The notes under the pieces: model-generated | Database searches by the model: none | The model's input: the letters and a program-made list of their open reading frames with translations, nothing else | What the model was told of the DNA's origin: nothing | NCBI GenBank assembly: GCA_964524005.1 | Contig: CAZGBK010000003.1 | Span: 3,155 to 67,154, forward strand | Length of the DNA: 64,000 bases | Origin: an uncultured Enterobacteriaceae bacterium | GTDB taxonomy: Bacteria; Pseudomonadota; Gammaproteobacteria; Burkholderiales; UBA3065 | Direction of reading: 5' to 3' | In this document: positions 1-64,000 of the stretch, piece after piece | Position numbering within the stretch: position 1 is the stretch's first letter | Layout: each line of letters opens with the position of its first letter | Translations under genes and position numbers: made by a program

Positions 1-345
1 ACGCCCTTCATGGGTTACGCCGGTGCCACTTACATCGTTCAGGAATTCTGCAACGCCCTGTTTGATGCCCTGTTCCACATCCTGCCCTTGGGCACCGATA
101 TGGACCGCGTCGAGCAGACGCTGGCCCGTGGTCAGGCGCTCGAGTCTATGGAATGGGAACCGGCAGCCTTGCAAGCTTTGGCTGACTGGGTGCAGCAACA
201 ACCGGTGCTTGTACAGATTTCCGCTGCCAAACGCCTGCGTGACCGCGCCGAGCGAGATGCCCGCGCGGCTGGCGAGTCCGCCGTCAATGCCGAGCGCATC
301 GTTGCCGCGCTGAAGAGCGGCGTTCGCGAAGGACTTGGCGCATGA
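1..345 (+). CDS. bchZ: Chlorophyllide a reductase subunit Z, C-terminal fragment (5' end lies outside window)
   Basis: Frame 1 is open from nt 1. The tail PFMGYAGATYIVQEFCNALFDALF...PVLVQISAAKRLRDRAE matches the NifK-like BchZ C-terminus. It lies directly upstream of the puf genes, as in other purple bacteria. Confidence 0.75.
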   Translation, partial: TPFMGYAGATYIVQEFCNALFDALFHILPLGTDMDRVEQTLARGQALESMEWEPAALQALADWVQQQPVLVQISAAKRLRDRAERDARAAGESAVNAERIVAALKSGVREGLGA

Positions 346-369
346 GCGCGCCCGCCACAACCCGACATT

Positions 370-447
370 GCGGGCCTGCTAGGCAGGTCCCGCTCCCGAT
401 GTTGTCACCCTTGTGGCAGCTGCCCCTTCCGCGCGGGCTGTGCGCGG
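370..447 (+). other. Two GC-rich stem-loops in the bchZ-pufB spacer (possible mRNA processing or stability elements)
   Basis: 370-393: 10-bp stem (gcgggcctgc / gcagg(t)cccgc) with one bulge and a 3-nt loop. 429-447: 6-bp stem ccgcgc/gcgcgg with a 7-nt loop. Neither is followed by a U-tract. Confidence 0.3.
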
Positions 448-486
448 TAACGGCCGTAAGGCCACTTAGTAATAAGGAGTGATCCG

Positions 487-633
487 ATGGCAGACAAAGG
501 CTCGATCTCTGGCCTGACTGACCAGGAAGCCCAGGAATTCCATCAGTTCTACATGCAGGGTCTGGTGGGCTTCACGGCAATCGCCGTGGTGGCACACATC
601 CTCGTGTGGGCCTGGCGCCCCTGGTTCCACTAA
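487..633 (+). CDS. pufB: Light-harvesting 1 (B870/B880) beta polypeptide, 48 aa
   Basis: Read by hand; it is below the ORF-track size cutoff. Product is [48 protein letters not shown]. It has the conserved His in the TM helix (AHILVW) and a WRPWF end. AAGGAG SD lies 8 nt upstream. Confidence 0.9.
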
Positions 634-657
634 GCAATTGTAAACAGGGGGAAAATC

Positions 658-882
658 ATGGCTGATACAGCGAATGAAGACCTGCAAAGCGTCATGAAGC
701 GTGATTCGATCACTTTTCGCGGCATTTTTGCGGTCAGCTTTCTGGTCCTGCTGATGGTTGCACTGGTCATGCAGGTCCTGCCCATGCAGTGGCGTACCTG
801 GTTCCCAGGTGCCGAGGGCGGTCACGCGTTGATCAGCGATGTCCGTTCCGCCGTTTACACCTTTATGTCTCACCTTACGTAG
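658..882 (+). CDS. Unassigned 74-aa single-TM protein encoded between pufB and pufA (beta-like but lacks the BChl-ligand His)
   Basis: The ORF fills the unusually long 261-nt pufB-pufA gap. GGGGGA SD (647-652) lies 5 nt before the ATG. There is one hydrophobic helix (IFAVSFLVLLMVALVMQVL) and a WRTWF motif that aligns with PufB WRPWF. Confidence 0.55.
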   Translation: MADTANEDLQSVMKRDSITFRGIFAVSFLVLLMVALVMQVLPMQWRTWFPGAEGGHALISDVRSAVYTFMSHLT

Positions 883-894
883 GAGTTTGGAACC

Positions 895-1086
895 ATGTGG
901 AGAATCTGGCGTTTGTTCGACCCGATCCGGGCGATGGTTGTCCAGGGCGTTTTTCTGTTCGGCCTGGCAGCGATGATTCATCTCATCCTGCTCAGCACCG
1001 ACCGCTTCAATTGGCTCGACGGCAAGAGCCAGGCCGAAGTGATTGGCGCATCGGCCATGCCGGCACCAGCGACCACCGAGTCCTAA
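895..1086 (+). CDS. pufA: Light-harvesting 1 alpha polypeptide, 63 aa
   Basis: [43 protein letters not shown] is the canonical LH1-alpha sequence pattern, with His in [17 protein letters not shown] lies upstream. Confidence 0.9.
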
Positions 1087-1108
1087 GGGACGGTCGCAAG
1101 TCGGTAAC

Positions 1109-1156
1109 GGATGGGCGGGGTATGGCAGGCAGTCTGCGCCGCATCCCGCCCCATCC
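1109..1156 (+). other. Long imperfect hairpin in the pufA-pufL intercistronic region
   Basis: GGATGGGCGGG (1109-1119) pairs with CCCGC(C)CCATCC (1145-1156), with one bulged C. The position matches the pufBA mRNA-stabilising hairpins known from Rhodobacter puf operons. Confidence 0.45.
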
Positions 1157-1217
1157 AAACAGGGATACGCAATACCACACGACTCGCTGGTCGCCGTAAG
1201 GCCCGGGGGAATGAAAA

Positions 1218-2042
1218 ATGGCAATGCTCAGTTTTGAAAAGAAATATCGAGTCCGCGGGGGCACTCTCGTTGGCGGCGATCTGTTCGATTTCTGGATCGG
1301 ACCGTTCTATGTCGGCTTCTTTGGGGTGACGACGATCTTCTTCGCCTTCCTCGGCACCGCGCTGATCCTCTGGGGAGCGTCGCAGGGCGATACCTGGAAC
1401 GTGTGGCAAATCAACATCGCACCGCCCAATCTCGAGTACGGATTGGGTTTGGCGCCGCTGATGAAAGGCGGCTTGTGGCAGGTCATCACGATCTGCGCGT
1501 TGGGAGCTTTCGGTTCGTGGGCCCTGCGCGAGGTCGAGATCAGTCGCAAACTTGGCATGGGGCTACACGTCCCGGTGGCCTTCAGTTTCGCGATCTTTGG
1601 CTATTTCACCCTGGTGGTGATCCGTCCGGTGCTGTTGGGCGCCTGGGGTCATGGATTCCCGTACGGCATCCTGAGTCACCTCGATTGGGTGTCCAACATC
1701 GGCTACCAGTATCTGCACTTTCACTACAACCCGGCCCACATGATCGCGGTGAGTTTGTTCTTCACCACGACGCTGGCACTGGCCTTGCACGGGGCATTGA
1801 TCTTGTCATCGACCAACCCGCAAAAAGGGGAGCCGGTCAAGGCGCCGGAGCACGAGGACACCTTCTTCCGTGACGCCATCGGCTACTCGATCGGCACGTT
1901 AGGTATCCACCGTCTGGGTCTTTTCCTGGCGCTTGGCGCGGTGTTCTTTAGCGCCGTGTGCATTGTCATCAGTGGCCCGTTCTGGACTCGCGGTTGGCCA
2001 GAGTGGTGGAACTGGTGGCTCAACATGCCGATCTGGTCCTGA
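1218..2042 (+). CDS. pufL: Photosynthetic reaction centre L subunit
   Basis: 274 aa. [36 protein letters not shown]..., five TM helices, conserved HxxxxxH regions. Follows pufA. Confidence 0.97.
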
Positions 2043-2060
2043 TCCCGGGGGAGACTAAAC

Positions 2061-3038
2061 ATGGCTGAATATCAGAATCTCTTCACCCAGGTGCAGGCCT
2101 CCGCGCCGACCTACCCGGGTGTTCCTCTGGCGCGTGACCGCGATACCGCAGAACGCATCGGGCGTCCGTTCCACAACAAGCTGGCTGGTTGGATCGGCAA
2201 CGCACAGATTGGTCCGATCTACCTCGGTTTCCTCGGAGTCGCTGCCGCCTTCTGTTTTGTCGTGGCCTTCACCATCGTCGGTTTCAACATGCTGGTGTCG
2301 GTTGACTACAACCCGATCCAGTTCATCCGTCAGCTGTTCTGGCTGGCACTAGAGCCACCGAATCCCGAATATGGTCTGCGTCTGGCACCCATGAATGAGG
2401 GTGGTTGGTGGAACATCGCAGGCCTGTTCCTGACCCTGTCGATTCTGCTTTGGTGGGTGCGTATGTACCGCCGTGCAGTGGCGCTGGGGATGGGTACGCA
2501 CGTGCCGTGGGCCTTCGCTGCGGCAATCTGGCTATACCTGGTGCTCGGTCTGATCCGGCCGGTTTTGATGGGGAGCTGGTCAGAGGCTCCGCCGTTCGGC
2601 ATCTTCCCGCACCTGGACTGGACGGCTGCTTTCTCGATCCGTTACGGCAATCTGTTCTACAACCCGTTCCACATGTTATCGATCGCTTTCCTGTACGGCT
2701 CAGCACTGCTCTTTGCAATGCACGGAGCGACCATCTTGGCGGTCAGCCGATTCGGCGGCGAGCGTGAGATCGAGCAGATCGTCGATCGCGGCACGGCCTC
2801 AGAGCGTGCAGCCCTTTTCTGGCGCTGGACCATGGGCTTCAATGCCACCATGGAATCTGTCCACCGCTGGGCGTGGTGGTTTGCCGTCCTGACCTGCGTG
2901 ACCGGCGGTATCGGCATCCTATTGACGGGTACTGTTGTCGACAACTGGTATCTGTGGGCAGTCAAGCACGGGGTTGCACCTGCCTATCCCGACGTTTGGG
3001 ATCCGGCACTGGTGGCCGACCCAGCGCTGGCCAACTGA
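2061..3038 (+). CDS. pufM: Photosynthetic reaction centre M subunit
   Basis: 325 aa. [12 protein letters not shown]...GPIYLGFLG...[53 protein letters not shown] lies upstream. Confidence 0.97.
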
Positions 3039-3049
3039 GGGGATCGAAG

Positions 3050-4111
3050 ATGATGAGTCAAAACAAGATCGCGACCACTCTTGGTCTGTTGGCGACGCTG
3101 CTTCTAGCGGGTTGCGAGCGGCCTCCCGTAGAGATGGTGCAGACCGGGTTCCGGGGGACTGGCATGGCGCAGGTTTATAACCCGCGCACCTTGTCAACCA
3201 TGGCGGAACTGAACCGGGTGCCAGAGCCGTTGGCGCCGGCCGAATCGAGCGGACCACGTGCGAAGGACATCTACCAGAATGTCCAAGTGCTGGGTGATCT
3301 ATCGGTGCAGGAATTCACCCGGCACATGCTGGCAATCACCCAATGGGTGGCGCCCAAGGACGGTTGTACCTACTGCCACAACCCAGCGAATCTGGCCGAT
3401 GACAGCAAGTACACAAAGGTGGTGGCGCGTCGCATGATCCAGATGACGCAACACATCAACAGCGAGTGGGAAACCCACGTTGCCGATACTGGGGTGACGT
3501 GCTACACCTGCCACCGCGGTAATCCCCAGCCGCAAGACCAGAACGGCAAGCAAGCGTACTGGTATAGCGCGGCCACGCCAAAGCGTGACACCGCGGGTAT
3601 GCTTGGCTGGCGCAATGGCCAAAATGAAGCTGCATATTCGGTGGCGATGGCCTCTTTGCCGAAAGACCCATTCACACCGTTCCTACTGCGCGACGAGAAT
3701 ATCCGAGTGCAGAGCGGTGCGGCGCTGCCGCAGGGGGATAATGCGCAGACTACCAAGAGCGCCGAATGGACGTATGGGCTGATGAACCATATGTCGAAAT
3801 CGCTCGGGGTGAGCTGTACGTACTGCCATAACAGTCGCGCGTTCGCTTCTTGGGAAGAAAGTTCGCCGCAACGGGTCAAGGCATGGCACGGCATCCGTAT
3901 GGTCCGGGACCTGAACAACCAGTTCTTGGAGCCGCTCGGCCCAGTGTATGACGCTGATGACCTTGGCCCCACTGGGGACGCACCGAAAGCTTTCTGCGCG
4001 ACCTGCCACAAAGGGGCATACAAGCCCCTATATGGACAAAGCCAGCTGAAGGACTATCCGGAGCTGAAGGCGCCTTTGGGCTCTGCCAAGACAGCTGCCG
4101 CAGGCGACTAG
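3050..4111 (+). CDS. pufC: Reaction-centre-bound tetrahaem cytochrome c subunit (lipoprotein-type N-terminus)
   Basis: Internal ATG of ORF 2873-4111 gives MMSQNKIATTLGLLATLLLAGC (lipobox LLAGC). Four CXXCH motifs (CTYCH, CYTCH, CTYCH, CATCH). Follows pufM. Confidence 0.9.
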   Translation: MMSQNKIATTLGLLATLLLAGCERPPVEMVQTGFRGTGMAQVYNPRTLSTMAELNRVPEPLAPAESSGPRAKDIYQNVQVLGDLSVQEFTRHMLAITQWVAPKDGCTYCHNPANLADDSKYTKVVARRMIQMTQHINSEWETHVADTGVTCYTCHRGNPQPQDQNGKQAYWYSAATPKRDTAGMLGWRNGQNEAAYSVAMASLPKDPFTPFLLRDENIRVQSGAALPQGDNAQTTKSAEWTYGLMNHMSKSLGVSCTYCHNSRAFASWEESSPQRVKAWHGIRMVRDLNNQFLEPLGPVYDADDLGPTGDAPKAFCATCHKGAYKPLYGQSQLKDYPELKAPLGSAKTAAAGD

Positions 4112-4146
4112 CCGGGGCACCGCCCGGGTCGACCGGGCTGACTGTG

Positions 4147-4178
4147 AAACAAGGGCGTCCATGGGCGCCCTTGTTTTT
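4147..4178. terminator. Rho-independent terminator between convergent pufC and tspO
   Basis: 11-bp stem aaacaagggcg (4147-4157) / cgcccttgttt (4166-4176), an 8-nt loop, then a T-run on the plus strand. Confidence 0.7.
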
Positions 4179-4222
4179 CCAGCGCCACGGCAGTTGCGCC
4201 CGGTAGGCTTGGGGGCGCGATG

Positions 4223-4702
4223 TCAGCGGCCGAAGGGGCCGTTTAAGATGACGACTTCGAGATTGATCAGGCTGGCCAGGGAGACCCACCCCAGATAGGG
4301 CAGCAGCAACAGTGCAGCTTGGTATTGAAACCGGCTGGCCACATAAACGAGTAACGCAACCGAGGCCCATAGTACTCCGACCTCGAGCAGTGCCCAGTCT
4401 GGCCGCTGCAGCCAGAAGAACAGCGCACTCCAGAGGACATTCAGGCTGGCATTGAGGACGAACAGGCTGAGTATCCAGCGTTGTAGACGCGGCTCTCGCG
4501 CTGCGCGCCAACACAAGACCCCAGCAACGGCTGTCAGCGTGAAGATCAGCGTCCAGGCCGGTCCAAACGCCCAGTCGGGCGGTTTGAACCAGGGTTGCTG
4601 CAGTTCAAAGTACCAATCATCGAGACGCGTCAGTGCCCCGCCGACTGCGGCAGTGGCAAGCGCGATTCCAGCAGCGGCAAGACTCTGGCGACGTAGTGAC
4701 AC
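4223..4702 (-). CDS. tspO: TspO/MBR family tryptophan-rich sensory protein
   Basis: 159 aa, five TM helices. WYFELQQPWFKPPDWAFGPAWTLIF and LNVLWSALFF are typical TspO motifs. It lies within a photosynthesis cluster. Confidence 0.85.
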   Translation of the reverse strand: MSLRRQSLAAAGIALATAAVGGALTRLDDWYFELQQPWFKPPDWAFGPAWTLIFTLTAVAGVLCWRAAREPRLQRWILSLFVLNASLNVLWSALFFWLQRPDWALLEVGVLWASVALLVYVASRFQYQAALLLLPYLGWVSLASLINLEVVILNGPFGR

Positions 4703-4717
4703 TCGATCGAAACGTAA

Positions 4718-5911
4718 CTAGACCTTCGCCAACCCTAGCAGATGTGCCATGTCTTTCAAAAAGATGCGTACGTGAGCCATCGGGTCGCGGCGCACGAGTT
4801 CTTTATTCATGTAGGAATCAAAGGTCAGCTTTTGAACATCTCGGTCCTTGCAGATGCTCACAAAGCGTTCGCGCCGGCGGTCGTTTGAATACCAGAAGTA
4901 CTGCATCATCCCGAGGATCCAGAACACGCGGCCATGTGCTTTCATGAAGCGTTTGCGGGCTCCGGCCAAGGCCCGAGCACGGCCAGTTTCTAGAAATTCC
5001 CCGGCAGCCTCGGCCGCCAGACGACCGCCCAACATGGCGTAGTAGATGCCTTCGCCCGAAGCCGGGGCAACGACCCCCGCGGCGTCGCCGGCGAGCACCA
5101 CGTCGCGCCCGTTGTCCCAGCGCGGAAGCGGTTTCATCGGAATCGGAGCACCTTCGTGGCGGATCAGTTCAAAATTCTCCATGCCCGCCGCCGCACGCAA
5201 GCGACTGGTCGCCTTGCGCAAGGAGAAGCCGCGCTCTGCGCTACCAGTGCCGACACTGAGCGTATCGCCATGCGGGAACACCCAGCCATAAAAGTCGGGC
5301 GACAATGTGCCGCGGTAGTAGACGTCGCAGCGTGAGCCGTCGTAGTCGGCTTCAGTGTGTTCGGGCTTCTTCAAAATCTCGTGGTAAGCGAACACGTAGC
5401 GGGTTTTTTCCGCCCCCGGGACCTCTTGGGCTGCGACCTGGCTACGGGCCCCGTCGGCACCGACGATGCAACGGGCGCGCGCCGAAAGCTCGGTGTCGTC
5501 ACCTTCATGTGTCGTGTAGTGCACGCGCGCGATTCCGTCAGGATCGCGGCTGATGTGGCGAAACACCCCGGTTCGCCGTTCCGCACCATGGCTGGCTGCG
5601 CGTTGACGCAACCATTCATCGAAATGCTCGCGATCGACCATGCCGACGAAGCCACCTTCAATGTGGATGTCCACTTTTTCGTCGGCCGGGGAGATCATGC
5701 GGGCGCAGCGCGCCTTCGCCACCAGCAGTTCGTCTGGAATTTCGAAGTCACGAATGGCGCGCGGTGGAATGGCGCCACCACAAGGCTTGATACGTCCCGC
5801 GCGGTCGAGCAAGAGGACTTTCAGACCCCGGCGTGCGAGATCATCGGCTGCCGTCGATCCGGCGGGGCCGCCGCCTACAACAAGCACATCGAACGTGTCA
5901 GGCTGGCTCAT
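4718..5911 (-). CDS. bchP: Geranylgeranyl diphosphate / geranylgeranyl-bacteriochlorophyllide reductase
   Basis: 397 aa. N-terminal FAD fold FDVLVVGGGPAGSTAA, followed by RIKPCGGAIP, typical of BchP/ChlP. Confidence 0.9.
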   Translation of the reverse strand: MSQPDTFDVLVVGGGPAGSTAADDLARRGLKVLLLDRAGRIKPCGGAIPPRAIRDFEIPDELLVAKARCARMISPADEKVDIHIEGGFVGMVDREHFDEWLRQRAASHGAERRTGVFRHISRDPDGIARVHYTTHEGDDTELSARARCIVGADGARSQVAAQEVPGAEKTRYVFAYHEILKKPEHTEADYDGSRCDVYYRGTLSPDFYGWVFPHGDTLSVGTGSAERGFSLRKATSRLRAAAGMENFELIRHEGAPIPMKPLPRWDNGRDVVLAGDAAGVVAPASGEGIYYAMLGGRLAAEAAGEFLETGRARALAGARKRFMKAHGRVFWILGMMQYFWYSNDRRRERFVSICKDRDVQKLTFDSYMNKELVRRDPMAHVRIFLKDMAHLLGLAKV

Positions 5912-7274
5912 GGCAGTCTCTCCCTGTCCACCCGTCTTGCGGGCGTTGGTCCGACGCAGCTGCGTCGGTGGTGTCGATGTCGCGCGCCAGACGTGCGGCG
6001 ACGAGGAACAACAAGCCTTCAGCGAAGAACACCGCGGCGTAGGCCAGGCCGGGTTCGCCGATCAGGCTGCGGGTGATGTCGCTGGCGGCAGCGCCCGCGA
6101 GTCCGCCGATGCCGAAGGCGATCGCCTGCGAGGCACCCCACAGTCCAATGCGCACACCCTCGCGACCCCGGTTTCCGCGGCTCGCAAGTTGCATCATCGA
6201 GGCGATGGCGGCGATCGAGAACGCCCCGTTGGCAGCGCCCAGCAAAAACACATTTATCCGCAGGGGCCAAGCGCCATCCAGCGTACCGGCGGCGACCAGT
6301 CCGAACAGGGCGACAGCTGAAGCAAGGCAGCCCCCTACAGTCCAGCTGCGTAGTTGCGAACGGCCATCGCGGCCACGGCGACTGGCGGCCAAGGCAGCGA
6401 GCACCATGCCAGCCAGCACACCGCCATGCTGGATGCCGGAAAGTTTCGTGGATTCGCCGGGGCTGTAGCCAAAGACGATGCCAGCAAACGGTTCGAGGAT
6501 CAGGTCTTGTGCCGAGAACGCCAGCATCGAGACAAAGATGAACACGGTGAAGCGGCGGGCGGCGGCTTCGTGCCAGACCATCCGTAGTGCTTGCATGAAC
6601 GGGACCTTGGCTTCCTGGGGCGGGACTCGGCCGGCGTTTTCGAGCCTGAGCAGCGCGAGCAAAGTCACGATCACTGCAACCATCGAAACGCCACCCGCCA
6701 CCTCGACCAAGCGTTCGGGAGAGTAGGGGTCGAGCAGGCTGCCAGCGACACCAGCGGTCACGGCAAAGCCGGCAATCATCATGATCCAGACGATGGTCGC
6801 TGCGGCCGCGCGGCGAGACTCGGCGACCGACTTGGCGAGCAGGACCAGCAGATTGGTCCCGGCCGCCGACACGCCAACACCGATCAAGAAAAATCCGAGC
6901 ACCGCTAGCGCCATGCCGGCGGCCTGCGCCGTGTCCATCCAGGCGGTGGCCAGTGCGGCGACCGTGCCGCCGCTAGCGAGTATGAGCATGCCTCCCACGA
7001 TCCATGGAGTTCGCCGGCCACTCTGGTCTGAGCCAAAGCCCATCCTTGGTCGCAGGATCTGCAATGCGTAATGCATGCCGACCAAGAGCCCTGGCAACAG
7101 CGCTGGCAGGGCGAGTTCGACGACCATCACTCGGTTCAATGTCGATGTGGTGAGCACCACCACAGCGCCGATTGCCGACTGCACCAAGCCCAAGCGGATG
7201 ATGCCCAACCAGCCAAGCCCCGCTGTACACTCGTCGTCGCCAGGAGCCGGCTTTGTGTTGGCTGCAGTGCTCAT
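5898..7274 (-). CDS. PucC/LhaA-family MFS protein (bchG-bchP intervening gene)
   Basis: Trimmed to the ATG at 7274, which forms an ATGA overlap with the bchG stop. 458 aa, about 12 TM. LGIIRLGLVQSAIGAVVVLTTSTLNRVMVVEL is the PucC-family N-terminal signature. Confidence 0.8.
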   Translation of the reverse strand: MSTAANTKPAPGDDECTAGLGWLGIIRLGLVQSAIGAVVVLTTSTLNRVMVVELALPALLPGLLVGMHYALQILRPRMGFGSDQSGRRTPWIVGGMLILASGGTVAALATAWMDTAQAAGMALAVLGFFLIGVGVSAAGTNLLVLLAKSVAESRRAAAATIVWIMMIAGFAVTAGVAGSLLDPYSPERLVEVAGGVSMVAVIVTLLALLRLENAGRVPPQEAKVPFMQALRMVWHEAAARRFTVFIFVSMLAFSAQDLILEPFAGIVFGYSPGESTKLSGIQHGGVLAGMVLAALAASRRGRDGRSQLRSWTVGGCLASAVALFGLVAAGTLDGAWPLRINVFLLGAANGAFSIAAIASMMQLASRGNRGREGVRIGLWGASQAIAFGIGGLAGAAASDITRSLIGEPGLAYAAVFFAEGLLFLVAARLARDIDTTDAAASDQRPQDGWTGRDCHEPA

Positions 7275-8179
7275 GCCGCTGCTCCACCCACGCTGCGCAG
7301 GGCCCACGCGGCGACCATCATCCCACTGACCAGTATCGGGACCCCGAAGCCACTGTAGAACAGCGCGCGTTCGACGGGGGCGGCGATGAACCAGCGCATC
7401 ATTGGCCACTGCACCACCAGCAGGGCGATGATGCCCAGCGCGTGCCAGGGGGCCTGCCAGTCCCACAGCAGCCAACCGACCACGAGTTGCGGAAGTGCCA
7501 TGGTCCAGCAGGCCACGCGTGCGGCGCCGCTGGTGCCAAGCTGCACCGGCAGCGAGGCGACGCCCATGCGTGCGTCGCCCTTGATCGACTTGAAGTCGTT
7601 GAGGGTCATGATGCCGTGGGCGGCAATGCTGTAAAGCAGCGCGAGTAGCAGCGAGCGGCCATCGGGCAGCAGACCTCCTGCCATCACAGCGGCACCGGTC
7701 ATCCAAGCCAAGCCTTCGTAGCTCAAGCCGCAGGCGGCATTACCCCACCAGCCGTTGCGCTTCAGGCGCAGTGGTGGCGCACTGTAGGCCCAGGCTAGCG
7801 CCAAGCCCGCGCAGGCAGCAAGAAATCCCCAAATGCCAAGGGCGGTGGCCACCACCAGCGAAAGCACCGTCCACACCACCGCGACATACAAGCCCCAACT
7901 CCCGGGCATGCGGCCAGAGGGGATCGGGCGCTGGGGTTCGTTGATAGCGTCGACGTGCCGGTCGAACCAGTCATTGACCGCCTGGCTGGTCGCGCAGACC
8001 AAGGGGCCGGCCAGCAGGATGCCGGTAGCGATCAGCGGCCAGTTCGGCGCGAACGGTTGCCCCGAGGCGACCACCCCGCAGGCAAAAGCCCACATTGGCG
8101 GGAACCAGGTGACCGGCTTCAGCAGTTCTGCGACCGCTGATGGCGCCGGCAGCGGCGTAAGTCGCAGCGAACGTGACAT
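7271..8179 (-). CDS. bchG: Bacteriochlorophyll synthase (UbiA-family prenyltransferase)
   Basis: MSRSLRLTPLPAPSAVAELLKPVTWFPPMWAFACG...NDWFDRHVDAINEPQRPIPSG is the UbiA-type Asp-rich motif. ATG at 8179 chosen over TTG at 8221. Confidence 0.85.
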   Translation of the reverse strand: MSRSLRLTPLPAPSAVAELLKPVTWFPPMWAFACGVVASGQPFAPNWPLIATGILLAGPLVCATSQAVNDWFDRHVDAINEPQRPIPSGRMPGSWGLYVAVVWTVLSLVVATALGIWGFLAACAGLALAWAYSAPPLRLKRNGWWGNAACGLSYEGLAWMTGAAVMAGGLLPDGRSLLLALLYSIAAHGIMTLNDFKSIKGDARMGVASLPVQLGTSGAARVACWTMALPQLVVGWLLWDWQAPWHALGIIALLVVQWPMMRWFIAAPVERALFYSGFGVPILVSGMMVAAWALRSVGGAAA

Positions 8180-8195
8180 GGAGCCATTCTCACAC

Positions 8196-8215
8196 TTGAC
8201 ATTTTCTAGCGTCAA
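8196..8215. promoter_or_regulatory. Inverted repeat TTGAC-N10-GTCAA in the bchG/crtI divergent promoter region
   Basis: Perfect 5-nt arms seen directly. The sequence GTCAATCG is shared with the ppaA/bchF intergenic region (16621-16628). Confidence 0.25.
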
Positions 8216-8234
8216 TCGCAATTTACACTTGCTG

Positions 8235-8252
8235 TGTGGAGCTGCGCATACA
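8235..8252. promoter_or_regulatory. Candidate PpsR/CrtJ operator (TGT-N12-ACA)
   Basis: TGTGGAGCTGCGCATACA is an exact match to the TGT-N12-ACA consensus. It lies 72 nt upstream of the crtI ATG, and ppsR is present in the window. Confidence 0.45.
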
Positions 8253-8323
8253 GGTCGCGCGGAGCCGCCGCCGGTCAGCGCTCTGCTCTGCCAACGCTAC
8301 GCACGCCACGGAAGGGGAAATAC

Positions 8324-9916
8324 ATGCTGATGGAATCGCACCCGGCGGGATCGCAACCGGGGCGCCCCGCACCGGAAAACAGTGACGCAGCAACCGGCAA
8401 TCCGGACATCCGGCCGACAGCGATCGTCATCGGCAGCGGCTTTGGCGGCCTGGCATCGGCCATCCGGCTGGCTGTTCGGGGTTTTCAGGTCACCGTGCTT
8501 GAAAAGCTCGACACCCCCGGTGGCCGGGCTTACGTGCATCGGCAAGACGGTTTCACCTTCGACGCCGGGCCGACTATCGTCACTGCTCCGTTTTTGTTCG
8601 AGGAACTCTGGGAGTTGTGCGGCCGGCGCATGGCCGACGATATCGACCTGCGCCCGATGGAGCCGTTTTATCGCATCCGCTTCGATGACGGAAGCTGGTT
8701 CGACTACAGCGGCGACGATGCGGCAATGCGCGCCGAGGTGGCGCGCTTTAGTCCGGAAGACCTGGCTGGCTACGAGCGTTTCCTGGAAGACGCTGAGCAG
8801 TGCTACCGCCTCGGCTTCGAGGGCCTAAGCAGCAAGGCGTTTGACAGCTTTGGCGACCTCTTGGCGGCGCTCCCGGCGATGGTTCGGATGCGTGCCTGGC
8901 GTTCGATCTACAGTTTGGCGGCGCGTCACCTTAAGCACCCCAAGCTCCGTATCGTCCTCAGTTTTCATCCGCTGTTGATCGGCGGTAACCCGTTTGCCGT
9001 GACCCAGGTTTACAGCCTGATTACCGCGCTCGAACGGCGCTGGGGTGTCCACTGGGCGATGGGCGGGACCGGCGAGCTGGTGCGCGGGTTGGTGGGCCTA
9101 CTCGAAGGCCAGGGCGGCGCGCTGGTCTGCAACGCTGAGGTGCGCGAAATCACCGTGCAAGACGGCCGGGCGACCGGCGTACGTCTGGCGAATGGTCAGC
9201 GACTGCGGGCCGATATCGTCGTCAGCAATGCCGACACGGCCTGGACCTATCGTCACCTGATCGCGCCGCAGCACCGTCGCCATTGGACCGACCGCAAGAT
9301 CGAGGCCGGTAAATACTCGATGAGTCTGTTTGTATGGTATTTCGGGACCCGGCGGCAGTTCGCCGATGTTCCCCATCACATGATCTTGTTGGGCCCCCGT
9401 TACGAGGGCTTGCTTACCGACATCTTTAAGCGCCACCGGCTGGCGGGCGACTTCAGCCTCTATTTGCATCGCCCCAGCGCGACCGACCCTTCAGTAGCGC
9501 CGCCGGGTTGCGATGCCTTCTACGTACTCTCGCCGGTCCCGCATCTCGACAGCGGCACCGACTGGGCGCAGGTTGCCGAGACCTACCGCGCGGCGATCGC
9601 GCAGGTTCTCGACCAAAGCGTGTTGCCGGGCTTCGAGCAAGATATCGTCACCTCGCGGGTGACGACGCCGCTCGATTTCCGCGACCGTCTGCTGTCGTTC
9701 AAAGGGGCGGCTTTTGGCCTCGAGCCCTTGTTGCTGCAAAGTGCATGGTTCCGTCCGCACAACCGCAGCGAGGATATCCGGGGTCTGTATATGGTGGGCG
9801 CCAGCACCCACCCTGGTGCCGGCATGCCGGGCGTGTTGTCGTCGGCCAAGGCGCTGGAGTCGGTCCTGCCGAGCGCCGCCGAGGTGCTCGCGCACCGGGT
9901 CGCGGTGTCGGCTTGA
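8324..9916 (+). CDS. crtI: Phytoene desaturase
   Basis: ATG at 8324 with a GGAAGGGGA SD. TAIVIGSGFGGLASAIRL dinucleotide fold and C-terminal GLYMVGASTHPGAGMPGV, the CrtI family signature. Confidence 0.9.
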   Translation: MLMESHPAGSQPGRPAPENSDAATGNPDIRPTAIVIGSGFGGLASAIRLAVRGFQVTVLEKLDTPGGRAYVHRQDGFTFDAGPTIVTAPFLFEELWELCGRRMADDIDLRPMEPFYRIRFDDGSWFDYSGDDAAMRAEVARFSPEDLAGYERFLEDAEQCYRLGFEGLSSKAFDSFGDLLAALPAMVRMRAWRSIYSLAARHLKHPKLRIVLSFHPLLIGGNPFAVTQVYSLITALERRWGVHWAMGGTGELVRGLVGLLEGQGGALVCNAEVREITVQDGRATGVRLANGQRLRADIVVSNADTAWTYRHLIAPQHRRHWTDRKIEAGKYSMSLFVWYFGTRRQFADVPHHMILLGPRYEGLLTDIFKRHRLAGDFSLYLHRPSATDPSVAPPGCDAFYVLSPVPHLDSGTDWAQVAETYRAAIAQVLDQSVLPGFEQDIVTSRVTTPLDFRDRLLSFKGAAFGLEPLLLQSAWFRPHNRSEDIRGLYMVGASTHPGAGMPGVLSSAKALESVLPSAAEVLAHRVAVSA

Positions 9917-9927
9917 GCGAGGTCGAC

Positions 9928-10983
9928 ATGAAGCCCGAAACTCTGCATTACGACGAGAACGCGAGCTGCACCGAGATGTTGCGTGGCGGTTCGCGATCGT
10001 TCTTCGCTGCATCGCGTCTGCTTTCGCGCCGCGTACGCGAGCCAGCGACGGCGCTTTACGCGTTCTGCCGTGTCGCCGACGACGCCATCGACCACGCACC
10101 TGATCCGGCTGCGGCTCTGGCCGACCTGGCCCGTCGGCTCGACGCTATCTACGCCGGACGCCCGCACCCGTTTGTCGCCGATCAGGCATTTGCGCCAGTG
10201 GTACGCGAATTCGGTATCCCGCGCGAGTTGCCCGAAGCCTTGCTGGAGGGGTTTGCCTGGGATGCTGCTGGCCGGCGTTATCACACGCTTGATCAGGTAC
10301 TCGACTACGCCGCGCGCGTCGCCGGGACGGTGGGCGCCATGATGGCGTTGATCATGGGCGTGCGGGCGCCGGGGACCCTGGCACGCGCCTGCGAGCTAGG
10401 CCTGGCCATGCAGTTGACCAACATCGCACGGGATGTTGGCGAGGATGCCCGCAGCGGTCGGGTCTATCTGCCGCTCGATTGGCTCGAGGAGGTCGGACTC
10501 GACACCGAGGCCTGGCTCGCCGAGCCGCATCCAAGCCCGGAGTTGGCTGAGGTGACGCGGCGCCTGCTGGATGCCGCCGAGATCTGCTATCGCCGTGCCG
10601 AGGTCGGGATCGCCGACCTGCCAGCGAGCTGCCGCCCGGCGATGATGGCAGCACGCCGGATCTATGCGGACATCGGTCGGCAGATTGTTTCCAGTGGGTG
10701 TGATTCGGTCAGCCGTCGCGCCGTCGTGCCCGGCCGGCGCAAACTCGCGCTGTTATTTGGCTGCCTGCCGGCCGTGTTGGCGCAGCCTCCAGTGCACGAG
10801 CGTCACGCGGCTGCCATGCCAGCGGTCCGGTTTCTTGTCCAGGCGGTCATCGAGGCGCCGGCGCACCGGCGCACTCCAGCCTCGTTCCTGGAGCGCACGG
10901 TGGCGGTCATTGAGCTGTTCGAGCGCCTGGCCGAGCGCGATCGCGCTCAACGTCGTTTCGGAGGGGTCCGGGCGGCCCGCTAA
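9928..10983 (+). CDS. crtB: Phytoene synthase
   Basis: Internal ATG gives MKPETLHYDENASCTEMLRGGSRSFFAASRLL...YAFCRVADDAIDH...LTNIARDVGEDARSGRVYLP, the squalene/phytoene synthase motifs. Confidence 0.9.
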   Translation: MKPETLHYDENASCTEMLRGGSRSFFAASRLLSRRVREPATALYAFCRVADDAIDHAPDPAAALADLARRLDAIYAGRPHPFVADQAFAPVVREFGIPRELPEALLEGFAWDAAGRRYHTLDQVLDYAARVAGTVGAMMALIMGVRAPGTLARACELGLAMQLTNIARDVGEDARSGRVYLPLDWLEEVGLDTEAWLAEPHPSPELAEVTRRLLDAAEICYRRAEVGIADLPASCRPAMMAARRIYADIGRQIVSSGCDSVSRRAVVPGRRKLALLFGCLPAVLAQPPVHERHAAAMPAVRFLVQAVIEAPAHRRTPASFLERTVAVIELFERLAERDRAQRRFGGVRAAR

Positions 10984-11029
10984 AAGGGCCTGGCGGACTC
11001 GTTCTAGAAAGCCGGGCACACTCCTGGCC

Positions 11030-12091
11030 TTAGGCCAACCGCGGCATTCGCCAAGGCAGCATCAGGCGGGTGCTGGTGCGGTCGAGGCGGCGTAGATCCA
11101 GGCTCTCGTGAAAGGTGGTGGTCGGCTCACCGCACACCTGCGCACTTAGCAGGGCGCGTTGGTAGAACGGGGTGTCCTCCAGCGTCTCCAGCACCTGCGC
11201 CGGAGATTCGCTGCGCATCTGTCGGCGGATCCGCCACAGCGTGTCGGGCAGCCGTTGGCGTTCGGCTGCGGCAAATTCGTTGATGCTGCCATCTGGCCGG
11301 AAGCGCAAGGCGAGCAGGCGTTGGCTACCGTCCTTCAGGCGCAAGTCATACAAGACCGCCGTGCTGCCATCGGCCAGCCGCGAGCGGGACCAGTCCCAGT
11401 CGGCGAAGGGCAGGTGGATCGCTTCGTCACCTTCATTCGCGTCGAAGTAAGCATTGCCTTGCCAGCGCAGCGCGGGGTGGTGCAGATCGACCTCGATACG
11501 CGCCGCCGGTGCGATTGGCCCCCAACGGTGCCGCGCGAGCGGATCGAGCGGCATCACCGCCGTGAACAGGGCATCCGGGTAGAGTCTGACCCGACCCTGC
11601 ACTCGTCGTGGGATGGGATTGCTCCATTCGTCGAGATCGATGGTCAGGCAGCTGCCATCCCAGTGCAGCTGGCTCGGTCCGATGATGAAGCAGTCGCGGC
11701 TGCGCTGTGACTGGTTGCGGCCGCGCTCGGTCATGGTCCAACGGCGTACGCCCGGCCCGTATAGCGCGACATTGAAGCAGCAATGGTGTTCCGGGTCGCC
11801 AGCGCCGCGCTCGCGTGCCCAGTAGTAGTAGGGTGAAAAGACGCTACCGACAAAGGCGATGAGCGTCAGCCCGAACTGCCCGTCGTCGCTCAGTGCGTCG
11901 ATGTACCACCAGAGATAACCACCCGTCGGGACCGACTGGTCGAATCGAGGTGTGCCATCACTGTGGCGGCCGCCAGCCGGCCAGACAGGGTCGCCATCGG
12001 CACGCCCGGACCGGGATGCGCGCTGCCCCCGGCGAGGAACAGCCCCGGCAAGGGGCTGGCCGCCGCCGGTCGATGGAACGCTGCCATCCAA
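11030..12091 (-). CDS. crtC: Hydroxyneurosporene synthase (acyclic carotenoid 1,2-hydratase); start codon uncertain
   Basis: The conserved core begins at PRFDQSVPTGGYLWWYIDALSDDGQFGLTLIAFVGSVFSPYYYW. The only in-frame start codons are TTG 12091 and ATG 12238, both deep inside crtD. Confidence 0.6.
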   Translation of the reverse strand: MDGSVPSTGGGQPLAGAVPRRGQRASRSGRADGDPVWPAGGRHSDGTPRFDQSVPTGGYLWWYIDALSDDGQFGLTLIAFVGSVFSPYYYWARERGAGDPEHHCCFNVALYGPGVRRWTMTERGRNQSQRSRDCFIIGPSQLHWDGSCLTIDLDEWSNPIPRRVQGRVRLYPDALFTAVMPLDPLARHRWGPIAPAARIEVDLHHPALRWQGNAYFDANEGDEAIHLPFADWDWSRSRLADGSTAVLYDLRLKDGSQRLLALRFRPDGSINEFAAAERQRLPDTLWRIRRQMRSESPAQVLETLEDTPFYQRALLSAQVCGEPTTTFHESLDLRRLDRTSTRLMLPWRMPRLA

Positions 12092-13428
12092 CTGTGCCCT
12101 GCCGGGCCGTAGAGCGCTCCCCCGGTCCCGGGAAAGAGTTGCGCGAACTGCTCCGGCGTCGTCAGCACCTCGGCTCGCCGCCGTGTGTCGATCGTCAGTC
12201 CGCAGCGGCGCATCAGCTGCATGGCGTGCTCGTGGCATGGTTCGTTCTCGTCAGGAAGGTAGTGATGGCGATCGCCGTTTGCCGGTGCGTTGACCAGCAG
12301 CAGCATCCGTTCGCGACCGCTCGGGGCGCTGGCATCGTCGTTGCGATCCTGGGCACAGAGGTAAGCAGTGCCCCGGCGCGGCAGGCGCTGGTGCTGGAAG
12401 ATGTCCCTGAATTCGCCGGGGTAATCGTCATCGAAGAAGACATTGTGACGGACGAGCGGAAAACCCTCGGTGCGGGCGTGGATGCACCAGGCCATGGCCG
12501 AGAGCGACCGCTCGTTAGCGCGGATCGGGGCCACCGCCGGACGGACCGCGTCGCCCATGAGTCCACTGGCTAGCGCTTGGGTATCGCCATTGAACACCAC
12601 CGTATCGGCGCGCAGCGTTTCGCCGTCGGCCAGTTGGACTCCGCAGGCGCGACCATTCTCGACTAGGATGCGCGTGACTTCGGTTCGGGTGCGCAGCGTC
12701 GCCCCACAGTCGCTGGCGAGCTGCTCCAGCGCCCGTGCGAGTGCCACCATGCCGCCACGAACCCCCCAAACGCCCTGCATTTCGACATCGGCGACCAGCA
12801 TCAGAGTGGCGGGCGCGGCCAGTGGCGAGCTGCCGCAGTAGGTCGCGTAACGGCCAAACAACTGCTGCAGACGCGGGTCGCGGAATTGCCGGCCAAGCGC
12901 GTTCCACAGGTTGCTAAACGGGCCGATGCGCCACAGGGCAGTCGAGCCGCGCCAGCCAAGATCGCTGATCAAGCTGCCAAGCGTCGGCCGTGACGACCGG
13001 ATGAAGGGGCGCTCAAGCGCTGCATAGACCGCTCGTGCTGTCTCGCAAAAGGCGATGAAGCGTTTCGCTTCGGCGGTGCTGGCAAACGCGGCGATGGCCT
13101 CGGCCGAGCGTTGGCGGTCAGCGAACAGATCGAGCCTTCCGCCGCTGGCCCAGGCGTGGCGGGCTAGCACTTGGATCGGGTCGAGCGTCAGCACTCGGTC
13201 GAGCGACTGGCCGCAGTCACCGAAAAGGCCTTCAAAGACCCAGCGCATGGTGAACACGGTGGGTCCGGCGTCGATCCCTTGGCCATCGACCTGCAGTTGC
13301 CGCAATTTGCCGCCACTGTTTTCGGCGCGCTCAAGGAGGGTCACGTTGACGCCTTGGCGTGCCAGATCCGCCGCACAGGCAAGTCCGCCCGCGCCGCCGC
13401 CAATCACCAGTGCGCGACGCTCAGCCAA
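11890..13428 (-). CDS. crtD: Methoxyneurosporene/hydroxyneurosporene 3,4-desaturase
   Basis: RALVIGGGAGGLACAADLARQG FAD fold and C-terminal GLFLAGGSAHPGPGVPMATLSG. Start set to TTG 13428, just upstream of the Rossmann strand and overlapping the crtA stop. An ATG start would need a >250-nt overlap. Confidence 0.8.
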   Translation of the reverse strand: MAERRALVIGGGAGGLACAADLARQGVNVTLLERAENSGGKLRQLQVDGQGIDAGPTVFTMRWVFEGLFGDCGQSLDRVLTLDPIQVLARHAWASGGRLDLFADRQRSAEAIAAFASTAEAKRFIAFCETARAVYAALERPFIRSSRPTLGSLISDLGWRGSTALWRIGPFSNLWNALGRQFRDPRLQQLFGRYATYCGSSPLAAPATLMLVADVEMQGVWGVRGGMVALARALEQLASDCGATLRTRTEVTRILVENGRACGVQLADGETLRADTVVFNGDTQALASGLMGDAVRPAVAPIRANERSLSAMAWCIHARTEGFPLVRHNVFFDDDYPGEFRDIFQHQRLPRRGTAYLCAQDRNDDASAPSGRERMLLLVNAPANGDRHHYLPDENEPCHEHAMQLMRRCGLTIDTRRRAEVLTTPEQFAQLFPGTGGALYGPAGHSWMAAFHRPAAASPLPGLFLAGGSAHPGPGVPMATLSGRLAAATVMAHLDSTSRSRRVVISGGTSTH

Positions 13429-14107
13429 AGGCCAGGCCTTTGTAGCTGCCTTGCAGATCGACCGGAATGAAACGCGCGAACATCGATTCGCTAAAGAATC
13501 CGTGGCGATGCGCCGCGCGGATCGCGTCCAGGTGCGCCCCGGTGCGGGCGTAACGATCCATGTCGTCGACGCCGTTCCAGATGCTAAAAGTCGCCTGGCG
13601 CAGCAACGGTGCTTCACCCAGGCCGGTCGCCAGTAGGCAGCCTGGTGCGTCGGCCAGGGCATCTTGCGCTGGCGGTGCCATGCGCCAAAAGGCCGCTGCC
13701 CGCTGTGGCCGGATCGATGCGCGGGTGATGGCCGCGATCGGGCCGCTGGTGGGGGTGTCGGTGACCACTGGCAGGCTAAGCCCTGCCCAGGTCCCACGGC
13801 ACGAGTAGGTGTGCAGTTTCACACTCAGAAATTCTCCGGCGTGCTTGCGGTATCGCACCACCAATGGGTCTTCAGCGAGAAAGCGGTCGGCGGTGGCGGC
13901 TGTATCGAACAGGCAGAACAGCCCTTGCCGGCTAGCGCTCGGGCGTAAACCAAAGCCACCATCGTGCCCGCTGCCAAGGATGCGGAAGAAGCTCAGTCCC
14001 GGGATATCGCTCATGTCGAAGCGTCCGGTGACGAAGCGCGAATATCCCCACAAGCGCGAGCCAGCGGCCACATCGACCAGGATCAGAGTGGCGATCGGGC
14101 CGGTCAT
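13421..14107 (-). CDS. crtA: Spheroidene monooxygenase
   Basis: 228 aa from the ATG at 14107. SRLWGYSRF...IPGLSFFRILGSG...GLFCLFDT...ATFSIWNGVDDMDRYA resembles CrtA. It lies adjacent to crtD/crtC. Confidence 0.75.
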   Translation of the reverse strand: MTGPIATLILVDVAAGSRLWGYSRFVTGRFDMSDIPGLSFFRILGSGHDGGFGLRPSASRQGLFCLFDTAATADRFLAEDPLVVRYRKHAGEFLSVKLHTYSCRGTWAGLSLPVVTDTPTSGPIAAITRASIRPQRAAAFWRMAPPAQDALADAPGCLLATGLGEAPLLRQATFSIWNGVDDMDRYARTGAHLDAIRAAHRHGFFSESMFARFIPVDLQGSYKGLAFG

Positions 14108-14140
14108 GGGCAAGGGACCAACAAGCAAACCCGCCCGCGT

Positions 14141-15580
14141 TTAGACCGGCGGGCGGTCGCCGAGGTCGCCGATGCCGTACTGCCTGAGCTTTACATACAG
14201 GCTTTGACGCGACAGGCCGAGCATCTCGGCGGCACTGGCCCGATTGTCGCGGGTCAGTTCGAGAGCGGCTTCAATGCAGAGCTTTTCAATCAACTCGGCA
14301 GTCTCGCCCACGATCTCCTTCAACGGTACCCGACCGACCAGTTCGGTGAGTTGGCTGGCACTGCGTGTCAGACCAGCCGCCCCCGGATTCTCGTCGAGGC
14401 GGGTGGCGACGTCGCGGACGCTGAAGCCAAGGAAGGTGCGATCACCGATGCGTAGGGCGCGTGCTGACATCTCAACACGGGTTTGCAGGCCGTTCTCACC
14501 ACGTAGGGTGGTCGAGAACAAGCGTACTGAACCGCGCTGTCGCAGGTTGGCGAGCAGTACTGACAGGTCGACGCTTGAGCGGCCGAGCCAGCGATCGAGT
14601 GACTCACCAAGCAGTGCGTTCGGGTGCGCGAGTTGCGCGAGTTCGGCAAAGGCTTGATTGGCGGTCACGATAACGCCATCGGCATCGGTCACAACGAAGC
14701 CATCAGGGGATTGGCCCAGCGCTTCAAGCGCGAGCGTCTGGCTCTCTAGGCTGCCCTGGTTCGAGACGAGGCCGCGCTCATCGAACCGGACCAAGAACAG
14801 GCTTTGGTTGTCGTGTCGGAACAGCGCCGCCTGCAGAGACACTTCGCTGGCCGACCCGGCGAGGCGAACGGTGACTGACTGGCTCCGGCCAGAGCCGAGT
14901 ACGGCGTTCAGTAGGCCGTCGAGTTCGCCGCGGCTGTCTTCGGCCAGGCAGTCAGCCAAAGCCCGACCTGCAGGCTTGCGGACCTGCGCGGCCAGTACTC
15001 GGTCGGCAGCGGCGTTCACCTCAAGAATGCGTCGGGTGCTGGCATCGATGACCAGCATCGGTTCCTGTGAGGTCTCGAACAGCAGGCGATACCGCGCCTC
15101 CATCTGGCGCATGCGCTGGTAGTCGCGCTCCATCGCCTGGTGCGATTCGACGAGGCGCTGCTGCAGCTCAGTGACGCCACGCAGGTCTCGACCATAGGCC
15201 AAGATCTGACCGTCCGAGAGACGCACCGCGCTGTACTGTACGGGGAGGATCTGACCGTCGTTGGCCGGGTGATTCAGGTGTCGCCATTTGCGCGGACGCC
15301 CGGCGCGGGCGTCGGCGAGCAGGGCCTCGACCTTTTGGCGGCACTCCTCGGTGACGCATGCGTCCAGGCGTCGACCGATCCAACTCTGAGCGACTGCCAG
15401 TTGCGAGTCGGCCTGTGTCAGGCGTACCCGCACCACGGTGTCGCTGGCGTCGATCAACAGGGTGATGTCAGCGGCTGCCGACATCAGCGAGCCGGCGATG
15501 GCCGGGTCGACGCTCTGCACAACGTCGACTGCTTCCGGGTAGGTCCCGGTCGTGAACTGACCCCCAGGGCTAATGCTCAA
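14141..15580 (-). CDS. ppsR: Photosynthesis gene repressor PpsR/CrtJ (PAS domains + C-terminal Fis-type HTH)
   Basis: 479 aa. Repeated PAS-like segments, the Q-linker ELQQRLVESHQAMERDYQRMRQMEARYRLLFE, and C-terminal AAEMLGLSRQSLYVKLRQYGI. TTG start overlaps the ppaA stop (TTGA). Confidence 0.85.
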   Translation of the reverse strand: MSISPGGQFTTGTYPEAVDVVQSVDPAIAGSLMSAAADITLLIDASDTVVRVRLTQADSQLAVAQSWIGRRLDACVTEECRQKVEALLADARAGRPRKWRHLNHPANDGQILPVQYSAVRLSDGQILAYGRDLRGVTELQQRLVESHQAMERDYQRMRQMEARYRLLFETSQEPMLVIDASTRRILEVNAAADRVLAAQVRKPAGRALADCLAEDSRGELDGLLNAVLGSGRSQSVTVRLAGSASEVSLQAALFRHDNQSLFLVRFDERGLVSNQGSLESQTLALEALGQSPDGFVVTDADGVIVTANQAFAELAQLAHPNALLGESLDRWLGRSSVDLSVLLANLRQRGSVRLFSTTLRGENGLQTRVEMSARALRIGDRTFLGFSVRDVATRLDENPGAAGLTRSASQLTELVGRVPLKEIVGETAELIEKLCIEAALELTRDNRASAAEMLGLSRQSLYVKLRQYGIGDLGDRPPV

Positions 15581-16503
15581 TTCGAACGCTCCCTTTGGCG
15601 GACCAGCCGTTCAGCGGTGCGGATGGCTTCGGGTGCATCGCCTGAGCAGGCGTCGGCGCCCAGCATGTCCCGAATCCGGTCATCCAGTTGCATGGCGCCG
15701 CCGACCATGATGCTGACAGCGGGGTTGAGTGAAGCCTGCCGCGACTCCGCTACGCATCTGGCAAGTGCTTCAAGGGTGTCATTGCTGCCTTGCGAGAAGG
15801 CGATGACGTCGAACCAGTCGGCACGCAGGCGGGCCAGAAAGGCCGGCTGTGCTGCATCGTTCTCGCTGCACACGTGCCAGCCGGCGCGTCGGAAGAACTG
15901 ACTCAGCATGTAAAAGCCGAGCGTGTGCTGGCTGCCAGGGGCTGGGGCAAGCAGGATGTGCCGGCGCACGGGCGCGGGCTCGGCATCTTCGCAGAACTCG
16001 TCGTTCAGCGATTGCACGAGACCTTGGATACGCCACAGGGCGAGCGTCACTTCCGGGAAGGCGCAGTCGTCGGTATCCCACAGGCGGCCCAAACGCTGCG
16101 CGGTCGGCGCGAGGACGTCAAGGTAGAGCGTCTCGAGGCCGTAGCCTGCAGCCCGCAGTTCGCTGAAGACCCGCAAATGCGCCTCGGCGTCGTAGCTCAG
16201 GCTGGCCCGCAGGTACCGCTGTACTGCGTCGTCATCGACCGGTGGTAGTAGCCGCTGCGGCAGCTGGAAGGCGTCGGCGGGGCGATAGGCCCGCAGCAGT
16301 TGCGGGACGATCTCATGCTGGATTGCCTGCATCAATTGATCGGTGAGTGGGGGCGGTTGGTCGGCCTCGTGCACCGTTTCGCCAAGTGCTCCGCCAGCCA
16401 CCCGGTCGCTCCGACGGTGCCAGCGCTCGGCGTGGCGCTGCTCCTGTTCACTGCTGTGGATATCGTTGCCAGACGCGTTGTCAGGCTGGGTCTTCCCGGA
16501 CAT
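15577..16503 (-). CDS. ppaA: Cobalamin-binding antirepressor AerR/PpaA
   Basis: 308 aa. B12-binding-domain pattern (ILLAPAPGSQHTLGFYMLSQFFRRAGW, IMVGG). Sits immediately upstream of ppsR, as in other photosynthesis clusters. Confidence 0.7.
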   Translation of the reverse strand: MSGKTQPDNASGNDIHSSEQEQRHAERWHRRSDRVAGGALGETVHEADQPPPLTDQLMQAIQHEIVPQLLRAYRPADAFQLPQRLLPPVDDDAVQRYLRASLSYDAEAHLRVFSELRAAGYGLETLYLDVLAPTAQRLGRLWDTDDCAFPEVTLALWRIQGLVQSLNDEFCEDAEPAPVRRHILLAPAPGSQHTLGFYMLSQFFRRAGWHVCSENDAAQPAFLARLRADWFDVIAFSQGSNDTLEALARCVAESRQASLNPAVSIMVGGAMQLDDRIRDMLGADACSGDAPEAIRTAERLVRQRERSN

Positions 16504-16602
16504 CCCGTGTGCCTCCCCGGTGAAAAAGGTGTGCTACCGGCAGAGCTTTATTCTTCTGGTATGGCTGTTTTGACTGTTGATGGTGTCCGTGTCCCGGGGA
16601 AG

Positions 16603-16653
16603 TGTCAATCAAAAATGTCTGTCAATCGTCTATGACGTCACGGAAGATTGACA
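16603..16653. promoter_or_regulatory. Cluster of repeats and near-consensus PpsR half-palindromes in the ppaA/bchF divergent region
   Basis: Direct repeat TGTCAATC at 16603 and 16620. TGT-N12-ACG (16620-16637) abuts CGT-N12-ACA (16636-16653) around a central TGACGTCA palindrome. Confidence 0.3.
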
Positions 16654-16711
16654 CAAGGCCGGGGTCGTTCTAGATTGGCTCACACAACTACAACACGCGG
16701 AGCCACATCCG

Positions 16712-18588
<1,877 letters not shown>

Positions 18589-18590
18589 CC

Positions 18591-20211
18591 ATGCAGCTGA
18601 CGCTCTGGACCTACGAGGGCCCGCCACACGTCGGCGCCATGCGCATCGCCACTGCGCTGGAGGACGTGCACTACGTGCTGCACGCGCCGCAGGGCGACAC
18701 CTATGCCGACCTGCTGTTCACCATGATCGAGCGCCTGCCCAAGAGGCCGCCGGTCACCTACACCACATTTCAGGCGCGTGACCTCGGTGGCGATACAGCA
18801 GAGCTGTTCAAGAACGCTGCGCGCGAGGCGCACGAGCGTTTCAAGCCGGCAGCGATGATGGTCGGTGCCTCGTGCACGGCCGAGTTGATCCAGGACGACC
18901 CCGGCGGTCTGGCCGCCGCGCTCGACCTGCCGATCCCGGTCATCCCGCTCGAGTTGCCCTCGTACCAGAAGAAAGAGAACTGGGGTGCTGCCGAGACCTT
19001 CTACCAGATGGTCCGCGGCCTTGCCGGGCCGCACGCGCCGGCGCCCGGTACGCCGCGTCCGGCCCGCGCCGAGGGTGCCCGGCCCTCTTGCAACATCCTC
19101 GGGCCGACCGCACTCGGTTTCCGTCATCGTGATGATGTGCGCGAGATCCGCGGTCTGCTCGAGAGCATCGGTATCGAGGTCCGCGTGGTCGCGCCGCAGG
19201 GCGCAACCGCGGCCGATCTGGCTCGCCTCGGCGAGGCCGACTTCAACGTCGTGCTCTACCCCGAGACCGCGCAGAGCGCGGCCAACTGGCTGCAGCGGGC
19301 CTTCGGCCAGCCGTATACCAAGACCATCCCGATCGGCGCCATCGCCACCCGCGAGTTCGTCGCTGAGGTCGCCGCCCTCGCCGGCATCGACAACGCTTCT
19401 GCGCAGGCGGCGGGCCGTTCGCGTGCACCTTGGTACTCGCGTTCGGTCGACTCCACCTACCTTACCGGCAAGCGCGTGTTCGTCTTTGGCGATGGCACGC
19501 ATGCGGTTGCCGCTGCCCGGGTCGCCGCCGAGGAGTTCGGTTTCACTGTGGTCGGCATCGGCACCTACAGCCGCGAGTTCGCCCGCGAAGTGCGCGCTGC
19601 TGCCGAAAAGTACGGCGTCGAGGCGCTCATCACCGACGATTACCTCGAGGTCGAGGCGCGTGTCGCGGAGTTGCAGCCCGAACTGGTCCTTGGCACGCAG
19701 ATGGAGCGTCACATCGCCAAGCGTCTGGGTGTGCCTTGTGCAGTCATCTCGGCACCCATCCACGTGCAGGACTTCCCGGCGCGCTATGCCCCGCAGATGG
19801 GCTTCGAGGGCGCCAACGTGCTGTTCGACACCTGGGTCCACCCGCTGATGATGGGGCTGGAGGAGCACCTGCTCGGCATGTTCCGCGAGGACTTCGAATT
19901 CCACGATGGCGCTGCCGCTTCGCACTTGGGGCATGGCGGCGGCCACCGTGCGGCATACATGTCCGACGCGACAGTCGATCAGCGTACGGCCGGGGTGGCC
20001 ATCGACGCCCAGGCGCAGGCCGCACTGGCGGCTCAGTCGACGGCTGCAGTCGGTGTGGGCGAACCCGTGTGGGCGGCCGACGCACAGCAGGAGTTGGGGA
20101 AGATTCCATTCTTCGTGCGAGGGAAGGCGCGCCGCAATACCGAGCGTTTTGCTAGCGAGCGTGGCGTGGCGCTGATCACCGTCGAGACTCTGTACGAGGC
20201 CAAGGCCCACT

Positions 20212-20222
<11 letters not shown>
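18591..20222 (+). CDS. bchB: Light-independent protochlorophyllide reductase subunit B
   Basis: ATG at 18591 gives [48 protein letters not shown], the canonical BchB/ChlB N-terminus. Confidence 0.92.
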
Positions 20223-24878
<4,656 letters not shown>

Positions 24879-24888
24879 GTTGAGCACC

Positions 24889-25617
24889 ATGCACGTTGTC
24901 AAGGAACCCCTGGCCCACGACGCCCCCTCGTATCGCGAGCGGCGGCGGCTAATCCAGCATTATTTTGACCGCACTGCGGTGGAAGCTTGGGCGCGTTTGA
25001 CCTCGACCGCCCCGGTCGGCGGAATCCGGGCAACGGTGCGGGCCGGCCGCGAGGACATGCGCGAGTCGATACTGAGCCAGTTGCCGGCCGACCTGACCGG
25101 CCTGCGTATCCTCGATGCGGGTTGCGGTACGGGGGCCATGGCCGTCGAACTGGCGCGTCGCGGTGCACAGGTGGTCGCCGTCGACCTCTCACCCACGCTG
25201 GTGCAGCTCGCGCGTGACCGCCTGCCACACGATCTCGGGCGCGGCTCGATCGAGTTTCGTGCAGGCGACATGCTAAGCCCGCAGTTGGGCATCTTCGACC
25301 ACATCATCTCGATGGATGCATTGATCCACTATCAGCCGGCCGACGTTGTTCGGGTCTTGGAGGAACTAGGTCAACGCACCCGGCGCAGCATGATCTTCAC
25401 TTTTGCGCCACTCAACCTACTGCTGGCGACCATGATGAGCGTGGGCAAGCTGTTCCCGCGCGGCAACCGTTCGCCGGCCATCTACCCGGTGCGTGAACGC
25501 ACCTTGCGCCGTCTGATCGGCGTCGATCCGGCCTTGCGCCACTGGCACCTTGGGCGCAGCCGCAAGGTCGCGCGGGGCTTCTACATCTCGCAATCGCTGG
25601 AGTTGGTGCGCCGATGA
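24889..25617 (+). CDS. bchM: Mg-protoporphyrin IX O-methyltransferase
   Basis: SAM-binding ILDAGCGTGAMAVELARRGA. The N-terminal YRERRRLIQHYFDRTAVEAWARLTS is typical of BchM. Confidence 0.9.
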   Translation: MHVVKEPLAHDAPSYRERRRLIQHYFDRTAVEAWARLTSTAPVGGIRATVRAGREDMRESILSQLPADLTGLRILDAGCGTGAMAVELARRGAQVVAVDLSPTLVQLARDRLPHDLGRGSIEFRAGDMLSPQLGIFDHIISMDALIHYQPADVVRVLEELGQRTRRSMIFTFAPLNLLLATMMSVGKLFPRGNRSPAIYPVRERTLRRLIGVDPALRHWHLGRSRKVARGFYISQSLELVRR

Positions 25618-27041
25618 GCCGCCAGTCTGGTAGCCGCATGTGGCTTGGCATCAGCCCACGGCTGCTGCCGTTCGCTGACATCGCCAGCGCCGACCTTCCG
25701 CTGGGGCGCCTGCTGCGGCTGTCGCTGTTTCAAGTGTCGGTCGGCATGGCGATGGCACTGCTGGTCGGCACTCTGAACCGGGTCATGATCGTCGAGCTGG
25801 GGGTCGGGGCTTGGTTGGTCGCACTGATGGTCGCCATCCCGCTGCTGGTTGCACCGTTCCGGGCGCTGGTCGGTTTTCGCTCCGACATTCACCGATCGGT
25901 CCTGGGTTGGCGGCGGGTTCCGTACATCTGGGTCGGTACCCTGCTGCAGTTCGGCGGACTGGCGATCATGCCTTTTGCCCTGATCCTCTTGTCTGGCGAT
26001 AGCCACTGGCCAGCATGGTTTGGCCACCTCAGCGCGGCGCTGGCCTTTCTGCTGGTTGGTGCAGGTGTGCAGACGACCCAGACAGCAGGCCTCGCGCTGG
26101 CCACTGACCTTGCCGCCGAAAGCACGCGTCCGCGTGTGGTGGCGCTGATGTACACCATGCTGCTGGTTGGTATGGTTTGCAGCGGGCTCGTATTTGCGGG
26201 ATTGCTGGGGGACTTCACCCAGATCCGCTTGATCGAGGTCGTGCAAGGGGCTGCCGTGGTCAGCCTGCTGCTCAATCTGACAGCGCTGTGGAAGCAAGAG
26301 CCGCGCGACCCCACACGGACCCATCCGGACCGGCAGCGACCCGATTTTCGGTCGAGCTGGCAGCGTTTCGCCGGTGAGCCGAGCACCGCTCGCTTCCTGG
26401 TCGCCTTGGGGCTGGGTACGGCGGCGTTCAATATGCAGGACATCATCTTGGAGCCCTACGGCGCCGAGCTACTGGGTCTTTCAGTCGCAGCAACGTCGGC
26501 CCTCACGGCGCTGTTGGCGGCGGGGGCCTTGGTCGCTTTCGCCGTGGCTGCGCGGACCTTGGTGCGTGGTGGCAATCCCTACCGATTGGCCGCAAACGGC
26601 CTACTGGTCGGTCTGTTGGCTTTTAGCGCAGTGATCTTTGCCGAACCGTTCGGCTCGCCCATGCTGTTCCGCGTCGGTGTGGCTCTGATCGGCTTTGGCG
26701 GTGGCTTGTTCTCGGTCGGCACGCTCATCGTAGCCATGGGCTTGGAGCGTGGTGGCCTGACCGGCATGGCCTTGGGTGCGTGGGGCGCTGTACACGCGAC
26801 CTGCATGGGTATCGCGATCGGCTTGGGCGGGGTCCTGCGCGACTGGATGTCGGCGCTGGCCGCGACCGGTGCCTTGGGCGAGGCGCTCAATCATCCGGCG
26901 ACAGGCTATGGCGCCGTCTATCACCTGGAACTGCTGTTGTTATTTGCCGGCTTGGTCGCATTGGGGCCGCTGGTACGCAGCCGCAATTCTGTGAGCGAAG
27001 CAGGGCATGAGAAGTTTGGACTGGCCGAATTCCCCGGCTGA
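25614..27041 (+). CDS. lhaA: LH1 assembly MFS protein (PucC family)
   Basis: 475 aa, about 12 TM. LLRLSLFQVSVGMAMALLVGTLNRVMIVEL signature. Lies between bchM and puhA. ATGA overlap with bchM. Confidence 0.85.
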   Translation: MSRQSGSRMWLGISPRLLPFADIASADLPLGRLLRLSLFQVSVGMAMALLVGTLNRVMIVELGVGAWLVALMVAIPLLVAPFRALVGFRSDIHRSVLGWRRVPYIWVGTLLQFGGLAIMPFALILLSGDSHWPAWFGHLSAALAFLLVGAGVQTTQTAGLALATDLAAESTRPRVVALMYTMLLVGMVCSGLVFAGLLGDFTQIRLIEVVQGAAVVSLLLNLTALWKQEPRDPTRTHPDRQRPDFRSSWQRFAGEPSTARFLVALGLGTAAFNMQDIILEPYGAELLGLSVAATSALTALLAAGALVAFAVAARTLVRGGNPYRLAANGLLVGLLAFSAVIFAEPFGSPMLFRVGVALIGFGGGLFSVGTLIVAMGLERGGLTGMALGAWGAVHATCMGIAIGLGGVLRDWMSALAATGALGEALNHPATGYGAVYHLELLLLFAGLVALGPLVRSRNSVSEAGHEKFGLAEFPG

Positions 27042-27064
27042 TTACTCTTTCAAAGGAGACATAC

Positions 27065-27829
27065 ATGGGAACTGGAGCGATCACTGGCTACGTTGACGTG
27101 GCCCAATTGGCGCTGTACGGCTTCTGGCTGTTCTTTGCCGGCCTTGTCATCTACCTGATCTACGAGAGCAAACGCGAGGGTTTCCCGCTTGACTCGGGGC
27201 TGCCCAATGGCCGTCGCGATGGCGGCATCCTGCCGATGCCCAAGCCGAAGCATTTCCGGCTGCAGCACGGGGGTGACTACTACGCCCCACATGATCGTGA
27301 TGACTACGGCGCCGGTGCGGCAATGCGTCCGTTGGCTGGTTTTCCTGGTAGCGCCCACGAGCCGACCGGCGACGCGATGACAGCGGGGGTCGGCCCTGGC
27401 ACTTGGACCGATCGTGCCGACCGCCTCGACATGACCTATGAGGGTGAGGCCCGCATTGTGCCCCTGCGTGCGGCCAAAGGTTTTGCTGTCGAACACGGCG
27501 AGATCGATCCACGTGGGATGGATGTGGTTGGCGCTGATGGTGTGGTCGGTGGCAAGGTCGTCGACTTGTGGGTCGACCGCTCCGAGCACCTCTTCCGCTA
27601 CGTCGAGGTCGATGTTGGGAGCAAGCGGGCCATTCTGGTGCCGATGAATCTGGTGCGGGTGGGCAAGGATGCAGTACGGGTCAAGTCTGTGCTGGGTCAG
27701 CAGCTGGCGGGCACCCCGACCACCAAGAAGCCCGAGCAGATCACCCTGCTGGAAGAAGAGAAGATCTTCGGCTACTTCGGTGCAGGCACCCTGTACGCTG
27801 AACCTTCGCGTCAGGAACCGCTGGTGTGA
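27065..27829 (+). CDS. puhA: Photosynthetic reaction centre H subunit
   Basis: 254 aa. GYVDVAQLALYGFWLFFAGLVIYLIYESKREGFPL N-terminal TM helix followed by a PRC-barrel region. AAGGAG SD. Confidence 0.92.
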   Translation: MGTGAITGYVDVAQLALYGFWLFFAGLVIYLIYESKREGFPLDSGLPNGRRDGGILPMPKPKHFRLQHGGDYYAPHDRDDYGAGAAMRPLAGFPGSAHEPTGDAMTAGVGPGTWTDRADRLDMTYEGEARIVPLRAAKGFAVEHGEIDPRGMDVVGADGVVGGKVVDLWVDRSEHLFRYVEVDVGSKRAILVPMNLVRVGKDAVRVKSVLGQQLAGTPTTKKPEQITLLEEEKIFGYFGAGTLYAEPSRQEPLV

Positions 27830-28509
27830 GTGCGCAATCTCACCGCCATGGCCTTGGGCCCGAACACGAGTTCGAGCCCGAACCGGGGTTGCCGGAGCCG
27901 CTTCCAGCAGGCGAACGCCTGCTCTGGCAGGGTGCTCCGGACTGGCGACGGCTTGCCATCGAGGTCTTTCATATCCGCAAGGTGGCGGCGTACTTCTCGC
28001 TGCTGCTGGCGTGGAAATGGATCACCGACTGCTACGACGGCGCGACCGTCCTGCAGGGTTTGTGGGGCATGCTCCAGGTCGCACCTTTGCCCTTGGCTGG
28101 CCTGCTGCTGCTCGCCGGTCTGGCTCGTTGGTCGGCTAGCACCACGCTGTACACCATCACCGACCGGCGCGTGGTGATGCGCATCGGTATCGTGCTCAGC
28201 ATCACCTTCAACCTGCCCTTTGCGCGTATCTGCGGCGCCGATGTACGGCAGGGAGATGCCGATATCGGCGACCTCTGCTTGCACCTGGGCGAAAACGATC
28301 GCATCGCGTACGTCCATCTGTGGCCGCATGCACGTCCTTGGGAGCTGCGTCAGCCGCAGCCCTCGCTGCGCTGTATTGCAGACGTCTCGCGTGTAGCGCG
28401 CCTGCTGGTCGAGGCTTGGGGCGAGGCCGGTGGGCGGGCCGCCAGCCACGGCAAAGCGAGCGCTGCACGATCGAACGATGGCCGCCTGCAGACGGCCGGG
28501 GCCTCGTGA
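27826..28509 (+). CDS. puhB: Photosynthetic complex assembly protein PuhB
   Basis: 227 aa. ERLLWQGAPDWRRLAIEVFHIRKVAAYF plus two TM helices. GTGA overlap with the puhA stop. Conserved position. Confidence 0.75.
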   Translation: MSAQSHRHGLGPEHEFEPEPGLPEPLPAGERLLWQGAPDWRRLAIEVFHIRKVAAYFSLLLAWKWITDCYDGATVLQGLWGMLQVAPLPLAGLLLLAGLARWSASTTLYTITDRRVVMRIGIVLSITFNLPFARICGADVRQGDADIGDLCLHLGENDRIAYVHLWPHARPWELRQPQPSLRCIADVSRVARLLVEAWGEAGGRAASHGKASAARSNDGRLQTAGAS

Positions 28510-28979
28510 AGCCGGTCTTATTGCACATGAACACTCCACCCGCTCGTTCCCCGCATCTTCCCGGCTTCGCCTTGCTTGGCCTTGCCGTTTTGACGGTGGC
28601 TGCAGTGGCTTGGGTGAGCGGTGGGCGGGAGCCGGTGCCTTTGGTGACGCCCGACCGGCAGGTCTTGCAGGTACGAGAGTTGCAGTTTTTCGACGAGCCT
28701 GGCGGCGCGGTGGTGGTGGTCGACACTGCCAGCGGCCGGGTCATCCATCGTGTCGAGGGCGAGGCCGGATTCTTGCGAGGCGTATTGCGGGCGATGGGCC
28801 GGGAACGCAAGCGCAATGGTGCAGGCCCAGACGCTCCGTTCCGCATCGTCGCGTATGCCGGGGGGCGTCTGCTGCTGGTCGACACTGCAACGGGCGAGTC
28901 GATCGAGCTGAACTCCTTCGGCAGCACCAATGCCGAGACCTTTGCGCGTCTGCTCGACGCGTCCGGCGGCGCATCGTGA
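28506..28979 (+). CDS. puhC: Photosynthetic complex assembly protein PuhC
   Basis: GTG at 28506 forms a GTGA overlap with the puhB stop (alternative ATG at 28527). One N-terminal TM helix ([17 protein letters not shown]) followed by a soluble domain. Conserved position after puhB. Confidence 0.7.
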
Positions 28980-29350
28980 ACACCCAGCGTCTGCAGACAG
29001 GTCGGCCGCCAATGCGCAGCGAAGTGCCTTGCCGGATCGAGATCGCGCACACCGCCGAGGACTGCTACGCCCACGTCATCCTGCAAGGGGTCGAGGTCGG
29101 CCCTGGCGACGAGGTGTTGGTCCACAACCCGCCGACGCGCATCGCTTGGGGGCAGACCCTGGTCGCCGAGCGGCGCGCCACGGTGTCACGCGCGTCCTGG
29201 TGGGAGCGCCTGCGCACCGTCTTCGTCGCCCGGTTCGAGCTCGACTTGCTGTACGAGGTCAGCTTCTCCACCCGCCGTTTCTCGAACGCGCGCAACTATC
29301 CGCGGCCTCGGGTCGCCACGAACACCGCCACGCAAAGGACCCAGCCATGA
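28976..29350 (+). CDS. Small hypothetical protein between puhC and acsF
   Basis: GTG at 28976 forms a GTGA overlap with the puhC stop (alternative ATG at 29012). The stop overlaps the acsF ATG (ATGA). 124 aa with no recognisable motif. Supported mainly by tight coupling on both sides. Confidence 0.45.
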
Positions 29351-30414
29351 ACGCCATCAACGAGGCGGTCGAGCTCAACGAATCGACCCAACGCGCGCAG
29401 AAGAACACCATGCTCGACCCGCGCTTCTACACCACTGACTTCGACGCCATGGACCGGCTCGACATCAACAGCATCCGGTCGCAGTGGGATGCGCTGATGG
29501 AGGAGTTCAAGGCCGACCCCAACAACGGTCACTTCGAACGGCCAGCCGAGATGATGGGCAAGGATTACTCGCACCTGCCCGACGAGCTCTACCAGGAGTT
29601 CGTCGACTTCATGATCAGCTCGGTGACTGCCGAATTCTCGGGCTGCGTGTTGTATGCCGAGATCCGCCGACGGGTGAAAAACCCTGACATGAAAGACCTG
29701 TTCGGGTACATGGCCCGCGACGAGTCGCGTCACGCCGGTTTCATCAACCAGTGGCTAAAGGATTTCGGCATCGGCGTCGACCTCGGCTTTCTGGTCAAGG
29801 CGAAGAAGTACACCTACTTCAAGCCGAAGTTCATCTTCTACGCCACCTACCTGTCGGAGAAGATCGGCTATGCGCGCTACATCACCATCTACCGGCAGAT
29901 CGAGCGGCACCCGGAGCTTTGCTTCCACCCCATCTTCAAATGGTTCCGCGAATGGTGCAACGACGAATTCCGCCACGGCGAGGCGTTTGCCTTACTCATG
30001 CGGGCTGACCCGAAGCTGACCAGCGGCATGAACCGCTTATGGATCCGCTTCTTCACCCTCGCCGTCTTTGCCACCATGTACGTCCGTGACCACGCCCGGC
30101 CGGTGTTCCACAAGTCGCTGGCGCTCGACCCGACCGCCTACGATATGGAGGTGTTTCGGGTCACTCGCGAGATCTCCGAGCAGGTCTTCCCGGTGACGTT
30201 GAACTTCGAAGATCCGCGCTTCCTCGCCGGGCTTGAGACCTTGCGTGTCACCGCCGAGGCGATGGACGCGGCGGCGCAGGCCGGCGGCCTGTGGAACGGT
30301 GTCCGCCGGCTTGGCCTAGGCCTGAAGGCGGCGGCAGTGTTCACCCGCATGTATTGCTTGCCGGCTCGCCACAAGGCGCTCCCGGACGATCCGCGTCTTG
30401 CACCGGTCTGGTGA
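29347..30414 (+). CDS. acsF: Aerobic Mg-protoporphyrin IX monomethyl ester oxidative cyclase
   Basis: 355 aa. [36 protein letters not shown] and [11 protein letters not shown] are the di-iron ExxH motifs of AcsF. Confidence 0.92.
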
Positions 30415-30415
30415 G

Positions 30416-31216
30416 ATGGCAGAACTCGCTTGGCCAGCGTTATTCACGGTCTTGGTCTGGTGGGCCAGTACCGGAGTCATTCTGTACCTGAACGGCCTGC
30501 CGCGCTGGACCTTCCGACACACCTTTGCGCTGGCATCGCTGCTGATGGTGGCGGCGTTTTGGGGGCTCACGCTCACGCGCGACCTACCAACTGTCGCTGG
30601 CGCCTATTGCGCGTTCAGTTGCGCGGTACTGATCTGGGCCTGGCAAGAAGTGGCATTCCTGCTGGGTTATGTGACCGGCCCCCGGCGCGTCGATTGCCCG
30701 GCCGGCTGTGTCGGTTGGCGTCGGGTGTCGTACGCGTTGCAGACGGTTTTGCACCACGAGATTGTGCTTTTGCTGTTGGGGATTCTGGCGTGGGCGATTG
30801 CCGGCGACGGTGCCAATCGCGTCGGCTGGTATACCTTCGGCATCCTTTGGGTGATGCGTCAGAGCGCCAAGCTCAATGTCTTTTTGGGTGTACGCAACCT
30901 GTCTGAGAGCTTTCTGCCGCCACACCTGCGCTACCTGCAAACCTACTTCACGCGTCGCCCCATGAATGCCTTGTTCCCATTTTCGGTGACCTTGCCGACC
31001 ATCCTTGTCATCGCTGTTTGGCAGGGTGCGTTTGCGCCGCTGGCCTCAAGCTATGAGATCGCCGCTTTCACCCTACTCGCTACGTTGCTCAGCCTGGCGA
31101 TCCTTGAACACTGGTTCATGGTCTTGCCGATCCCCTTCGAGCGACTCTGGCAGTGGGGCATGCGTTCGCGCCGTATGGCGGCGGCGAGCACCACCCGACC
31201 CGCGGAGGCACCATGA
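30416..31216 (+). CDS. puhE: Photosynthetic complex assembly protein PuhE
   Basis: 266 aa polytopic membrane protein. [24 protein letters not shown]. Follows acsF as in other clusters. Confidence 0.75.
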
Positions 31217-33171
31217 ACAGCATCGATCGCAGCGTCACCGTCGAGGCGCTGAATGGCGCACAATCCGGCCCCATGCAGAACGTTGAATCGATCCTCGAGA
31301 CAATCAACAGCCCGGCACGTGTCCGCGAGTTATCCCGCCCACAGTTGCGACAGTTGGCCGACGAGTTGCGGGACTTCCTGCTGCGCTCTGTAGCGAGCAC
31401 TGGCGGCCATTTGTCCTCAAACCTTGGCACCGTCGAACTGACTGTCGCCGTGCACCATGTGTTTAACCTGCCCTATGACAGGTTGATCTGGGATGTTGGG
31501 CACCAGAGCTATCCGCACAAGATCCTCACCGGCCGCCGCGAACGCATGGGCACCCTGCGACAGCTCAATGGTTTGTCGGGCTTCCCGCGCCGTTGCGAGA
31601 GCGAATACGATCATTTCGGCACTGCACATTCCTCGACCAGCATCTCGGCAGCGCTGGGTATGGCGGTCGCTTCGCGTCAGAAGGGTGAGCACGAGGGCCC
31701 CGATCGACGGCGTCATGTTGCGGTGATCGGCGATGGCGCGATGAGTGCCGGCCTAGCCTTCGAGGCACTGAACAATGCCGGTATCGAGCGCGATATCGAT
31801 CTGCTGGTGATCCTCAACGACAACGAGATGTCGATCAGTCCGCCGGTCGGGGCGTTGTCGAAGTACCTCACCCGCTTGCTGTCCGGCAAGCTCTACACCT
31901 CGACCAAGGAACTGGGAAAACAGCTGCTTAGTAATCTGCCGAGCATGCGTGAACTGGCGCATCGTATCGAAGAGACGGCCAAGGGCTTCGTCACGCCCGG
32001 CACGTTGTTCGAAGAGTTCGGTTTTAACTATGTCGGCCCGATCGATGGCCATGACCTCGACGCTCTGGTACCCACACTGCAGAATCTGCGTCGTCTGAAG
32101 GGGCCGCAGTTCCTGCATGTGGTGACTCGCAAAGGTGCAGGCTACGAGCGCGCCGAGGCTGACCCGATCCTCTATCACGGGCCGGGCAAGTTCGATCCCG
32201 ATGCCGGCATCAAGCCATCCACTGCCCCAGCCAAGCCGACCTACTCGGCGGTGTTTGGCGCTTGGCTGTGCGATGCCGCGACCGCTGATGACCGTGTCGT
32301 TGGTATCACCCCGGCGATGCGTGAAGGTTCGGGTATGGTCGAGTTCGCGCAGCGCTTTCCAAACCGCTACTACGACGTCGGCATCGCCGAGCAGCATGCG
32401 GTGACCTTCGCCGCCGGCGTCGCTTGCGAGGGTCTGCGCCCGGTGGTGGCGATCTACAGCACCTTCCTGCAACGCGGCTATGACCAGTTGATCCACGATG
32501 TGGCATTGCAGAAGCTGCCGGTGGTGTTCGCCATCGACCGTGCTGGTCTGGTGGGTGCCGACGGCGCGACCCATGCTGGAATCTATGACTACAGCTACCT
32601 CCGCTGCATCCCGCACATGTTGGTCATGGCGCCCAAGGACGAGCTGGAATGTCGGCGCATGCTCAGTACCGGTCTGGCCTACGACGGCCCTAGCGCCGTG
32701 CGTTATCCGCGCGGGGCTGGAACCGGCGTCGATGCAACCAGCACCCTCGAACCCTTACCGATCGGCCAGGCTGAATTGCTGCGGGAGAGCGGCGCGCCGG
32801 TTGGACAGCGGGTGGCGATCTTGGCCTTTGGCTCGATGGTTGCCCCGGCGATGAAGGCCGCTGAGGTGATCGACGCTACAGTGGTCAACATGCGCTTCGT
32901 CAAGCCGATCGACCTGGCCATGATCGAACGCATCGCCAACAGCCACGACCGCATCGTCACCGTCGAGGAGCATGTGATCGCTGGTGGGGCCGGCTCGGCG
33001 TGCGCCGAGGCGCTGGTTGAGCTAGGTGAGCGTATTCCGATGGTGCCGATCCACCATCTGGGATTGCCCGACCGCTTCATCGACCACGGCGACCATGCAA
33101 CCCTGCTGGCCCTGGAGGGACTGGACGCGGCTGGTATCGAGGCCTCGGTGCGCAGGTTGCAGCACAGCTGA
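31213..33171 (+). CDS. dxs: 1-deoxy-D-xylulose-5-phosphate synthase
   Basis: [37 protein letters not shown] and [15 protein letters not shown] are the TPP motifs. ATGA overlap with puhE (alternative ATG at 31273). Confidence 0.92.
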
Positions 33172-33413
33172 GTCGCCAGGTGGCCCAGACTGAAAAGCGA
33201 CGGCTGCTCGGCGTACCGAAAGCAGTCGGTCGGCAGGTGGCCAGAGAGTCTCGCCTGGGCTGAAGTGCGAGTCGCACTACAGCACGATGGGCTGTGGTGC
33301 CGATGCAACAACAACAATACGGGCATCGTTGTGGGTCGTCGGGGCAGTGGACAGAGGCGCCCGCCGAACCTTACATTTCGCGGAAATGGCCACTGTGGCA
33401 TAGTGGCTTCCAT

Positions 33414-33513
33414 GGCGGGCCTCCCCGCATTGCGCGATGGTGAACCGGGTCAGGGTCGGAAGGCAGCAGCCCCAGCCGTTCGTTGCAAGTGCCGGGGGCA
33501 AGGCTCGCCACCC
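33414..33513 (+). ncRNA. ffs: Signal recognition particle RNA (small, 4.5S type)
   Basis: GGUGAACCGGGUCAGGGUCGGAAGGCAGCAGCC matches the conserved SRP domain IV. The 5' GGCGGGCCU pairs with the 3' AGGCUCGCC. About 100 nt, in the neighbourhood upstream of dnaX. Confidence 0.8.
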
Positions 33514-33604
33514 GTTCAAACGGGCCGGTGCCGCACGGCGCCAGCTCGGCCAGCACGTTCAGCAGGCCAAAATGACAAGAACAGCAAGAACAGAAGGACA
33601 GAGA

Positions 33605-34138
33605 ATGAAACAACGACTCCGGGCAGCACTGGTTGCAAGCGTGTTCACCGCCTCGGCTCCGGTGGCAGCGGTCGATGGCTTTTCCGTGATAGGTGGAACC
33701 GGCGAGCATGCCGACATGGGTGCCGTTGGCTTGGTTTGGAACTGGGACAAGCGTTGGTTTACCGAAGGCAATTGGTTCCTTGGCGGCTACTGGGAAGCGG
33801 ATGCCTCTTATTGGCGCGGTGACGGTCCTGGTGGTCGTAGCATCTATGGTTTGGGGATCACCCCGGTATTCCGCTACGAGCGACTGCCAGTGAATGGATT
33901 CGCACCGTACATCGAAGCCGCTGTCGGCGTGCATGTGTTTTCCAGCGTGCGCCTGTCCGACGACAAGAAGATGGGCACTGCGTTCGAGTTTGGCGATCAC
34001 GTAGGTCTGGGTTTCCGCTTTGGTGAGGGGCTCAAGTACGATCTCGGCTATCGCTACCAGCACTACTCCAATGCGGGCATCAGCGACAACAATGGCGGCG
34101 TTAACTTCCATCAAGTGCGCTTGAAGCTGGCGTTCTAG
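33605..34138 (+). CDS. pagL: Outer-membrane acyloxyacyl hydrolase (lipid A 3-O-deacylase PagL-like)
   Basis: Signal peptide MKQRLRAALVASVFTASAPVAA. Beta-barrel alternation and an HYSNAG (His-x-Ser-Asn) catalytic-type motif near the C-terminus. Ends in ...LKLAF. Confidence 0.7.
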   Translation: MKQRLRAALVASVFTASAPVAAVDGFSVIGGTGEHADMGAVGLVWNWDKRWFTEGNWFLGGYWEADASYWRGDGPGGRSIYGLGITPVFRYERLPVNGFAPYIEAAVGVHVFSSVRLSDDKKMGTAFEFGDHVGLGFRFGEGLKYDLGYRYQHYSNAGISDNNGGVNFHQVRLKLAF

Positions 34139-34173
34139 GTCGTTTCGGGCGGTTTGTCGCCCGACTGGTTCAC

Positions 34174-34195
34174 AAGGGGCGCTACGGCGCCCCTT
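34174..34195 (+). terminator. GC-rich hairpin downstream of the pagL-like gene (terminator-like, no U-tract)
   Basis: 9-bp stem aaggggcgc / gcgcccctt with a 4-nt loop, 36 nt after the stop codon. Confidence 0.35.
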
Positions 34196-34288
34196 GGCGC
34201 GTCTAAGGCTGCCGGGTTTAGGGTGCGTGGGAAGCGTCATGGCGCGCTTTGAGCATGATCGACCTGCGTGCCGGTGCATAATGCCGAC

Positions 34289-35995
34289 ATGCAAGCGCAC
34301 CGCGTCCTCGCCCGCAAATGGCGCCCCGGCTCCTTCGCCGACGTGGTCGGCCAGGGCCATGTGCTGCAAGCCTTGCGGCACGCATTGCAGAGCGGCCGTC
34401 TGCATCACGCCTATCTGTTCACTGGCACGCGCGGTGTCGGAAAGACGACCTTGGCGCGGGTGTTGGCCCGTGCGCTCAACTGCGAGACCGGGGTCACTCC
34501 GGACCCATGCGGTCGTTGCTCCGCTTGCCAGGCGATCGAGGCCGGCAGTTTCGTCGATCTCATCGAACTCGATGCTGCGTCCAACACGCAAGTCGATCGC
34601 ATGCGCGACCTGCTCGAGAATGCCCTTTACGCGCCCACCGTGGGGCGTTTCAAGGTGTATGTGATCGATGAGGTGCACCAGTTGTCGGGTTCAGCCTTCA
34701 ACGCCATGTTGAAGACACTGGAAGAGCCCCCGGAGCACGTCAAGTTTGTGCTGGCCACCACCGACCCACAGAAGATCCCGGTAACGGTCCTATCGCGCTG
34801 CATGCAATTTGGCCTGAAGCCGATCGCCGAAACGGTCATCGTCGAGCGGCTGAGCCACATCTTGGCGCAGGAGCGTGTGGCGGCGGAGCCGGAGGCCTTG
34901 GCTTTGCTGGCCCGCGCCGCCCGCGGCAGCCTGCGCGACGCGCTGTCGCTACTCGACCAGGCGATCGCTTTTGGTGGAGGGCAGGTGCAGACGGCAGCGG
35001 TGGCTGACATGTTGGGCGTGGCTGACGGCGAGGCCATCACTGCGCTGCTCGATGCCCTGAGTCGCGGCGACGCACAAGCTGCGCTGGCTGCCGCAGATGC
35101 GGTGGTCGATCGCGGAGTCTCGCTGGATGCCGCTTTGCAGGAGCTGGCGCGTCAGACCAAGCAGGTGGCACTGCTGCGTACCCTGCCCGATGCGGATGCG
35201 CCGGTGGCGTTGCAACAGATTGCCGGGCGTTTTTCGGCGACCGATCTGCAGGTCTTGTACCAGGTCGCGACGCACGCCCGTGCCGAGCTCGATTGGGCGC
35301 CAGATGCCGAGTCGGGTTTCGTGATGGCGGTGTTGCGCATGTTGGCGCTGGCCGCGCCCCAAGACACCGTGAATGCCCCGGCCGTTGCCGGCCTTGCGCC
35401 CGCGGATGCGCACACCGTCAGCATCGTGAGGGGGCTTGGCGCCAACGCCGATCCGATCACCGTCAGGCCCGCTGCACCGATCGCGGCAATCGCCGGTGAT
35501 GCAGTTCCTTCCTCAGCAACTACAGCCATCCCCGCACTCGCGACCGCCACCTCCGACATGTCCGGCACGTCTGCGAACACCACCGGCGTTGCCTTCGACG
35601 GTGACTGGCCGGCCTTGGTCACGCGGCTGCGCCTGGTTGGACGGTCGAAGATGCTGGGTGACCGCTGCGTGCTGCAGGCGGTCGATGGTCGTGTCTTGCG
35701 GCTGGCCCTGCCCGGTCAGTATGCATCCATGCGCGAGGCCGGCGTCGAGCGTCAGCTCGAGCAAGCGGTCCAGACCCTGCTAGGCAACGATTGGTCGTTG
35801 CGGGTCGAGGTGCAAGACGTCGCCGCCGATGCAACCCCGATCGCCCGACGCGAGTCCGACCGTGCCACACGCCAAGCCGATGCTGAACAAGCGATCCGCG
35901 ACGATCCATTCGTTCGCGGCCTGATCGATCAGATGGGCGGGCGCATCGACGAGACCAGCGTGCGCCCGCTGCAGACCGATGCACGGGATGTTTAG
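34289..35995 (+). CDS. dnaX: DNA polymerase III subunits tau/gamma
   Basis: MQAHRVLARKWRPGSFADVVGQGHVLQALRHALQSGRLHHAYLFTGTRGVGKTT, a Zn-module CGRCSACQAIE, and VYVIDEVHQLS. Confidence 0.92.
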   Translation: MQAHRVLARKWRPGSFADVVGQGHVLQALRHALQSGRLHHAYLFTGTRGVGKTTLARVLARALNCETGVTPDPCGRCSACQAIEAGSFVDLIELDAASNTQVDRMRDLLENALYAPTVGRFKVYVIDEVHQLSGSAFNAMLKTLEEPPEHVKFVLATTDPQKIPVTVLSRCMQFGLKPIAETVIVERLSHILAQERVAAEPEALALLARAARGSLRDALSLLDQAIAFGGGQVQTAAVADMLGVADGEAITALLDALSRGDAQAALAAADAVVDRGVSLDAALQELARQTKQVALLRTLPDADAPVALQQIAGRFSATDLQVLYQVATHARAELDWAPDAESGFVMAVLRMLALAAPQDTVNAPAVAGLAPADAHTVSIVRGLGANADPITVRPAAPIAAIAGDAVPSSATTAIPALATATSDMSGTSANTTGVAFDGDWPALVTRLRLVGRSKMLGDRCVLQAVDGRVLRLALPGQYASMREAGVERQLEQAVQTLLGNDWSLRVEVQDVAADATPIARRESDRATRQADAEQAIRDDPFVRGLIDQMGGRIDETSVRPLQTDARDV

Positions 35996-36010
35996 ACGGA
36001 GGATGAAGAC

Positions 36011-36337
36011 GTGATGAAAGGTGGACTGGCAGGCTTGATGAAACAGGCCCAGCAGATGCAGGAGAACATGCGCAAGGCGCAGGAAGAACTCGCTAGCATC
36101 GAGGTCGAGGGCAAGGCGGGCGCCGGCATGGTCACGGTCGCGATGACTTGCCGCCATGATGTGCGACGTGTGCAGATCGATCCATCGTTGCTGCAAGAGG
36201 ACAAGGAGATGCTCGAGGACCTGCTGGCAGCGGCGGTCAACGATGCGGTGAAGAAGGTCGAGGCGACAGTGCAGGAGCGCATGTCGGGCCTGACCGCCGG
36301 TTTGCCAGTGCCGCCCGGCTTCAAGCTGCCGTTCTGA
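36011..36337 (+). CDS. ybaB: Nucleoid-associated protein YbaB/EbfC
   Basis: [61 protein letters not shown] at 36011 or ATG at 36014. GGAGG SD. Confidence 0.9.
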
Positions 36338-36341
36338 CGAC

Positions 36342-36944
36342 GTGAGCGAGCCCTCGGCGCTGGTGCGGCTGATTGAGGCTTTGCGTTGCCTGCCGGCGGT
36401 TGGCCCAAAGTCGGCACAGCGCATGGCCTATCACCTGCTGCAGCGTGACCCGCAAGGGGCCGACCGGCTGGCTCAAGCCATTGTCGAGGCGCGCGAGCGG
36501 ATCGGGCATTGTCAGCTGTGCAATACCTTCAGCGAACGCGATCTTTGCGAGTTATGTGCCGGCCCGGACCGCGATCGCCGGCTGTTGGCGGTGGTGGAGA
36601 CGCCTGCCGATCTGCTACGCATCGAGCAGACCCACACTTTCCGTGGTCTGTATTTCGTCTTGCTGGGCAAGCTTTCGCCGCTGGATGGGGTGGGCCCGCG
36701 ACAGCTGGCGCTTGAACAGCTGCGGCAGCGCGTCGAGGGCAGCGAGATCGAAGAAGTGATCCTGGCCACTGGTTTTAGCGTCGAAGGCGAGGCTACCGCA
36801 CAGTACATCGGTGTCTGGTTGGCCCACCGCGGCATCCGCCTGAGTCGCATCGCGCGAGGTCTGCCGGTCGGTGGTGAGCTGGAGTTCACGGATAGCGGTA
36901 CCTTGGCCCAAGCGCTGGTCGATCGCCGCGAATTGGGTCGCTGA
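36342..36944 (+). CDS. recR: Recombination protein RecR
   Basis: 200 aa. LIEALRCLPAVGPKSAQRMAYHLL helix-hairpin-helix, a C4 zinc finger CQLCNTFSERDLCELC, and a Toprim region. GTG start. Confidence 0.92.
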   Translation: MSEPSALVRLIEALRCLPAVGPKSAQRMAYHLLQRDPQGADRLAQAIVEARERIGHCQLCNTFSERDLCELCAGPDRDRRLLAVVETPADLLRIEQTHTFRGLYFVLLGKLSPLDGVGPRQLALEQLRQRVEGSEIEEVILATGFSVEGEATAQYIGVWLAHRGIRLSRIARGLPVGGELEFTDSGTLAQALVDRRELGR

Positions 36945-36964
36945 CGTAATTACCGGAGAACCCT

Positions 36965-37597
36965 ATGGCCAGCATCCTCGTTATCAACCCGAAGGGCGGC
37001 GCCGGCAAGACTACGCTGGCGACCAATGTCGCCGGCTACCTCGCGCGTAGTGGCGAGTCGGTGGCGCTGGGCGACCTCGACCGTCAGCAGTCGGCGCTGG
37101 CCTGGCTGGGCTTTCGTTCCGATACGCTGCCACAGGTGTCCGGCTTTGATGCGCGGGCGAGCTGGATGCCGCCCTCCGGGGTGGGCACGGTGGTGATCGA
37201 CGGGCCGGCCGGCATTCACGGTGCCGAACTGCGCCGCGCCTTGCGCAACGCCGATCGCGTGCTGATTCCGGTGCAGCCCAGCCTGTTCGACATGAGTGCG
37301 ACTGAAGACTTCCTCGGCGATGTTGTCAGCGAGCAGACCGGTCGCACCGGGGCTGACTACGTAGCGCTTGTGGCCATGCGGGTCGACCCGCGGACGCGTA
37401 CCGCCGGCATGCTGGAACGCTTCCTGGCACATTTCGATCTGCCGGTACTCACTTACTTGCGCGATACCCAGATCTATCCTCTGGCTGGCACTCAGGGCCG
37501 TTCGATTTTCGATTTGGCGCCAAGTCGGGCTCGCCGCGAGTTGGAGAACTGGCAGCCATTGACGGCGTGGCTCGATCGCGCGGTCGTTCAACGCTAG
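36965..37597 (+). CDS. ParA/MinD-family P-loop ATPase (orphan; no parB seen nearby)
   Basis: Deviant Walker A ILVINPKGGAGKTTLATNVA, then GDLDRQQS. 210 aa. Confidence 0.75.
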   Translation: MASILVINPKGGAGKTTLATNVAGYLARSGESVALGDLDRQQSALAWLGFRSDTLPQVSGFDARASWMPPSGVGTVVIDGPAGIHGAELRRALRNADRVLIPVQPSLFDMSATEDFLGDVVSEQTGRTGADYVALVAMRVDPRTRTAGMLERFLAHFDLPVLTYLRDTQIYPLAGTQGRSIFDLAPSRARRELENWQPLTAWLDRAVVQR

Positions 37598-37636
37598 TCA
37601 TGCCGACGTTGCTCGGCTATACTCCGACCCCTCAGA

Positions 37637-37712
<76 letters not shown>

Positions 37713-37720
37713 AGTTTTGA

Positions 37721-37745
37721 AAGCCCGCCACCCGGCGGGCTTTTC
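37721..37745 (+). terminator. Rho-independent terminator after the tRNA
   Basis: 9-bp stem aagcccgcc / ggcgggctt, a 4-nt loop, followed by TTTT. Confidence 0.75.
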
Positions 37746-37831
37746 ATTTAGTGTTGACGTTCAAGAGGCTGCGCGCATCCAGGTTGCCCGCGGCGTACGC
37801 TGACACAAGAGGTCACGACACAGGGGGTCGC

Positions 37832-38059
37832 ATGGGTTCTTTGAGTATCTGGCACTGGTGGGTCGTTCTGGCGGTCCTGGTGCTGGTCTTCGGCACAAAG
37901 AAGCTGCGCGGCGCCGGTGCCGGCCTTGGCGAGGCAGTGAAGGGGTTCCGCAAGGGCAAGGGAGACGCCAGGCCCGCAGACGACGCAGCTCGTCGGGCTT
38001 CGAATCCGCCTGAGTCATTGGCGTCGCGCCGGCTGGCTGCGGACCACGCCCCCGGCTAG
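37832..38059 (+). CDS. tatA: Twin-arginine translocase subunit TatA/E
   Basis: Internal ATG gives [42 protein letters not shown], the canonical TatA TM helix plus amphipathic helix. GGGGG SD upstream. Confidence 0.85.
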
Positions 38060-38075
38060 CCCCGCGACCAAGCAC

Positions 38076-38486
38076 ATGTTTGACATCAGCTTCACCGAAC
38101 TGCTGCTGGTGGGCGTCGTGGCTCTGCTGGTTCTGGGCCCGGAGCGGTTGCCACGTCTGGCACGCGATGTCGGACACTGGATCGGCCGCGCGCGACGCTA
38201 TGCCCATCGGGTGGTCCAGGACATCGACCGTGAGGGTGAGTTAGCTGAGTTGCGGCGACTGCGCGACGATATCGAGGCCAGTGCCAGGTCGGTCGCAGCG
38301 CAGGCGGAGCAGGTGACCTCCGAACTTGGTCGTACGCTGGATGATGTCGCGCAAGCGCGCGACGACCCCATGCCGGTGGCGGCAACACCAACGGCAGTTG
38401 AACGCAAGCCTAGCGCTTCCGGACACAAACCCCGGCGACGCAAACCCACCGCAGCGTCCAACGAGGGCCCAGCCGGATCTCGCTAG
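38076..38486 (+). CDS. tatB: Twin-arginine translocase subunit TatB
   Basis: [41 protein letters not shown] is the canonical TatB N-terminus. 136 aa. Confidence 0.8.
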
Positions 38487-38616
38487 TCGCGCCCTTTGGC
38501 GTCTGGGCTCTGTTGATCCCGTTCCCAAAAAGACTTCGCCACGCGTGGCGCGGGCTCCAGGCCAGAACCGATGCCATGCAAGGACGGCTCGGGCGCGGGG
38601 TTGGCGCGCCCCGGCC

Positions 38617-39702
38617 TCAGGCGGACAGCGTGCTGGCCAGCGGATAGTCGGTGTAGCCTTGCTCGCTGCCGCCGTACCAGGACGAGGCGTCGCTGCGCTT
38701 CAGTGGGATACCTAGCTGGATCCGCGTCACCAGATCCGGATTGCCCAGATACGGTCGTCCAAAGGCCACCAGGTCGGCGCTGCCGTCGGCGACTGCCGCG
38801 GCAGCTTTCTCTGGCGTGTAGTTGCAGCAGGCCATGTAGACGCCCGCAAAGGCAGCGCGCAAGGAGCGGTAGTCGACCCGTGCCTGGCCCTGGGCGACGC
38901 GATCTTCGCCTTCCACCACATGCAGATAGGCGATGCGGCCCTTGAGCATGCCGGCCACCGCACTGAACAGCGCCTGCGGGTCGCTGTCGTCGATGTCGTT
39001 GAACGTATTCTCGGGAGAGATGCGGACGCCGGTGCGATCCTTTCCAGCAACCTCTGTGACCGCCGCCACGACCTCGTCGAGCAGGCGTATGCGCTTGGCG
39101 ATGGTGCCGCCATAGGCATCGTTACGGTGGTTGGTCTTGTCGCGCAGGAATTGGTCGAGCAGATAACCATTGGCCGCATGCACTTCGACACCGTCGAAGC
39201 CGGCCAAGAGCGCGCGCCGGGTCGCCGCGGAGTAGGCTTCGACGAGACCAGGCAGCTCGGCGGCATCGAGTGCCCGCGGCACCGGGTGGTCCTGCATGCC
39301 GAAGCGGGTCATCGCTTGGCCTTGCGCGGCGATGGCTGACGGCGCCACCGGCAGTGCACCGTCGGGCTGAAAGTCCTGGTGCGAGATGCGACCGACGTGC
39401 CAGAGCTGCAGGAACATCCGTCCGCCCACCGCGTGCACGGCATCGGTGACGCGTCGCCAGCCAACGACCTGAGCGTCGCTGTGAATGCCCGGGGTGGCTG
39501 GGTAGCCTTGGCCCTCTGGCGCGATCTGCGTTGCCTCCGAGACGATCAGCCCGGCGCTGGCGCGTTGTGCGTAGTACAGCGCGGCCAGTGGTTGCGGGAC
39601 ATGACCCTCGCCAGCCCGACATCGCGTCAGTGGGGCCATGACGATGCGGTTGGGCAGGGTGATTGGGCCGAGGGCGAGCGGCGTGAACAGGGGCGTGGTC
39701 AT
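38617..39702 (-). CDS. Old Yellow Enzyme family NADH:flavin oxidoreductase (N-ethylmaleimide reductase-like)
   Basis: Trimmed to the ATG at 39702. MTTPLFTPLALGPITLPNRIVMAPLTRCRA...FLQLWHVGRISH...GFDGVEVHAANGYLLDQFL...RTDAYGG-type motifs. Confidence 0.88.
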   Translation of the reverse strand: MTTPLFTPLALGPITLPNRIVMAPLTRCRAGEGHVPQPLAALYYAQRASAGLIVSEATQIAPEGQGYPATPGIHSDAQVVGWRRVTDAVHAVGGRMFLQLWHVGRISHQDFQPDGALPVAPSAIAAQGQAMTRFGMQDHPVPRALDAAELPGLVEAYSAATRRALLAGFDGVEVHAANGYLLDQFLRDKTNHRNDAYGGTIAKRIRLLDEVVAAVTEVAGKDRTGVRISPENTFNDIDDSDPQALFSAVAGMLKGRIAYLHVVEGEDRVAQGQARVDYRSLRAAFAGVYMACCNYTPEKAAAAVADGSADLVAFGRPYLGNPDLVTRIQLGIPLKRSDASSWYGGSEQGYTDYPLASTLSA

Positions 39703-39823
39703 GGCAGGCAGTGCACAAAGGGGAGAGGCGCGATTTTCGCATGTACCGACCTTGCAGGGCGCGCTTGCGAAGCCGCTCTCGCACGGGCTAATGTAGTGAA
39801 ATTCCGACATTTGGCGCATATTC

Positions 39824-40270
39824 GTGTCTTCCGTTCCCGCTGCCGTGCAGCCTGTCGATATGACGCTTGCGCATGACCGCGAGGTCGCGCAGCTGAAAGC
39901 CACTATCGCCGCGATGCGCGAGTCGCTCGAGGAGCAGCAGCGTCGGGAACAGGCCGCGGTGCAGGCGGCGATCGCCGCCGAGGCCGACCAGATGCAACAG
40001 ATCAAATCCACCGTGCAGGCGCTGCGCGACGCGCTGGAGGAGTCTCGCCGCCAGACCGAGGCCGCCATCCAGGACACCACCCAGCGCTATGCTGCCGAAC
40101 TGGCACAGATGCGCACCCTGGCGCAGACCATGCGCGACGCGCTGGATGAGGAGCGCGCCGGTCGCGAGCAGGCGATCCAGGCTGCGGTACAGGCGCTGGA
40201 AGCCGAGAACGCTCAACTGCGCGAGACCGTGCAGACCTTGCGAGACACCCTAGAGGCACGCTCAACATGA
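39824..40270 (+). CDS. Coiled-coil protein with four copies of a Q-[LIM]-[KR]-x-T-x-x-x-[LM]-R-[DE]-x-L-[ED]-E motif
   Basis: GTG at 39824 (alternative ATG at 39860). Heptad-rich, Ala/Gln/Glu-rich. The stop overlaps the cyclase ATG (ATGA). No catalytic motif. Confidence 0.5.
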   Translation: MSSVPAAVQPVDMTLAHDREVAQLKATIAAMRESLEEQQRREQAAVQAAIAAEADQMQQIKSTVQALRDALEESRRQTEAAIQDTTQRYAAELAQMRTLAQTMRDALDEERAGREQAIQAAVQALEAENAQLRETVQTLRDTLEARST

Positions 40271-42624
40271 GTTCTACCATCACGCCACCAGCGGCTGCCC
40301 GAACCGCCAAGTCAGGCGCCACGCGTAGCCGGGCGGCGGGCAACGGGGCCAGCAAAGGGGGCGCGTACTCGGTCGCACTGATCGGCAAGACCTGGCAGGA
40401 GAACCTGCTCCGCTTGTTGCTTTCGATCTCGGAGAAGGTCGCGGCGATGGATTCGCTCGACGACATCCTGCATTTGTTGGTCGAGGTCAGCACCGATCAG
40501 CTGGGCGCCGACCGCAGCACGCTGTTCCTCAATGATGCCGCCACCAATGAGCTTTACAGCCGCGTCGCTCAGGGCAACCTGAGCCAGGAGATCCGGCTGA
40601 TGAACGACCGCGGTGTGGCCGGCTGGGTCTACCAGAACGGCAAGCCGGCGATCATTCACGACGCCTACAAGGACAAGCGCTTCGACCGCTCGGTCGACGA
40701 GCGCACCGGATACCGCACGCAGAGCATCCTGTGCGTGCCGATCCGCAACGCCAAGGGCGACATCATTGGTGTTGCGCAGGCATTGAACAAACGGCAGGGC
40801 AAGTTCAGCAAGGACGATCAGGAGCTATTCGCCGCCATCACCACCCAGGGCGCGCTGGGTCTGGAGAGTATGGCGCTGGTCGAGCGCATGAAGCGGCTGC
40901 GCCAGCAGGAGCTCGAGTTCCTCGAGGTGGTCAGCGACCTCACCTCCGACATCAAGATCGACTCGCTGCTCAACAAAGTGATGGCGGAAGCCACGCGCAT
41001 GCTGAATGCCGAGCGCAGCACCCTGTTCCTCAACGACGAGAAGACGCAGACCCTGTGGTCGCAGGTGGGGCAAGGCTTGGGTTCCATGCAGATCCGTCTG
41101 CCGAACACGGCAGGCATCGCCGGGGCGGTGTTCAGCAGCGGCAAGACTATCAATATCCCGCATGCCTATGCCGACCTCCGTTTCAACCCGGCCTTCGACA
41201 AGAAATCGGGCTTCTTCACCCGCAGCATCCTGTGTGTGCCGATCATCAACCAGAAGGGCAAGGTGATCGGCGTCACCCAGGTGCTGAACAAGAAGAACGG
41301 GGTGTTCACGTCCGAGGACGAATCGCGTCTGAAGGCTTTCACCGCGCAGATCGCCATCTCGCTGGAAAATGCTTCGCTGTTCGCCGACGTGCAGAACATG
41401 AAGAACTACAACGAGTCGATGCTCGAGTCGATGAGCAACGGCGTGATCACCTTGGACGACGCCGAGACCGTCATCACCTGTAACGCAGCCGGCTCGAAGA
41501 TCCTGCAGGCGCGGGTCGAGGACATCGTCGGCCAGAAGGTCGAGGCCCTGTTCGGCGAGGACAACGCCTGGATCGTCGAGAAGATCCGCAAGCTCGAAGC
41601 CGACCCGACCCCAGATATCACCATGGACGCCGAGATGCGGGTGCGCGGCGAAGCGGTGTCGGTCAATAGCACCATCCTGCCGCTGACCAGTGTCGAGGGT
41701 GAACGCTTGGGCACGATGGTGATGTTTGAAGACATCTCGTCCGAGAAACGTATGAAGTCGACCATGTCGCGCTACGTCGACCCGGCCATCGCTGACCAGT
41801 TGATGGCCAAGGGCGGCGAGGCGATGGGTGGGCAGAGTGTGACCGCCACGCTGCTGTTCTCGGACATCCGTGGATTCACCACCTTGACCGAAGCACTGGG
41901 CCCGCAGGCCACGGTGACGCTGCTCAACGAGTACTTCGAGATCATGGTCGACTGCATCACCCGTGAAGGCGGCATGCTCGACAAGTTCATCGGCGACGCC
42001 ATCATGGCCGGCTTCGGTATCCCGCTCGCGCACGACGATGACGAGGACCGCGCGGTGCGTGCGGCCGTCTCGATGATCCGCGAGCTAAACGCCTGGAACG
42101 TGGTGCGCGAGGCCGAGGGAAAGCTGCCGGTGCATATCGGTATCGGGTTGAATACCGATATCGTCGTCAGTGGCAACATCGGCTCGAAGAAGCGCATGGA
42201 CTACACCGTCATCGGCGATGGCGTGAACCTCGCGGCTCGCCTCGAGTCGGCTTGCAAACAATACTCGGCGAAGATCCTGATCTCGGAGTTCACTCAGGCC
42301 AAATTGCGTGGCATCTACCGCATGCGCGAGGTCGACCTGGTGGTGGTCAAGGGCAAGACGCAACCGGTGAGCGTCTACGAGGTGCTCGATTACCACACGC
42401 CCGAAAGCTTCCCGAACATGATGGAGGTGCTCGGCAACTTCACCGAGGGCTTGATGCGCTACCGTGCTGGTGGCTGGGACGATGCCATCGCGGGGTTCAC
42501 GAAAGCCTTGCACTACAACCCGAAGGACACGCTCAGCCAGACGTATATCGAGCGCTGCGAGTTCTTGAAGGCGAATCCGCCCGAGGGCGAGTGGGACGGC
42601 GTCTGGGTGATGACCGACAAGTAG
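40267..42624 (+). CDS. GAF-GAF-PAS class III adenylate/guanylate cyclase
   Basis: 785 aa. Two GAF-like regions (STLFLND...ILCVPI, twice), a PAS-like segment, and a cyclase core: ATLLFSDIRGFTTLTE, KFIGDAIMAGFG, YTVIGDGVNLAARLES. Confidence 0.88.
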   Translation: MSSTITPPAAARTAKSGATRSRAAGNGASKGGAYSVALIGKTWQENLLRLLLSISEKVAAMDSLDDILHLLVEVSTDQLGADRSTLFLNDAATNELYSRVAQGNLSQEIRLMNDRGVAGWVYQNGKPAIIHDAYKDKRFDRSVDERTGYRTQSILCVPIRNAKGDIIGVAQALNKRQGKFSKDDQELFAAITTQGALGLESMALVERMKRLRQQELEFLEVVSDLTSDIKIDSLLNKVMAEATRMLNAERSTLFLNDEKTQTLWSQVGQGLGSMQIRLPNTAGIAGAVFSSGKTINIPHAYADLRFNPAFDKKSGFFTRSILCVPIINQKGKVIGVTQVLNKKNGVFTSEDESRLKAFTAQIAISLENASLFADVQNMKNYNESMLESMSNGVITLDDAETVITCNAAGSKILQARVEDIVGQKVEALFGEDNAWIVEKIRKLEADPTPDITMDAEMRVRGEAVSVNSTILPLTSVEGERLGTMVMFEDISSEKRMKSTMSRYVDPAIADQLMAKGGEAMGGQSVTATLLFSDIRGFTTLTEALGPQATVTLLNEYFEIMVDCITREGGMLDKFIGDAIMAGFGIPLAHDDDEDRAVRAAVSMIRELNAWNVVREAEGKLPVHIGIGLNTDIVVSGNIGSKKRMDYTVIGDGVNLAARLESACKQYSAKILISEFTQAKLRGIYRMREVDLVVVKGKTQPVSVYEVLDYHTPESFPNMMEVLGNFTEGLMRYRAGGWDDAIAGFTKALHYNPKDTLSQTYIERCEFLKANPPEGEWDGVWVMTDK

Positions 42625-42628
42625 TCGG

Positions 42629-43042
42629 CTAGTCGCTTTGCGAGGCCCGATAGCGCTCTTCCAGGGCTTTCTTTTGCGCAGCAGTCAGCCCGGCACCGGG
42701 CGTGTGTCGCGCCGCCAAGCGCGCGGCGATCGTCCGCCGTGCTACCCAGACCCCCAGCACCACCAATAGGAAGGGGCCAACCCATAGCGCAGCGTTGGCG
42801 GCCGAGAACGGTGGGTCGTAGAGCACAAATTCGCCGTAGCGGTCGACCATGTACTGCTTGATTTCGGTGTCGCTACGTCCTTCGCTCATCAGCTTGACGA
42901 CCTGGTTGCGTAGATCGATAGCCAGGCCGGCGTTGGAGTCGGCGATGCTTTGGTTCTGGCAGACCAGGCAACGCAGGTCACTGCTGATCTCCCTCAGGCG
43001 CTCGATATCCACGCCCTGCTGCTCAAGGGTGGCAGTGTCCAT
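42629..43042 (-). CDS. ccmH: Cytochrome c maturation protein CcmH (no N-terminal signal peptide)
   Basis: LRCLVCQNQSIADSNAGLAIDLR motif plus a C-terminal TM helix. Begins MDTATLEQQGVDIERL with no hydrophobic leader. Confidence 0.85.
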   Translation of the reverse strand: MDTATLEQQGVDIERLREISSDLRCLVCQNQSIADSNAGLAIDLRNQVVKLMSEGRSDTEIKQYMVDRYGEFVLYDPPFSAANAALWVGPFLLVVLGVWVARRTIAARLAARHTPGAGLTAAQKKALEERYRASQSD

Positions 43043-43045
43043 GGC

Positions 43046-43582
43046 TTAAGCTCCGGGTGCGCGCAGCAGCGGCGCAACATGGGTATCGAAAAAGCTACCG
43101 TCGATCGGGCCGACGTGCTTGTAGCGGATCACTCCGCTGGCATCGATGACGAAGGTCTCTGGCACGCCGTAAACACCGTAGTCGATGCCGACCAAGCCAT
43201 CACGGTCGACAGCGATGCGCGTGAACGGATCGCCGCGTTGACGCAGCCAGTTGCGGGTGTCGCTGGGGGCGTCTTTATAGGCCAGGCCGACCAAGGGCAG
43301 GTCAGGGTGCTGTTCGGCAATGTCGAGCAGATAGGGGTGCTCGACCACGCAAGCAGCGCACCAGCTGGCGAATACGTTGAGCAGCCAGACCTGGCCGCGC
43401 AACTGTTCCGGTGCAAAGGGTGGCTGGTCTTGGGCCAGCGCGGGCAGCTCGAAGGCCGGCGCGGGCTTGTCGATGAACACCGAGGGCAGCTTGCGTGGGT
43501 CGGTCTGCAAGCCGAACACGAACACCACCGCCAGCACGACCAGCACGACCAGCGGCAGAATGACGCGCAGTTGCGACGGCAC
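43046..43582 (-). CDS. ccmG: Thiol:disulfide oxidoreductase CcmG/DsbE
   Basis: N-terminal TM anchor. Thioredoxin fold with WCAAC (Pro-less variant of WCxPC), then GVYGVPETFVID. Confidence 0.88.
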   Translation of the reverse strand: MPSQLRVILPLVVLVVLAVVFVFGLQTDPRKLPSVFIDKPAPAFELPALAQDQPPFAPEQLRGQVWLLNVFASWCAACVVEHPYLLDIAEQHPDLPLVGLAYKDAPSDTRNWLRQRGDPFTRIAVDRDGLVGIDYGVYGVPETFVIDASGVIRYKHVGPIDGSFFDTHVAPLLRAPGA

Positions 43583-43583
43583 C

Positions 43584-45635
43584 TCAGGCTCCCTGGCCGC
43601 TGCTGCGAGCCATGGCGGTCGGCGCGGGATCGGTGGCCGTGTTGGTGGCTGCGCCGGCGGCCTGCCGGCGGAAGCGGTAGCGACGGTCGAACAAGGTCAT
43701 GCCGCCGCCGATCGCCATCATCAGGCATCCGACCCACACCCAGGCCATGAATGGCTTGATGTAGACGCGCACGCTCCAGGCGCCAATGGTGTCACCCTCG
43801 CCCTGCAGGGGGTCGCCCAGCGACACGTAGATGTCGCCGAACAGCCCATATTTCACCGCGGCCTCGGTCATGACCTGCTCGCCAGCGAAGTACATGCGTT
43901 TTTGCGGTTCGAGCAGGTGAATGGTGCGGCCGTCGGTGGTCAGTTCGATAACGCCATGCTGGGCAACGAAGTTGGGCCCCATGACGCGGTCGACACCGAC
44001 GAAGGTGAAACGGGCATCCCCAACAGTCACGGTTTCGTCAGGCTTCATGACCACGTCGCGCTCGATCTCGTACGACTTCACCATGGCGACGCCAATGATG
44101 AACACCGCTACGCCCAGGTGTGCGACCACCATCGACCAGTAGCTGGTGCCGAGCTTGCGCATGCGTGCCGTGAGTGCCACCGGCTCGCCGGTGCCAGCGA
44201 GTTTCGCGAGCTGCTTGCGCGCGTGGTCCAGCGTTCCCCAGATCAGGAACAGGCCGCCGGCCAGCCCCAATGCCGTGAGCCACTTAAAGGGCCCAAGGAG
44301 TAGCACCCAGATCACTCCGAGCCCCAGCGTCACCAACAAGGGCATCCACATCGGGCGCAGGATATCGGCCAGTTGACTCTCCTTCCAACGCAGACCTGGC
44401 GAGACCGCCATCAGCCAGGCAGCTGGCAACAGCAGCGGCGTGAACACAGCCTCGAAGTAGGGGGGGCCCACCGACATCTTGCGGCCGGTGATGACCTCGG
44501 CGAACAGCGGGTAGAGCGTGCCCAGCATCACTGCCCCGAGCGCCGCGGTCATCAGAACGTTGTTGGCGAGCAGGAAGGACTCGCGCGAAACGCGGCCAAA
44601 GCTGCCGCCAATGCCGATGTCGCGTGTCCGGGCGGCGTACAGCACCAGCGAGGCGCCAACCACGACCATCAGCAGCGAGAGGATGAAGATTCCGCGCTCC
44701 GGGTCAGTGGCGAAGGCGTGTACCGAGGTCAGCACACCGGAACGCACCAGGAAGGTTCCCAGCAGCGACAGCGCAAACGTGACGATGGCAAGAAGCACTG
44801 TCCAGCTCTTCAGTGCATCGCGCTTATCGGTGACAGCCAGCGAGTGAATGAGGGCGGTGCCAGCCAGCCAAGGCATCAGCGAGGCGTTCTCGACCGGGTC
44901 CCAGAACCACCAGCCGCCCCAACCGAGTTCGCGATAAGCCCACCAGGACCCCAGCAGGATACCGACCGTCAGGAAGGCCCAAGCGGCGTTGGCCCACGGC
45001 CGGCTCCATCGCGCCCAGGTCGGGTCGAGTCGGCGTTCCATCAACGCCGCAACAGCAAAGGCAAAGGCCACTGCGAAGCCGACATAGCCCATGTAGAGCA
45101 TGGGCGGGTGAATGACCATGAACGGGTCCTGCAGCAGCGGGTTGAGATCGCGGCCCTCGGGCATGGCGGGCAGGATGCGTTCGAACGGGTTCGAGCTCGC
45201 TACCAGGAACAGCAGGAAACCGGCTTGCAGCAACAGCAAGATGGTGAGTACGCGGGCGCGGTAACCATCGGCCAATGCGCCCGAAGCCCAGCCGACGGCG
45301 GCCGTCCAGCCGGCCAGCATCAGCACCCACAGCAGAAAGGAGCCCTCGTGCGAGCCCCAACTGGCGGCGATCTTGTACGGCCAGGGCAGCAAGGTATTGG
45401 AGTTTTCGGCGACGTTGCGGACCGAAAAATCGCTCCCCAAGAACAGCGCGATCAGCAGAACGAAGGCGATGCCGACCAGACCGAACAGCAGGGTCGAGGT
45501 CGAGCGCAACTGGCCGGACAATGCGCCGAGCTCGGTCCGCCCGCCCCCGGTGACACCCCACAATCCGTAAAGCCCGACCACAAGGCTTGTGGCCAGTGCC
45601 AGCGACAACAACATCTGAGCGAGTTCGGCAAGCAT
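43584..45635 (-). CDS. ccmF: Cytochrome c haem lyase subunit CcmF
   Basis: 683 aa polytopic protein. WGGWWFWDPVENASLMPWL is the WWD domain. Confidence 0.93.
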   Translation of the reverse strand: MLAELAQMLLSLALATSLVVGLYGLWGVTGGGRTELGALSGQLRSTSTLLFGLVGIAFVLLIALFLGSDFSVRNVAENSNTLLPWPYKIAASWGSHEGSFLLWVLMLAGWTAAVGWASGALADGYRARVLTILLLLQAGFLLFLVASSNPFERILPAMPEGRDLNPLLQDPFMVIHPPMLYMGYVGFAVAFAFAVAALMERRLDPTWARWSRPWANAAWAFLTVGILLGSWWAYRELGWGGWWFWDPVENASLMPWLAGTALIHSLAVTDKRDALKSWTVLLAIVTFALSLLGTFLVRSGVLTSVHAFATDPERGIFILSLLMVVVGASLVLYAARTRDIGIGGSFGRVSRESFLLANNVLMTAALGAVMLGTLYPLFAEVITGRKMSVGPPYFEAVFTPLLLPAAWLMAVSPGLRWKESQLADILRPMWMPLLVTLGLGVIWVLLLGPFKWLTALGLAGGLFLIWGTLDHARKQLAKLAGTGEPVALTARMRKLGTSYWSMVVAHLGVAVFIIGVAMVKSYEIERDVVMKPDETVTVGDARFTFVGVDRVMGPNFVAQHGVIELTTDGRTIHLLEPQKRMYFAGEQVMTEAAVKYGLFGDIYVSLGDPLQGEGDTIGAWSVRVYIKPFMAWVWVGCLMMAIGGGMTLFDRRYRFRRQAAGAATNTATDPAPTAMARSSGQGA

Positions 45636-45644
45636 GGTCGGTCC

Positions 45645-46058
45645 TCAGTCTTTTTTGAGCTTGGGCGGCATGTAGTTCTCGTCGTGCTTGGCGAGGATCT
45701 CGCTGGCCACGAACACGCCGTTCTGCAGTTCACCTTGAGCCACCGCACCCTTGCCCTCGCGGAACAGGTCGGGCAACACCCCCGAATAAGTCACCGGGAT
45801 GCTCTCGCCCATGTCAGTGATGCGGAAACTGATGGTCAGGCTGCCTGGCTCGCGCTCGATACTGCCTTCCTCAACCATTCCGCCGATGCGCAATGAGCGA
45901 CCGCTGGGCGCCTCACCTGCCAAGATCTGTGAGGGTGAGTAAAAGAACACCATGTTGTCGCTGAAGGCACGGATCACGCCCCAGGCGGTGCCGCTGACGG
46001 CCAGTACCAGAGCAACGATCCAGAGCAGGCGCAGGCGGCGGGCAGTCGAGCGGATCAT
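45645..46058 (-). CDS. ccmE: Haem chaperone CcmE
   Basis: 137 aa. N-terminal anchor, OB-fold region, and haem-binding AKHDENY (HxxxY). Confidence 0.9.
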   Translation of the reverse strand: MIRSTARRLRLLWIVALVLAVSGTAWGVIRAFSDNMVFFYSPSQILAGEAPSGRSLRIGGMVEEGSIEREPGSLTISFRITDMGESIPVTYSGVLPDLFREGKGAVAQGELQNGVFVASEILAKHDENYMPPKLKKD

Positions 46059-46186
46059 GGGTCAGGGGTCTCCTCGAGGACGCGTGCCAGCGCCGCTCCG
46101 CGCAACCGCTGTGCGAGCAGGGCGTCGATGCCAAGCACGGCGAGACCGAGCGAATAACTGATGGCAATGGCAAGCGTGGCAGTCAT
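46055..46186 (-). CDS. ccmD: Haem exporter protein CcmD (43 aa)
   Basis: Small single-TM ORF MTATLAIAISYSLGLAVLGIDALLAQRLRG... between ccmC and ccmE. ATGA overlap with ccmE. Confidence 0.65.
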   Translation of the reverse strand: MTATLAIAISYSLGLAVLGIDALLAQRLRGAALARVLEETPDP

Positions 46187-46215
46187 GGGGTGTCGTGGGG
46201 TGAGATGGACAAGTG

Positions 46216-46953
46216 TCAGGTGCGGGTCGGCAGTTCCTTGACCCAGCGCGAGCGGGCCTCGCGCATGACCAGCAACCAGCGGCCCCGCACCAGTACGATG
46301 GCGGCGCAGGCGAACCAGACGGCAAAGGTGCAGATGAACAAGGCAGCTTTCATTTCCGGAGCCATCCTGGCGGCACCAGGTGCTCCTATGGACATGCCCT
46401 GGTGCAGGGTGTTCCAAAACACCACCGAGAAATAGATCAGCGGGATATTCACCGCGCCGACCACGGTGAATAGGGCCAGCGCACGGTCGGTCTTCGATTC
46501 GTCCTCGACCAGGTTGGCCAACGCCATGAGTCCAAGATAGATGAACAGCAACATGAGTTCGGAGGTCAGGCGCGCATCCCAAACCCAGTAGGTGCCCCAC
46601 GTCGGCTTGCCCCAGACCGCCCCCGAGACCAGCGCCACCACTGTCATCCACGCCCCGGTGGGTAACAGTGCGCGCATCATCACTGCCGAGACCGGACTGC
46701 GCCAAATCCAGAACAGCACGGCATATCCGGTCGCGACCAGATACAGGAACATCGACATCCAGGCAGTCGGTACGTGGATATAGAGCACCCGATAGACCTC
46801 GCCCTGCTGCTCGTCCGTCGGTGTGCCGACCAGCGCGAGCCACAGGCCGGGAACTGCGAGGGCGAGAGCGGCCCAAGCCAACATCCGCGCTGCCGGGCCG
46901 CTGACGTCAAAGAATCTGGGGGGGGATCCAAGCTGCTTCAGTGCAGTAAACAT
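46216..46953 (-). CDS. ccmC: Haem exporter protein CcmC
   Basis: 245 aa. WGKPTWGTYWVWDARLTSEL is the WWD motif. Confidence 0.92.
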   Translation of the reverse strand: MFTALKQLGSPPRFFDVSGPAARMLAWAALALAVPGLWLALVGTPTDEQQGEVYRVLYIHVPTAWMSMFLYLVATGYAVLFWIWRSPVSAVMMRALLPTGAWMTVVALVSGAVWGKPTWGTYWVWDARLTSELMLLFIYLGLMALANLVEDESKTDRALALFTVVGAVNIPLIYFSVVFWNTLHQGMSIGAPGAARMAPEMKAALFICTFAVWFACAAIVLVRGRWLLVMREARSRWVKELPTRT

Positions 46954-46957
46954 GGTC

Positions 46958-48319
46958 TTATTCTATGGCAAGGTCGAGGACGCGCCGCGCCACTGGGGGC
47001 ACCAGCAGCAGGGCCAACAGGCTGATCCCGGCGAGCACCAGCAGCGGCCCGGTCAGGCTCTGCGCGTCTTGTGCGGCCGACACAGTGGTCACCCCAAACA
47101 CCAATACAGGAACGAACACCGGGAAGCTCATCAGGCTGATCAAGACTTGCGCTTGGCGGGCCATCAGACCGAGTGCGCCAAACAGGACGGTCAACGCTCC
47201 CAACGCCAGGGTGCCGGCGGCCAGCGCCAGTGCCAGTGCGCCGATACCAGCTCCATCTAGGCTGTATTGCATGGCCAGCGGGATGCTGTAGATCGCCATC
47301 GGCAGGCCGAACAACAGCCACTGGGCGAGGATCTTGCCAGCCACCACAGCGGCCAGGGGAAAGCCTGAAGCTTTCAGCTGGGCCAAGATGCCATTGCGAA
47401 AATCGGCCTCGAGGTGTCGGCTGGCCGACAGCAAGGTGACCAGCAGGGCGCTGATCCACACCATGCCGGGCGCGATACGGGCGAGTTGTTGCGGGTCGGT
47501 GCCGACACCAAACGGGATCAGGCTGAGGATCATCCAGTGGAATACGCCGGGCCAGACCAGTTCGCGCGGGGCGGCCATCGCTAGGCGCGTCTCGCGGCGC
47601 AGCGCCCAGAACAGGGGCTGTGCATGCAAGGCGCGGCTAAAACCACCACCTTCCGCCACCGCAGGCGCATGCTCACCGGGCATCGGCTCGCAGCGAGCGC
47701 TGCGACCGCTTAACTCGACGCGTGCGTGGCAGAGCGCTGCCAGGCTTGGATCGAGGTCAGTCAGGTGCCGGTGTGTTGCCACCACAGCGATGCCACCAGC
47801 CTGCAGGTGTTCGCGCAGCAGTTGCAGGAACAGGCGGATGCCGTCGGCGTCGAGCGCATTGACCGGCTCGTCGATCAGCCAGACGCGTCGTTGGCTGTGC
47901 GCCATGGCCGTCAGTACCAGTCGTCGCCGTTGGCCCTCGGACAGCTGCTCGACGCGACGGTGGACCGCGCGCTCTAGGCCCACAGCCCGCAGTGCCAGGG
48001 CCGTATCGCGCGCGGGAAGATGCACCGCTAGGGGCTCGAGCGTGGCAGCGAGCTGCTCGTTGCAGCTAAGTTCGCCCCGCAGGGCCGGGGTCTGTTCAAA
48101 CAGGAAGATCTCGCCGCGGGCCGGCCAGCGCGAGTGGGTCGACAGCCGCGGCTGCAAGTCGGCAATGGTGCGCAGCAGGGTGCTTTTGCCACTGCCGTTG
48201 GGGCCACAAAGTTCGATATAGCGGCCTGCCGGCAGATCAAAGCTCAGAGATTCGGCCAGCGTGGCGTGGCCACGCGTCAGTCGCAGGTCGCGAACCCGCA
48301 GCACGGCGTCGCCGGTCAC
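46958..48319 (-). CDS. ccmA/ccmB: Fused CcmA (ABC ATPase) - CcmB (permease) haem export protein
   Basis: Single 453-aa ORF. N-terminal half has GPNGSGKST, LSEGQRRRL, WLIDEP and VVATH. C-terminal half has the CcmB pattern LIPFGVGTDPQQLARIAPGMVWISALL. No in-frame stop between them (junction read by hand). Confidence 0.8.
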   Translation of the reverse strand: MTGDAVLRVRDLRLTRGHATLAESLSFDLPAGRYIELCGPNGSGKSTLLRTIADLQPRLSTHSRWPARGEIFLFEQTPALRGELSCNEQLAATLEPLAVHLPARDTALALRAVGLERAVHRRVEQLSEGQRRRLVLTAMAHSQRRVWLIDEPVNALDADGIRLFLQLLREHLQAGGIAVVATHRHLTDLDPSLAALCHARVELSGRSARCEPMPGEHAPAVAEGGGFSRALHAQPLFWALRRETRLAMAAPRELVWPGVFHWMILSLIPFGVGTDPQQLARIAPGMVWISALLVTLLSASRHLEADFRNGILAQLKASGFPLAAVVAGKILAQWLLFGLPMAIYSIPLAMQYSLDGAGIGALALALAAGTLALGALTVLFGALGLMARQAQVLISLMSFPVFVPVLVFGVTTVSAAQDAQSLTGPLLVLAGISLLALLLVPPVARRVLDLAIE

Positions 48320-49578
48320 GGCCGTGGTGGGTCGATCTGCAGCAGGACCGCGTCGCCGCCGACGCGCACCGGCGAGCGTTGCACCGACCAGTCGCCCGGC
48401 TGTCGTACTGCATTGCCAGTGAGCGAGACGCGCGCCTCGATGCTGACGTTTGGAAACTTCGAAAGGACCAGCTGCGGCGCCATGGCCTGGCTGTCGTCGA
48501 GTGTGAAATTGACCATCCGGCCGCGCACCAGGTCATCGATCGGCAGGCGAACCACGGCCAACGGCATTGGCGGGCCATCGATCGCCTTGGCGACCACAAA
48601 CAGCACGGCCGTGTCGGGCAAGGCCTGTTTGCGGACGCGCTCGATCGCGGCGGGGCTGAAGGCGACCTGGCCCTGGACAGCTGCCGCCGCTGCCGTGGCG
48701 GACGTCCCGACGTCGGCCTCGGTATCGCCAAGTTCCGCCAGGATACGGCCGATCTGGCCGTAGTCTGGGTCGGTTGGCGGGAACAGTGCGCGCAGGCGCT
48801 TCCACAGGGTGATCGCCGATGCATTGTCGCCGGCCTGCATCGCCGCAGTGGCCGCCAGCGCTAGCGATTTCGGATGGTCGGGCCTGCTGCGCAGGGCCTC
48901 GGCGACCAGCTCCATCGGGCGCCCGGCGAGCGACTCATTGTTCATCATGGCGGTGGCATCGGCGAGGTCAGCCAACAGGTCCGGGTGTCCGGGCGCCAGC
49001 TTCAAGGCCTGCTCCAGGGCGCGGGCGGCGGCTGGATAATCGCGCTGCAGGGCACGCGACCGGGCCAGGATCACCCACCCCTCCAGGTTGTCAGGGCTTT
49101 CGGAGAGTTTCTGCTCGAGCAGGGCGATCCGTTCTTCCAGTGAGCCGTCGCCGGGGTGGTTCTCGCCGGCGCGCGGCGGTGCCGAACGGCTTAGCGTCGA
49201 TGGGACACCAAAGCCTGGTTTGGCAATGTGCATGGCTGGCTCGATGGGGCTGCCGATCCACAGATATGTGCCGACGCCACCGACGATCACCAGCGCCGGC
49301 AGCAACCAGCGTGGCAATGCCACGGACGTTACCGCTGCCGCAGGTTGCGCGATGCGCCCGGCTGCCGCGGCTTGTTCCTGCCACTCGGCGATCAAGGTGG
49401 CGCGCAGCGTCTCGTCGAGGTTGGGGTCAGTCTCGATCTCACGGCGGCGGGCCACCATCACTGCCCACTCGGCTTCGTCGCTGGCTGCAGCAACACTGTG
49501 CGAGGTGCGTAGGGCGCGCAGAAGACACCAGGCCGTCAGGAGCGTGGCCAGCAGAGCAAGGACGAGAAAGGCGAGCAT
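48316..49578 (-). CDS. ccmI: Cytochrome c maturation protein CcmI/CycH (2 TM + TPR)
   Basis: ATG at 49578 gives MLAFLVLALLATLL, a cytoplasmic loop and a second TM, then periplasmic TPR-like repeats. The stop overlaps the ccmA GTG (GTGA). Confidence 0.8.
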   Translation of the reverse strand: MLAFLVLALLATLLTAWCLLRALRTSHSVAAASDEAEWAVMVARRREIETDPNLDETLRATLIAEWQEQAAAAGRIAQPAAAVTSVALPRWLLPALVIVGGVGTYLWIGSPIEPAMHIAKPGFGVPSTLSRSAPPRAGENHPGDGSLEERIALLEQKLSESPDNLEGWVILARSRALQRDYPAAARALEQALKLAPGHPDLLADLADATAMMNNESLAGRPMELVAEALRSRPDHPKSLALAATAAMQAGDNASAITLWKRLRALFPPTDPDYGQIGRILAELGDTEADVGTSATAAAAAVQGQVAFSPAAIERVRKQALPDTAVLFVVAKAIDGPPMPLAVVRLPIDDLVRGRMVNFTLDDSQAMAPQLVLSKFPNVSIEARVSLTGNAVRQPGDWSVQRSPVRVGGDAVLLQIDPPRP

Positions 49579-49819
49579 GACAGGTGGGTTGTGCAATCAG
49601 CCCGACACTCTAGGCATTCGTCTCGACGATGTCCAACGCAGCGGACGGGCATGGATTTCCGGGCCATCGACGAGCGTCCGGACAATAAATTTCGGTCAAA
49701 GGGTTTAAAACCCGTTCGTAGAATGGATACACTTTGCAACAGACCGACGCGGGGGGGCGTCGGTTCACCGGTCGACCTGGCCGGTCCAATAAACGATCAG
49801 ACCGCGGGACGTCCAGGGG

Positions 49820-50635
49820 ATGACGCAAGAAAACGTTCTGACGTTGCACGGGTTCCGGTATTTCCGCTGGAGCCTGCTGCTTTCAGTGGCGGCCATCGTT
49901 GCCTATCTGCTGGATGATCCGCCGGTGGCACCCTACGGCGGTACCTGGCTGGGTTACACGCTGGGCACAGTCGGCGCACTCATCATCGTCTGGTTGATCT
50001 TGTTCGGCGCCCGCAAGCGCGCCTATCGGTCGAACCTGGGCTCGCTGCGAGGGTGGTTGTCGGCGCATATCTGGCTGGGCATCGCCCTGCTGGTGATCGG
50101 GACGCTGCACACCGGATTCCAGTTCGGCTGGAACATCCACACCATCGCTTACATCCTGATGTTGCTGGTCATCTTCAGTGGCATCTGGGGTGTGACAGTG
50201 TATTTGCGGAATCCGGCGTTGCTGAGCGAGATGATCGGCGGCAAATCGCTGCAGCAACACGGCGTGGTGCTGGCCGAACTCGATGCCGAGTCGCGCAACC
50301 TGGCACAAAAACTCGGCCCCGACGTGCAACAGCTGATCGAGGCATCGGCGCGCGCGCCCATCGTCAGCGGCGTGTTCGGTCGCTTTGCGGCGCCGGCAAG
50401 CTGCGCCACCGCCAATGCTGTGACGCAGCTGCAGCAGATCGGACTGTCCGGCGACAAGGCGATCCGCAACCTTTACGCCGTGCAAGTGCGCCGGCAACAG
50501 CAGCTCGAGCGTATCCGAGGCTTTTTGCGGCTGAAGGCGTGGACCGACCTCTGGCTGCTGATCCACGTTCCGGTGTCGATTGGCTTGTTGGCCACGCTCA
50601 CGGCGCACATCGTCTCTGTCTTCTTCTATTGGTGA
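49820..50635 (+). CDS. Five-TM membrane protein with two H-x13-H helices (putative di-haem b-type cytochrome)
   Basis: 271 aa. TM3 is AHIWLGIALLVIGTLHTG and the last TM is IHVPVSIGLLATLTAHIV, each with His pairs 14 positions apart. A soluble loop of about 110 aa lies between TM4 and TM5. Confidence 0.6.
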   Translation: MTQENVLTLHGFRYFRWSLLLSVAAIVAYLLDDPPVAPYGGTWLGYTLGTVGALIIVWLILFGARKRAYRSNLGSLRGWLSAHIWLGIALLVIGTLHTGFQFGWNIHTIAYILMLLVIFSGIWGVTVYLRNPALLSEMIGGKSLQQHGVVLAELDAESRNLAQKLGPDVQQLIEASARAPIVSGVFGRFAAPASCATANAVTQLQQIGLSGDKAIRNLYAVQVRRQQQLERIRGFLRLKAWTDLWLLIHVPVSIGLLATLTAHIVSVFFYW

Positions 50636-50641
50636 TCGATC

Positions 50642-52210
50642 ATGAGCGGCCCGACCCCTGAAGACCCGCTCAGCCAGGAGATCCGCGGCTTGCAGCGCCC
50701 GCTGCCGGGCCGCCGATTGGTGTCCTGGCTGCTGTTCCTGGTGGCATTGACAGCCTTCTTGCTGTTGCCGGTCGGTGCCGCATTGTTCAACGATGACCAG
50801 GGCGGCATGCGCGACTGGCCACTGATCGGCGCCATGTTCGGCGACGCTGACAGAGTCGATGCCCAGCTTCTCGGCCGTCGTCCTGACCCATCGGTCAAGC
50901 CCGACTTCATCCCTCGCGATGCCCAGGGGGTGTTCGCGCTGGCCGACTTGACCGGCTATCAAGCCACACCGCCCACCTTGATGGCCTTGGACCGATGGTG
51001 GAACCCGGGTCCCCTGGCAGCGGCCCACCAGCCTTGGGCGAACGACTGTCGTGCCTGCCACGCTGCGCCGTTTGGTCGCGTGCGTGACGAAGACTGTCTG
51101 GCTTGTCACAAGGTCTTGGGCGACCATGTCGACTTCACCCAAGTCAAAGATGCGCGGCTCGAGGTGCGATGTGCCAGCTGCCACCGCGATCACAAGGGTG
51201 AGTTTGCGCTGGCGGCGCAGAACAAGCATGCGGTGGGCCGTGACTGCGCCGACTGCCACCGGGACATCAAGGCGAGCTACGCCGATACCCAGACCGAGAA
51301 CGTCCGCGACTTTGTTGACGAGCACCCACAGTTCCGTGTGCAGGTGGCCAGCGACGCGGCTGGCAAGGTGCTGCAACGTGTGCGTCTGCCGACGAATGGT
51401 CTGCTGTCCCAGCCAACCAACTTGAAGTTCCCCCACGACGTCCACATGTCGGACAAGGGCGTCGGCAGCCCGAATGGCAAGGTCGTGATGAAGTGCGCCG
51501 ACTGCCATGAAGCCAACGGCGACGGCATCGGCTTCCGGCCGACCACCATGCAGGACCATTGCCAGAGCTGCCACGCATTGAAAATGGAGCCGACGCTGTC
51601 GAATCGCGAGGTTCCGCATGGCCCGGTGGACGACGTGCTCAGCACCCTGCGCGAGTTCTACAGCTTCGTCGCCACCACCGGCAGCGTGCCGCGCGGGCCC
51701 GAGCCGCTCACCCGCAACATCGTCATCAAGCGTCCGGGTGAGCCGGAACGTGCGCCACGCAGCTTCGTGTCGATGCCAGGCGACGGCAAGGCGCGGGCGA
51801 CTGCCGCGGCGATCGAGATGTTCGAGAAGACCTCCTGCGTGATCTGCCACGAGGTCAAGCGCGTACCCGGCCCGGGCAAAGCCGGCACCCCGGGGCGCGA
51901 CCTGCCGCAGTGGGAGATCGCGGCAGTGGCGCCAGACCACGCCTGGATGCCGAAGTCGACCTTTACCCACGCCTCGCACAGCGCCGCGACCTGCGAGAGC
52001 TGCCACGCTGCGAGCAAGTCGAAAGAAGCGACCGAGGTGCTGATGCCCGGAATCGACGGCTGCCGCGACTGCCACGCCGGAACCAAGCCGGTGGCCGACA
52101 AGATCGTCTCGGACTGCGCTCTGTGCCACGGCTTCCACATGCCTGGTCATACGCCGCCGCAGCCGCCGGCCAAGGGGTATCAGCTGCTCTCGGGTAGGGC
52201 GCAGCGATGA
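50642..52210 (+). CDS. Membrane-anchored decahaem c-type cytochrome
   Basis: 522 aa. N-terminal anchor LVSWLLFLVALTAFLLLPVGAALF. Ten CXXCH motifs: CRACH, CLACH, CASCH, CADCH, CADCH, CQSCH, CVICH, CESCH, CRDCH, CALCH. Confidence 0.85.
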   Translation: MSGPTPEDPLSQEIRGLQRPLPGRRLVSWLLFLVALTAFLLLPVGAALFNDDQGGMRDWPLIGAMFGDADRVDAQLLGRRPDPSVKPDFIPRDAQGVFALADLTGYQATPPTLMALDRWWNPGPLAAAHQPWANDCRACHAAPFGRVRDEDCLACHKVLGDHVDFTQVKDARLEVRCASCHRDHKGEFALAAQNKHAVGRDCADCHRDIKASYADTQTENVRDFVDEHPQFRVQVASDAAGKVLQRVRLPTNGLLSQPTNLKFPHDVHMSDKGVGSPNGKVVMKCADCHEANGDGIGFRPTTMQDHCQSCHALKMEPTLSNREVPHGPVDDVLSTLREFYSFVATTGSVPRGPEPLTRNIVIKRPGEPERAPRSFVSMPGDGKARATAAAIEMFEKTSCVICHEVKRVPGPGKAGTPGRDLPQWEIAAVAPDHAWMPKSTFTHASHSAATCESCHAASKSKEATEVLMPGIDGCRDCHAGTKPVADKIVSDCALCHGFHMPGHTPPQPPAKGYQLLSGRAQR

Positions 52211-54060
52211 TTCGTCGGTTGGGCAATGCGCTGTTTGGCTTCTCTGGTGCACTGATCGCGGCATTGGCGGCGACGCCGGCGCTCGCGAAGAAGCCCTTCT
52301 GCCACCCGGTCAGCGATCAGCCGCAGGCGCTCACCGTGGAAGATGTCGAGGCCATCGTCGGTCGAACAGCCACGGTGGCTAACCGTCTGGGCCAGGCCGA
52401 TACCACCATCGCTGTCGTCGATCGTGTCGGTAATGTGTTGGCGGTGTTCCAGACCGGCGAGGACCACCCGGTGCGGATTCGCAGTGGCCTGGTCGGCAAC
52501 CGTGCCCTTGGGTTAGAGAATTTCGAGGTGCCGTCGGCGACGTTGGCGGCCATTGCCAAGGCAGTCACCGGAGCCTACCTGTCGTCGTCGGGGAACGCGT
52601 TCAGTACTCGCACGGCCAGTTTCATCGTGCAGAAGAACTTCATCCCGACGCTCAATAACTTTCCTTCGGGGCCCCTGTATGGCGTGCAGTTCAGCCAGCT
52701 GCCATGCGGCGATTTCGTGCAGAAGGGTGACGTGCCCGGTGTCGGGCCGCGCCGCTCGCCCTTGGGCCTGTCGGCCGATCCGGGCGGCTTCCCGCTGTAC
52801 AAGAACGGTCGCGTCGTCGGGGGTATCGGCGTCGTTGTCAGGGGCAGCGACTACTCGCTCGACCTCGACCCCCGCAACAGTGATGCCGATGTCGAAGAGA
52901 TCATTGCCGAGGCCGGTTCTTTGAGCTACGCGGCACCAAAGTGCATCCGCGGCGAGCGCATCACCGCCGGCGGTTTCAACTTCCGTTATTCCGATGCTAC
53001 GCGTCGTTTGCCGCGCAACCCGGGTGTCGAAGGCTTCAGCGGCCGCTATGTGGCGGTGGGCGGCTTCAAGGCCGATCCAGCGCCGATCGCCGGTCTGGCC
53101 TACGGCGATGCCGCTTCCGGCTACATGCTTCAGGCGGCTGGGCCCTTCGCCTCGCGGCGCGGTATGGTACTGGTCGACGCGGCTGGCAATAACCGCCACG
53201 CGCCGCGCGACTCCCTGCTGCCAGCCACCGCTGGCGGCGGTTTGAGCGATGTCGAAGTGACCACCCTGTTGCAGCAGGCGCTCGGGGTTGCCAATCAGGC
53301 GCGCGCGCAGATCCGCCGGCCCCTCAATGTCCCGGCCGAGGTCACCATTTCGGTGGTCGATGCAGCCGGCAACCTGCTGGGCATGGTCCGCACCCCGGAT
53401 GCGCCGGTGTTCGGCACCGACGTCTCGCTGCAAAAGGCGCGCACGGCAGCGTTCTTTTCTCGCAGCGATGCCGCCGCGGACTTGGTAGACCTGGGTATGG
53501 GCCGCTACGTCTCGGCTTCCGAGGCATTCTTCGGCGCCAACGCGTTCGCCGATGGCACTGCCTTTACCGCGCGCGCCATCGGCAATGTTGCGCGGCCACA
53601 TTTCCCCGACGGTATCTCGGGCAAAGCGGAGGGCCCCCTCTCGGTGCCGATCAGCGACTGGAGCCCATTCAACGTGGGTCTGCAGCTCGACCTGGTCGCC
53701 GGGCAGATCGTTCCGTCGCTGTTCGGTGATGTGAACGCGTGTACGGCAATGCCGGTGGGCATCGACAACGGTATCCAGATCTTCCCTGGTGCGGTACCGA
53801 TCTACCGCGACGGCGTGGTGATCGGGGGCATCGGCATCTCGGGCGACGGCGTCGATCAGGATGACATGATCGCTGCGTTGGGCCTGGAGCGCGCTCGACA
53901 GGCGCTGGCGGCATCCGGCAACAGCAATCCGCCCGGTCATGCGCCGCGAGGGCAGCGTTCGGACAACGTCGCGGTGCCGGGCCCCGGTTCGCTGCGCTAC
54001 GTGCAGTGTCCGCAAACCCCGTTCGTCAGTAGCAAGGCACAGAATGTCTGTCAGTTCTAG
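52207..54060 (+). CDS. Secreted protein with two GlcG/HbpS-like (haem-degrading / DUF336-type) domains
   Basis: Signal peptide ...AALAATPALA|KK. Two copies of the pattern TIAVVDRVGNVLAVF...GGFPLYKNGRVVGGIGVV and TISVVDAAGNLLGMVRTPDAP...SLQKARTAAFF...FPGAVPIYRDGVVIGGIGISGDGVDQDD. ATGA overlap with the upstream gene. Confidence 0.65.
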   Translation: MIRRLGNALFGFSGALIAALAATPALAKKPFCHPVSDQPQALTVEDVEAIVGRTATVANRLGQADTTIAVVDRVGNVLAVFQTGEDHPVRIRSGLVGNRALGLENFEVPSATLAAIAKAVTGAYLSSSGNAFSTRTASFIVQKNFIPTLNNFPSGPLYGVQFSQLPCGDFVQKGDVPGVGPRRSPLGLSADPGGFPLYKNGRVVGGIGVVVRGSDYSLDLDPRNSDADVEEIIAEAGSLSYAAPKCIRGERITAGGFNFRYSDATRRLPRNPGVEGFSGRYVAVGGFKADPAPIAGLAYGDAASGYMLQAAGPFASRRGMVLVDAAGNNRHAPRDSLLPATAGGGLSDVEVTTLLQQALGVANQARAQIRRPLNVPAEVTISVVDAAGNLLGMVRTPDAPVFGTDVSLQKARTAAFFSRSDAAADLVDLGMGRYVSASEAFFGANAFADGTAFTARAIGNVARPHFPDGISGKAEGPLSVPISDWSPFNVGLQLDLVAGQIVPSLFGDVNACTAMPVGIDNGIQIFPGAVPIYRDGVVIGGIGISGDGVDQDDMIAALGLERARQALAASGNSNPPGHAPRGQRSDNVAVPGPGSLRYVQCPQTPFVSSKAQNVCQF

Positions 54061-56170
54061 GACCTTCCGCTCGCTGCGGGTCGGCCCAGGGCTGTTGCCG
54101 CTGGCACTCGCGCTGTGGCTGCAGCCTGCATTTGCGGCGCCCGAGCCACAGCCGCCGCGTGACCCCAACGACCACAATCCGACCTACGTCGGCCGCAAGG
54201 CGGTGGCGCAAGTGCAGGTGGTTGCGGCATCGGTGCTGCTGCGTGCCGAACCCGATGCCGAGGCCTTGGCGGTGGGGCGGGTCGATCGAGGGCAGCTGCT
54301 GACAGTGCTCGAGCAGCGTGGCGACTGGTTCCGCGTTCGCGTTGCCAGCGCCCCTGAAGAGCGTTCGGCCTGGTTGCTGCGCGAACCGGCCGAGTACGGC
54401 GAGTGGAGTGTGGACCTGCTCTACGCCGCTGGCGAGACCGGCTTCGCCCGCGAGGCGATCGGTGCCGCCGAGGGTGAATTGCCAGCGCTGGACGAAGCCC
54501 GGCCGGCGGTGCCCAGCCGCGTGGTCACATTGCCGCCGCTCGACCCCGATCAGCTGCCGCCGCCGCAAGCCAACCTCCCGCGCGAGTCGGTGCCCATTCC
54601 GGACCGCTGGCGACTGATGCAGGCGCTGGGGTTCAAATTCCCCTGGTACGACCCTTATAACCAGAATGTACTGAAGGGCGATCTGCCGGTGCTGGCGATC
54701 GGCAAGGACTGGTTCTTCAACTTCACCGGCATTTCGGACAGCTTGTTCGAGATACGCTCGACGCCGCTACCGGTGTCGCAGGCCATCGCCTTTCGGCCCA
54801 ACAGCAACAACATCTATGGTGATTACGACCAGCGTATCTTTGGCCAGAACCTGATCTTCAACGTCTCGCTGACCAAGGGCAACACCACCTACCGGCCGCC
54901 CGATTGGGAGTTCCGGCTGGTGCCCGTGATCAACTATGTCAACGCCCGCGTCGACGAGGCCGGGATCCTGCGCATCAACCCGCAGGAGGGCCTGACCCGC
55001 GAGACCAGTTTCATCGGTATCCAGGAGGGGTTTGTCGACTACCACCTGCGGAACGTGTCCGATCGCTACGACTTCGACTCGATCCGCGTCGGCATCCAGC
55101 CATTTATCAGTGATTTCCGCGGTTTCGTGTTCCAAGACACGCAGTTTGGCGTGCGCTTGTTCGGCAACCGCCACAACAACGTCTACCAGTACAACCTGGC
55201 GTGGTTCCGGCGGATCGAGAAGGACATCAATAGCGGTCTGAACGACATCGGCAAGCCGCTGCGCGACGACGACATCTTCGTCGCCAACCTGTATCGGCAG
55301 GACTTTCCGATCACCGGCCTGACCACTCAGGGCACGGTGATCCACAACCGCAACCGCGAGACCGACTTCTTCTACGACCGCAACGGCTTTGTGCAACGGC
55401 CGGCGCTGCTTGGCGAGGCGCGGCCGCGAGAATACGACGTGACGTACCTGGGCCTGACGTTCGACGGCCACTTCGGCATGGTCTACCCCGATTGGCGGCT
55501 GAATATCAGCAGCTCGACCTACTTTGCTGTTGGCCGCGACCGCAACAGTCCGCTGGCTGAGCGTCCCAACGACATCCGCGCCTTCTTCCATGCCACCGAG
55601 CTGTCGCGCGACTTCAGTTGGGTCCGGCTGCGTGGGAATTTCCTGTACGCCAGCGGCGACCGCGATCCTTATGACGGGAAGGCCACAGGCTTTGACGCCA
55701 TCTTCGAGAACCCGCAGTTCGCCGGGGCTGATACCAGCTACTTCATCCGCCAGGGCATCCCGCTGATCGGCGGGGGCCTGGTCACGCTGTCGGGGCGGAA
55801 CGGGATCCTGCCGTCGCTGCGGTCAAGCAAGGAGCAGGGCCAGTCGAACTTCGTCAACCCGGGGCTGCTGCTGATCGGCGCTGGGGCCGACTTCGACGTC
55901 AGACCCGAGCTGCGGCTAACCACCAACATCTCGTACCTGCGTTTCAATGAGACCGCCGTGTTGGGTGCTTTGCGCAACGAGCGCAAGCCTGGGCGGGACC
56001 TTGGCATCGACTTCTCGGTTGGCGCGCAGTGGCGCCCGTTCTTCAACCAGAACGTGATCATCAACGGCTCTTTGTCGGTGCTGAAGTTGGGCGACGGCCT
56101 GAAAGACCTCTACGGTGATCGCAACGACCCGTTCTACTCCGGAATCATCAACGCCATCTTGACCTTCTGA
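54044..56170 (+). CDS. Outer-membrane beta-barrel protein with N-terminal SH3b-like domain
   Basis: ATG at 54044 gives the signal peptide MSVSSRTFRSLRVGPGLLPLALALWLQPAFA|AP. SH3-like segment VLLRAEPDAEALAVGRVDRGQLLTVLEQRGDWFRVRV. About 560 aa with alternating aromatic/polar beta-strand character. C-terminal ...INAILTF. Confidence 0.65.
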   Translation: MSVSSRTFRSLRVGPGLLPLALALWLQPAFAAPEPQPPRDPNDHNPTYVGRKAVAQVQVVAASVLLRAEPDAEALAVGRVDRGQLLTVLEQRGDWFRVRVASAPEERSAWLLREPAEYGEWSVDLLYAAGETGFAREAIGAAEGELPALDEARPAVPSRVVTLPPLDPDQLPPPQANLPRESVPIPDRWRLMQALGFKFPWYDPYNQNVLKGDLPVLAIGKDWFFNFTGISDSLFEIRSTPLPVSQAIAFRPNSNNIYGDYDQRIFGQNLIFNVSLTKGNTTYRPPDWEFRLVPVINYVNARVDEAGILRINPQEGLTRETSFIGIQEGFVDYHLRNVSDRYDFDSIRVGIQPFISDFRGFVFQDTQFGVRLFGNRHNNVYQYNLAWFRRIEKDINSGLNDIGKPLRDDDIFVANLYRQDFPITGLTTQGTVIHNRNRETDFFYDRNGFVQRPALLGEARPREYDVTYLGLTFDGHFGMVYPDWRLNISSSTYFAVGRDRNSPLAERPNDIRAFFHATELSRDFSWVRLRGNFLYASGDRDPYDGKATGFDAIFENPQFAGADTSYFIRQGIPLIGGGLVTLSGRNGILPSLRSSKEQGQSNFVNPGLLLIGAGADFDVRPELRLTTNISYLRFNETAVLGALRNERKPGRDLGIDFSVGAQWRPFFNQNVIINGSLSVLKLGDGLKDLYGDRNDPFYSGIINAILTF

Positions 56171-56172
56171 CG

Positions 56173-59100
56173 ATGTCCCAGCCCAGCCCAACCTCTGCCC
56201 CCGTTCACCCTGTCACGCGTCGTGCCGCGACCTGGGCGCGCTGGTGCGCGCTGGCAGTGGTCGCCATTGCCGCTCCTCTGCTGTTGACCGGTGGCGGCGA
56301 ACCGGCGACTGCCGCCGAGGCCAAGCTGGTCAAGCGCGACTACGTGATGGCGCCGCCGGCGCCCAAGGCGCAGACCTGGGAAGAGGCCAAGGTCAAGACC
56401 GACGGCTGCATGAGCTGCCACACCGAGACCGACGCCCACACCATGCACGCCAACCCAGGTGTGGTGCTGGGCTGTACCGACTGCCACGGTGGCAATGCTG
56501 ACGTCTGGCGGGCAAAGTCGGGCCCCGAGGCCGAGCCGACCCACCCGGCCTACATCGAGGCGATGAACAGTGCCCACATCCTGCCGCGCAACCCCAAGCT
56601 GTGGAAGAACGCCGCCAATCCTGCCGGCACCTACGCCCACCTGAACAAGGAACATCCGGCCTTCGTGCGTTTCATCAACCCGGGGGATCTGCGGGTTGCG
56701 CGCGATGCCTGTGGGGCGTGTCACCTACCGATCATCCAGGCGCAGGAACGCAGCCTGATGAGCACCTCGTCGATGCTGTGGGGCGGTGCGGCGTACAACA
56801 ACGGCATCTTGCCGTTCAAGCGCTACATGCTGGGCGAGGCTTACACCCAGGACGGTACCGCCGCGGCGATCGTCAACCCGGTGAAGCCCGACGAAGACCT
56901 GTTCGTCTTCAAGGGGGTGCTGGAGAAGCTCTACCCGCTGCCGGCGTGGGAGACCATTCCGCCGGGCGACGTGTTTCGCGTGTTCGAGCGTGGCGGACGG
57001 GTGATCAACAGTATCTTCCCCGAGGTCGGCCTACCCAACAGCACCGGCATCCTGCAGCGTCTGGATGAGCCGGGACGTCCCGACATCAAGCAGAGCAACC
57101 GCGGTCCGGGGACCGGCAACCGCATCTCGGTACCGGTGATCAACTTGACCAAGACGCGCCTGAACGACCCGCATTTGTGGTTTTTGGGTACCAACGACAA
57201 CCCAGGCGATTATCGCTCCTCGGGCTGCACCGCCTGCCACGTGGTCTACGCCAACGACCGCCAGCCAGGCCACAGCGGGCCGTATGCGCAGTTCGGCAAC
57301 ATGGGCCGCACGCAGACGGTCGACCCGACGATCCCCAAGGATCGCTCTGGCCATCCGCTGCAGCACGTGTTCACGCGGGCCATCCCCAGTAGCCAGTGCA
57401 TGGTCTGCCACATGCACCAGCCGAACATCTACGTGAACTCGTTCTACGGCTACCTGCAGTACGACTACGAGCCAGACGCACCGCGTATGTTCCCGGCCAA
57501 GCAGCACTACCCGAGCGACGCCGAGATCCGCGAGATCAACCTGCGCAACCCGGAAGAGGCGGTGATCCGCGGCAATTGGCGTGACCCGGCGTTCCTGAAC
57601 GACCTCTGGCTGAAGAACGACCAGATGAAGGACACCCAGTTCGCCGACTATCACGGCCACGGTTGGGTGTTCCGCGCTGTCCACAAGCGCAACCGCAAGG
57701 GCGCGCTGCTCGACAAGGACAACAACATCGTCGCCGACGACGATCCGGACAAGTTCAAGAAGGCGGTGCATCTGTCGTCGATCCACCTCGACCTCGGCAT
57801 GCACTGCGTCGACTGCCACTTCTCGCAGGACATGCACGGCAACGGCCACATCTACGGCGAAGTGGCGGCTGCGATCGAGATCGACTGCGCCGACTGCCAT
57901 GGCACCGCCAAGGCCTATCCGACGCTGCACACCAGTGGCCCGGCAGCTCGCCCCGGCGGCATGGACCTCACCCTGCTGAAGACCGCCGACGGTCGCAAGC
58001 GCTTCGAGTGGATCGACGGCGTGCTGTATCAGCGTTCGTCGCTCGACCCGAAGCTGGAATGGAAGATGTCGCTGGTGCGGGATTCTGTGAATCCCGATCA
58101 TCCCGAGTACAACGCCAAGGCCGCGCGCGCCAAGCTGATGGCAGCAGGCGAGGAGGGGCGTCAAGGCAAGTGGGGGCCAGGCGTCGAGAACTTGGCGCAC
58201 GACAACGATCGTATGCTCTGCTTCACCTGCCACCTGAGCTGGACCACCAGCTGCGCTGGCTGTCACCTGCCGATCCAGGCCAACTGGAAGACCGAGCGCA
58301 ACCACTTCGAGGGTGGAGAGACGCGTAACTACGCCACCTACAACGTCCAGGTGGTGCGCGAGGACATGTTCCAGCTGGGCATCCATGGTCCAGTCAAGAA
58401 CAGCCGCATCGCACCGTTCCGTTCGAGCTCGGCGCTGGTGCTTTCGTCGCAGAACAGCAACCGCGAACGTATCTACTACCAGCAGCCACCGATCGCCGCG
58501 AGCGGCTTTTCGAGCCAGGCCTTTGCCCCGCATTACCCGCACACCGAGCGCAAGGAAGAGACCAAGACCTGCACCGACTGCCATGTGTCGCGGGACAACG
58601 ACAACAACGCGATCATGGCGCAGCTGCTGTTGCAGGGCACCAACTTCGTCAACTTCGTCGGCCGCTACGCCTGGTTAGGTTCAGAGAAGCATGTCGAGTC
58701 GGTGGGTGTGACCGAATGGGATGAGCCGCAGGCGGTGATCGGCTCGTACCTGCAGAAGTACGTCTACCCAGACTGGTATGCCGAGCACCAGAAACACGGT
58801 CGCGAGATCGTCGACATGCCGCACCGCGAGGCCGCCACACACATTCGTGCCCCGGACGCGGCCCAGTGCCTGCAGATGCGTGGCGAATACCTGTTTGTGG
58901 CCGAGGGCAAGGGCGGTTTCCGTGTCTATGACATTGCCGGTAACGGCAACAAAGGCGTGAGCCAGCGCATCATCCGCGCGCCGTTCTCGCCGTTGGGCCA
59001 CGATGCGCACGTGCCGTCGAAGAATGCCACCTGCGTCGCCCTGCCGACCAACCAGCCCATCGCGCCGACCCGCAACCAGGGCGACCTGATGCGCAAGACC

Positions 59101-60045
59101 AACATGGAGCAGCCGTTCCACCCGATCTACCACTACGCGTTTGTAGTCGACGCCGACGAGGGGCTGATCGTCGTCAATGTCGATACCTTTGCCGACGGCG
59201 AGGCGCGCAACAACTTCCTCAAGCGCGCAGCCACCTGGAATCCGGGCGGCGTCTTGAAGGGTGCTCGGCACATCGTGGTGGCGGGGCACTACGCCTATAT
59301 CACGACGCCCAAGGGCCTGGAGATCATCGACCTCGATGACCCGCTGGCACCCAAGCCGTTCGCGTCGATCCCGCTGAACGATGCGCGTGCCAGCGCGGTG
59401 CAGTTCCGCTACGTGTATGTGACCACTGGCGAGGGCCTGCAGGTGGTCGACATCACCGACATGAAGCCGCGTCTGTTGCCAGCAGTGGTCCCGCTGAAGG
59501 ACGCGCGCCGCGTCTACCTGGCTCGCACCTACGCCTATGTCGCTGCCGGCGCCGAGGGCCTGGCGATTGTCGATATCGAGAAGGCCGACGCGCCACGGCT
59601 GCACCAGATGTACACCGCCGATGGCCGCATCAATGACGCACAGGACGTGATCGTCGGTAGCACCAATGCCTCGTTGTTCGCCTATGTGGCCGACGGCCGT
59701 AACGGCCTGAAGGTGCTGCAGCTGACTTCGCCCGAGATCCAGCCCAAGTTCTACGGCTTCTCACCGGAACCGAAGCCAGAATTGATCGCCACGCGCAAAA
59801 CCAAGTCGCGCGCGATCGCGCTGTCGAAGGGCCTCGATCGCGACCGTGCGGTGGACGAGACCGGTGGACAGATCGCCATCATCGGGCGGATCGGCGCGCG
59901 GCCGTTCAACCGCAAAGAGATGGACAAGCTGTATCTGAATCCGCAGGGCGAACTGTGGACGGTGACCGACCGCGTCGACACCTCCGCTTTCGTTCCGCGG
60001 CGCAGGCCGGCCGATCTGGCCAGTGACAAGCGAGGCAAGCCATGA
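56173..60045 (+). CDS. 1290-aa decahaem c-type cytochrome fused to an LVIVD-repeat beta-propeller-like C-terminal domain
   Basis: Ten CXXCH motifs between nt 56407 and 58583: CMSCH, CTDCH, CGACH, CTACH, CMVCH, CVDCH, CADCH, CFTCH, CAGCH, CTDCH. Then six G-[LF]-x-[IV]-[IVL]-[DNQ] repeats: [48 protein letters not shown]. Confidence 0.8.
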
Positions 60046-61433
60046 GGCACGTGTTGACAAGGGTGGCTGGCGAGGTCCGGCGCGTTGTTAGAGAGAGCGG
60101 TTGTGTTCTGGCAAGCCGGGTGCTGGCGGCATGGCTGCTCGCCGCAGGTGCCAGCATGGCAACGGCGGCGCCGCTGATGCCGCATCTGTCGCCGCACAAG
60201 ACCGAAGGCACGGTGAACTGCGCGAGCAGCACCTGCCACGGCTCGGTCACCCCCTGGGATGGCAGCAACGTGCTGCAGAACGAGTACACCACGTGGACGC
60301 GCATGGACAAGCACACCACGGCCTACCGGGTGTTGCTGAACGACGAATCCAAGCGCATCGCCAAGAACCTCGGTCTGACCGAGGGCGCGCACAAGGCCAA
60401 GATCTGCCTGGATTGCCATGCCCACAACCCCAGTGGCCCGGTCGGCGAGCGTTTCGTGCAGAGCGAAGGCATCGGTTGCGAGGGCTGTCATGGCCCGTCG
60501 GGCAAGTGGATCGGCCCGCACACGGTCGAGGGCCGCACTCACGCGCAGAACGTCGCCGATGGCCTGTACCCGACCGCCAACCCCACCGCCCAGGCGCGGC
60601 TGTGCCTGTCGTGTCACTTTGGTGACGAGTCGCGCTTCGTCACACACCGCATCATGGGCGCCGGTCACCCGCGGATCTCGTTCGAGATCAAGACCTTCAC
60701 CGCGATCCAGCCGCAGCACTGGAAGGTCGACGCCGATTACATCCAGCGCAAGGGCAGCTACGATCCGCTGCGCGTCTGGGCCATCGGCCAGGCGATCGCC
60801 GCGCAGCAGATCCTCGATGTCATCGCTGACCCGAAGCGTCGCGACGGCCTGTTCCCGGAACTGGTCGCCTTCGACTGCCACGCCTGCCACCACGCCATGA
60901 GCGACAAGCGCTGGAATGCCCGCCTGGGCACTGGTCCTGGGGTGGTGCGGGTGAATGACAGCAACCTGCTGATGCTGCGGGCGATCGTCCGTGCTACCGA
61001 CCCATCCGCCTCGGCGGCATTCGACGCGCAGGTCAAGGCCATGCATCTGGCGGTATCGACGGGCAAGAAGCCGGCCGGCAAGACCGAGCTCGACATGGTG
61101 CGCGAACTGTCGGCGAGTATCGGCGCGATGTTGCCCAAGCTGGAAAAGACGAGCTTCCCGCCGGCAACCATGCGCCAGGTGCTGCTGGCGTTGATCGACG
61201 AGTCGCGTGAGTCGAGTTATTCGGACTACGCCGGTGCCGAGCAGGCCTACATGGCGATCACCAATGTCGCCAATAGCCTGATCCAGTCGGGCACGCTGAC
61301 GCTCAACCCGCAGCTGCGCAGCGGCATGGCCGACCTTCTGAAGAGTCTGGCCAACGACGAGCGCTACAAGCCGGATGCTTTCGCCAACCAGTTGCTGGCC
61401 TTGCGTGGCGTGGTTGCCGCGCAGGCACGCTAG
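60042..61433 (+). CDS. Periplasmic multihaem c-type cytochrome (4 CXXCH + 1 CX4CH)
   Basis: 463 aa. Signal-like RVLAAWLLAAGASMATAAP. Motifs CASSTCH, CLDCH, CEGCH, CLSCH, CHACH. ATGA overlap with the upstream gene. Confidence 0.75.
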   Translation: MRHVLTRVAGEVRRVVRESGCVLASRVLAAWLLAAGASMATAAPLMPHLSPHKTEGTVNCASSTCHGSVTPWDGSNVLQNEYTTWTRMDKHTTAYRVLLNDESKRIAKNLGLTEGAHKAKICLDCHAHNPSGPVGERFVQSEGIGCEGCHGPSGKWIGPHTVEGRTHAQNVADGLYPTANPTAQARLCLSCHFGDESRFVTHRIMGAGHPRISFEIKTFTAIQPQHWKVDADYIQRKGSYDPLRVWAIGQAIAAQQILDVIADPKRRDGLFPELVAFDCHACHHAMSDKRWNARLGTGPGVVRVNDSNLLMLRAIVRATDPSASAAFDAQVKAMHLAVSTGKKPAGKTELDMVRELSASIGAMLPKLEKTSFPPATMRQVLLALIDESRESSYSDYAGAEQAYMAITNVANSLIQSGTLTLNPQLRSGMADLLKSLANDERYKPDAFANQLLALRGVVAAQAR

Positions 61434-61457
61434 ATCACGTCAGGGCAGGGAACCACC

Positions 61458-63890
61458 ATGGGCATGATGTTCGCCGAGGTCGACGCCGAATACGACATTG
61501 TCATCGTCGGTTCGGGGCCGGCTGGTCTGTCGGCCGCGTCGCGCGCGCAAGAGCGCGGCAACCGCTACGTGCTGCTCGAGGCTGAAGACCACGCATCCGA
61601 CACCATCTACAAGTACCAAAAGGGCAAGCATGTGATGGCCGAGCCGGGCTTCTTGCCCCTGCGTTCGGGCATGAAGTTCGCCGAGGGCAAGCGCGAGGGC
61701 ATCCTTGGCGAGTGGGACGATGCGCTGAAGGGCCAAGGCATCAATATCGCCTACAAGAAGAAGGTCAGCGGCATTCAGCGCGACCCGAAGACCGGCCAGT
61801 TCACCATCAGCTGCGAAGACGGCAGCACCTACACCAGCCGTACGGTGATCCTTGGCATCGGCTTGCAGGGCAACATCCGCAAGCTTGGCGTGCCGGGCGA
61901 AAACCTGCCGCGGGTGCAATACACCCTGTCGGACCCGGACGAGTTCAAGGACGAGGTCATTGTTGTGGTCGGTGCCGGCGACGCCGGTATCGAGAATGCC
62001 TGCGCCTTGGCCAAGCAGAACCAGCTGCACCTGATGAACCGCGACGTCGAGTTCACGGTGTGTAAAGACGGCAACAAGAACCTGGCGCTGGCGACGGAAA
62101 AGTCCGGAAAGATGACCATCTGGCACTCGGCGTTCGCCGTGCGGGTGGAAGAGACTGGTGCCGAACCGCCGCTGAACTACGTCTTCAACAGTAAAGACGG
62201 CGAGGTGAGCATCCCCTGCCATCGCGTGGTCGCCCGTTGCGGGGCGATCCCCCCGCGCAAGCTGGTGGAGAGCTTCGGGATCGAGTTCCCCAACCCGAAC
62301 CCGACCTCCATTCCGGTGCTGTCCGAGACCTACGAGTCGAACGTGCCGGGCTTGTTCGTGGTCGGCGCGCTGGGCGGTTACCCGCTGATCAAGCAGGCGA
62401 TGAACCAGGGCTACGAGGTGGTCGAGACGATCAACGGCGAGGTCGTCGAGCCGGTCGACGAGCCGCTGATCCGCGAGCGCCTGCAGAGCTGGAAGCCGAA
62501 CGCCAACGTCGGCGAGCTGATCGACAGCCTGCGGGCGATGTCGCCGTTCTTCGGTGCGATGTCGAAGCTGCAGATGCGCGAGATCCTGCTCGAATCGAAT
62601 GTCCGTGTGCTGCGCGAAGGCGACACCGTTTACAAGAAGGGCGACTACACCGCCAGCTTCTTCTCGATCGCCGAGGGCAGTGTGCAGGTGCAGGTGGGTG
62701 AGGCAGAGGGCTCGATCACGCTCGAGGCCGGCCGCTTCTTTGGCGAGATGAGTCTGCTCTCGGGCCGCCGAACCACTGCCACCGTGCTCGCCGGGCGCGG
62801 CTGCGTGCTGATCGAGACGCCGCGACGCACCATGCTCAAGCTCATCGCATCGTCGGATGAAGTCAGCAAGCAGATCGACAACGCCTTTGTTCGCAACGCC
62901 ATCATCAGCTATATCGGGCCGATGATGACTCCGGCAGCGATCGATGCGCTGCTCGAGGGCGGCGTTCAGCTGAAGCGCTTCAACGCCAAGCAGGTGGTGT
63001 TCAATGCCGGTGACGATCCGGACGGTTTGTACCTGATCCGTCGCGGTTCCGTCGAGGTGAGTATCCAGTCCGGTGGGCGCAAGGAGGTGCTGGGCGTGGT
63101 ACCGGCTGGCGGCTATGTCGGCGAGATGGCGCTGGTTGACGACGCCAAGCGCATGGCGACGGTGACCGCAACCGTGCTGACCGAGGCGCTGGTGTTCGAC
63201 GGTGCCCGCTTCAAGGCCGAGATCGATCGCAACTCACAGCTGCGCGAAGCCCTGCAGGCGATGATCCTCGAGCGCACCCGCAAGAACGTGGCGAAGAGCG
63301 AGAAGTCGTCCAGCGGGTCGTTCATGCAGCAGTTCTTGCTAGCGCAGGGGGTGGGCGAGGCGACCAATATCCTGGTGATCGACGAGACCAAATGCGTGCA
63401 GTGCAACAACTGCGAGATCGCCTGTGCCGAGACGCATGACGGTGTCTCGCGGCTGCGCCGCGATGTCGGCCCGACGCTGAACCACGTGCACATCCCGGTG
63501 GCCTGCCGCCACTGCGAGAACCCGCACTGCATGAAGGACTGTCCGCCGAATGCGATCAGCCGGCAGGCGAACGGCGCGGTGTTCATCGCCGACACCTGCA
63601 TCGGCTGCGGCAACTGCGAGCGCAACTGCCCCTATGGCGTGATCTCGCTGGCGCCGCAGAAGCCGCCCAAGTTCGGCGCCGGCTGGATGTGGCTGCTGTT
63701 CGGCATCGGCTCGCCGCCGGGGCAGCGTGCCCCGGATTACGATCCGGATGCGCGTAAGCAGGCGGTCAAGTGCGACCTTTGCGCGTCGGTGAAGGGTGGG
63801 CCGCGCTGCGTGAACGCCTGTCCGACCGGGGCCGCGATCCGCATGGCACCCGAGACGCTGCTGCAGCGGGTCGAGTCGGGAAGCCTGTAG
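61458..63890 (+). CDS. FAD/NAD(P)-dependent oxidoreductase fused to two cNMP-binding domains and a four-cluster [4Fe-4S] ferredoxin domain
   Basis: 810 aa with no signal peptide. DIVIVGSGPAGLSAA and VIVVVGAGDAGIENA Rossmann motifs. FFGEMSLLSGRRTTATV and YVGEMALVDDAKRMATV cNMP motifs. CVQCNNCEIAC, CRHCENPHCMKDCP, CIGCGNCERNCP, CDLC...CVNACP. Confidence 0.8.
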   Translation: MGMMFAEVDAEYDIVIVGSGPAGLSAASRAQERGNRYVLLEAEDHASDTIYKYQKGKHVMAEPGFLPLRSGMKFAEGKREGILGEWDDALKGQGINIAYKKKVSGIQRDPKTGQFTISCEDGSTYTSRTVILGIGLQGNIRKLGVPGENLPRVQYTLSDPDEFKDEVIVVVGAGDAGIENACALAKQNQLHLMNRDVEFTVCKDGNKNLALATEKSGKMTIWHSAFAVRVEETGAEPPLNYVFNSKDGEVSIPCHRVVARCGAIPPRKLVESFGIEFPNPNPTSIPVLSETYESNVPGLFVVGALGGYPLIKQAMNQGYEVVETINGEVVEPVDEPLIRERLQSWKPNANVGELIDSLRAMSPFFGAMSKLQMREILLESNVRVLREGDTVYKKGDYTASFFSIAEGSVQVQVGEAEGSITLEAGRFFGEMSLLSGRRTTATVLAGRGCVLIETPRRTMLKLIASSDEVSKQIDNAFVRNAIISYIGPMMTPAAIDALLEGGVQLKRFNAKQVVFNAGDDPDGLYLIRRGSVEVSIQSGGRKEVLGVVPAGGYVGEMALVDDAKRMATVTATVLTEALVFDGARFKAEIDRNSQLREALQAMILERTRKNVAKSEKSSSGSFMQQFLLAQGVGEATNILVIDETKCVQCNNCEIACAETHDGVSRLRRDVGPTLNHVHIPVACRHCENPHCMKDCPPNAISRQANGAVFIADTCIGCGNCERNCPYGVISLAPQKPPKFGAGWMWLLFGIGSPPGQRAPDYDPDARKQAVKCDLCASVKGGPRCVNACPTGAAIRMAPETLLQRVESGSL

Positions 63891-63896
63891 TGGCCG

Positions 63897-64000
63897 TTAG
63901 AACCGCACCACGCCGCTGAACAGGAAGCGCGGGTTGTGGCGCTGGTCGGCGCCGGGGAAGGGTTTGTCGGCGTTGGCCACCTGCAGATCGAGGAAGCCGC
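63897..64000 (-). CDS. 3' end of a minus-strand gene, possibly an outer-membrane beta-barrel protein (partial)
   Basis: Reverse translation ends ...FPGADQRHNPRFLFSGVVRF-stop (TAA at 63897-63899). A terminal aromatic residue is typical of OMPs. Only 34 codons are visible. Confidence 0.3.
   Translation of the reverse strand, partial: GFLDLQVANADKPFPGADQRHNPRFLFSGVVRF

Follow-up and report, generated by a model that had tools for sequence, protein, structure and literature searches.

A conserved seven-gene multihaem cytochrome operon of Proteobacteria: a candidate cyclic nucleotide-gated electron exporter with an LVIVD-propeller decahaem protein

Seven tightly packed plus-strand genes (positions 49820-63890) form a real, strongly conserved operon in a stretch of 64,000 nucleotides from an uncultured Enterobacteriaceae bacterium (GCA_964524005.1 CAZGBK010000003.1:3155-67154; hereafter the window). 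The chances are about even that they encode an electron exporter, gated by cyclic nucleotides (cNMP) and resembling NADPH oxidases (NOX), supplying a terminal reductase in the periplasm or outer membrane that acts on a substrate passing through a barrel. The open reading frames (ORFs) and junctions were re-read. An inner-membrane protein, g1 (49820-50635, 271 aa), lies 6 nt before the decahaem cytochrome c g2 (50642-52210, 522 aa), which shares an ATGA overlap with g3 (52207-54060, 617 aa), a secreted tandem HbpS-like protein. This gene overlaps by 17 nt with g4 (54044-56170, 708 aa), an outer-membrane barrel protein for which a longer ORF is possible from 53939, although homologues favour 54044. 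A 2-nt gap precedes the decahaem-propeller protein g5 (56173-60045, 1290 aa), which has an ATGA overlap with the c554-like cytochrome g6 (60042-61433, 463 aa), and 24 nt further lies g7 (61458-63890, 810 aa), a cytoplasmic FAD/cNMP/FeS protein. No terminator-like sites beyond shuffled expectation were found within the operon. Seven packed genes with these junctions had been claimed in an earlier sequence-only reading, whose parts list, compartment assignments and operon structure were borne out by ORFs, motifs, Pfam and topology signals. Its figure of about 25 c-haem motifs agrees with the 24 CxxCH and one conserved Cx4CH counted here (ten in g2, ten in g5 and 4 + 1 in g6), and the profile-HMM searches that it had proposed matched two HbpS-like domains in g3, SH3_3 in g4, LVIVD in g5, Cytochrome_C554 in g6, and Pyr_redox, two cNMP_binding domains and Fer4 families in g7.

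A neighbourhood search, also proposed in that reading, found the seven families together in at least 594 species genomes of Beta-, Gamma- and Alphaproteobacteria (more than 8000 protein clusters) with their order conserved. The order is identical in almost all related loci with enough flank, and haem counts of 10, 10 and 4 + 1 recur in nearly every complete gene copy, which argues that the arrangement is not due to chance. Carriers are mostly freshwater and soil members of these classes, and include the cultivable genera Janthinobacterium, Duganella, Undibacterium, Limnobacter and Sphingobium as well as Ferrovum, Ferrovibrio and Rhodoferax MAGs. Among the named carriers, aerobic heterotrophs for which metal respiration is not known are in the majority, with one phototroph among the aerobes, whereas work on multihaem cytochrome systems has usually centred on anaerobes that respire metals. 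As the cluster has hosts that are genetically tractable, its function can be put to a direct test.

Two equivalent clusters have been predicted in silico, namely PCC4 (He et al. 2017, PMC5566968) and ptdABCDEFG (Elbon et al. 2024, bioRxiv 10.1101/2023.11.21.568154), which makes the present cluster one variant of a kind already predicted, with a parts list that is not wholly new. The earlier claim that it matches no known system holds for characterised systems, but its core logic had already been predicted as PCC4/ptd. By published description, the clusters share a five-TM protein with two WX3HX13H motifs and SGXXG (the IMP is defined by WX3HX13H on TM3 and TM5 and SGXXG on TM4; PMC5566968); FAD/NAD(P) oxidoreductase, cNMP-binding and 4Fe-4S modules; a periplasmic tetrahaem cytochrome (here g6, with a Cx4CH besides its four CxxCH) and a decahaem cytochrome (g2); an outer-membrane porin gene; and, in some variants, an FeS gene directly upstream of the membrane-protein gene. 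Domain organisations of PCC4 differ by subgroup (PMC5566968). Unlike Ptd, in which PtdA is an NrfA-like pentahaem protein with a beta-sandwich, the cluster encodes the 1290-aa decahaem-LVIVD-propeller protein g5; it also has the additional tandem HbpS-like protein g3, flavin, cNMP and FeS modules fused in one protein, so that g7 would correspond to PtdC and PtdE combined, and a linked Ccm operon. Ptd is found in marine lineages, whereas this cluster is mostly found in freshwater and soil. Knowing the substrate of g5 would shed light on the related marine Ptd/PCC4 clusters, which are highly transcribed in oxygen-deficient zones (bioRxiv 10.1101/2023.11.21.568154).

The electron entry module would consist of g7 and g1. 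g7 contains, in order, a thioredoxin-reductase-like FAD/NAD(P)H domain without CxxC, two cNMP-binding domains and a HycB/DmsB-like domain for four [4Fe-4S] clusters. It possesses two GxGxxG motifs and four CxxCx(2-12)Cx3C motifs, the four Cys clusters being kept in 45/45 homologues, and its PDB relatives are HycB, TrxR/YpdA/TrxR-type FNR and the tandem CNB domains of PKA/PKG. Topology signals revealed neither a signal peptide nor a TM segment in g7. The NAD(P)H/FAD domain, the four FeS motifs and the lack of an export signal support a cNMP-gated electron exporter, and so does the recurrence of cyclase genes beside the cluster.

All loci with enough flank encode a cytoplasmic NAD(P)H/FAD and FeS protein, which counts against the reverse route, in which a Fe(II)/Mn(II)-type donor would be oxidised at g5 or g4 and electrons would run through g6 and g2 to g1 and on to quinones, or through g7 to NAD(P)+. 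This inward route is the model of He et al. for PCC4, which has been seen in iron oxidisers and Hyphomicrobium (PMC5566968). The Ferrovum and Ferrovibrio MAGs among the carriers of the present cluster also speak for it. Fe(II) oxidation can, moreover, be served by small barrels such as Cyc2. However, reduction of NAD(P)+ by donors at the level of Fe(II)/Mn(II) against the membrane potential would be strongly uphill, nothing points to a quinone site and the carriers are mostly heterotrophs, making inward uptake very unlikely. Conversely, NAD(P)H is strongly reducing, and an inside-negative membrane potential favours export and opposes import, from which we infer an outward direction.

g1 has five hydrophobic segments, taken from topology signals as TM helices, with WX3HX13H at residues 79 (TM3) and 245 (TM5), the two b-haem signature helices noted in the sequence-only reading, and SGXXG at residue 120 (TM4). 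The WX3HX13H pair is retained in 52/53 homologues, the four His are invariant, and the His pairs 83/249 and 97/263 lie at opposite ends of TM3 and TM5. A cytoplasmic loop of ~110 aa could be a docking place for g7. No match to g1 was found in Pfam, even at E = 10, or among FRD, cytochrome b561 and NOX profiles, and it is the motifs, therefore, that carry the di-haem-b assignment; g1 also has no relatives in the PDB, where a search with a 16-homologue profile brought up no NOX, STEAP or other FRD-type structure. g1 is accordingly described as a putative transmembrane electron carrier with two b-haems, which would correspond to PtdF and to the IMP of PCC3/PCC4. Membership of the ferric reductase domain superfamily (PF01794: NOX/FRE/MsrQ) was rejected, bis-His motif geometry alone being in common. 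With NADPH oxidases, ferric reductases and MsrQ, the predicted system shares two HX13H pairs on two TM helices, with one haem near each face, and a cytoplasmic flavin/NAD(P)H module as donor. It differs in that g1 has five TM helices rather than six and no sequence match to PF01794, solved NOX or STEAP, that the dehydrogenase is a separate protein (g7) with four FeS clusters and two cNMP domains in addition, and that the acceptor would be a multihaem cytochrome chain. Knowing the substrate of g5 would also test whether bacteria have NOX-like electron export into cytochrome chains. Modularity is seen in the gene order: g7 immediately precedes g1 in 11 Alpha/Gamma loci, as it does in a Sphingobium sub-operon, g7-g1-g2, and He et al. 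list a Gallionella set of MHC, IMP and ~800-aa redox protein with no porin (PMC5566968), which fits a self-standing inner module. Alternatively, following the proposal of He et al., the electron partners of g1 could be quinones, and g7 would then have another role.

Two cytochromes are suited to a periplasmic relay. g2 has ten CxxCH, with ten haems in every complete homologue but one, a single N-terminal TM anchor (residues 23-51) and Pfam matches to Cytochrome_C7/c3. Ten extra His and one Met are conserved among its homologues, consistent with bis-ligated wire haems, and g2, anchored and facing the periplasm, would be the counterpart of PtdG. g6 carries four CxxCH and a Cx4CH that is present in all homologues (five haems), a Cytochrome_C554 domain (PF13435) and a C-terminal helical domain; it weakly matches cytochrome c554 (1bvb) in the PDB and would be the periplasmic counterpart of PtdD. 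In both g6 and g2, conserved His/Met residues are sufficient for relay haems that are all bis-ligated.

g5 joins a decahaem cytochrome c part (~residues 50-830) to a beta-propeller with LVIVD repeats (~830-1220; Pfam E 1.7e-17) that most resembles seven-bladed propellers. The propeller is modelled at pLDDT ~90, whereas the haem part is poor (pLDDT 20-60), and the fold matches of the propeller are generic (BtuG, AztD, cd1 NiR and NirN; TM ~0.4-0.6). c-haem domain(s) feeding a beta-propeller are also found in cd1 nitrite reductase, NirN and quinohaemoprotein dehydrogenases, which have one haem compared with ten in g5. Across Alpha-, Beta- and Gammaproteobacteria, 418/1290 residues of g5 are at least 97% conserved, and identity between the three classes is 61-77%, compared with 30-50% for g1 and g2. 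This high identity, together with a spacing of ~83 aa per haem for its ten CxxCH, suits an enzyme better than a wire, and g5 is proposed on these sequence features to be a terminal oxidoreductase. Invariant His are enough for ten bis-His haems, and the conserved residues pick out no open-coordination or catalytic haem in the poorly modelled haem domain. g5 did not match the NrfA family or any PDB sequence, and no d1-haem, PQQ or metal site was indicated. One distant relative has an additional 18-haem N-terminal wire. g5 is as strongly conserved as core catalytic proteins typically are, but has no solved or characterised relative, and its substrate, once known, would define a new enzyme family. 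A literature search found no earlier description of the LVIVD-decahaem or of the tandem HbpS-like protein, both of which appear to be previously undescribed.

g4 comprises a signal peptide, a periplasmic SH3-like domain (~residues 54-128), a linker and a beta-barrel (223-707), with Phe as its C-terminal residue. The barrel claimed in the sequence-only reading was recovered in an AF2 model with ~18 strands (pLDDT 70), which leaves unmodelled residues 537-607, a long and highly conserved internal loop. In Foldseek, AlgE was the top match (E 9e-16; TM 0.71-0.74 normalised to AlgE), followed by OccD/OccK and other 18-strand channels, at sequence identities to AlgE/Occ of 11-14%. No match to Pfam Alginate_exp was found, nor any relative among PDB sequences. 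g4 differs from the AlgE and OprD/Occ channels, to which its predicted fold matches strongly, by its N-terminal SH3 domain and the ~70-residue loop. A Cyc2-type fused cytochrome-porin was rejected, the barrel bearing no CxxCH. As modelled, the barrel looks like a substrate channel, not a cytochrome sheath.

This bears on the sequence-only reading's claim of an undescribed trans-envelope conduit. In a porin-cytochrome conduit, g4 would sheathe part of a multihaem cytochrome and g5 would lie at the surface, with electrons passing to or from minerals, humics or electrodes. Such a route has been proposed for PCC4 (PMC5566968) and Ptd (bioRxiv 10.1101/2023.11.21.568154), and the gene content is like that of porin-cytochrome clusters, with multihaem cytochromes (two decahaems here) beside an outer-membrane barrel gene as in MtrCAB, PioAB and MtoAB. 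Propellers of the LVIVD and 'choice-of-anchor B' types are characteristic of cell-surface proteins, and certain distant g5 relatives bear MtrC-like lipoprotein signals, so that g5 may conceivably lie at the surface and take part in true extracellular electron transfer. Ferrovum, Ferrovibrio and Rhodoferax MAGs are also among the carriers. The claim is weakened, however, by the predicted 18-strand AlgE/OprD-like barrel, compared with 26 strands in MtrB, which is absent from the top fold matches; by the lack of a lipobox in the g5 sequence of the window; and by the lack of secretion genes in the cluster. Curated-family scores all fall far under cut-offs, and MtrB_PioB has no Pfam match. The MtrA/DmsE decahaem model TIGR03508 reaches 37.4 bits where its cut-off is 192, and the MtrC domain PF22113 scores 19.5 against 30. 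The inner-membrane entry is also not a CymA-type quinol dehydrogenase, and metal respiration is not known for the mostly aerobic heterotrophic carriers. A conduit is therefore judged unlikely, and of the original claim it is the two apparently undescribed proteins, g5 and g3, that stand, the core being known in silico. PCC3, which has low-complexity, repeat-rich MHCs with ~21 periplasmic and ~34 extracellular haems (PMC5566968), was also rejected, since the haem counts here (10, 10 and 5) hardly vary between loci.

g3 has a signal-like N-terminus and matches PF03928 in two stretches, corresponding to two HbpS/GlcG (DUF336)-like domains. Among solved structures it comes closest to EfgA, the C-terminal domain of PduO and a haem-binding protein that is extracellular, and the Sphingobium orthologue is named 'heme-binding protein' by PGAP. 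The HbpS family counts among its members a haem sensor of redox stress and EfgA, which senses formaldehyde, in keeping with a periplasmic redox-stress or detoxification system in which NAD(P)H electrons would reduce a reactive small molecule (peroxide, N-oxide, hydroxylamine or an aldehyde-derived species), with g3 as ligand or haem sensor and cNMP signalling as the on-switch. This would be a special case of the exporter with a soluble stress substrate. It agrees with regulation through cNMP domains and with the occurrence in aerobes, including a phototroph, and the terminal cytochrome of Ptd clusters is an NrfA-type pentahaem (bioRxiv 10.1101/2023.11.21.568154). A catalytic haem signature was not identified in g5, however, and a dedicated outer-membrane channel would be unusual for small neutral molecules, so that detoxification appears very unlikely.

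In the preferred exporter reading, NAD(P)H would be oxidised in the cytoplasm by the thioredoxin-reductase-type FAD domain of g7, and electrons would run along its four [4Fe-4S] clusters under the gate of the two cNMP-binding domains. They would cross the inner membrane on the two b-haems of g1, one per face, as in ferric reductases and NADPH oxidases, and be relayed in the periplasm by g2, the decahaem anchored in the membrane, and g6, the soluble pentahaem, to g5, the putative terminal enzyme, which would reduce a substrate. g4 would pass substrate or product through the outer membrane, its periplasmic SH3 domain serving for docking; g3 may have an accessory role, binding haem or a small ligand; and the 25 c-haems would be matured by the adjacent Ccm operon. 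A more specific form is tentative: a hitherto unrecognised and very widespread machine of respiratory type in aerobic Proteobacteria of freshwater and soil, namely a cNMP-switched, NAD(P)H-powered exporter in which g5 is a new class of terminal oxidoreductase for an environmental oxidant entering via the dedicated channel, with chelated Fe(III)/Mn(III), humic quinones and O2 (yielding extracellular superoxide) as candidates. If true, it would explain in molecular terms how ordinary aerobic heterotrophs, and aerobic phototrophs as well, could carry out reductive chemistry outside the cell. As predicted, the cluster unites 25 c-haems and its own haem-attachment machinery with a cytoplasmic NAD(P)H-oxidising, FeS-wired and cyclic-nucleotide-sensing entry.

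The haem-attachment genes form a System I cytochrome c maturation operon (42629-49596, minus strand) divergent from and upstream of g1. ccmI/cycH (48316-49596), a ccmA-B fusion (46958-48319), ccmC (46216-46953), ccmE (45645-46058) and ccmF (43584-45635) were identified by Pfam, and ccmG (43046-43582) and ccmH (42629-43042) by WCAAC and LRCxxC motifs in their translations; this check, which covered ccmA-C and ccmE-I, found every one of these System I genes. Most loci in Betaproteobacteria, and some in Gammaproteobacteria, have ccm genes adjoining the cluster, and the upstream operon is dedicated and belongs to one unit with the cluster. Next to it, a plus-strand gene (40267-42624; Pfam) encodes a GAF-GAF-PAS adenylate/guanylate cyclase, tentatively a possible source of the cyclic nucleotide for g7, and at least eight other loci also have cyclases bordering the cluster, most of which are of the CHASE2 type. 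The divergent ccmI/g1 intergenic region (49597-49819) matches no Rfam family; it contains a minus-strand promoter-like site (49635-49607) and a 7-bp GC hairpin read off the sequence (49743-49768), and probably houses promoters for both directions.

The seven-gene multihaem cytochrome cluster is a genuine and strongly conserved feature, and its plus-strand open reading frames and junctions are exactly as the sequence-only reading gave them. The inner-membrane protein g1 (49820-50635) is followed after 6 nt by the anchored decahaem cytochrome g2 (50642-52210), which shares an ATGA overlap with the tandem HbpS-like g3 (52207-54060); g3 overlaps the outer-membrane barrel g4 (54044-56170) by 17 nt, and 2 nt separate g4 from the decahaem-propeller protein g5 (56173-60045). 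An ATGA overlap joins g5 to the c554-like cytochrome g6 (60042-61433), and a 24-nt gap precedes the cytoplasmic flavin and iron-sulfur protein g7 (61458-63890), the last gene. No terminator-like sites above shuffled expectation lie inside the block. The parts list of the earlier reading was also right: Pfam assigns two HbpS-like domains to g3, SH3_3 to g4, LVIVD to g5 (E 1.7e-17), Cytochrome_C554 to g6, and Pyr_redox, two cNMP_binding domains and Fer4 families to g7; CxxCH motifs number 10 in g2, 10 in g5 and 4 in g6, the last with an additional Cx4CH; and g1 has five hydrophobic helices, of which the third and fifth bear WX3HX13H and the fourth SGXXG. The leader ahead of g1 carries a GC-rich 7-bp hairpin, CCGACGC-GGGGGG-GCGTCGG (49743-49768), and no Rfam riboswitch or other known RNA family matched the leader, hairpin included.

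Relatives of g5 exceed 8000 at cluster level, and the best 120 of these are all at least 69% identical and carry no annotation beyond 'hypothetical', 'LVIVD repeat-containing' or 'multiheme c-type cytochrome'. Relatives of g4 show a similar pattern, and a scan with one genome per species found one in at least 594 genomes. Carriers include, among others, Burkholderiales, Usitatibacteraceae, Methylophilaceae and Ferrovum in the Betaproteobacteria, and Lysobacteraceae, Moraxellaceae, Halieaceae and Granulosicoccaceae in the Gammaproteobacteria; in the Alphaproteobacteria they include Ferrovibrio and lake and ocean MAGs, and the cluster is also carried on Sphingobium chromids about 1 Mb in size. 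The closest relatives of the window cluster are in freshwater Betaproteobacteria MAGs. Related loci with enough flank keep the order g1-g2-g3-g4-g5-g6-g7, Alphaproteobacteria and some Gammaproteobacteria show an alternative order, g7-g1-g2-g3-g4-g5, and haem counts of 10, 10 and 4+1 recur in nearly all complete copies. In Sphingobium herbicidovorans, the cluster on the conjugative replicon pMSHV of about 1 Mb (801035-817324) consists of two convergent sub-operons, g6-g3-g4-g5 and g7-g1-g2, which shows that inner and outer modules can be separated. When plasmids were searched with g1 for PCC4/Ptd-type relatives, only Sphingobium orthologues came up, and the small ORFs beside the Ferrovibrio cluster were uninformative. 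A complete, divergent System I cytochrome c maturation operon on the minus strand (ccmI, ccmA-B fusion, ccmC, ccmE, ccmF, ccmG, ccmH; 49596 down to 42629) lies directly upstream of g1, and such an operon adjoins the cluster in the majority of betaproteobacterial loci and in several from Gammaproteobacteria. Widespread, present in cultivable bacteria and self-contained with its Ccm operon, the cluster is a good experimental target.

The earlier statement that no characterised system matches is borne out by PDB sequence and profile searches with g1, g2, g4, g5 and g6, which returned nothing or generic haem-motif matches only, but needs qualifying by two clusters predicted in silico. The inner-membrane proteins of PCC3 and PCC4 are defined by five transmembrane helices, a WX3HX13H motif in both TM3 and TM5, and SGXXG in TM4 (He et al. 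2017, PMC5566968), and g1 possesses all three features. Predicted PCC4 combines a porin and the membrane protein with periplasmic cytochromes of 4, 5 and 10 haems and further redox proteins; one subgroup has an Fe-S gene immediately ahead of the membrane-protein gene (PMC5566968). Elbon et al. (bioRxiv 10.1101/2023.11.21.568154) independently gave the name ptdABCDEFG to a cluster that seems to be of this kind, with PtdA described as an NrfA-like pentahaem protein with a beta-sandwich, PtdB as a porin, PtdC as an FAD/NAD(P) oxidoreductase, PtdD as a tetrahaem cytochrome, PtdF as a ferric-reductase-like membrane protein and PtdG as a decahaem cytochrome. By description, g7 corresponds to a fusion of PtdC and PtdE, g6 to PtdD, g1 to PtdF and g2 to PtdG, and both clusters contain an outer-membrane barrel gene; however, the window cluster has the decahaem-propeller g5 where Ptd has PtdA, and an extra HbpS-like g3. 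A literature search on LVIVD, HbpS or propellers with multihaem cytochromes found no paper describing the window cluster, with its combination of g5 and g3. The window cluster is a variant of the predicted, uncharacterised PCC4/Ptd kind, set apart by this combination. The only paper found with both 'LVIVD' and 'multiheme' concerns the Tenderiales uet cluster, a different system in which the LVIVD protein is separate and haem-free. NCBIfam matches to Geobacter ExtM/N/O, DmsE, QrcA and others were short haem-motif matches far under the cut-offs and were discarded as evidence of membership.

Porin-less Gallionella triplets consist of a 9-haem cytochrome (about 550 aa), an inner-membrane protein (about 308 aa) and a redox protein (about 800 aa), as listed in PMC5566968, Supplementary Table 6. 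These match g2, g1 and g7 by size only, an analogy that supports g7-g1-g2 as a possible autonomous inner module. Within g7 there are two GxGxxG dinucleotide motifs and four ferredoxin-type Cys motifs, the thioredoxin-reductase CxxC is absent, and the solved relatives, segment by segment, are TrxR, YpdA and TrxR-type FNR, the tandem CNB domains of PKA and PKG, and HycB-type four-cluster proteins. The His pairs of g1 lie at opposite ends of TM3 and TM5, which would place one haem near each membrane face, and g7 might dock at the cytoplasmic TM4-TM5 loop, which has about 110 residues. Conserved His and Met in g2 and g6 suffice for all haems to be six-coordinate, as in relays. The non-canonical Cx4CH of g6 (residues 60-66) is kept in all 42 aligned homologues, and on this conservation g6 is probably a pentahaem cytochrome. 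Maturation of this unusual site might be one reason for the linked, dedicated Ccm system.

The favoured reading, given about an even chance, is a gated electron exporter that feeds a reductase, periplasmic or associated with the outer membrane, with a dedicated channel to serve it. Electrons would pass from NAD(P)H to FAD and four [4Fe-4S] clusters, all in cytoplasmic g7, then across the membrane through the two putative b-haems of g1, and on through g2 and g6 to g5. Flow is likely to be outward, given the low potential of NAD(P)H as donor and a membrane potential that favours electron export. The same multihaem chain run in reverse, as inward electron uptake, is quite improbable since it would be strongly uphill from donors at the level of Fe(II) or Mn(II). 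Export would spend reductant and proton-motive force, so tight control by the two cNMP-binding domains of g7 and the neighbouring cyclases is plausible. A GAF-GAF-PAS nucleotide cyclase (40267-42624) lies beyond the ccm operon, and CHASE2-type cyclase, FecR-domain and ShlB/two-partner-secretion genes recur beside the cluster in several lineages (L002/L003 17806-23924; L018, L019, L021, L025, L052, L059, L050, L083, L008 and L086, the S. herbicidovorans locus), which hints at cNMP signalling input to g7.

The sequence-only reading had proposed a trans-envelope conduit, a claim that gains only partial support. An AF2 model of g4 (50-sequence alignment, pLDDT 70) gives a beta-barrel, with an SH3-like beta domain (54-128), a disordered linker and 18 long strands (223-707); a 70-residue loop (537-607), modelled with low confidence, ranks with the best-conserved regions of g4. 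The barrel matches AlgE first in Foldseek (E 9e-16, TM 0.71-0.74 on target), followed by OccD/OccK, MOMP, chitoporin and ScrY, all of which are 18-strand substrate channels, and MtrB is not among the top matches. On this modelled fold, g4 would more probably pass substrate or product than sheathe a decahaem, and a true outer-membrane-spanning conduit is unlikely. In the favoured exporter reading, g4 would be a dedicated channel serving g5, passing its substrate or product.

Across 57 g5 sequences drawn from three proteobacterial classes, 418 of the 1290 residues reach at least 97% identity, among them 16 invariant His outside CxxCH motifs. The AF2 model covers residues 49-1245, but only the C-terminal propeller (pLDDT about 90) is informative, the haem domain being unusable at pLDDT 20-60; the propeller fold is generic and similar to that of mostly seven-bladed examples, among them BtuG, AztD, cd1 NiR and NirN. 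The high residue-per-haem ratio, extreme conservation and fused propeller would point to a terminal enzyme more than to a wire, and g5 is proposed as the terminal reductase, periplasmic or outer-membrane-associated. That such a reductase serves stress response or detoxification is an improbable alternative. Distant full-length relatives (41-52% identity) contain 8-10 haems. Among the distant relatives P0245, P0247, P0254, P0258 and P0252, some have lipoprotein-type signal peptides, and one has 28 CxxCH motifs, its conserved core being preceded by a fused N-terminal stretch of about 18 haems. What looks like an in-frame fusion of g5 and g6 in a MAG locus (L041, 3555-8700) reflects a frameshift near the end of g5, and is attributed to an assembly error or pseudogene.

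A complete photosynthesis gene cluster (1218-33171) fills the first 33 kb of the window, with pufL, pufM, pufC, carotenoid (crt) genes, bchN/B/H/L, two pucC/lhaA, dxs, ppsR-like and B12-binding regulators and an acsF-like cyclase, and the host is therefore probably an aerobic anoxygenic phototrophic betaproteobacterium. A link between the operon and this cluster was dropped, as the operon is unchanged in non-phototrophs. Between the photosynthesis cluster and the nucleotide cyclase lie a plus-strand tRNA-Met gene (37637-37712) and a minus-strand gene for an Old-Yellow-Enzyme-family NADH:flavin oxidoreductase (38617-40080).

Follow-up and report, generated by a model that had tools for sequence, protein, structure and literature searches.

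A single gene in the analysed window, a 64,000-nucleotide stretch of DNA from an uncultured bacterium, encodes a c-type cytochrome with ten haems that continues into an LVIVD beta-propeller. This protein, termed g1290 here, has about an even chance of being the outer cytochrome, facing the periplasm, in a conserved module of seven genes that would transfer electrons across the envelope and is a variant of the putative PCC4/ptd clusters. Judging from its homologues, the cytochrome-propeller protein is real, widely conserved and without prior characterisation. Conserved CXXCH motifs, a signal peptide and an adjoining ccm operon are all present, and g1290 is a multihaem c-type cytochrome. Its open reading frame begins with ATG, encodes 1290 aa and is organised as follows:

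56173..60045, + strand: g1290, decahaem c-type cytochrome and LVIVD beta-propeller fusion (ORF translation, motifs, Pfam)
56173..56313, + strand: signal peptide region, aa 1-47, hydrophobic core at aa 19-37, without a lipobox (hydropathy scan)
56350..57492, + strand: haem module 1, aa ~60-440, haems 1-5 (CXXCH at aa 79, 101, 180, 352, 409)
57670..58662, + strand: haem module 2, aa ~500-830, haems 6-10 (CXXCH at aa 545, 572, 683, 694, 800)
58666..59862, + strand: beta-propeller, aa ~832-1230 (AF2 pLDDT about 90, all-beta strands, Foldseek, repeats)

Exactly ten CXXCH motifs occur in the protein, the last at aa 800, in agreement with the sequence-only reading, which had placed all ten in the first ~800 residues and had described a single-protein fusion of cytochrome and propeller, an arrangement now seen to be conserved across homologues. 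A motif scan of g1290 detected no CXXCK, CX3CH or CX4CH variants. In an alignment of 97 sequences, each CXXCH reaches a conservation of 95% or more, and exactly ten are kept in 81/82 orthologues. A hydrophobic N-terminus in which a lipobox search found no match is present in 79/82 orthologues, with only 3/82 matching, and by eye these N-termini look like ordinary type-I signal peptides. The two haem modules are homologous to each other (hhalign probability 96.6%, E 6.4e-10), and the ten haems probably originated through duplication of a pentahaem module.

A database search has returned >8000 homologues of g1290; in a 50%-identity representative library, 1140 proteins were counted at E <= 1e-30, and fused relatives have been confirmed in 597 stretches from a one-genome-per-species collection. 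The same domain fusion is thus found in many other genomes and is not rare, the family being very large and the cluster a variant of putative PCC4/ptd clusters already in the literature. The best 80 loci of this collection belong to Alpha-, Beta- and Gammaproteobacteria, Acidobacteriota and one Bacteroidia-labelled MAG, and remote fused members occur in Planctomycetota and Ca. Xenobia. Among the hosts are common aerobes of fresh water, soil and the sea, for instance Janthinobacterium, Duganella, Limnobacter, Sphingobium, Halieaceae and Lysobacterales. A search of sequencing runs gave metagenome DNA runs only (aquatic, groundwater, freshwater) and no RNA data that could be used. The names carried by the homologues in their sources are all generic, no structure or curated family was found for the decahaem-LVIVD fusion, and a literature search found no paper connecting LVIVD repeats with multihaem cytochromes.

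The other genes of the module and the neighbouring maturation operon are the following:

42629..49596, - strand: System I cytochrome c maturation operon (CcmH, G, F, E, C, A/B, I), divergent (Pfam)
49820..50635, + strand: g271, 5-TM putative dihaem-b protein, ferric-reductase-domain-like (PtdF / PCC4 IMP-like; motifs)
50642..52210, + strand: g522, decahaem cytochrome with N-terminal membrane anchor (PtdG-like; ten CXXCH, one TM at aa 23-41)
52207..54060, + strand: g617, secreted protein with two HbpS/GlcG/DUF336-like domains (Pfam HbpS-like, 72 bits, 2 stretches)
54044..56170, + strand: g708, outer-membrane barrel with N-terminal SH3-like domain, AlgE/OprD-like (SH3_3 Pfam match, AF2, Foldseek)
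60042..61433, + strand: g463, periplasmic c554-like cytochrome, PtdD-like (Pfam Cytochrome_C554; 4 CXXCH + CX4CH)
61458..63890, + strand: g810, cytoplasmic FAD/NAD(P) oxidoreductase with two cNMP-binding domains and 4Fe-4S dicluster domains (PtdC+PtdE fused; Pfam)

The seven module genes are closely packed or overlapping, and terminator-like matches do not exceed the expectation from shuffled sequence. The barrel gene g708 lies directly upstream of g1290 in 81/82 loci; in this genome the two are separated by the 2-nt gap described earlier (TGA at 56168-56170, 'CG', ATG at 56173) and are probably translationally coupled. The remaining partners accompany g1290 at 70/82 (g617), 61/82 (g522), 60/82 (g810), 58/82 (g271) and 51/82 (g463) loci. 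In the loci of Alpha- and Gammaproteobacteria, g810 and g271 share a strand and g810 lies about 2.4-3 kb further upstream, as would be expected of a gene directly preceding g271. Haem counts are conserved at 10, 10 and 4 for g1290, g522 and g463, with ten CXXCH in 57/61 g522 orthologues and the CX4CH of g463 kept in 51/51. In g271, the segments WLSAH-X13-H, FSGIWG and WLLIH-X13-H correspond to the two WX3HX13H and one SGXXG motifs reported earlier (PMC5566968), and a remote orthologue scores 27.6 bits against PF01794 (cut-off 28). Pfam matches on g810 comprise Pyr_redox_2/3, cNMP_binding x2 and Fer4_11, without a TM segment or signal peptide, and sequence matches of g617 in the PDB are EfgA, PduO-C and an HbpS-like protein. 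The divergent ccm arrangement recurs in other Burkholderiales loci, that of Janthinobacterium HH01 among them. The trio g617-g708-g1290 is preserved in a Planctomycetota locus, and another remote locus keeps g1290 together with c554-like, cNMP/FeS, FRD-like and decahaem proteins. It is probable that the seven-gene module moves electrons across the cell envelope.

Two closely related clusters have been described, both putative and known from sequence only: the porin-cytochrome operon ptdABCDEFG (bioRxiv 10.1101/2023.11.21.568154) and PCC4 (He et al., 2017; PMC5566968), which are apparently the same. By its components, the cluster analysed here is a variant of this type, sharing the inner-membrane part. 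PtdC and PtdE (2x[4Fe-4S], cNMP) are fused as g810, in which the PCC4 Fe-S (PF13247)/cNMP protein and the FAD/NAD(P) oxidoreductase encoded near the membrane protein also find their counterpart; PtdF / PCC4 IMP corresponds to g271, PtdG to g522 and PtdD to g463. The decahaem and tetrahaem periplasmic cytochromes of PCC4/ptd are matched by g522 (10 CXXCH) and g463 (4), and in both types a porin adjoins a multihaem cytochrome. The outer module is different, however, as it consists here of the decahaem-LVIVD propeller, the barrel and, in addition, a protein with a double HbpS/DUF336 domain. The cytochromes carry 4/10/10 haems as opposed to 4/5/10, the outer modules having been compared by description, and g1290 matches the pentahaem c552 structure 5ZE8 at E = 4.7 only. 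Two other clusters were considered and set aside: the cytochromes of PCC3 (He et al., 2017) are of low complexity with a median of 21-34 haems, and the LVIVD protein of the Uet cluster is separate, haem-free and encoded elsewhere in the genome.

In the preferred reading, electrons would leave g810, a cytoplasmic FAD/FeS protein gated by cyclic nucleotides, and pass through g271, a ferric-reductase-like dihaem-b membrane protein, then through the membrane-anchored decahaem g522 and the c554-like g463, to be received by the ten haems of g1290. At the outer membrane's inner face, the propeller would most likely dock this chain of haems to a substrate or a partner, the barrel g708 and/or the HbpS-like g617 being candidate partners; the contacts between components are proposed ones. 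The ferric-reductase-domain proteins NOX, FRE and MsrQ pass electrons outward from the cytoplasm and, because of this analogy, an outward direction is favoured, with NAD(P)H as the donor and a periplasmic or incoming molecule as the acceptor. The opposite direction was proposed by He et al. for PCC4, with flow inward to quinone (PMC5566968). Applied to this module, a reduced donor, either periplasmic or incoming (Fe(II) or Mn(II), for instance), would be oxidised at g1290 and electrons delivered by way of the cytochromes and the dihaem-b protein to the quinone pool, as suggested by an architecture analogous to MtoAB/PioAB (PMC5566968), by hosts from freshwater, groundwater and filter-type habitats, and by the host in question, a phototroph, which could use such electrons. 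Outward flow is nonetheless indicated, by analogy, by the ferric-reductase-like membrane protein and by the conserved NAD(P)H/FAD-FeS partner in the cytoplasm, and the hosts are mostly ordinary aerobic heterotrophs that are not known as Fe/Mn oxidisers. Inward oxidation is a tentative possibility; it invokes the same module in reverse, and its share of the likelihood falls inside that given to the module itself.

The C-terminal domain of g1290 is the part that can be modelled with confidence. The sequence-only reading had described six regularly spaced LVIVD repeats at about nt 58860-59740 with a G-hydrophobic-x-[IV]-[IVL]-D signature. Six repeats are indeed found within this range, spanning nt 58915-59724 (aa 915 GFRVYD, 997 GLIVVN, 1048 GLEIID, 1088 GLQVVD, 1129 GLAIVD and 1178 GLKVLQ), but with a spacing of 82, 51, 40, 41 and 49 aa they are regular in the last four only. 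The strict signature fits just 3/6 repeats, whereas a looser one, [YF]xx[VI]...G-h-x-[IV]-[ILVY]-[DNQ], accommodates all six. The LVIVD profile (PF08309) matches g1290 at 62.9 bits against a Pfam gathering cut-off of 20.2, and it matches 25/25 aligned family members. In the AF2 model the region has a pLDDT of about 90 and is built of units of four strands, the third of which carries the motif, and all of the 50 PDB matches listed by Foldseek are beta-propeller proteins with 7-8 blades, so that the repeats do model as the propeller that had been expected. A seven-bladed propeller is probable, with six LVIVD blades and a seventh closing blade from the flanking strands, the blade number having been read from the DSSP string of the model only. 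Beyond aa 900 the 97-sequence alignment contains no conserved His, Cys or Met, and invariant Asp, Arg and Asn residues are numerous in the propeller. This pattern suits a binding or docking head, as envisaged earlier, more than it suits catalysis at a metal or a cofactor. Cytochrome cd1 nitrite reductase is among the fold matches, a likeness at the level of the fold only, as conserved ligands for a cd1-type cofactor are absent from the g1290 propeller.

The haem region is more difficult to read. Its AF2 pLDDT ranges from 30 to 80, a low-confidence model, for which reason its fold and haem ligation are inferred from sequence alone. Besides the ten CXXCH, the 97-sequence alignment contains 13 other conserved histidines in this region. 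All ten haems are probably bis-His, which is possible because the conserved histidines suffice for ten. The motifs are spread over 803 residues (aa 48-850), about 80 residues per haem, and this low density is one argument for a periplasmic multihaem enzyme built on the logic of cd1, hydrazine synthase or a quinohaemoprotein. The propeller or one of the haems would then be catalytic, a small soluble substrate (an N-oxide, a sulfur species or a metal oxyanion) would enter through the AlgE/OprD-like channel, and the remaining cytochromes would supply or drain electrons. The cd1 fold match and the substrate-channel type of the g708 barrel agree with such an enzyme, as do faint profile similarities to ActA of Alternative Complex III (E about 0.005) and, for module 2, to NrfA (marginal, E about 0.005, over short haem-motif stretches only). 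The sole NCBIfam match of g1290, to the selenite/tellurite-operon cytochrome ExtM, is partial (50 residues, 56 bits against a cut-off of 800), and the ptd authors have raised a nitrogen-cycle role for the sibling cluster (bioRxiv 10.1101/2023.11.21.568154).

The catalytic haem motifs CXXCK, CX15CH and others are absent, however, and on these grounds and the NrfA E-value the known enzymes NrfA, OTR, HAO and MccA were rejected as models. PDB sequence searches with whole g1290, each half and the family profile gave no significant match, solved enzymes included, and across Pfam, NCBIfam and the PDB no characterised octa- or decahaem enzyme was matched. Taking into account also the sufficiency of histidines for ten bis-His haems and a propeller lacking conserved His, Cys or Met for a metal or haem d1, a catalytic function is unlikely. 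An electron-transfer role is preferred for g1290 because motifs and histidines are conserved, catalytic-type motifs are lacking and the two halves are homologous; for the propeller, a docking or binding role is preferred because the model is confident and those conserved residues are missing.

The gene upstream of g1290 had been read as an outer-membrane barrel, and both the aromatic C-termini and an AF2 barrel model bear this out. Within the listed ORF (53939..56170) the start is most likely the internal Met at nt 54044, where the signal peptide begins; with this start, most of the overlap with g617 disappears. The protein ends in ...ILTF, an aromatic last residue being present in all complete orthologues. 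The model, which is of moderate confidence with a mean pLDDT of 64, contains 18 long strands. In fold it is matched best by the AlgE, OprD/Occ and ScrY channels, with AlgE at the top (Foldseek E 1.5e-15, TMt 0.68) and Occ proteins at E about 1e-9. The 18-strand AlgE/OprD (Occ) channels are thus the best structural likeness, without significant sequence similarity; g708 differs from them in an SH3-like periplasmic domain, which the Betaproteobacteria have, and in an internal segment that is glycine-rich and invariant. A segment of 50 highly conserved residues (aa 552-600), absent from the model, could be a contact site for the cytochrome. A Planctomycetota orthologue has a faint Alginate_exp Pfam match, and no polysaccharide genes were found near g708. 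Small barrels may serve electron transfer, as in Cyc2, and MtrB, the sheath of MtrA, has 26 strands. From its modelled fold, g708 is most likely a solute channel rather than a cytochrome sheath.

These features bear directly on the earlier proposal of a porin-cytochrome conduit, in which the decahaem would be inserted or docked through the barrel, with the propeller as a surface head binding a mineral, a metal ion or a partner. Such a conduit would account for the near-constant adjacency of barrel and cytochrome genes and for the conserved g708 segment. Pfam describes LVIVD repeats for cell-surface proteins, which counts against a periplasmic g1290, and the best fold matches of the propeller include the BtuG-like BT2095 (8bmx_D, 8okv), a surface propeller capping an outer-membrane transporter. 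Lipobox-like N-termini also occur in 4/15 remote full-length representatives, such as Planctomycetota P0125, and would fit a position in the outer membrane or at the cell surface in these groups. A barrel of 18 modelled strands falls short of the 26 that MtrB needs to enclose MtrA, however, and a folded, haem-loaded protein of 1240 aa would presumably be too large for it; a lipobox match occurs in only 3/82 orthologues, no type II secretion or Slam genes were found within the cluster, and Pfam MtrC/MtrF domains occur in 6/25 aligned family members but not in g1290. Insertion into the barrel and a surface-exposed head are therefore improbable. Since 79/82 orthologues give no lipobox match, the barrel models as AlgE-like with 18 strands and each haem takes up about 80 residues of the haem region, g1290 is most likely periplasmic and associated with the outer membrane, not a threaded surface wire.

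As in MtrCAB, MtoAB and PioAB, a decahaem gene stands beside an outer-membrane barrel gene, with a cytochrome chain to the inner membrane. Nevertheless, no sequence match to MtrC, MtrA or MtrB was found, the barrel differs in strand number (18, at moderate confidence, not 26), g1290 has no lipoprotein signal and its haem density is far lower than that of MtrA. Electrons would also enter through a ferric-reductase-like b-type protein and a cytoplasmic flavoprotein, not CymA/NapC. The earlier statement that g1290 is unlike MtrC/OmcA is accordingly upheld, as it has neither a lipobox nor PF22113 (MtrC/MtrF pentahaem domains II/IV), nor a sequence match in the PDB. NHL propeller partners (Desulfovibrio ferrophilus DFE_0450/0464, Geobacter Gmet_0556, UetH/UetI) likewise occur with multihaem cytochromes and a barrel, and have been proposed to function in complex stabilisation or adhesion. 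These are separate proteins, whereas the propeller of g1290 is of the LVIVD type and covalently fused.

A more far-reaching, and doubtful, interpretation is that the module constitutes a previously unrecognised, cyclic-nucleotide-gated electron-export pathway in ordinary aerobes, resembling NADPH oxidases. Having oxidised NAD(P)H in the cytoplasm, the flavo-FeS protein would send electrons through the dihaem-b protein and about 25 c-haems to the decahaem-propeller, where a metal chelate, an oxidant or O2 let in by the AlgE-like channel would be reduced. If true, the envelope would possess a widespread, non-respiratory reductase system whose terminal module is of a new type. The poorly known PCC4/ptd clusters are in any case linked by this work to a second, more widespread outer module. 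About 25 c-haems and a dedicated maturation operon are a large investment, and the module is therefore probably important for envelope redox chemistry, with possible roles in metal cycling, detoxification, electron uptake or the production of reactive oxygen species. The cluster is also found in strains available in culture, namely Janthinobacterium sp. HH01, Sphingobium herbicidovorans MH and Limnobacter thiooxidans, which makes its role open to direct testing.

The decahaem-propeller protein g1290 is encoded by an open reading frame of 1290 codons (56173..60045, + strand). Its translation contains exactly ten CXXCH motifs, at residues 79, 101, 180, 352, 409, 545, 572, 683, 694 and 800, as expected from the sequence-only reading, which had counted ten in a single 1290-residue protein. 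A motif scan detected no variant haem motifs. The conservation of these sites is directly observed, with each motif at least 95% conserved in a 97-sequence alignment and exactly ten CXXCH occurring in 81 of 82 orthologues. On account of this conservation, the reading frame, motifs, repeats and gene junction of g1290 are, judged by sequence comparison, not due to chance. The N-terminus has a hydrophobic core without a lipobox, and no lipobox match was detected in 79 of the 82 orthologues, where the N-termini read as type-I signal peptides. In the set of 15 distant full-length representatives that were read, four proteins, P0125 of Planctomycetota among them, have a lipobox-like N-terminus.

All ten motifs are held within residues 48-850 (803 residues), at about 80 residues per haem, a density more like that of multihaem enzymes than of MtrA-type wires. 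This region showed no significant sequence match to solved structures, and its family profile gave marginal matches (E ~0.005) to NrfA, NrfB and ActA of Alternative Complex III. Membership tests rejected g1290 as an MtrC/OmcA, MtrAB, NrfA/OTR/HAO/MccA or cd1 member. When the N-terminal and C-terminal halves of the haem region (56350-58662) were compared by hhalign, they matched with a probability of 96.6% (E 6.4e-10), with haems 1-3 aligning with haems 6-8, and the region is thus a pentahaem module duplicated in tandem, pointing to an ancestor with five haems. A further 13 histidines are at least 90% conserved here and, from counts rather than geometry, would suffice for ten bis-His haems. In an AlphaFold2 model of g1290, built on a 25-sequence alignment, the haem region has low confidence (pLDDT 30-80).

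The domain make-up observed beyond the haems comprises six repeats of the pattern [YF]x[YF][VI]..G..G-h-x-[IV]-[ILVY]-[DNQ], at residues 915, 997, 1048, 1088, 1129 and 1178 (nt 58915-59724). Six repeats with an LVIVD-like signature had been proposed, and six are present, but the strict signature fits only three of them. The Pfam LVIVD model recognizes the protein, with a score of 62.9 bits against a cut-off of 20.2. In the AlphaFold2 model, residues ~830-1230 reach a pLDDT of ~90 and form repeated four-strand units in which the third strand bears the LVIVD motif. All 50 PDB matches listed by Foldseek are beta-propellers, and the best of them include some with 7-8 blades; among the 50 are AztD, the BtuG-like BT2095, the designed Tako8, cytochrome cd1 nitrite reductase and BamB. 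The repeats therefore model as a propeller, and from this model we infer six LVIVD blades and a seventh, closing blade made of strands at residues ~832-845 and ~1203-1217. No conserved His, Cys or Met was found in the propeller across the 97-sequence alignment, the invariant residues being Asp, Glu, Arg, Asn, Gly and structural Tyr.

The gene lies in a tightly packed cluster of seven (intergenic gaps of -17 to +24 nt), named here by protein length and adjoined by a cytochrome maturation operon:

42629-49596 (- strand), complete System I ccm operon (CcmH, G, F, E, C, fused CcmA/B, CcmI), divergent and upstream of the cytochrome cluster
49820-50635, g271, five transmembrane segments, two WX3HX13H motifs and SGXXG
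50642-52210, g522, transmembrane-anchored, ten CXXCH
52207-54060, g617, signal peptide and two HbpS/GlcG/DUF336 domains; PDB relatives EfgA, PduO-C and HbpS-like
54044-56170, g708, outer-membrane barrel with SH3-like domain
56173-60045 (+ strand), g1290, decahaem-propeller
60042-61433, g463, c554-like, four CXXCH and one CX4CH
61458-63890, g810, no export signal; FAD/NAD(P) oxidoreductase, two cNMP-binding domains and 4Fe-4S domains

Terminator-like matches within the cluster did not exceed shuffled-sequence expectation. Synteny is observed across 82 loci: g708 is directly upstream of g1290 in 81, and 70 loci have g617, 61 have g522, 60 have g810, 58 have g271 and 51 have g463, many absences being contig ends. 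Janthinobacterium sp. HH01 has the same cluster arrangement, ccm included. In alpha- and gammaproteobacterial loci g810 is found upstream of g271, spaced as if it directly preceded that gene. A Planctomycetota locus has kept only g617-g708-g1290, with ResB/CcsA adjoining, and a second distant locus retains g1290 together with a decahaem, the c554-like protein, the cNMP/FeS protein and a protein resembling ferric reductases (PF01794, 27.6 bits, cut-off 28). These partial loci indicate that the system has two parts, an outer trio and a set for electron transfer at the inner membrane and in the periplasm. The PGAP names for the cluster in S. herbicidovorans are all generic.

The CX4CH of g463 (CASSTCH, residues 60-66) stands ~60 residues ahead of the first CXXCH and occurs in 51 of 51 orthologues. 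The "tetrahaem" is therefore probably a pentahaem cytochrome with one unusual haem-binding site. The cytochrome module and its own maturation system seem to travel together; loci of Janthinobacterium, Limnobacter and further Burkholderiales show the pairing with ccm too. Adjoining the ccm operon in the window is a GAF-GAF-PAS adenylate/guanylate cyclase (40267-42624, + strand), a possible source of the cyclic nucleotide for the two cNMP-binding domains of g810. A photosynthesis gene cluster at 1218-33171 (PufL, PufM, two CrtI/CrtD-type desaturases, BchH, BchL, Dxs, a PpsR-like PAS/HTH_8 regulator, a BchB/N-like protein and an AcsF-like rubrerythrin-fold cyclase) marks the host as a bacteriochlorophyll-containing bacterium, which the closest homologues place probably in the Burkholderiales. 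The contig has been found in aquatic, groundwater and freshwater metagenomes.

The barrel gene g708 ends at 56170, and the ATG of g1290 follows after two bases, which agrees with the gap first reported. The mechanical start of g708 at 53939 is 105 nt too early (53939-54043); the true start is most likely the Met at nt 54044, with a 17-nt overlap with g617, since a normal signal peptide (…ALWLQPAFA/AP) begins there. All complete orthologues end in …[LIV]x[FY], the classical outer-membrane beta-signal. The AlphaFold2 model (mean pLDDT 64, strands 70-85) shows a barrel of 18 long antiparallel strands between residues 223 and 707, preceded by an SH3-like domain (residues 53-129) restricted to the closest lineages. 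Foldseek matches it best to AlgE, an alginate exporter of 18 strands (E 1.5e-15, TMt 0.68), and next to OprD/Occ channels and ScrY. The most conserved stretch, residues ~540-607 (55661-55864), is glycine-rich and nearly invariant, reading …FENPQFAGADTSY…IGGGG…SLRSSK.QGQSNF.NPG…; its core (residues 552-600) has a pLDDT below 50, and the segment may plug the barrel from inside or serve as a loop that binds a partner.

Taken as a working mechanism, g810 and g271 would provide an NADPH-oxidase-like entry of electrons across the inner membrane. From there g522 and g463 would relay electrons onward to g1290, a putative periplasmic, all-bis-His electron-transfer protein whose propeller may dock it to the barrel, g617 or a substrate, with g708 serving as a presumed solute channel. 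The flow could run either way: ferric-reductase-domain proteins (NOX, FRE, STEAP, MsrQ) export electrons, and an inward route has been proposed for the related PCC4 cluster described below. The least supported reading is a threaded conduit, with a surface head on a haem wire passing through the barrel. Against it stand the modelled barrel of 18 strands, the lack of a lipoprotein signal on g1290 and of any secretion system encoded in the cluster, and the folding of c-type cytochromes round their haems in the periplasm, which precludes their export through a barrel of this kind.

The systems closest to it in the literature are the putative porin-cytochrome clusters PCC4 (PMC5566968) and ptdABCDEFG (bioRxiv 10.1101/2023.11.21.568154), both proposed from sequence only and with coinciding component lists. 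Electron flow in PCC4 has been proposed to run inward, to quinone (He et al. 2017, PMC5566968), while the function of ptd "remains completely unknown" according to its authors (bioRxiv 10.1101/2023.11.21.568154). Equivalents of PtdC-G are common to ptd and the window, whereas PtdA, a pentahaem protein with a beta-sandwich, is replaced by g1290, an HbpS-like protein is additional, and the haem counts are 4/10/10 as opposed to 4/5/10. Considering the duplicated pentahaem module and the faint NrfA-like signals, g1290 may descend from a PtdA-like ancestor. No description of an LVIVD and multihaem cytochrome fusion was found in the searched literature. The cluster is a variant of a type already noticed twice, a costly module, widespread in common aerobes and testable in cultured strains.

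In a 90%-cluster database g1290 has at least 8000 matches, the top 120 being full-length, 69-85% identical and named only "hypothetical", "LVIVD repeat-containing" or "multiheme c-type cytochrome". Their sources are Janthinobacterium, Duganella, Undibacterium, Limnobacter and a large number of metagenomes. The same domain fusion proved common: an exhaustive search of 50%-identity representatives returned 1140 proteins at E <= 1e-30, with full-length fused forms down to 41% identity, Planctomycetota and Ca. Xenobia among them. At least 597 matched stretches of a one-genome-per-species collection encode a relative; the best 80 of these belong to Beta-, Gamma- and Alphaproteobacteria, Acidobacteriota and a Bacteroidia-labelled MAG. 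The protein is a real finding and uncharacterised, but an ordinary member of a very large family. Plasmids of 0.4-1.3 Mb carry a g1290-type gene in 12 Sphingobium records and one Sphingopyxis record. The entire cluster is plasmid-borne in both genera, as on S. herbicidovorans MH pMSHV (794297-822187), a plasmid typed as conjugative, and in Janthinobacterium HH01 an IS110 transposase follows the cluster (17804-18955 of that locus). These locations point to horizontal spread. The full cluster also occurs, at 74-75% identity to the betaproteobacterial-type protein of the window, on a MAG contig labelled Klebsiella pneumoniae (CAMCQE010000013.1), a label that is probably a binning or taxonomy error.
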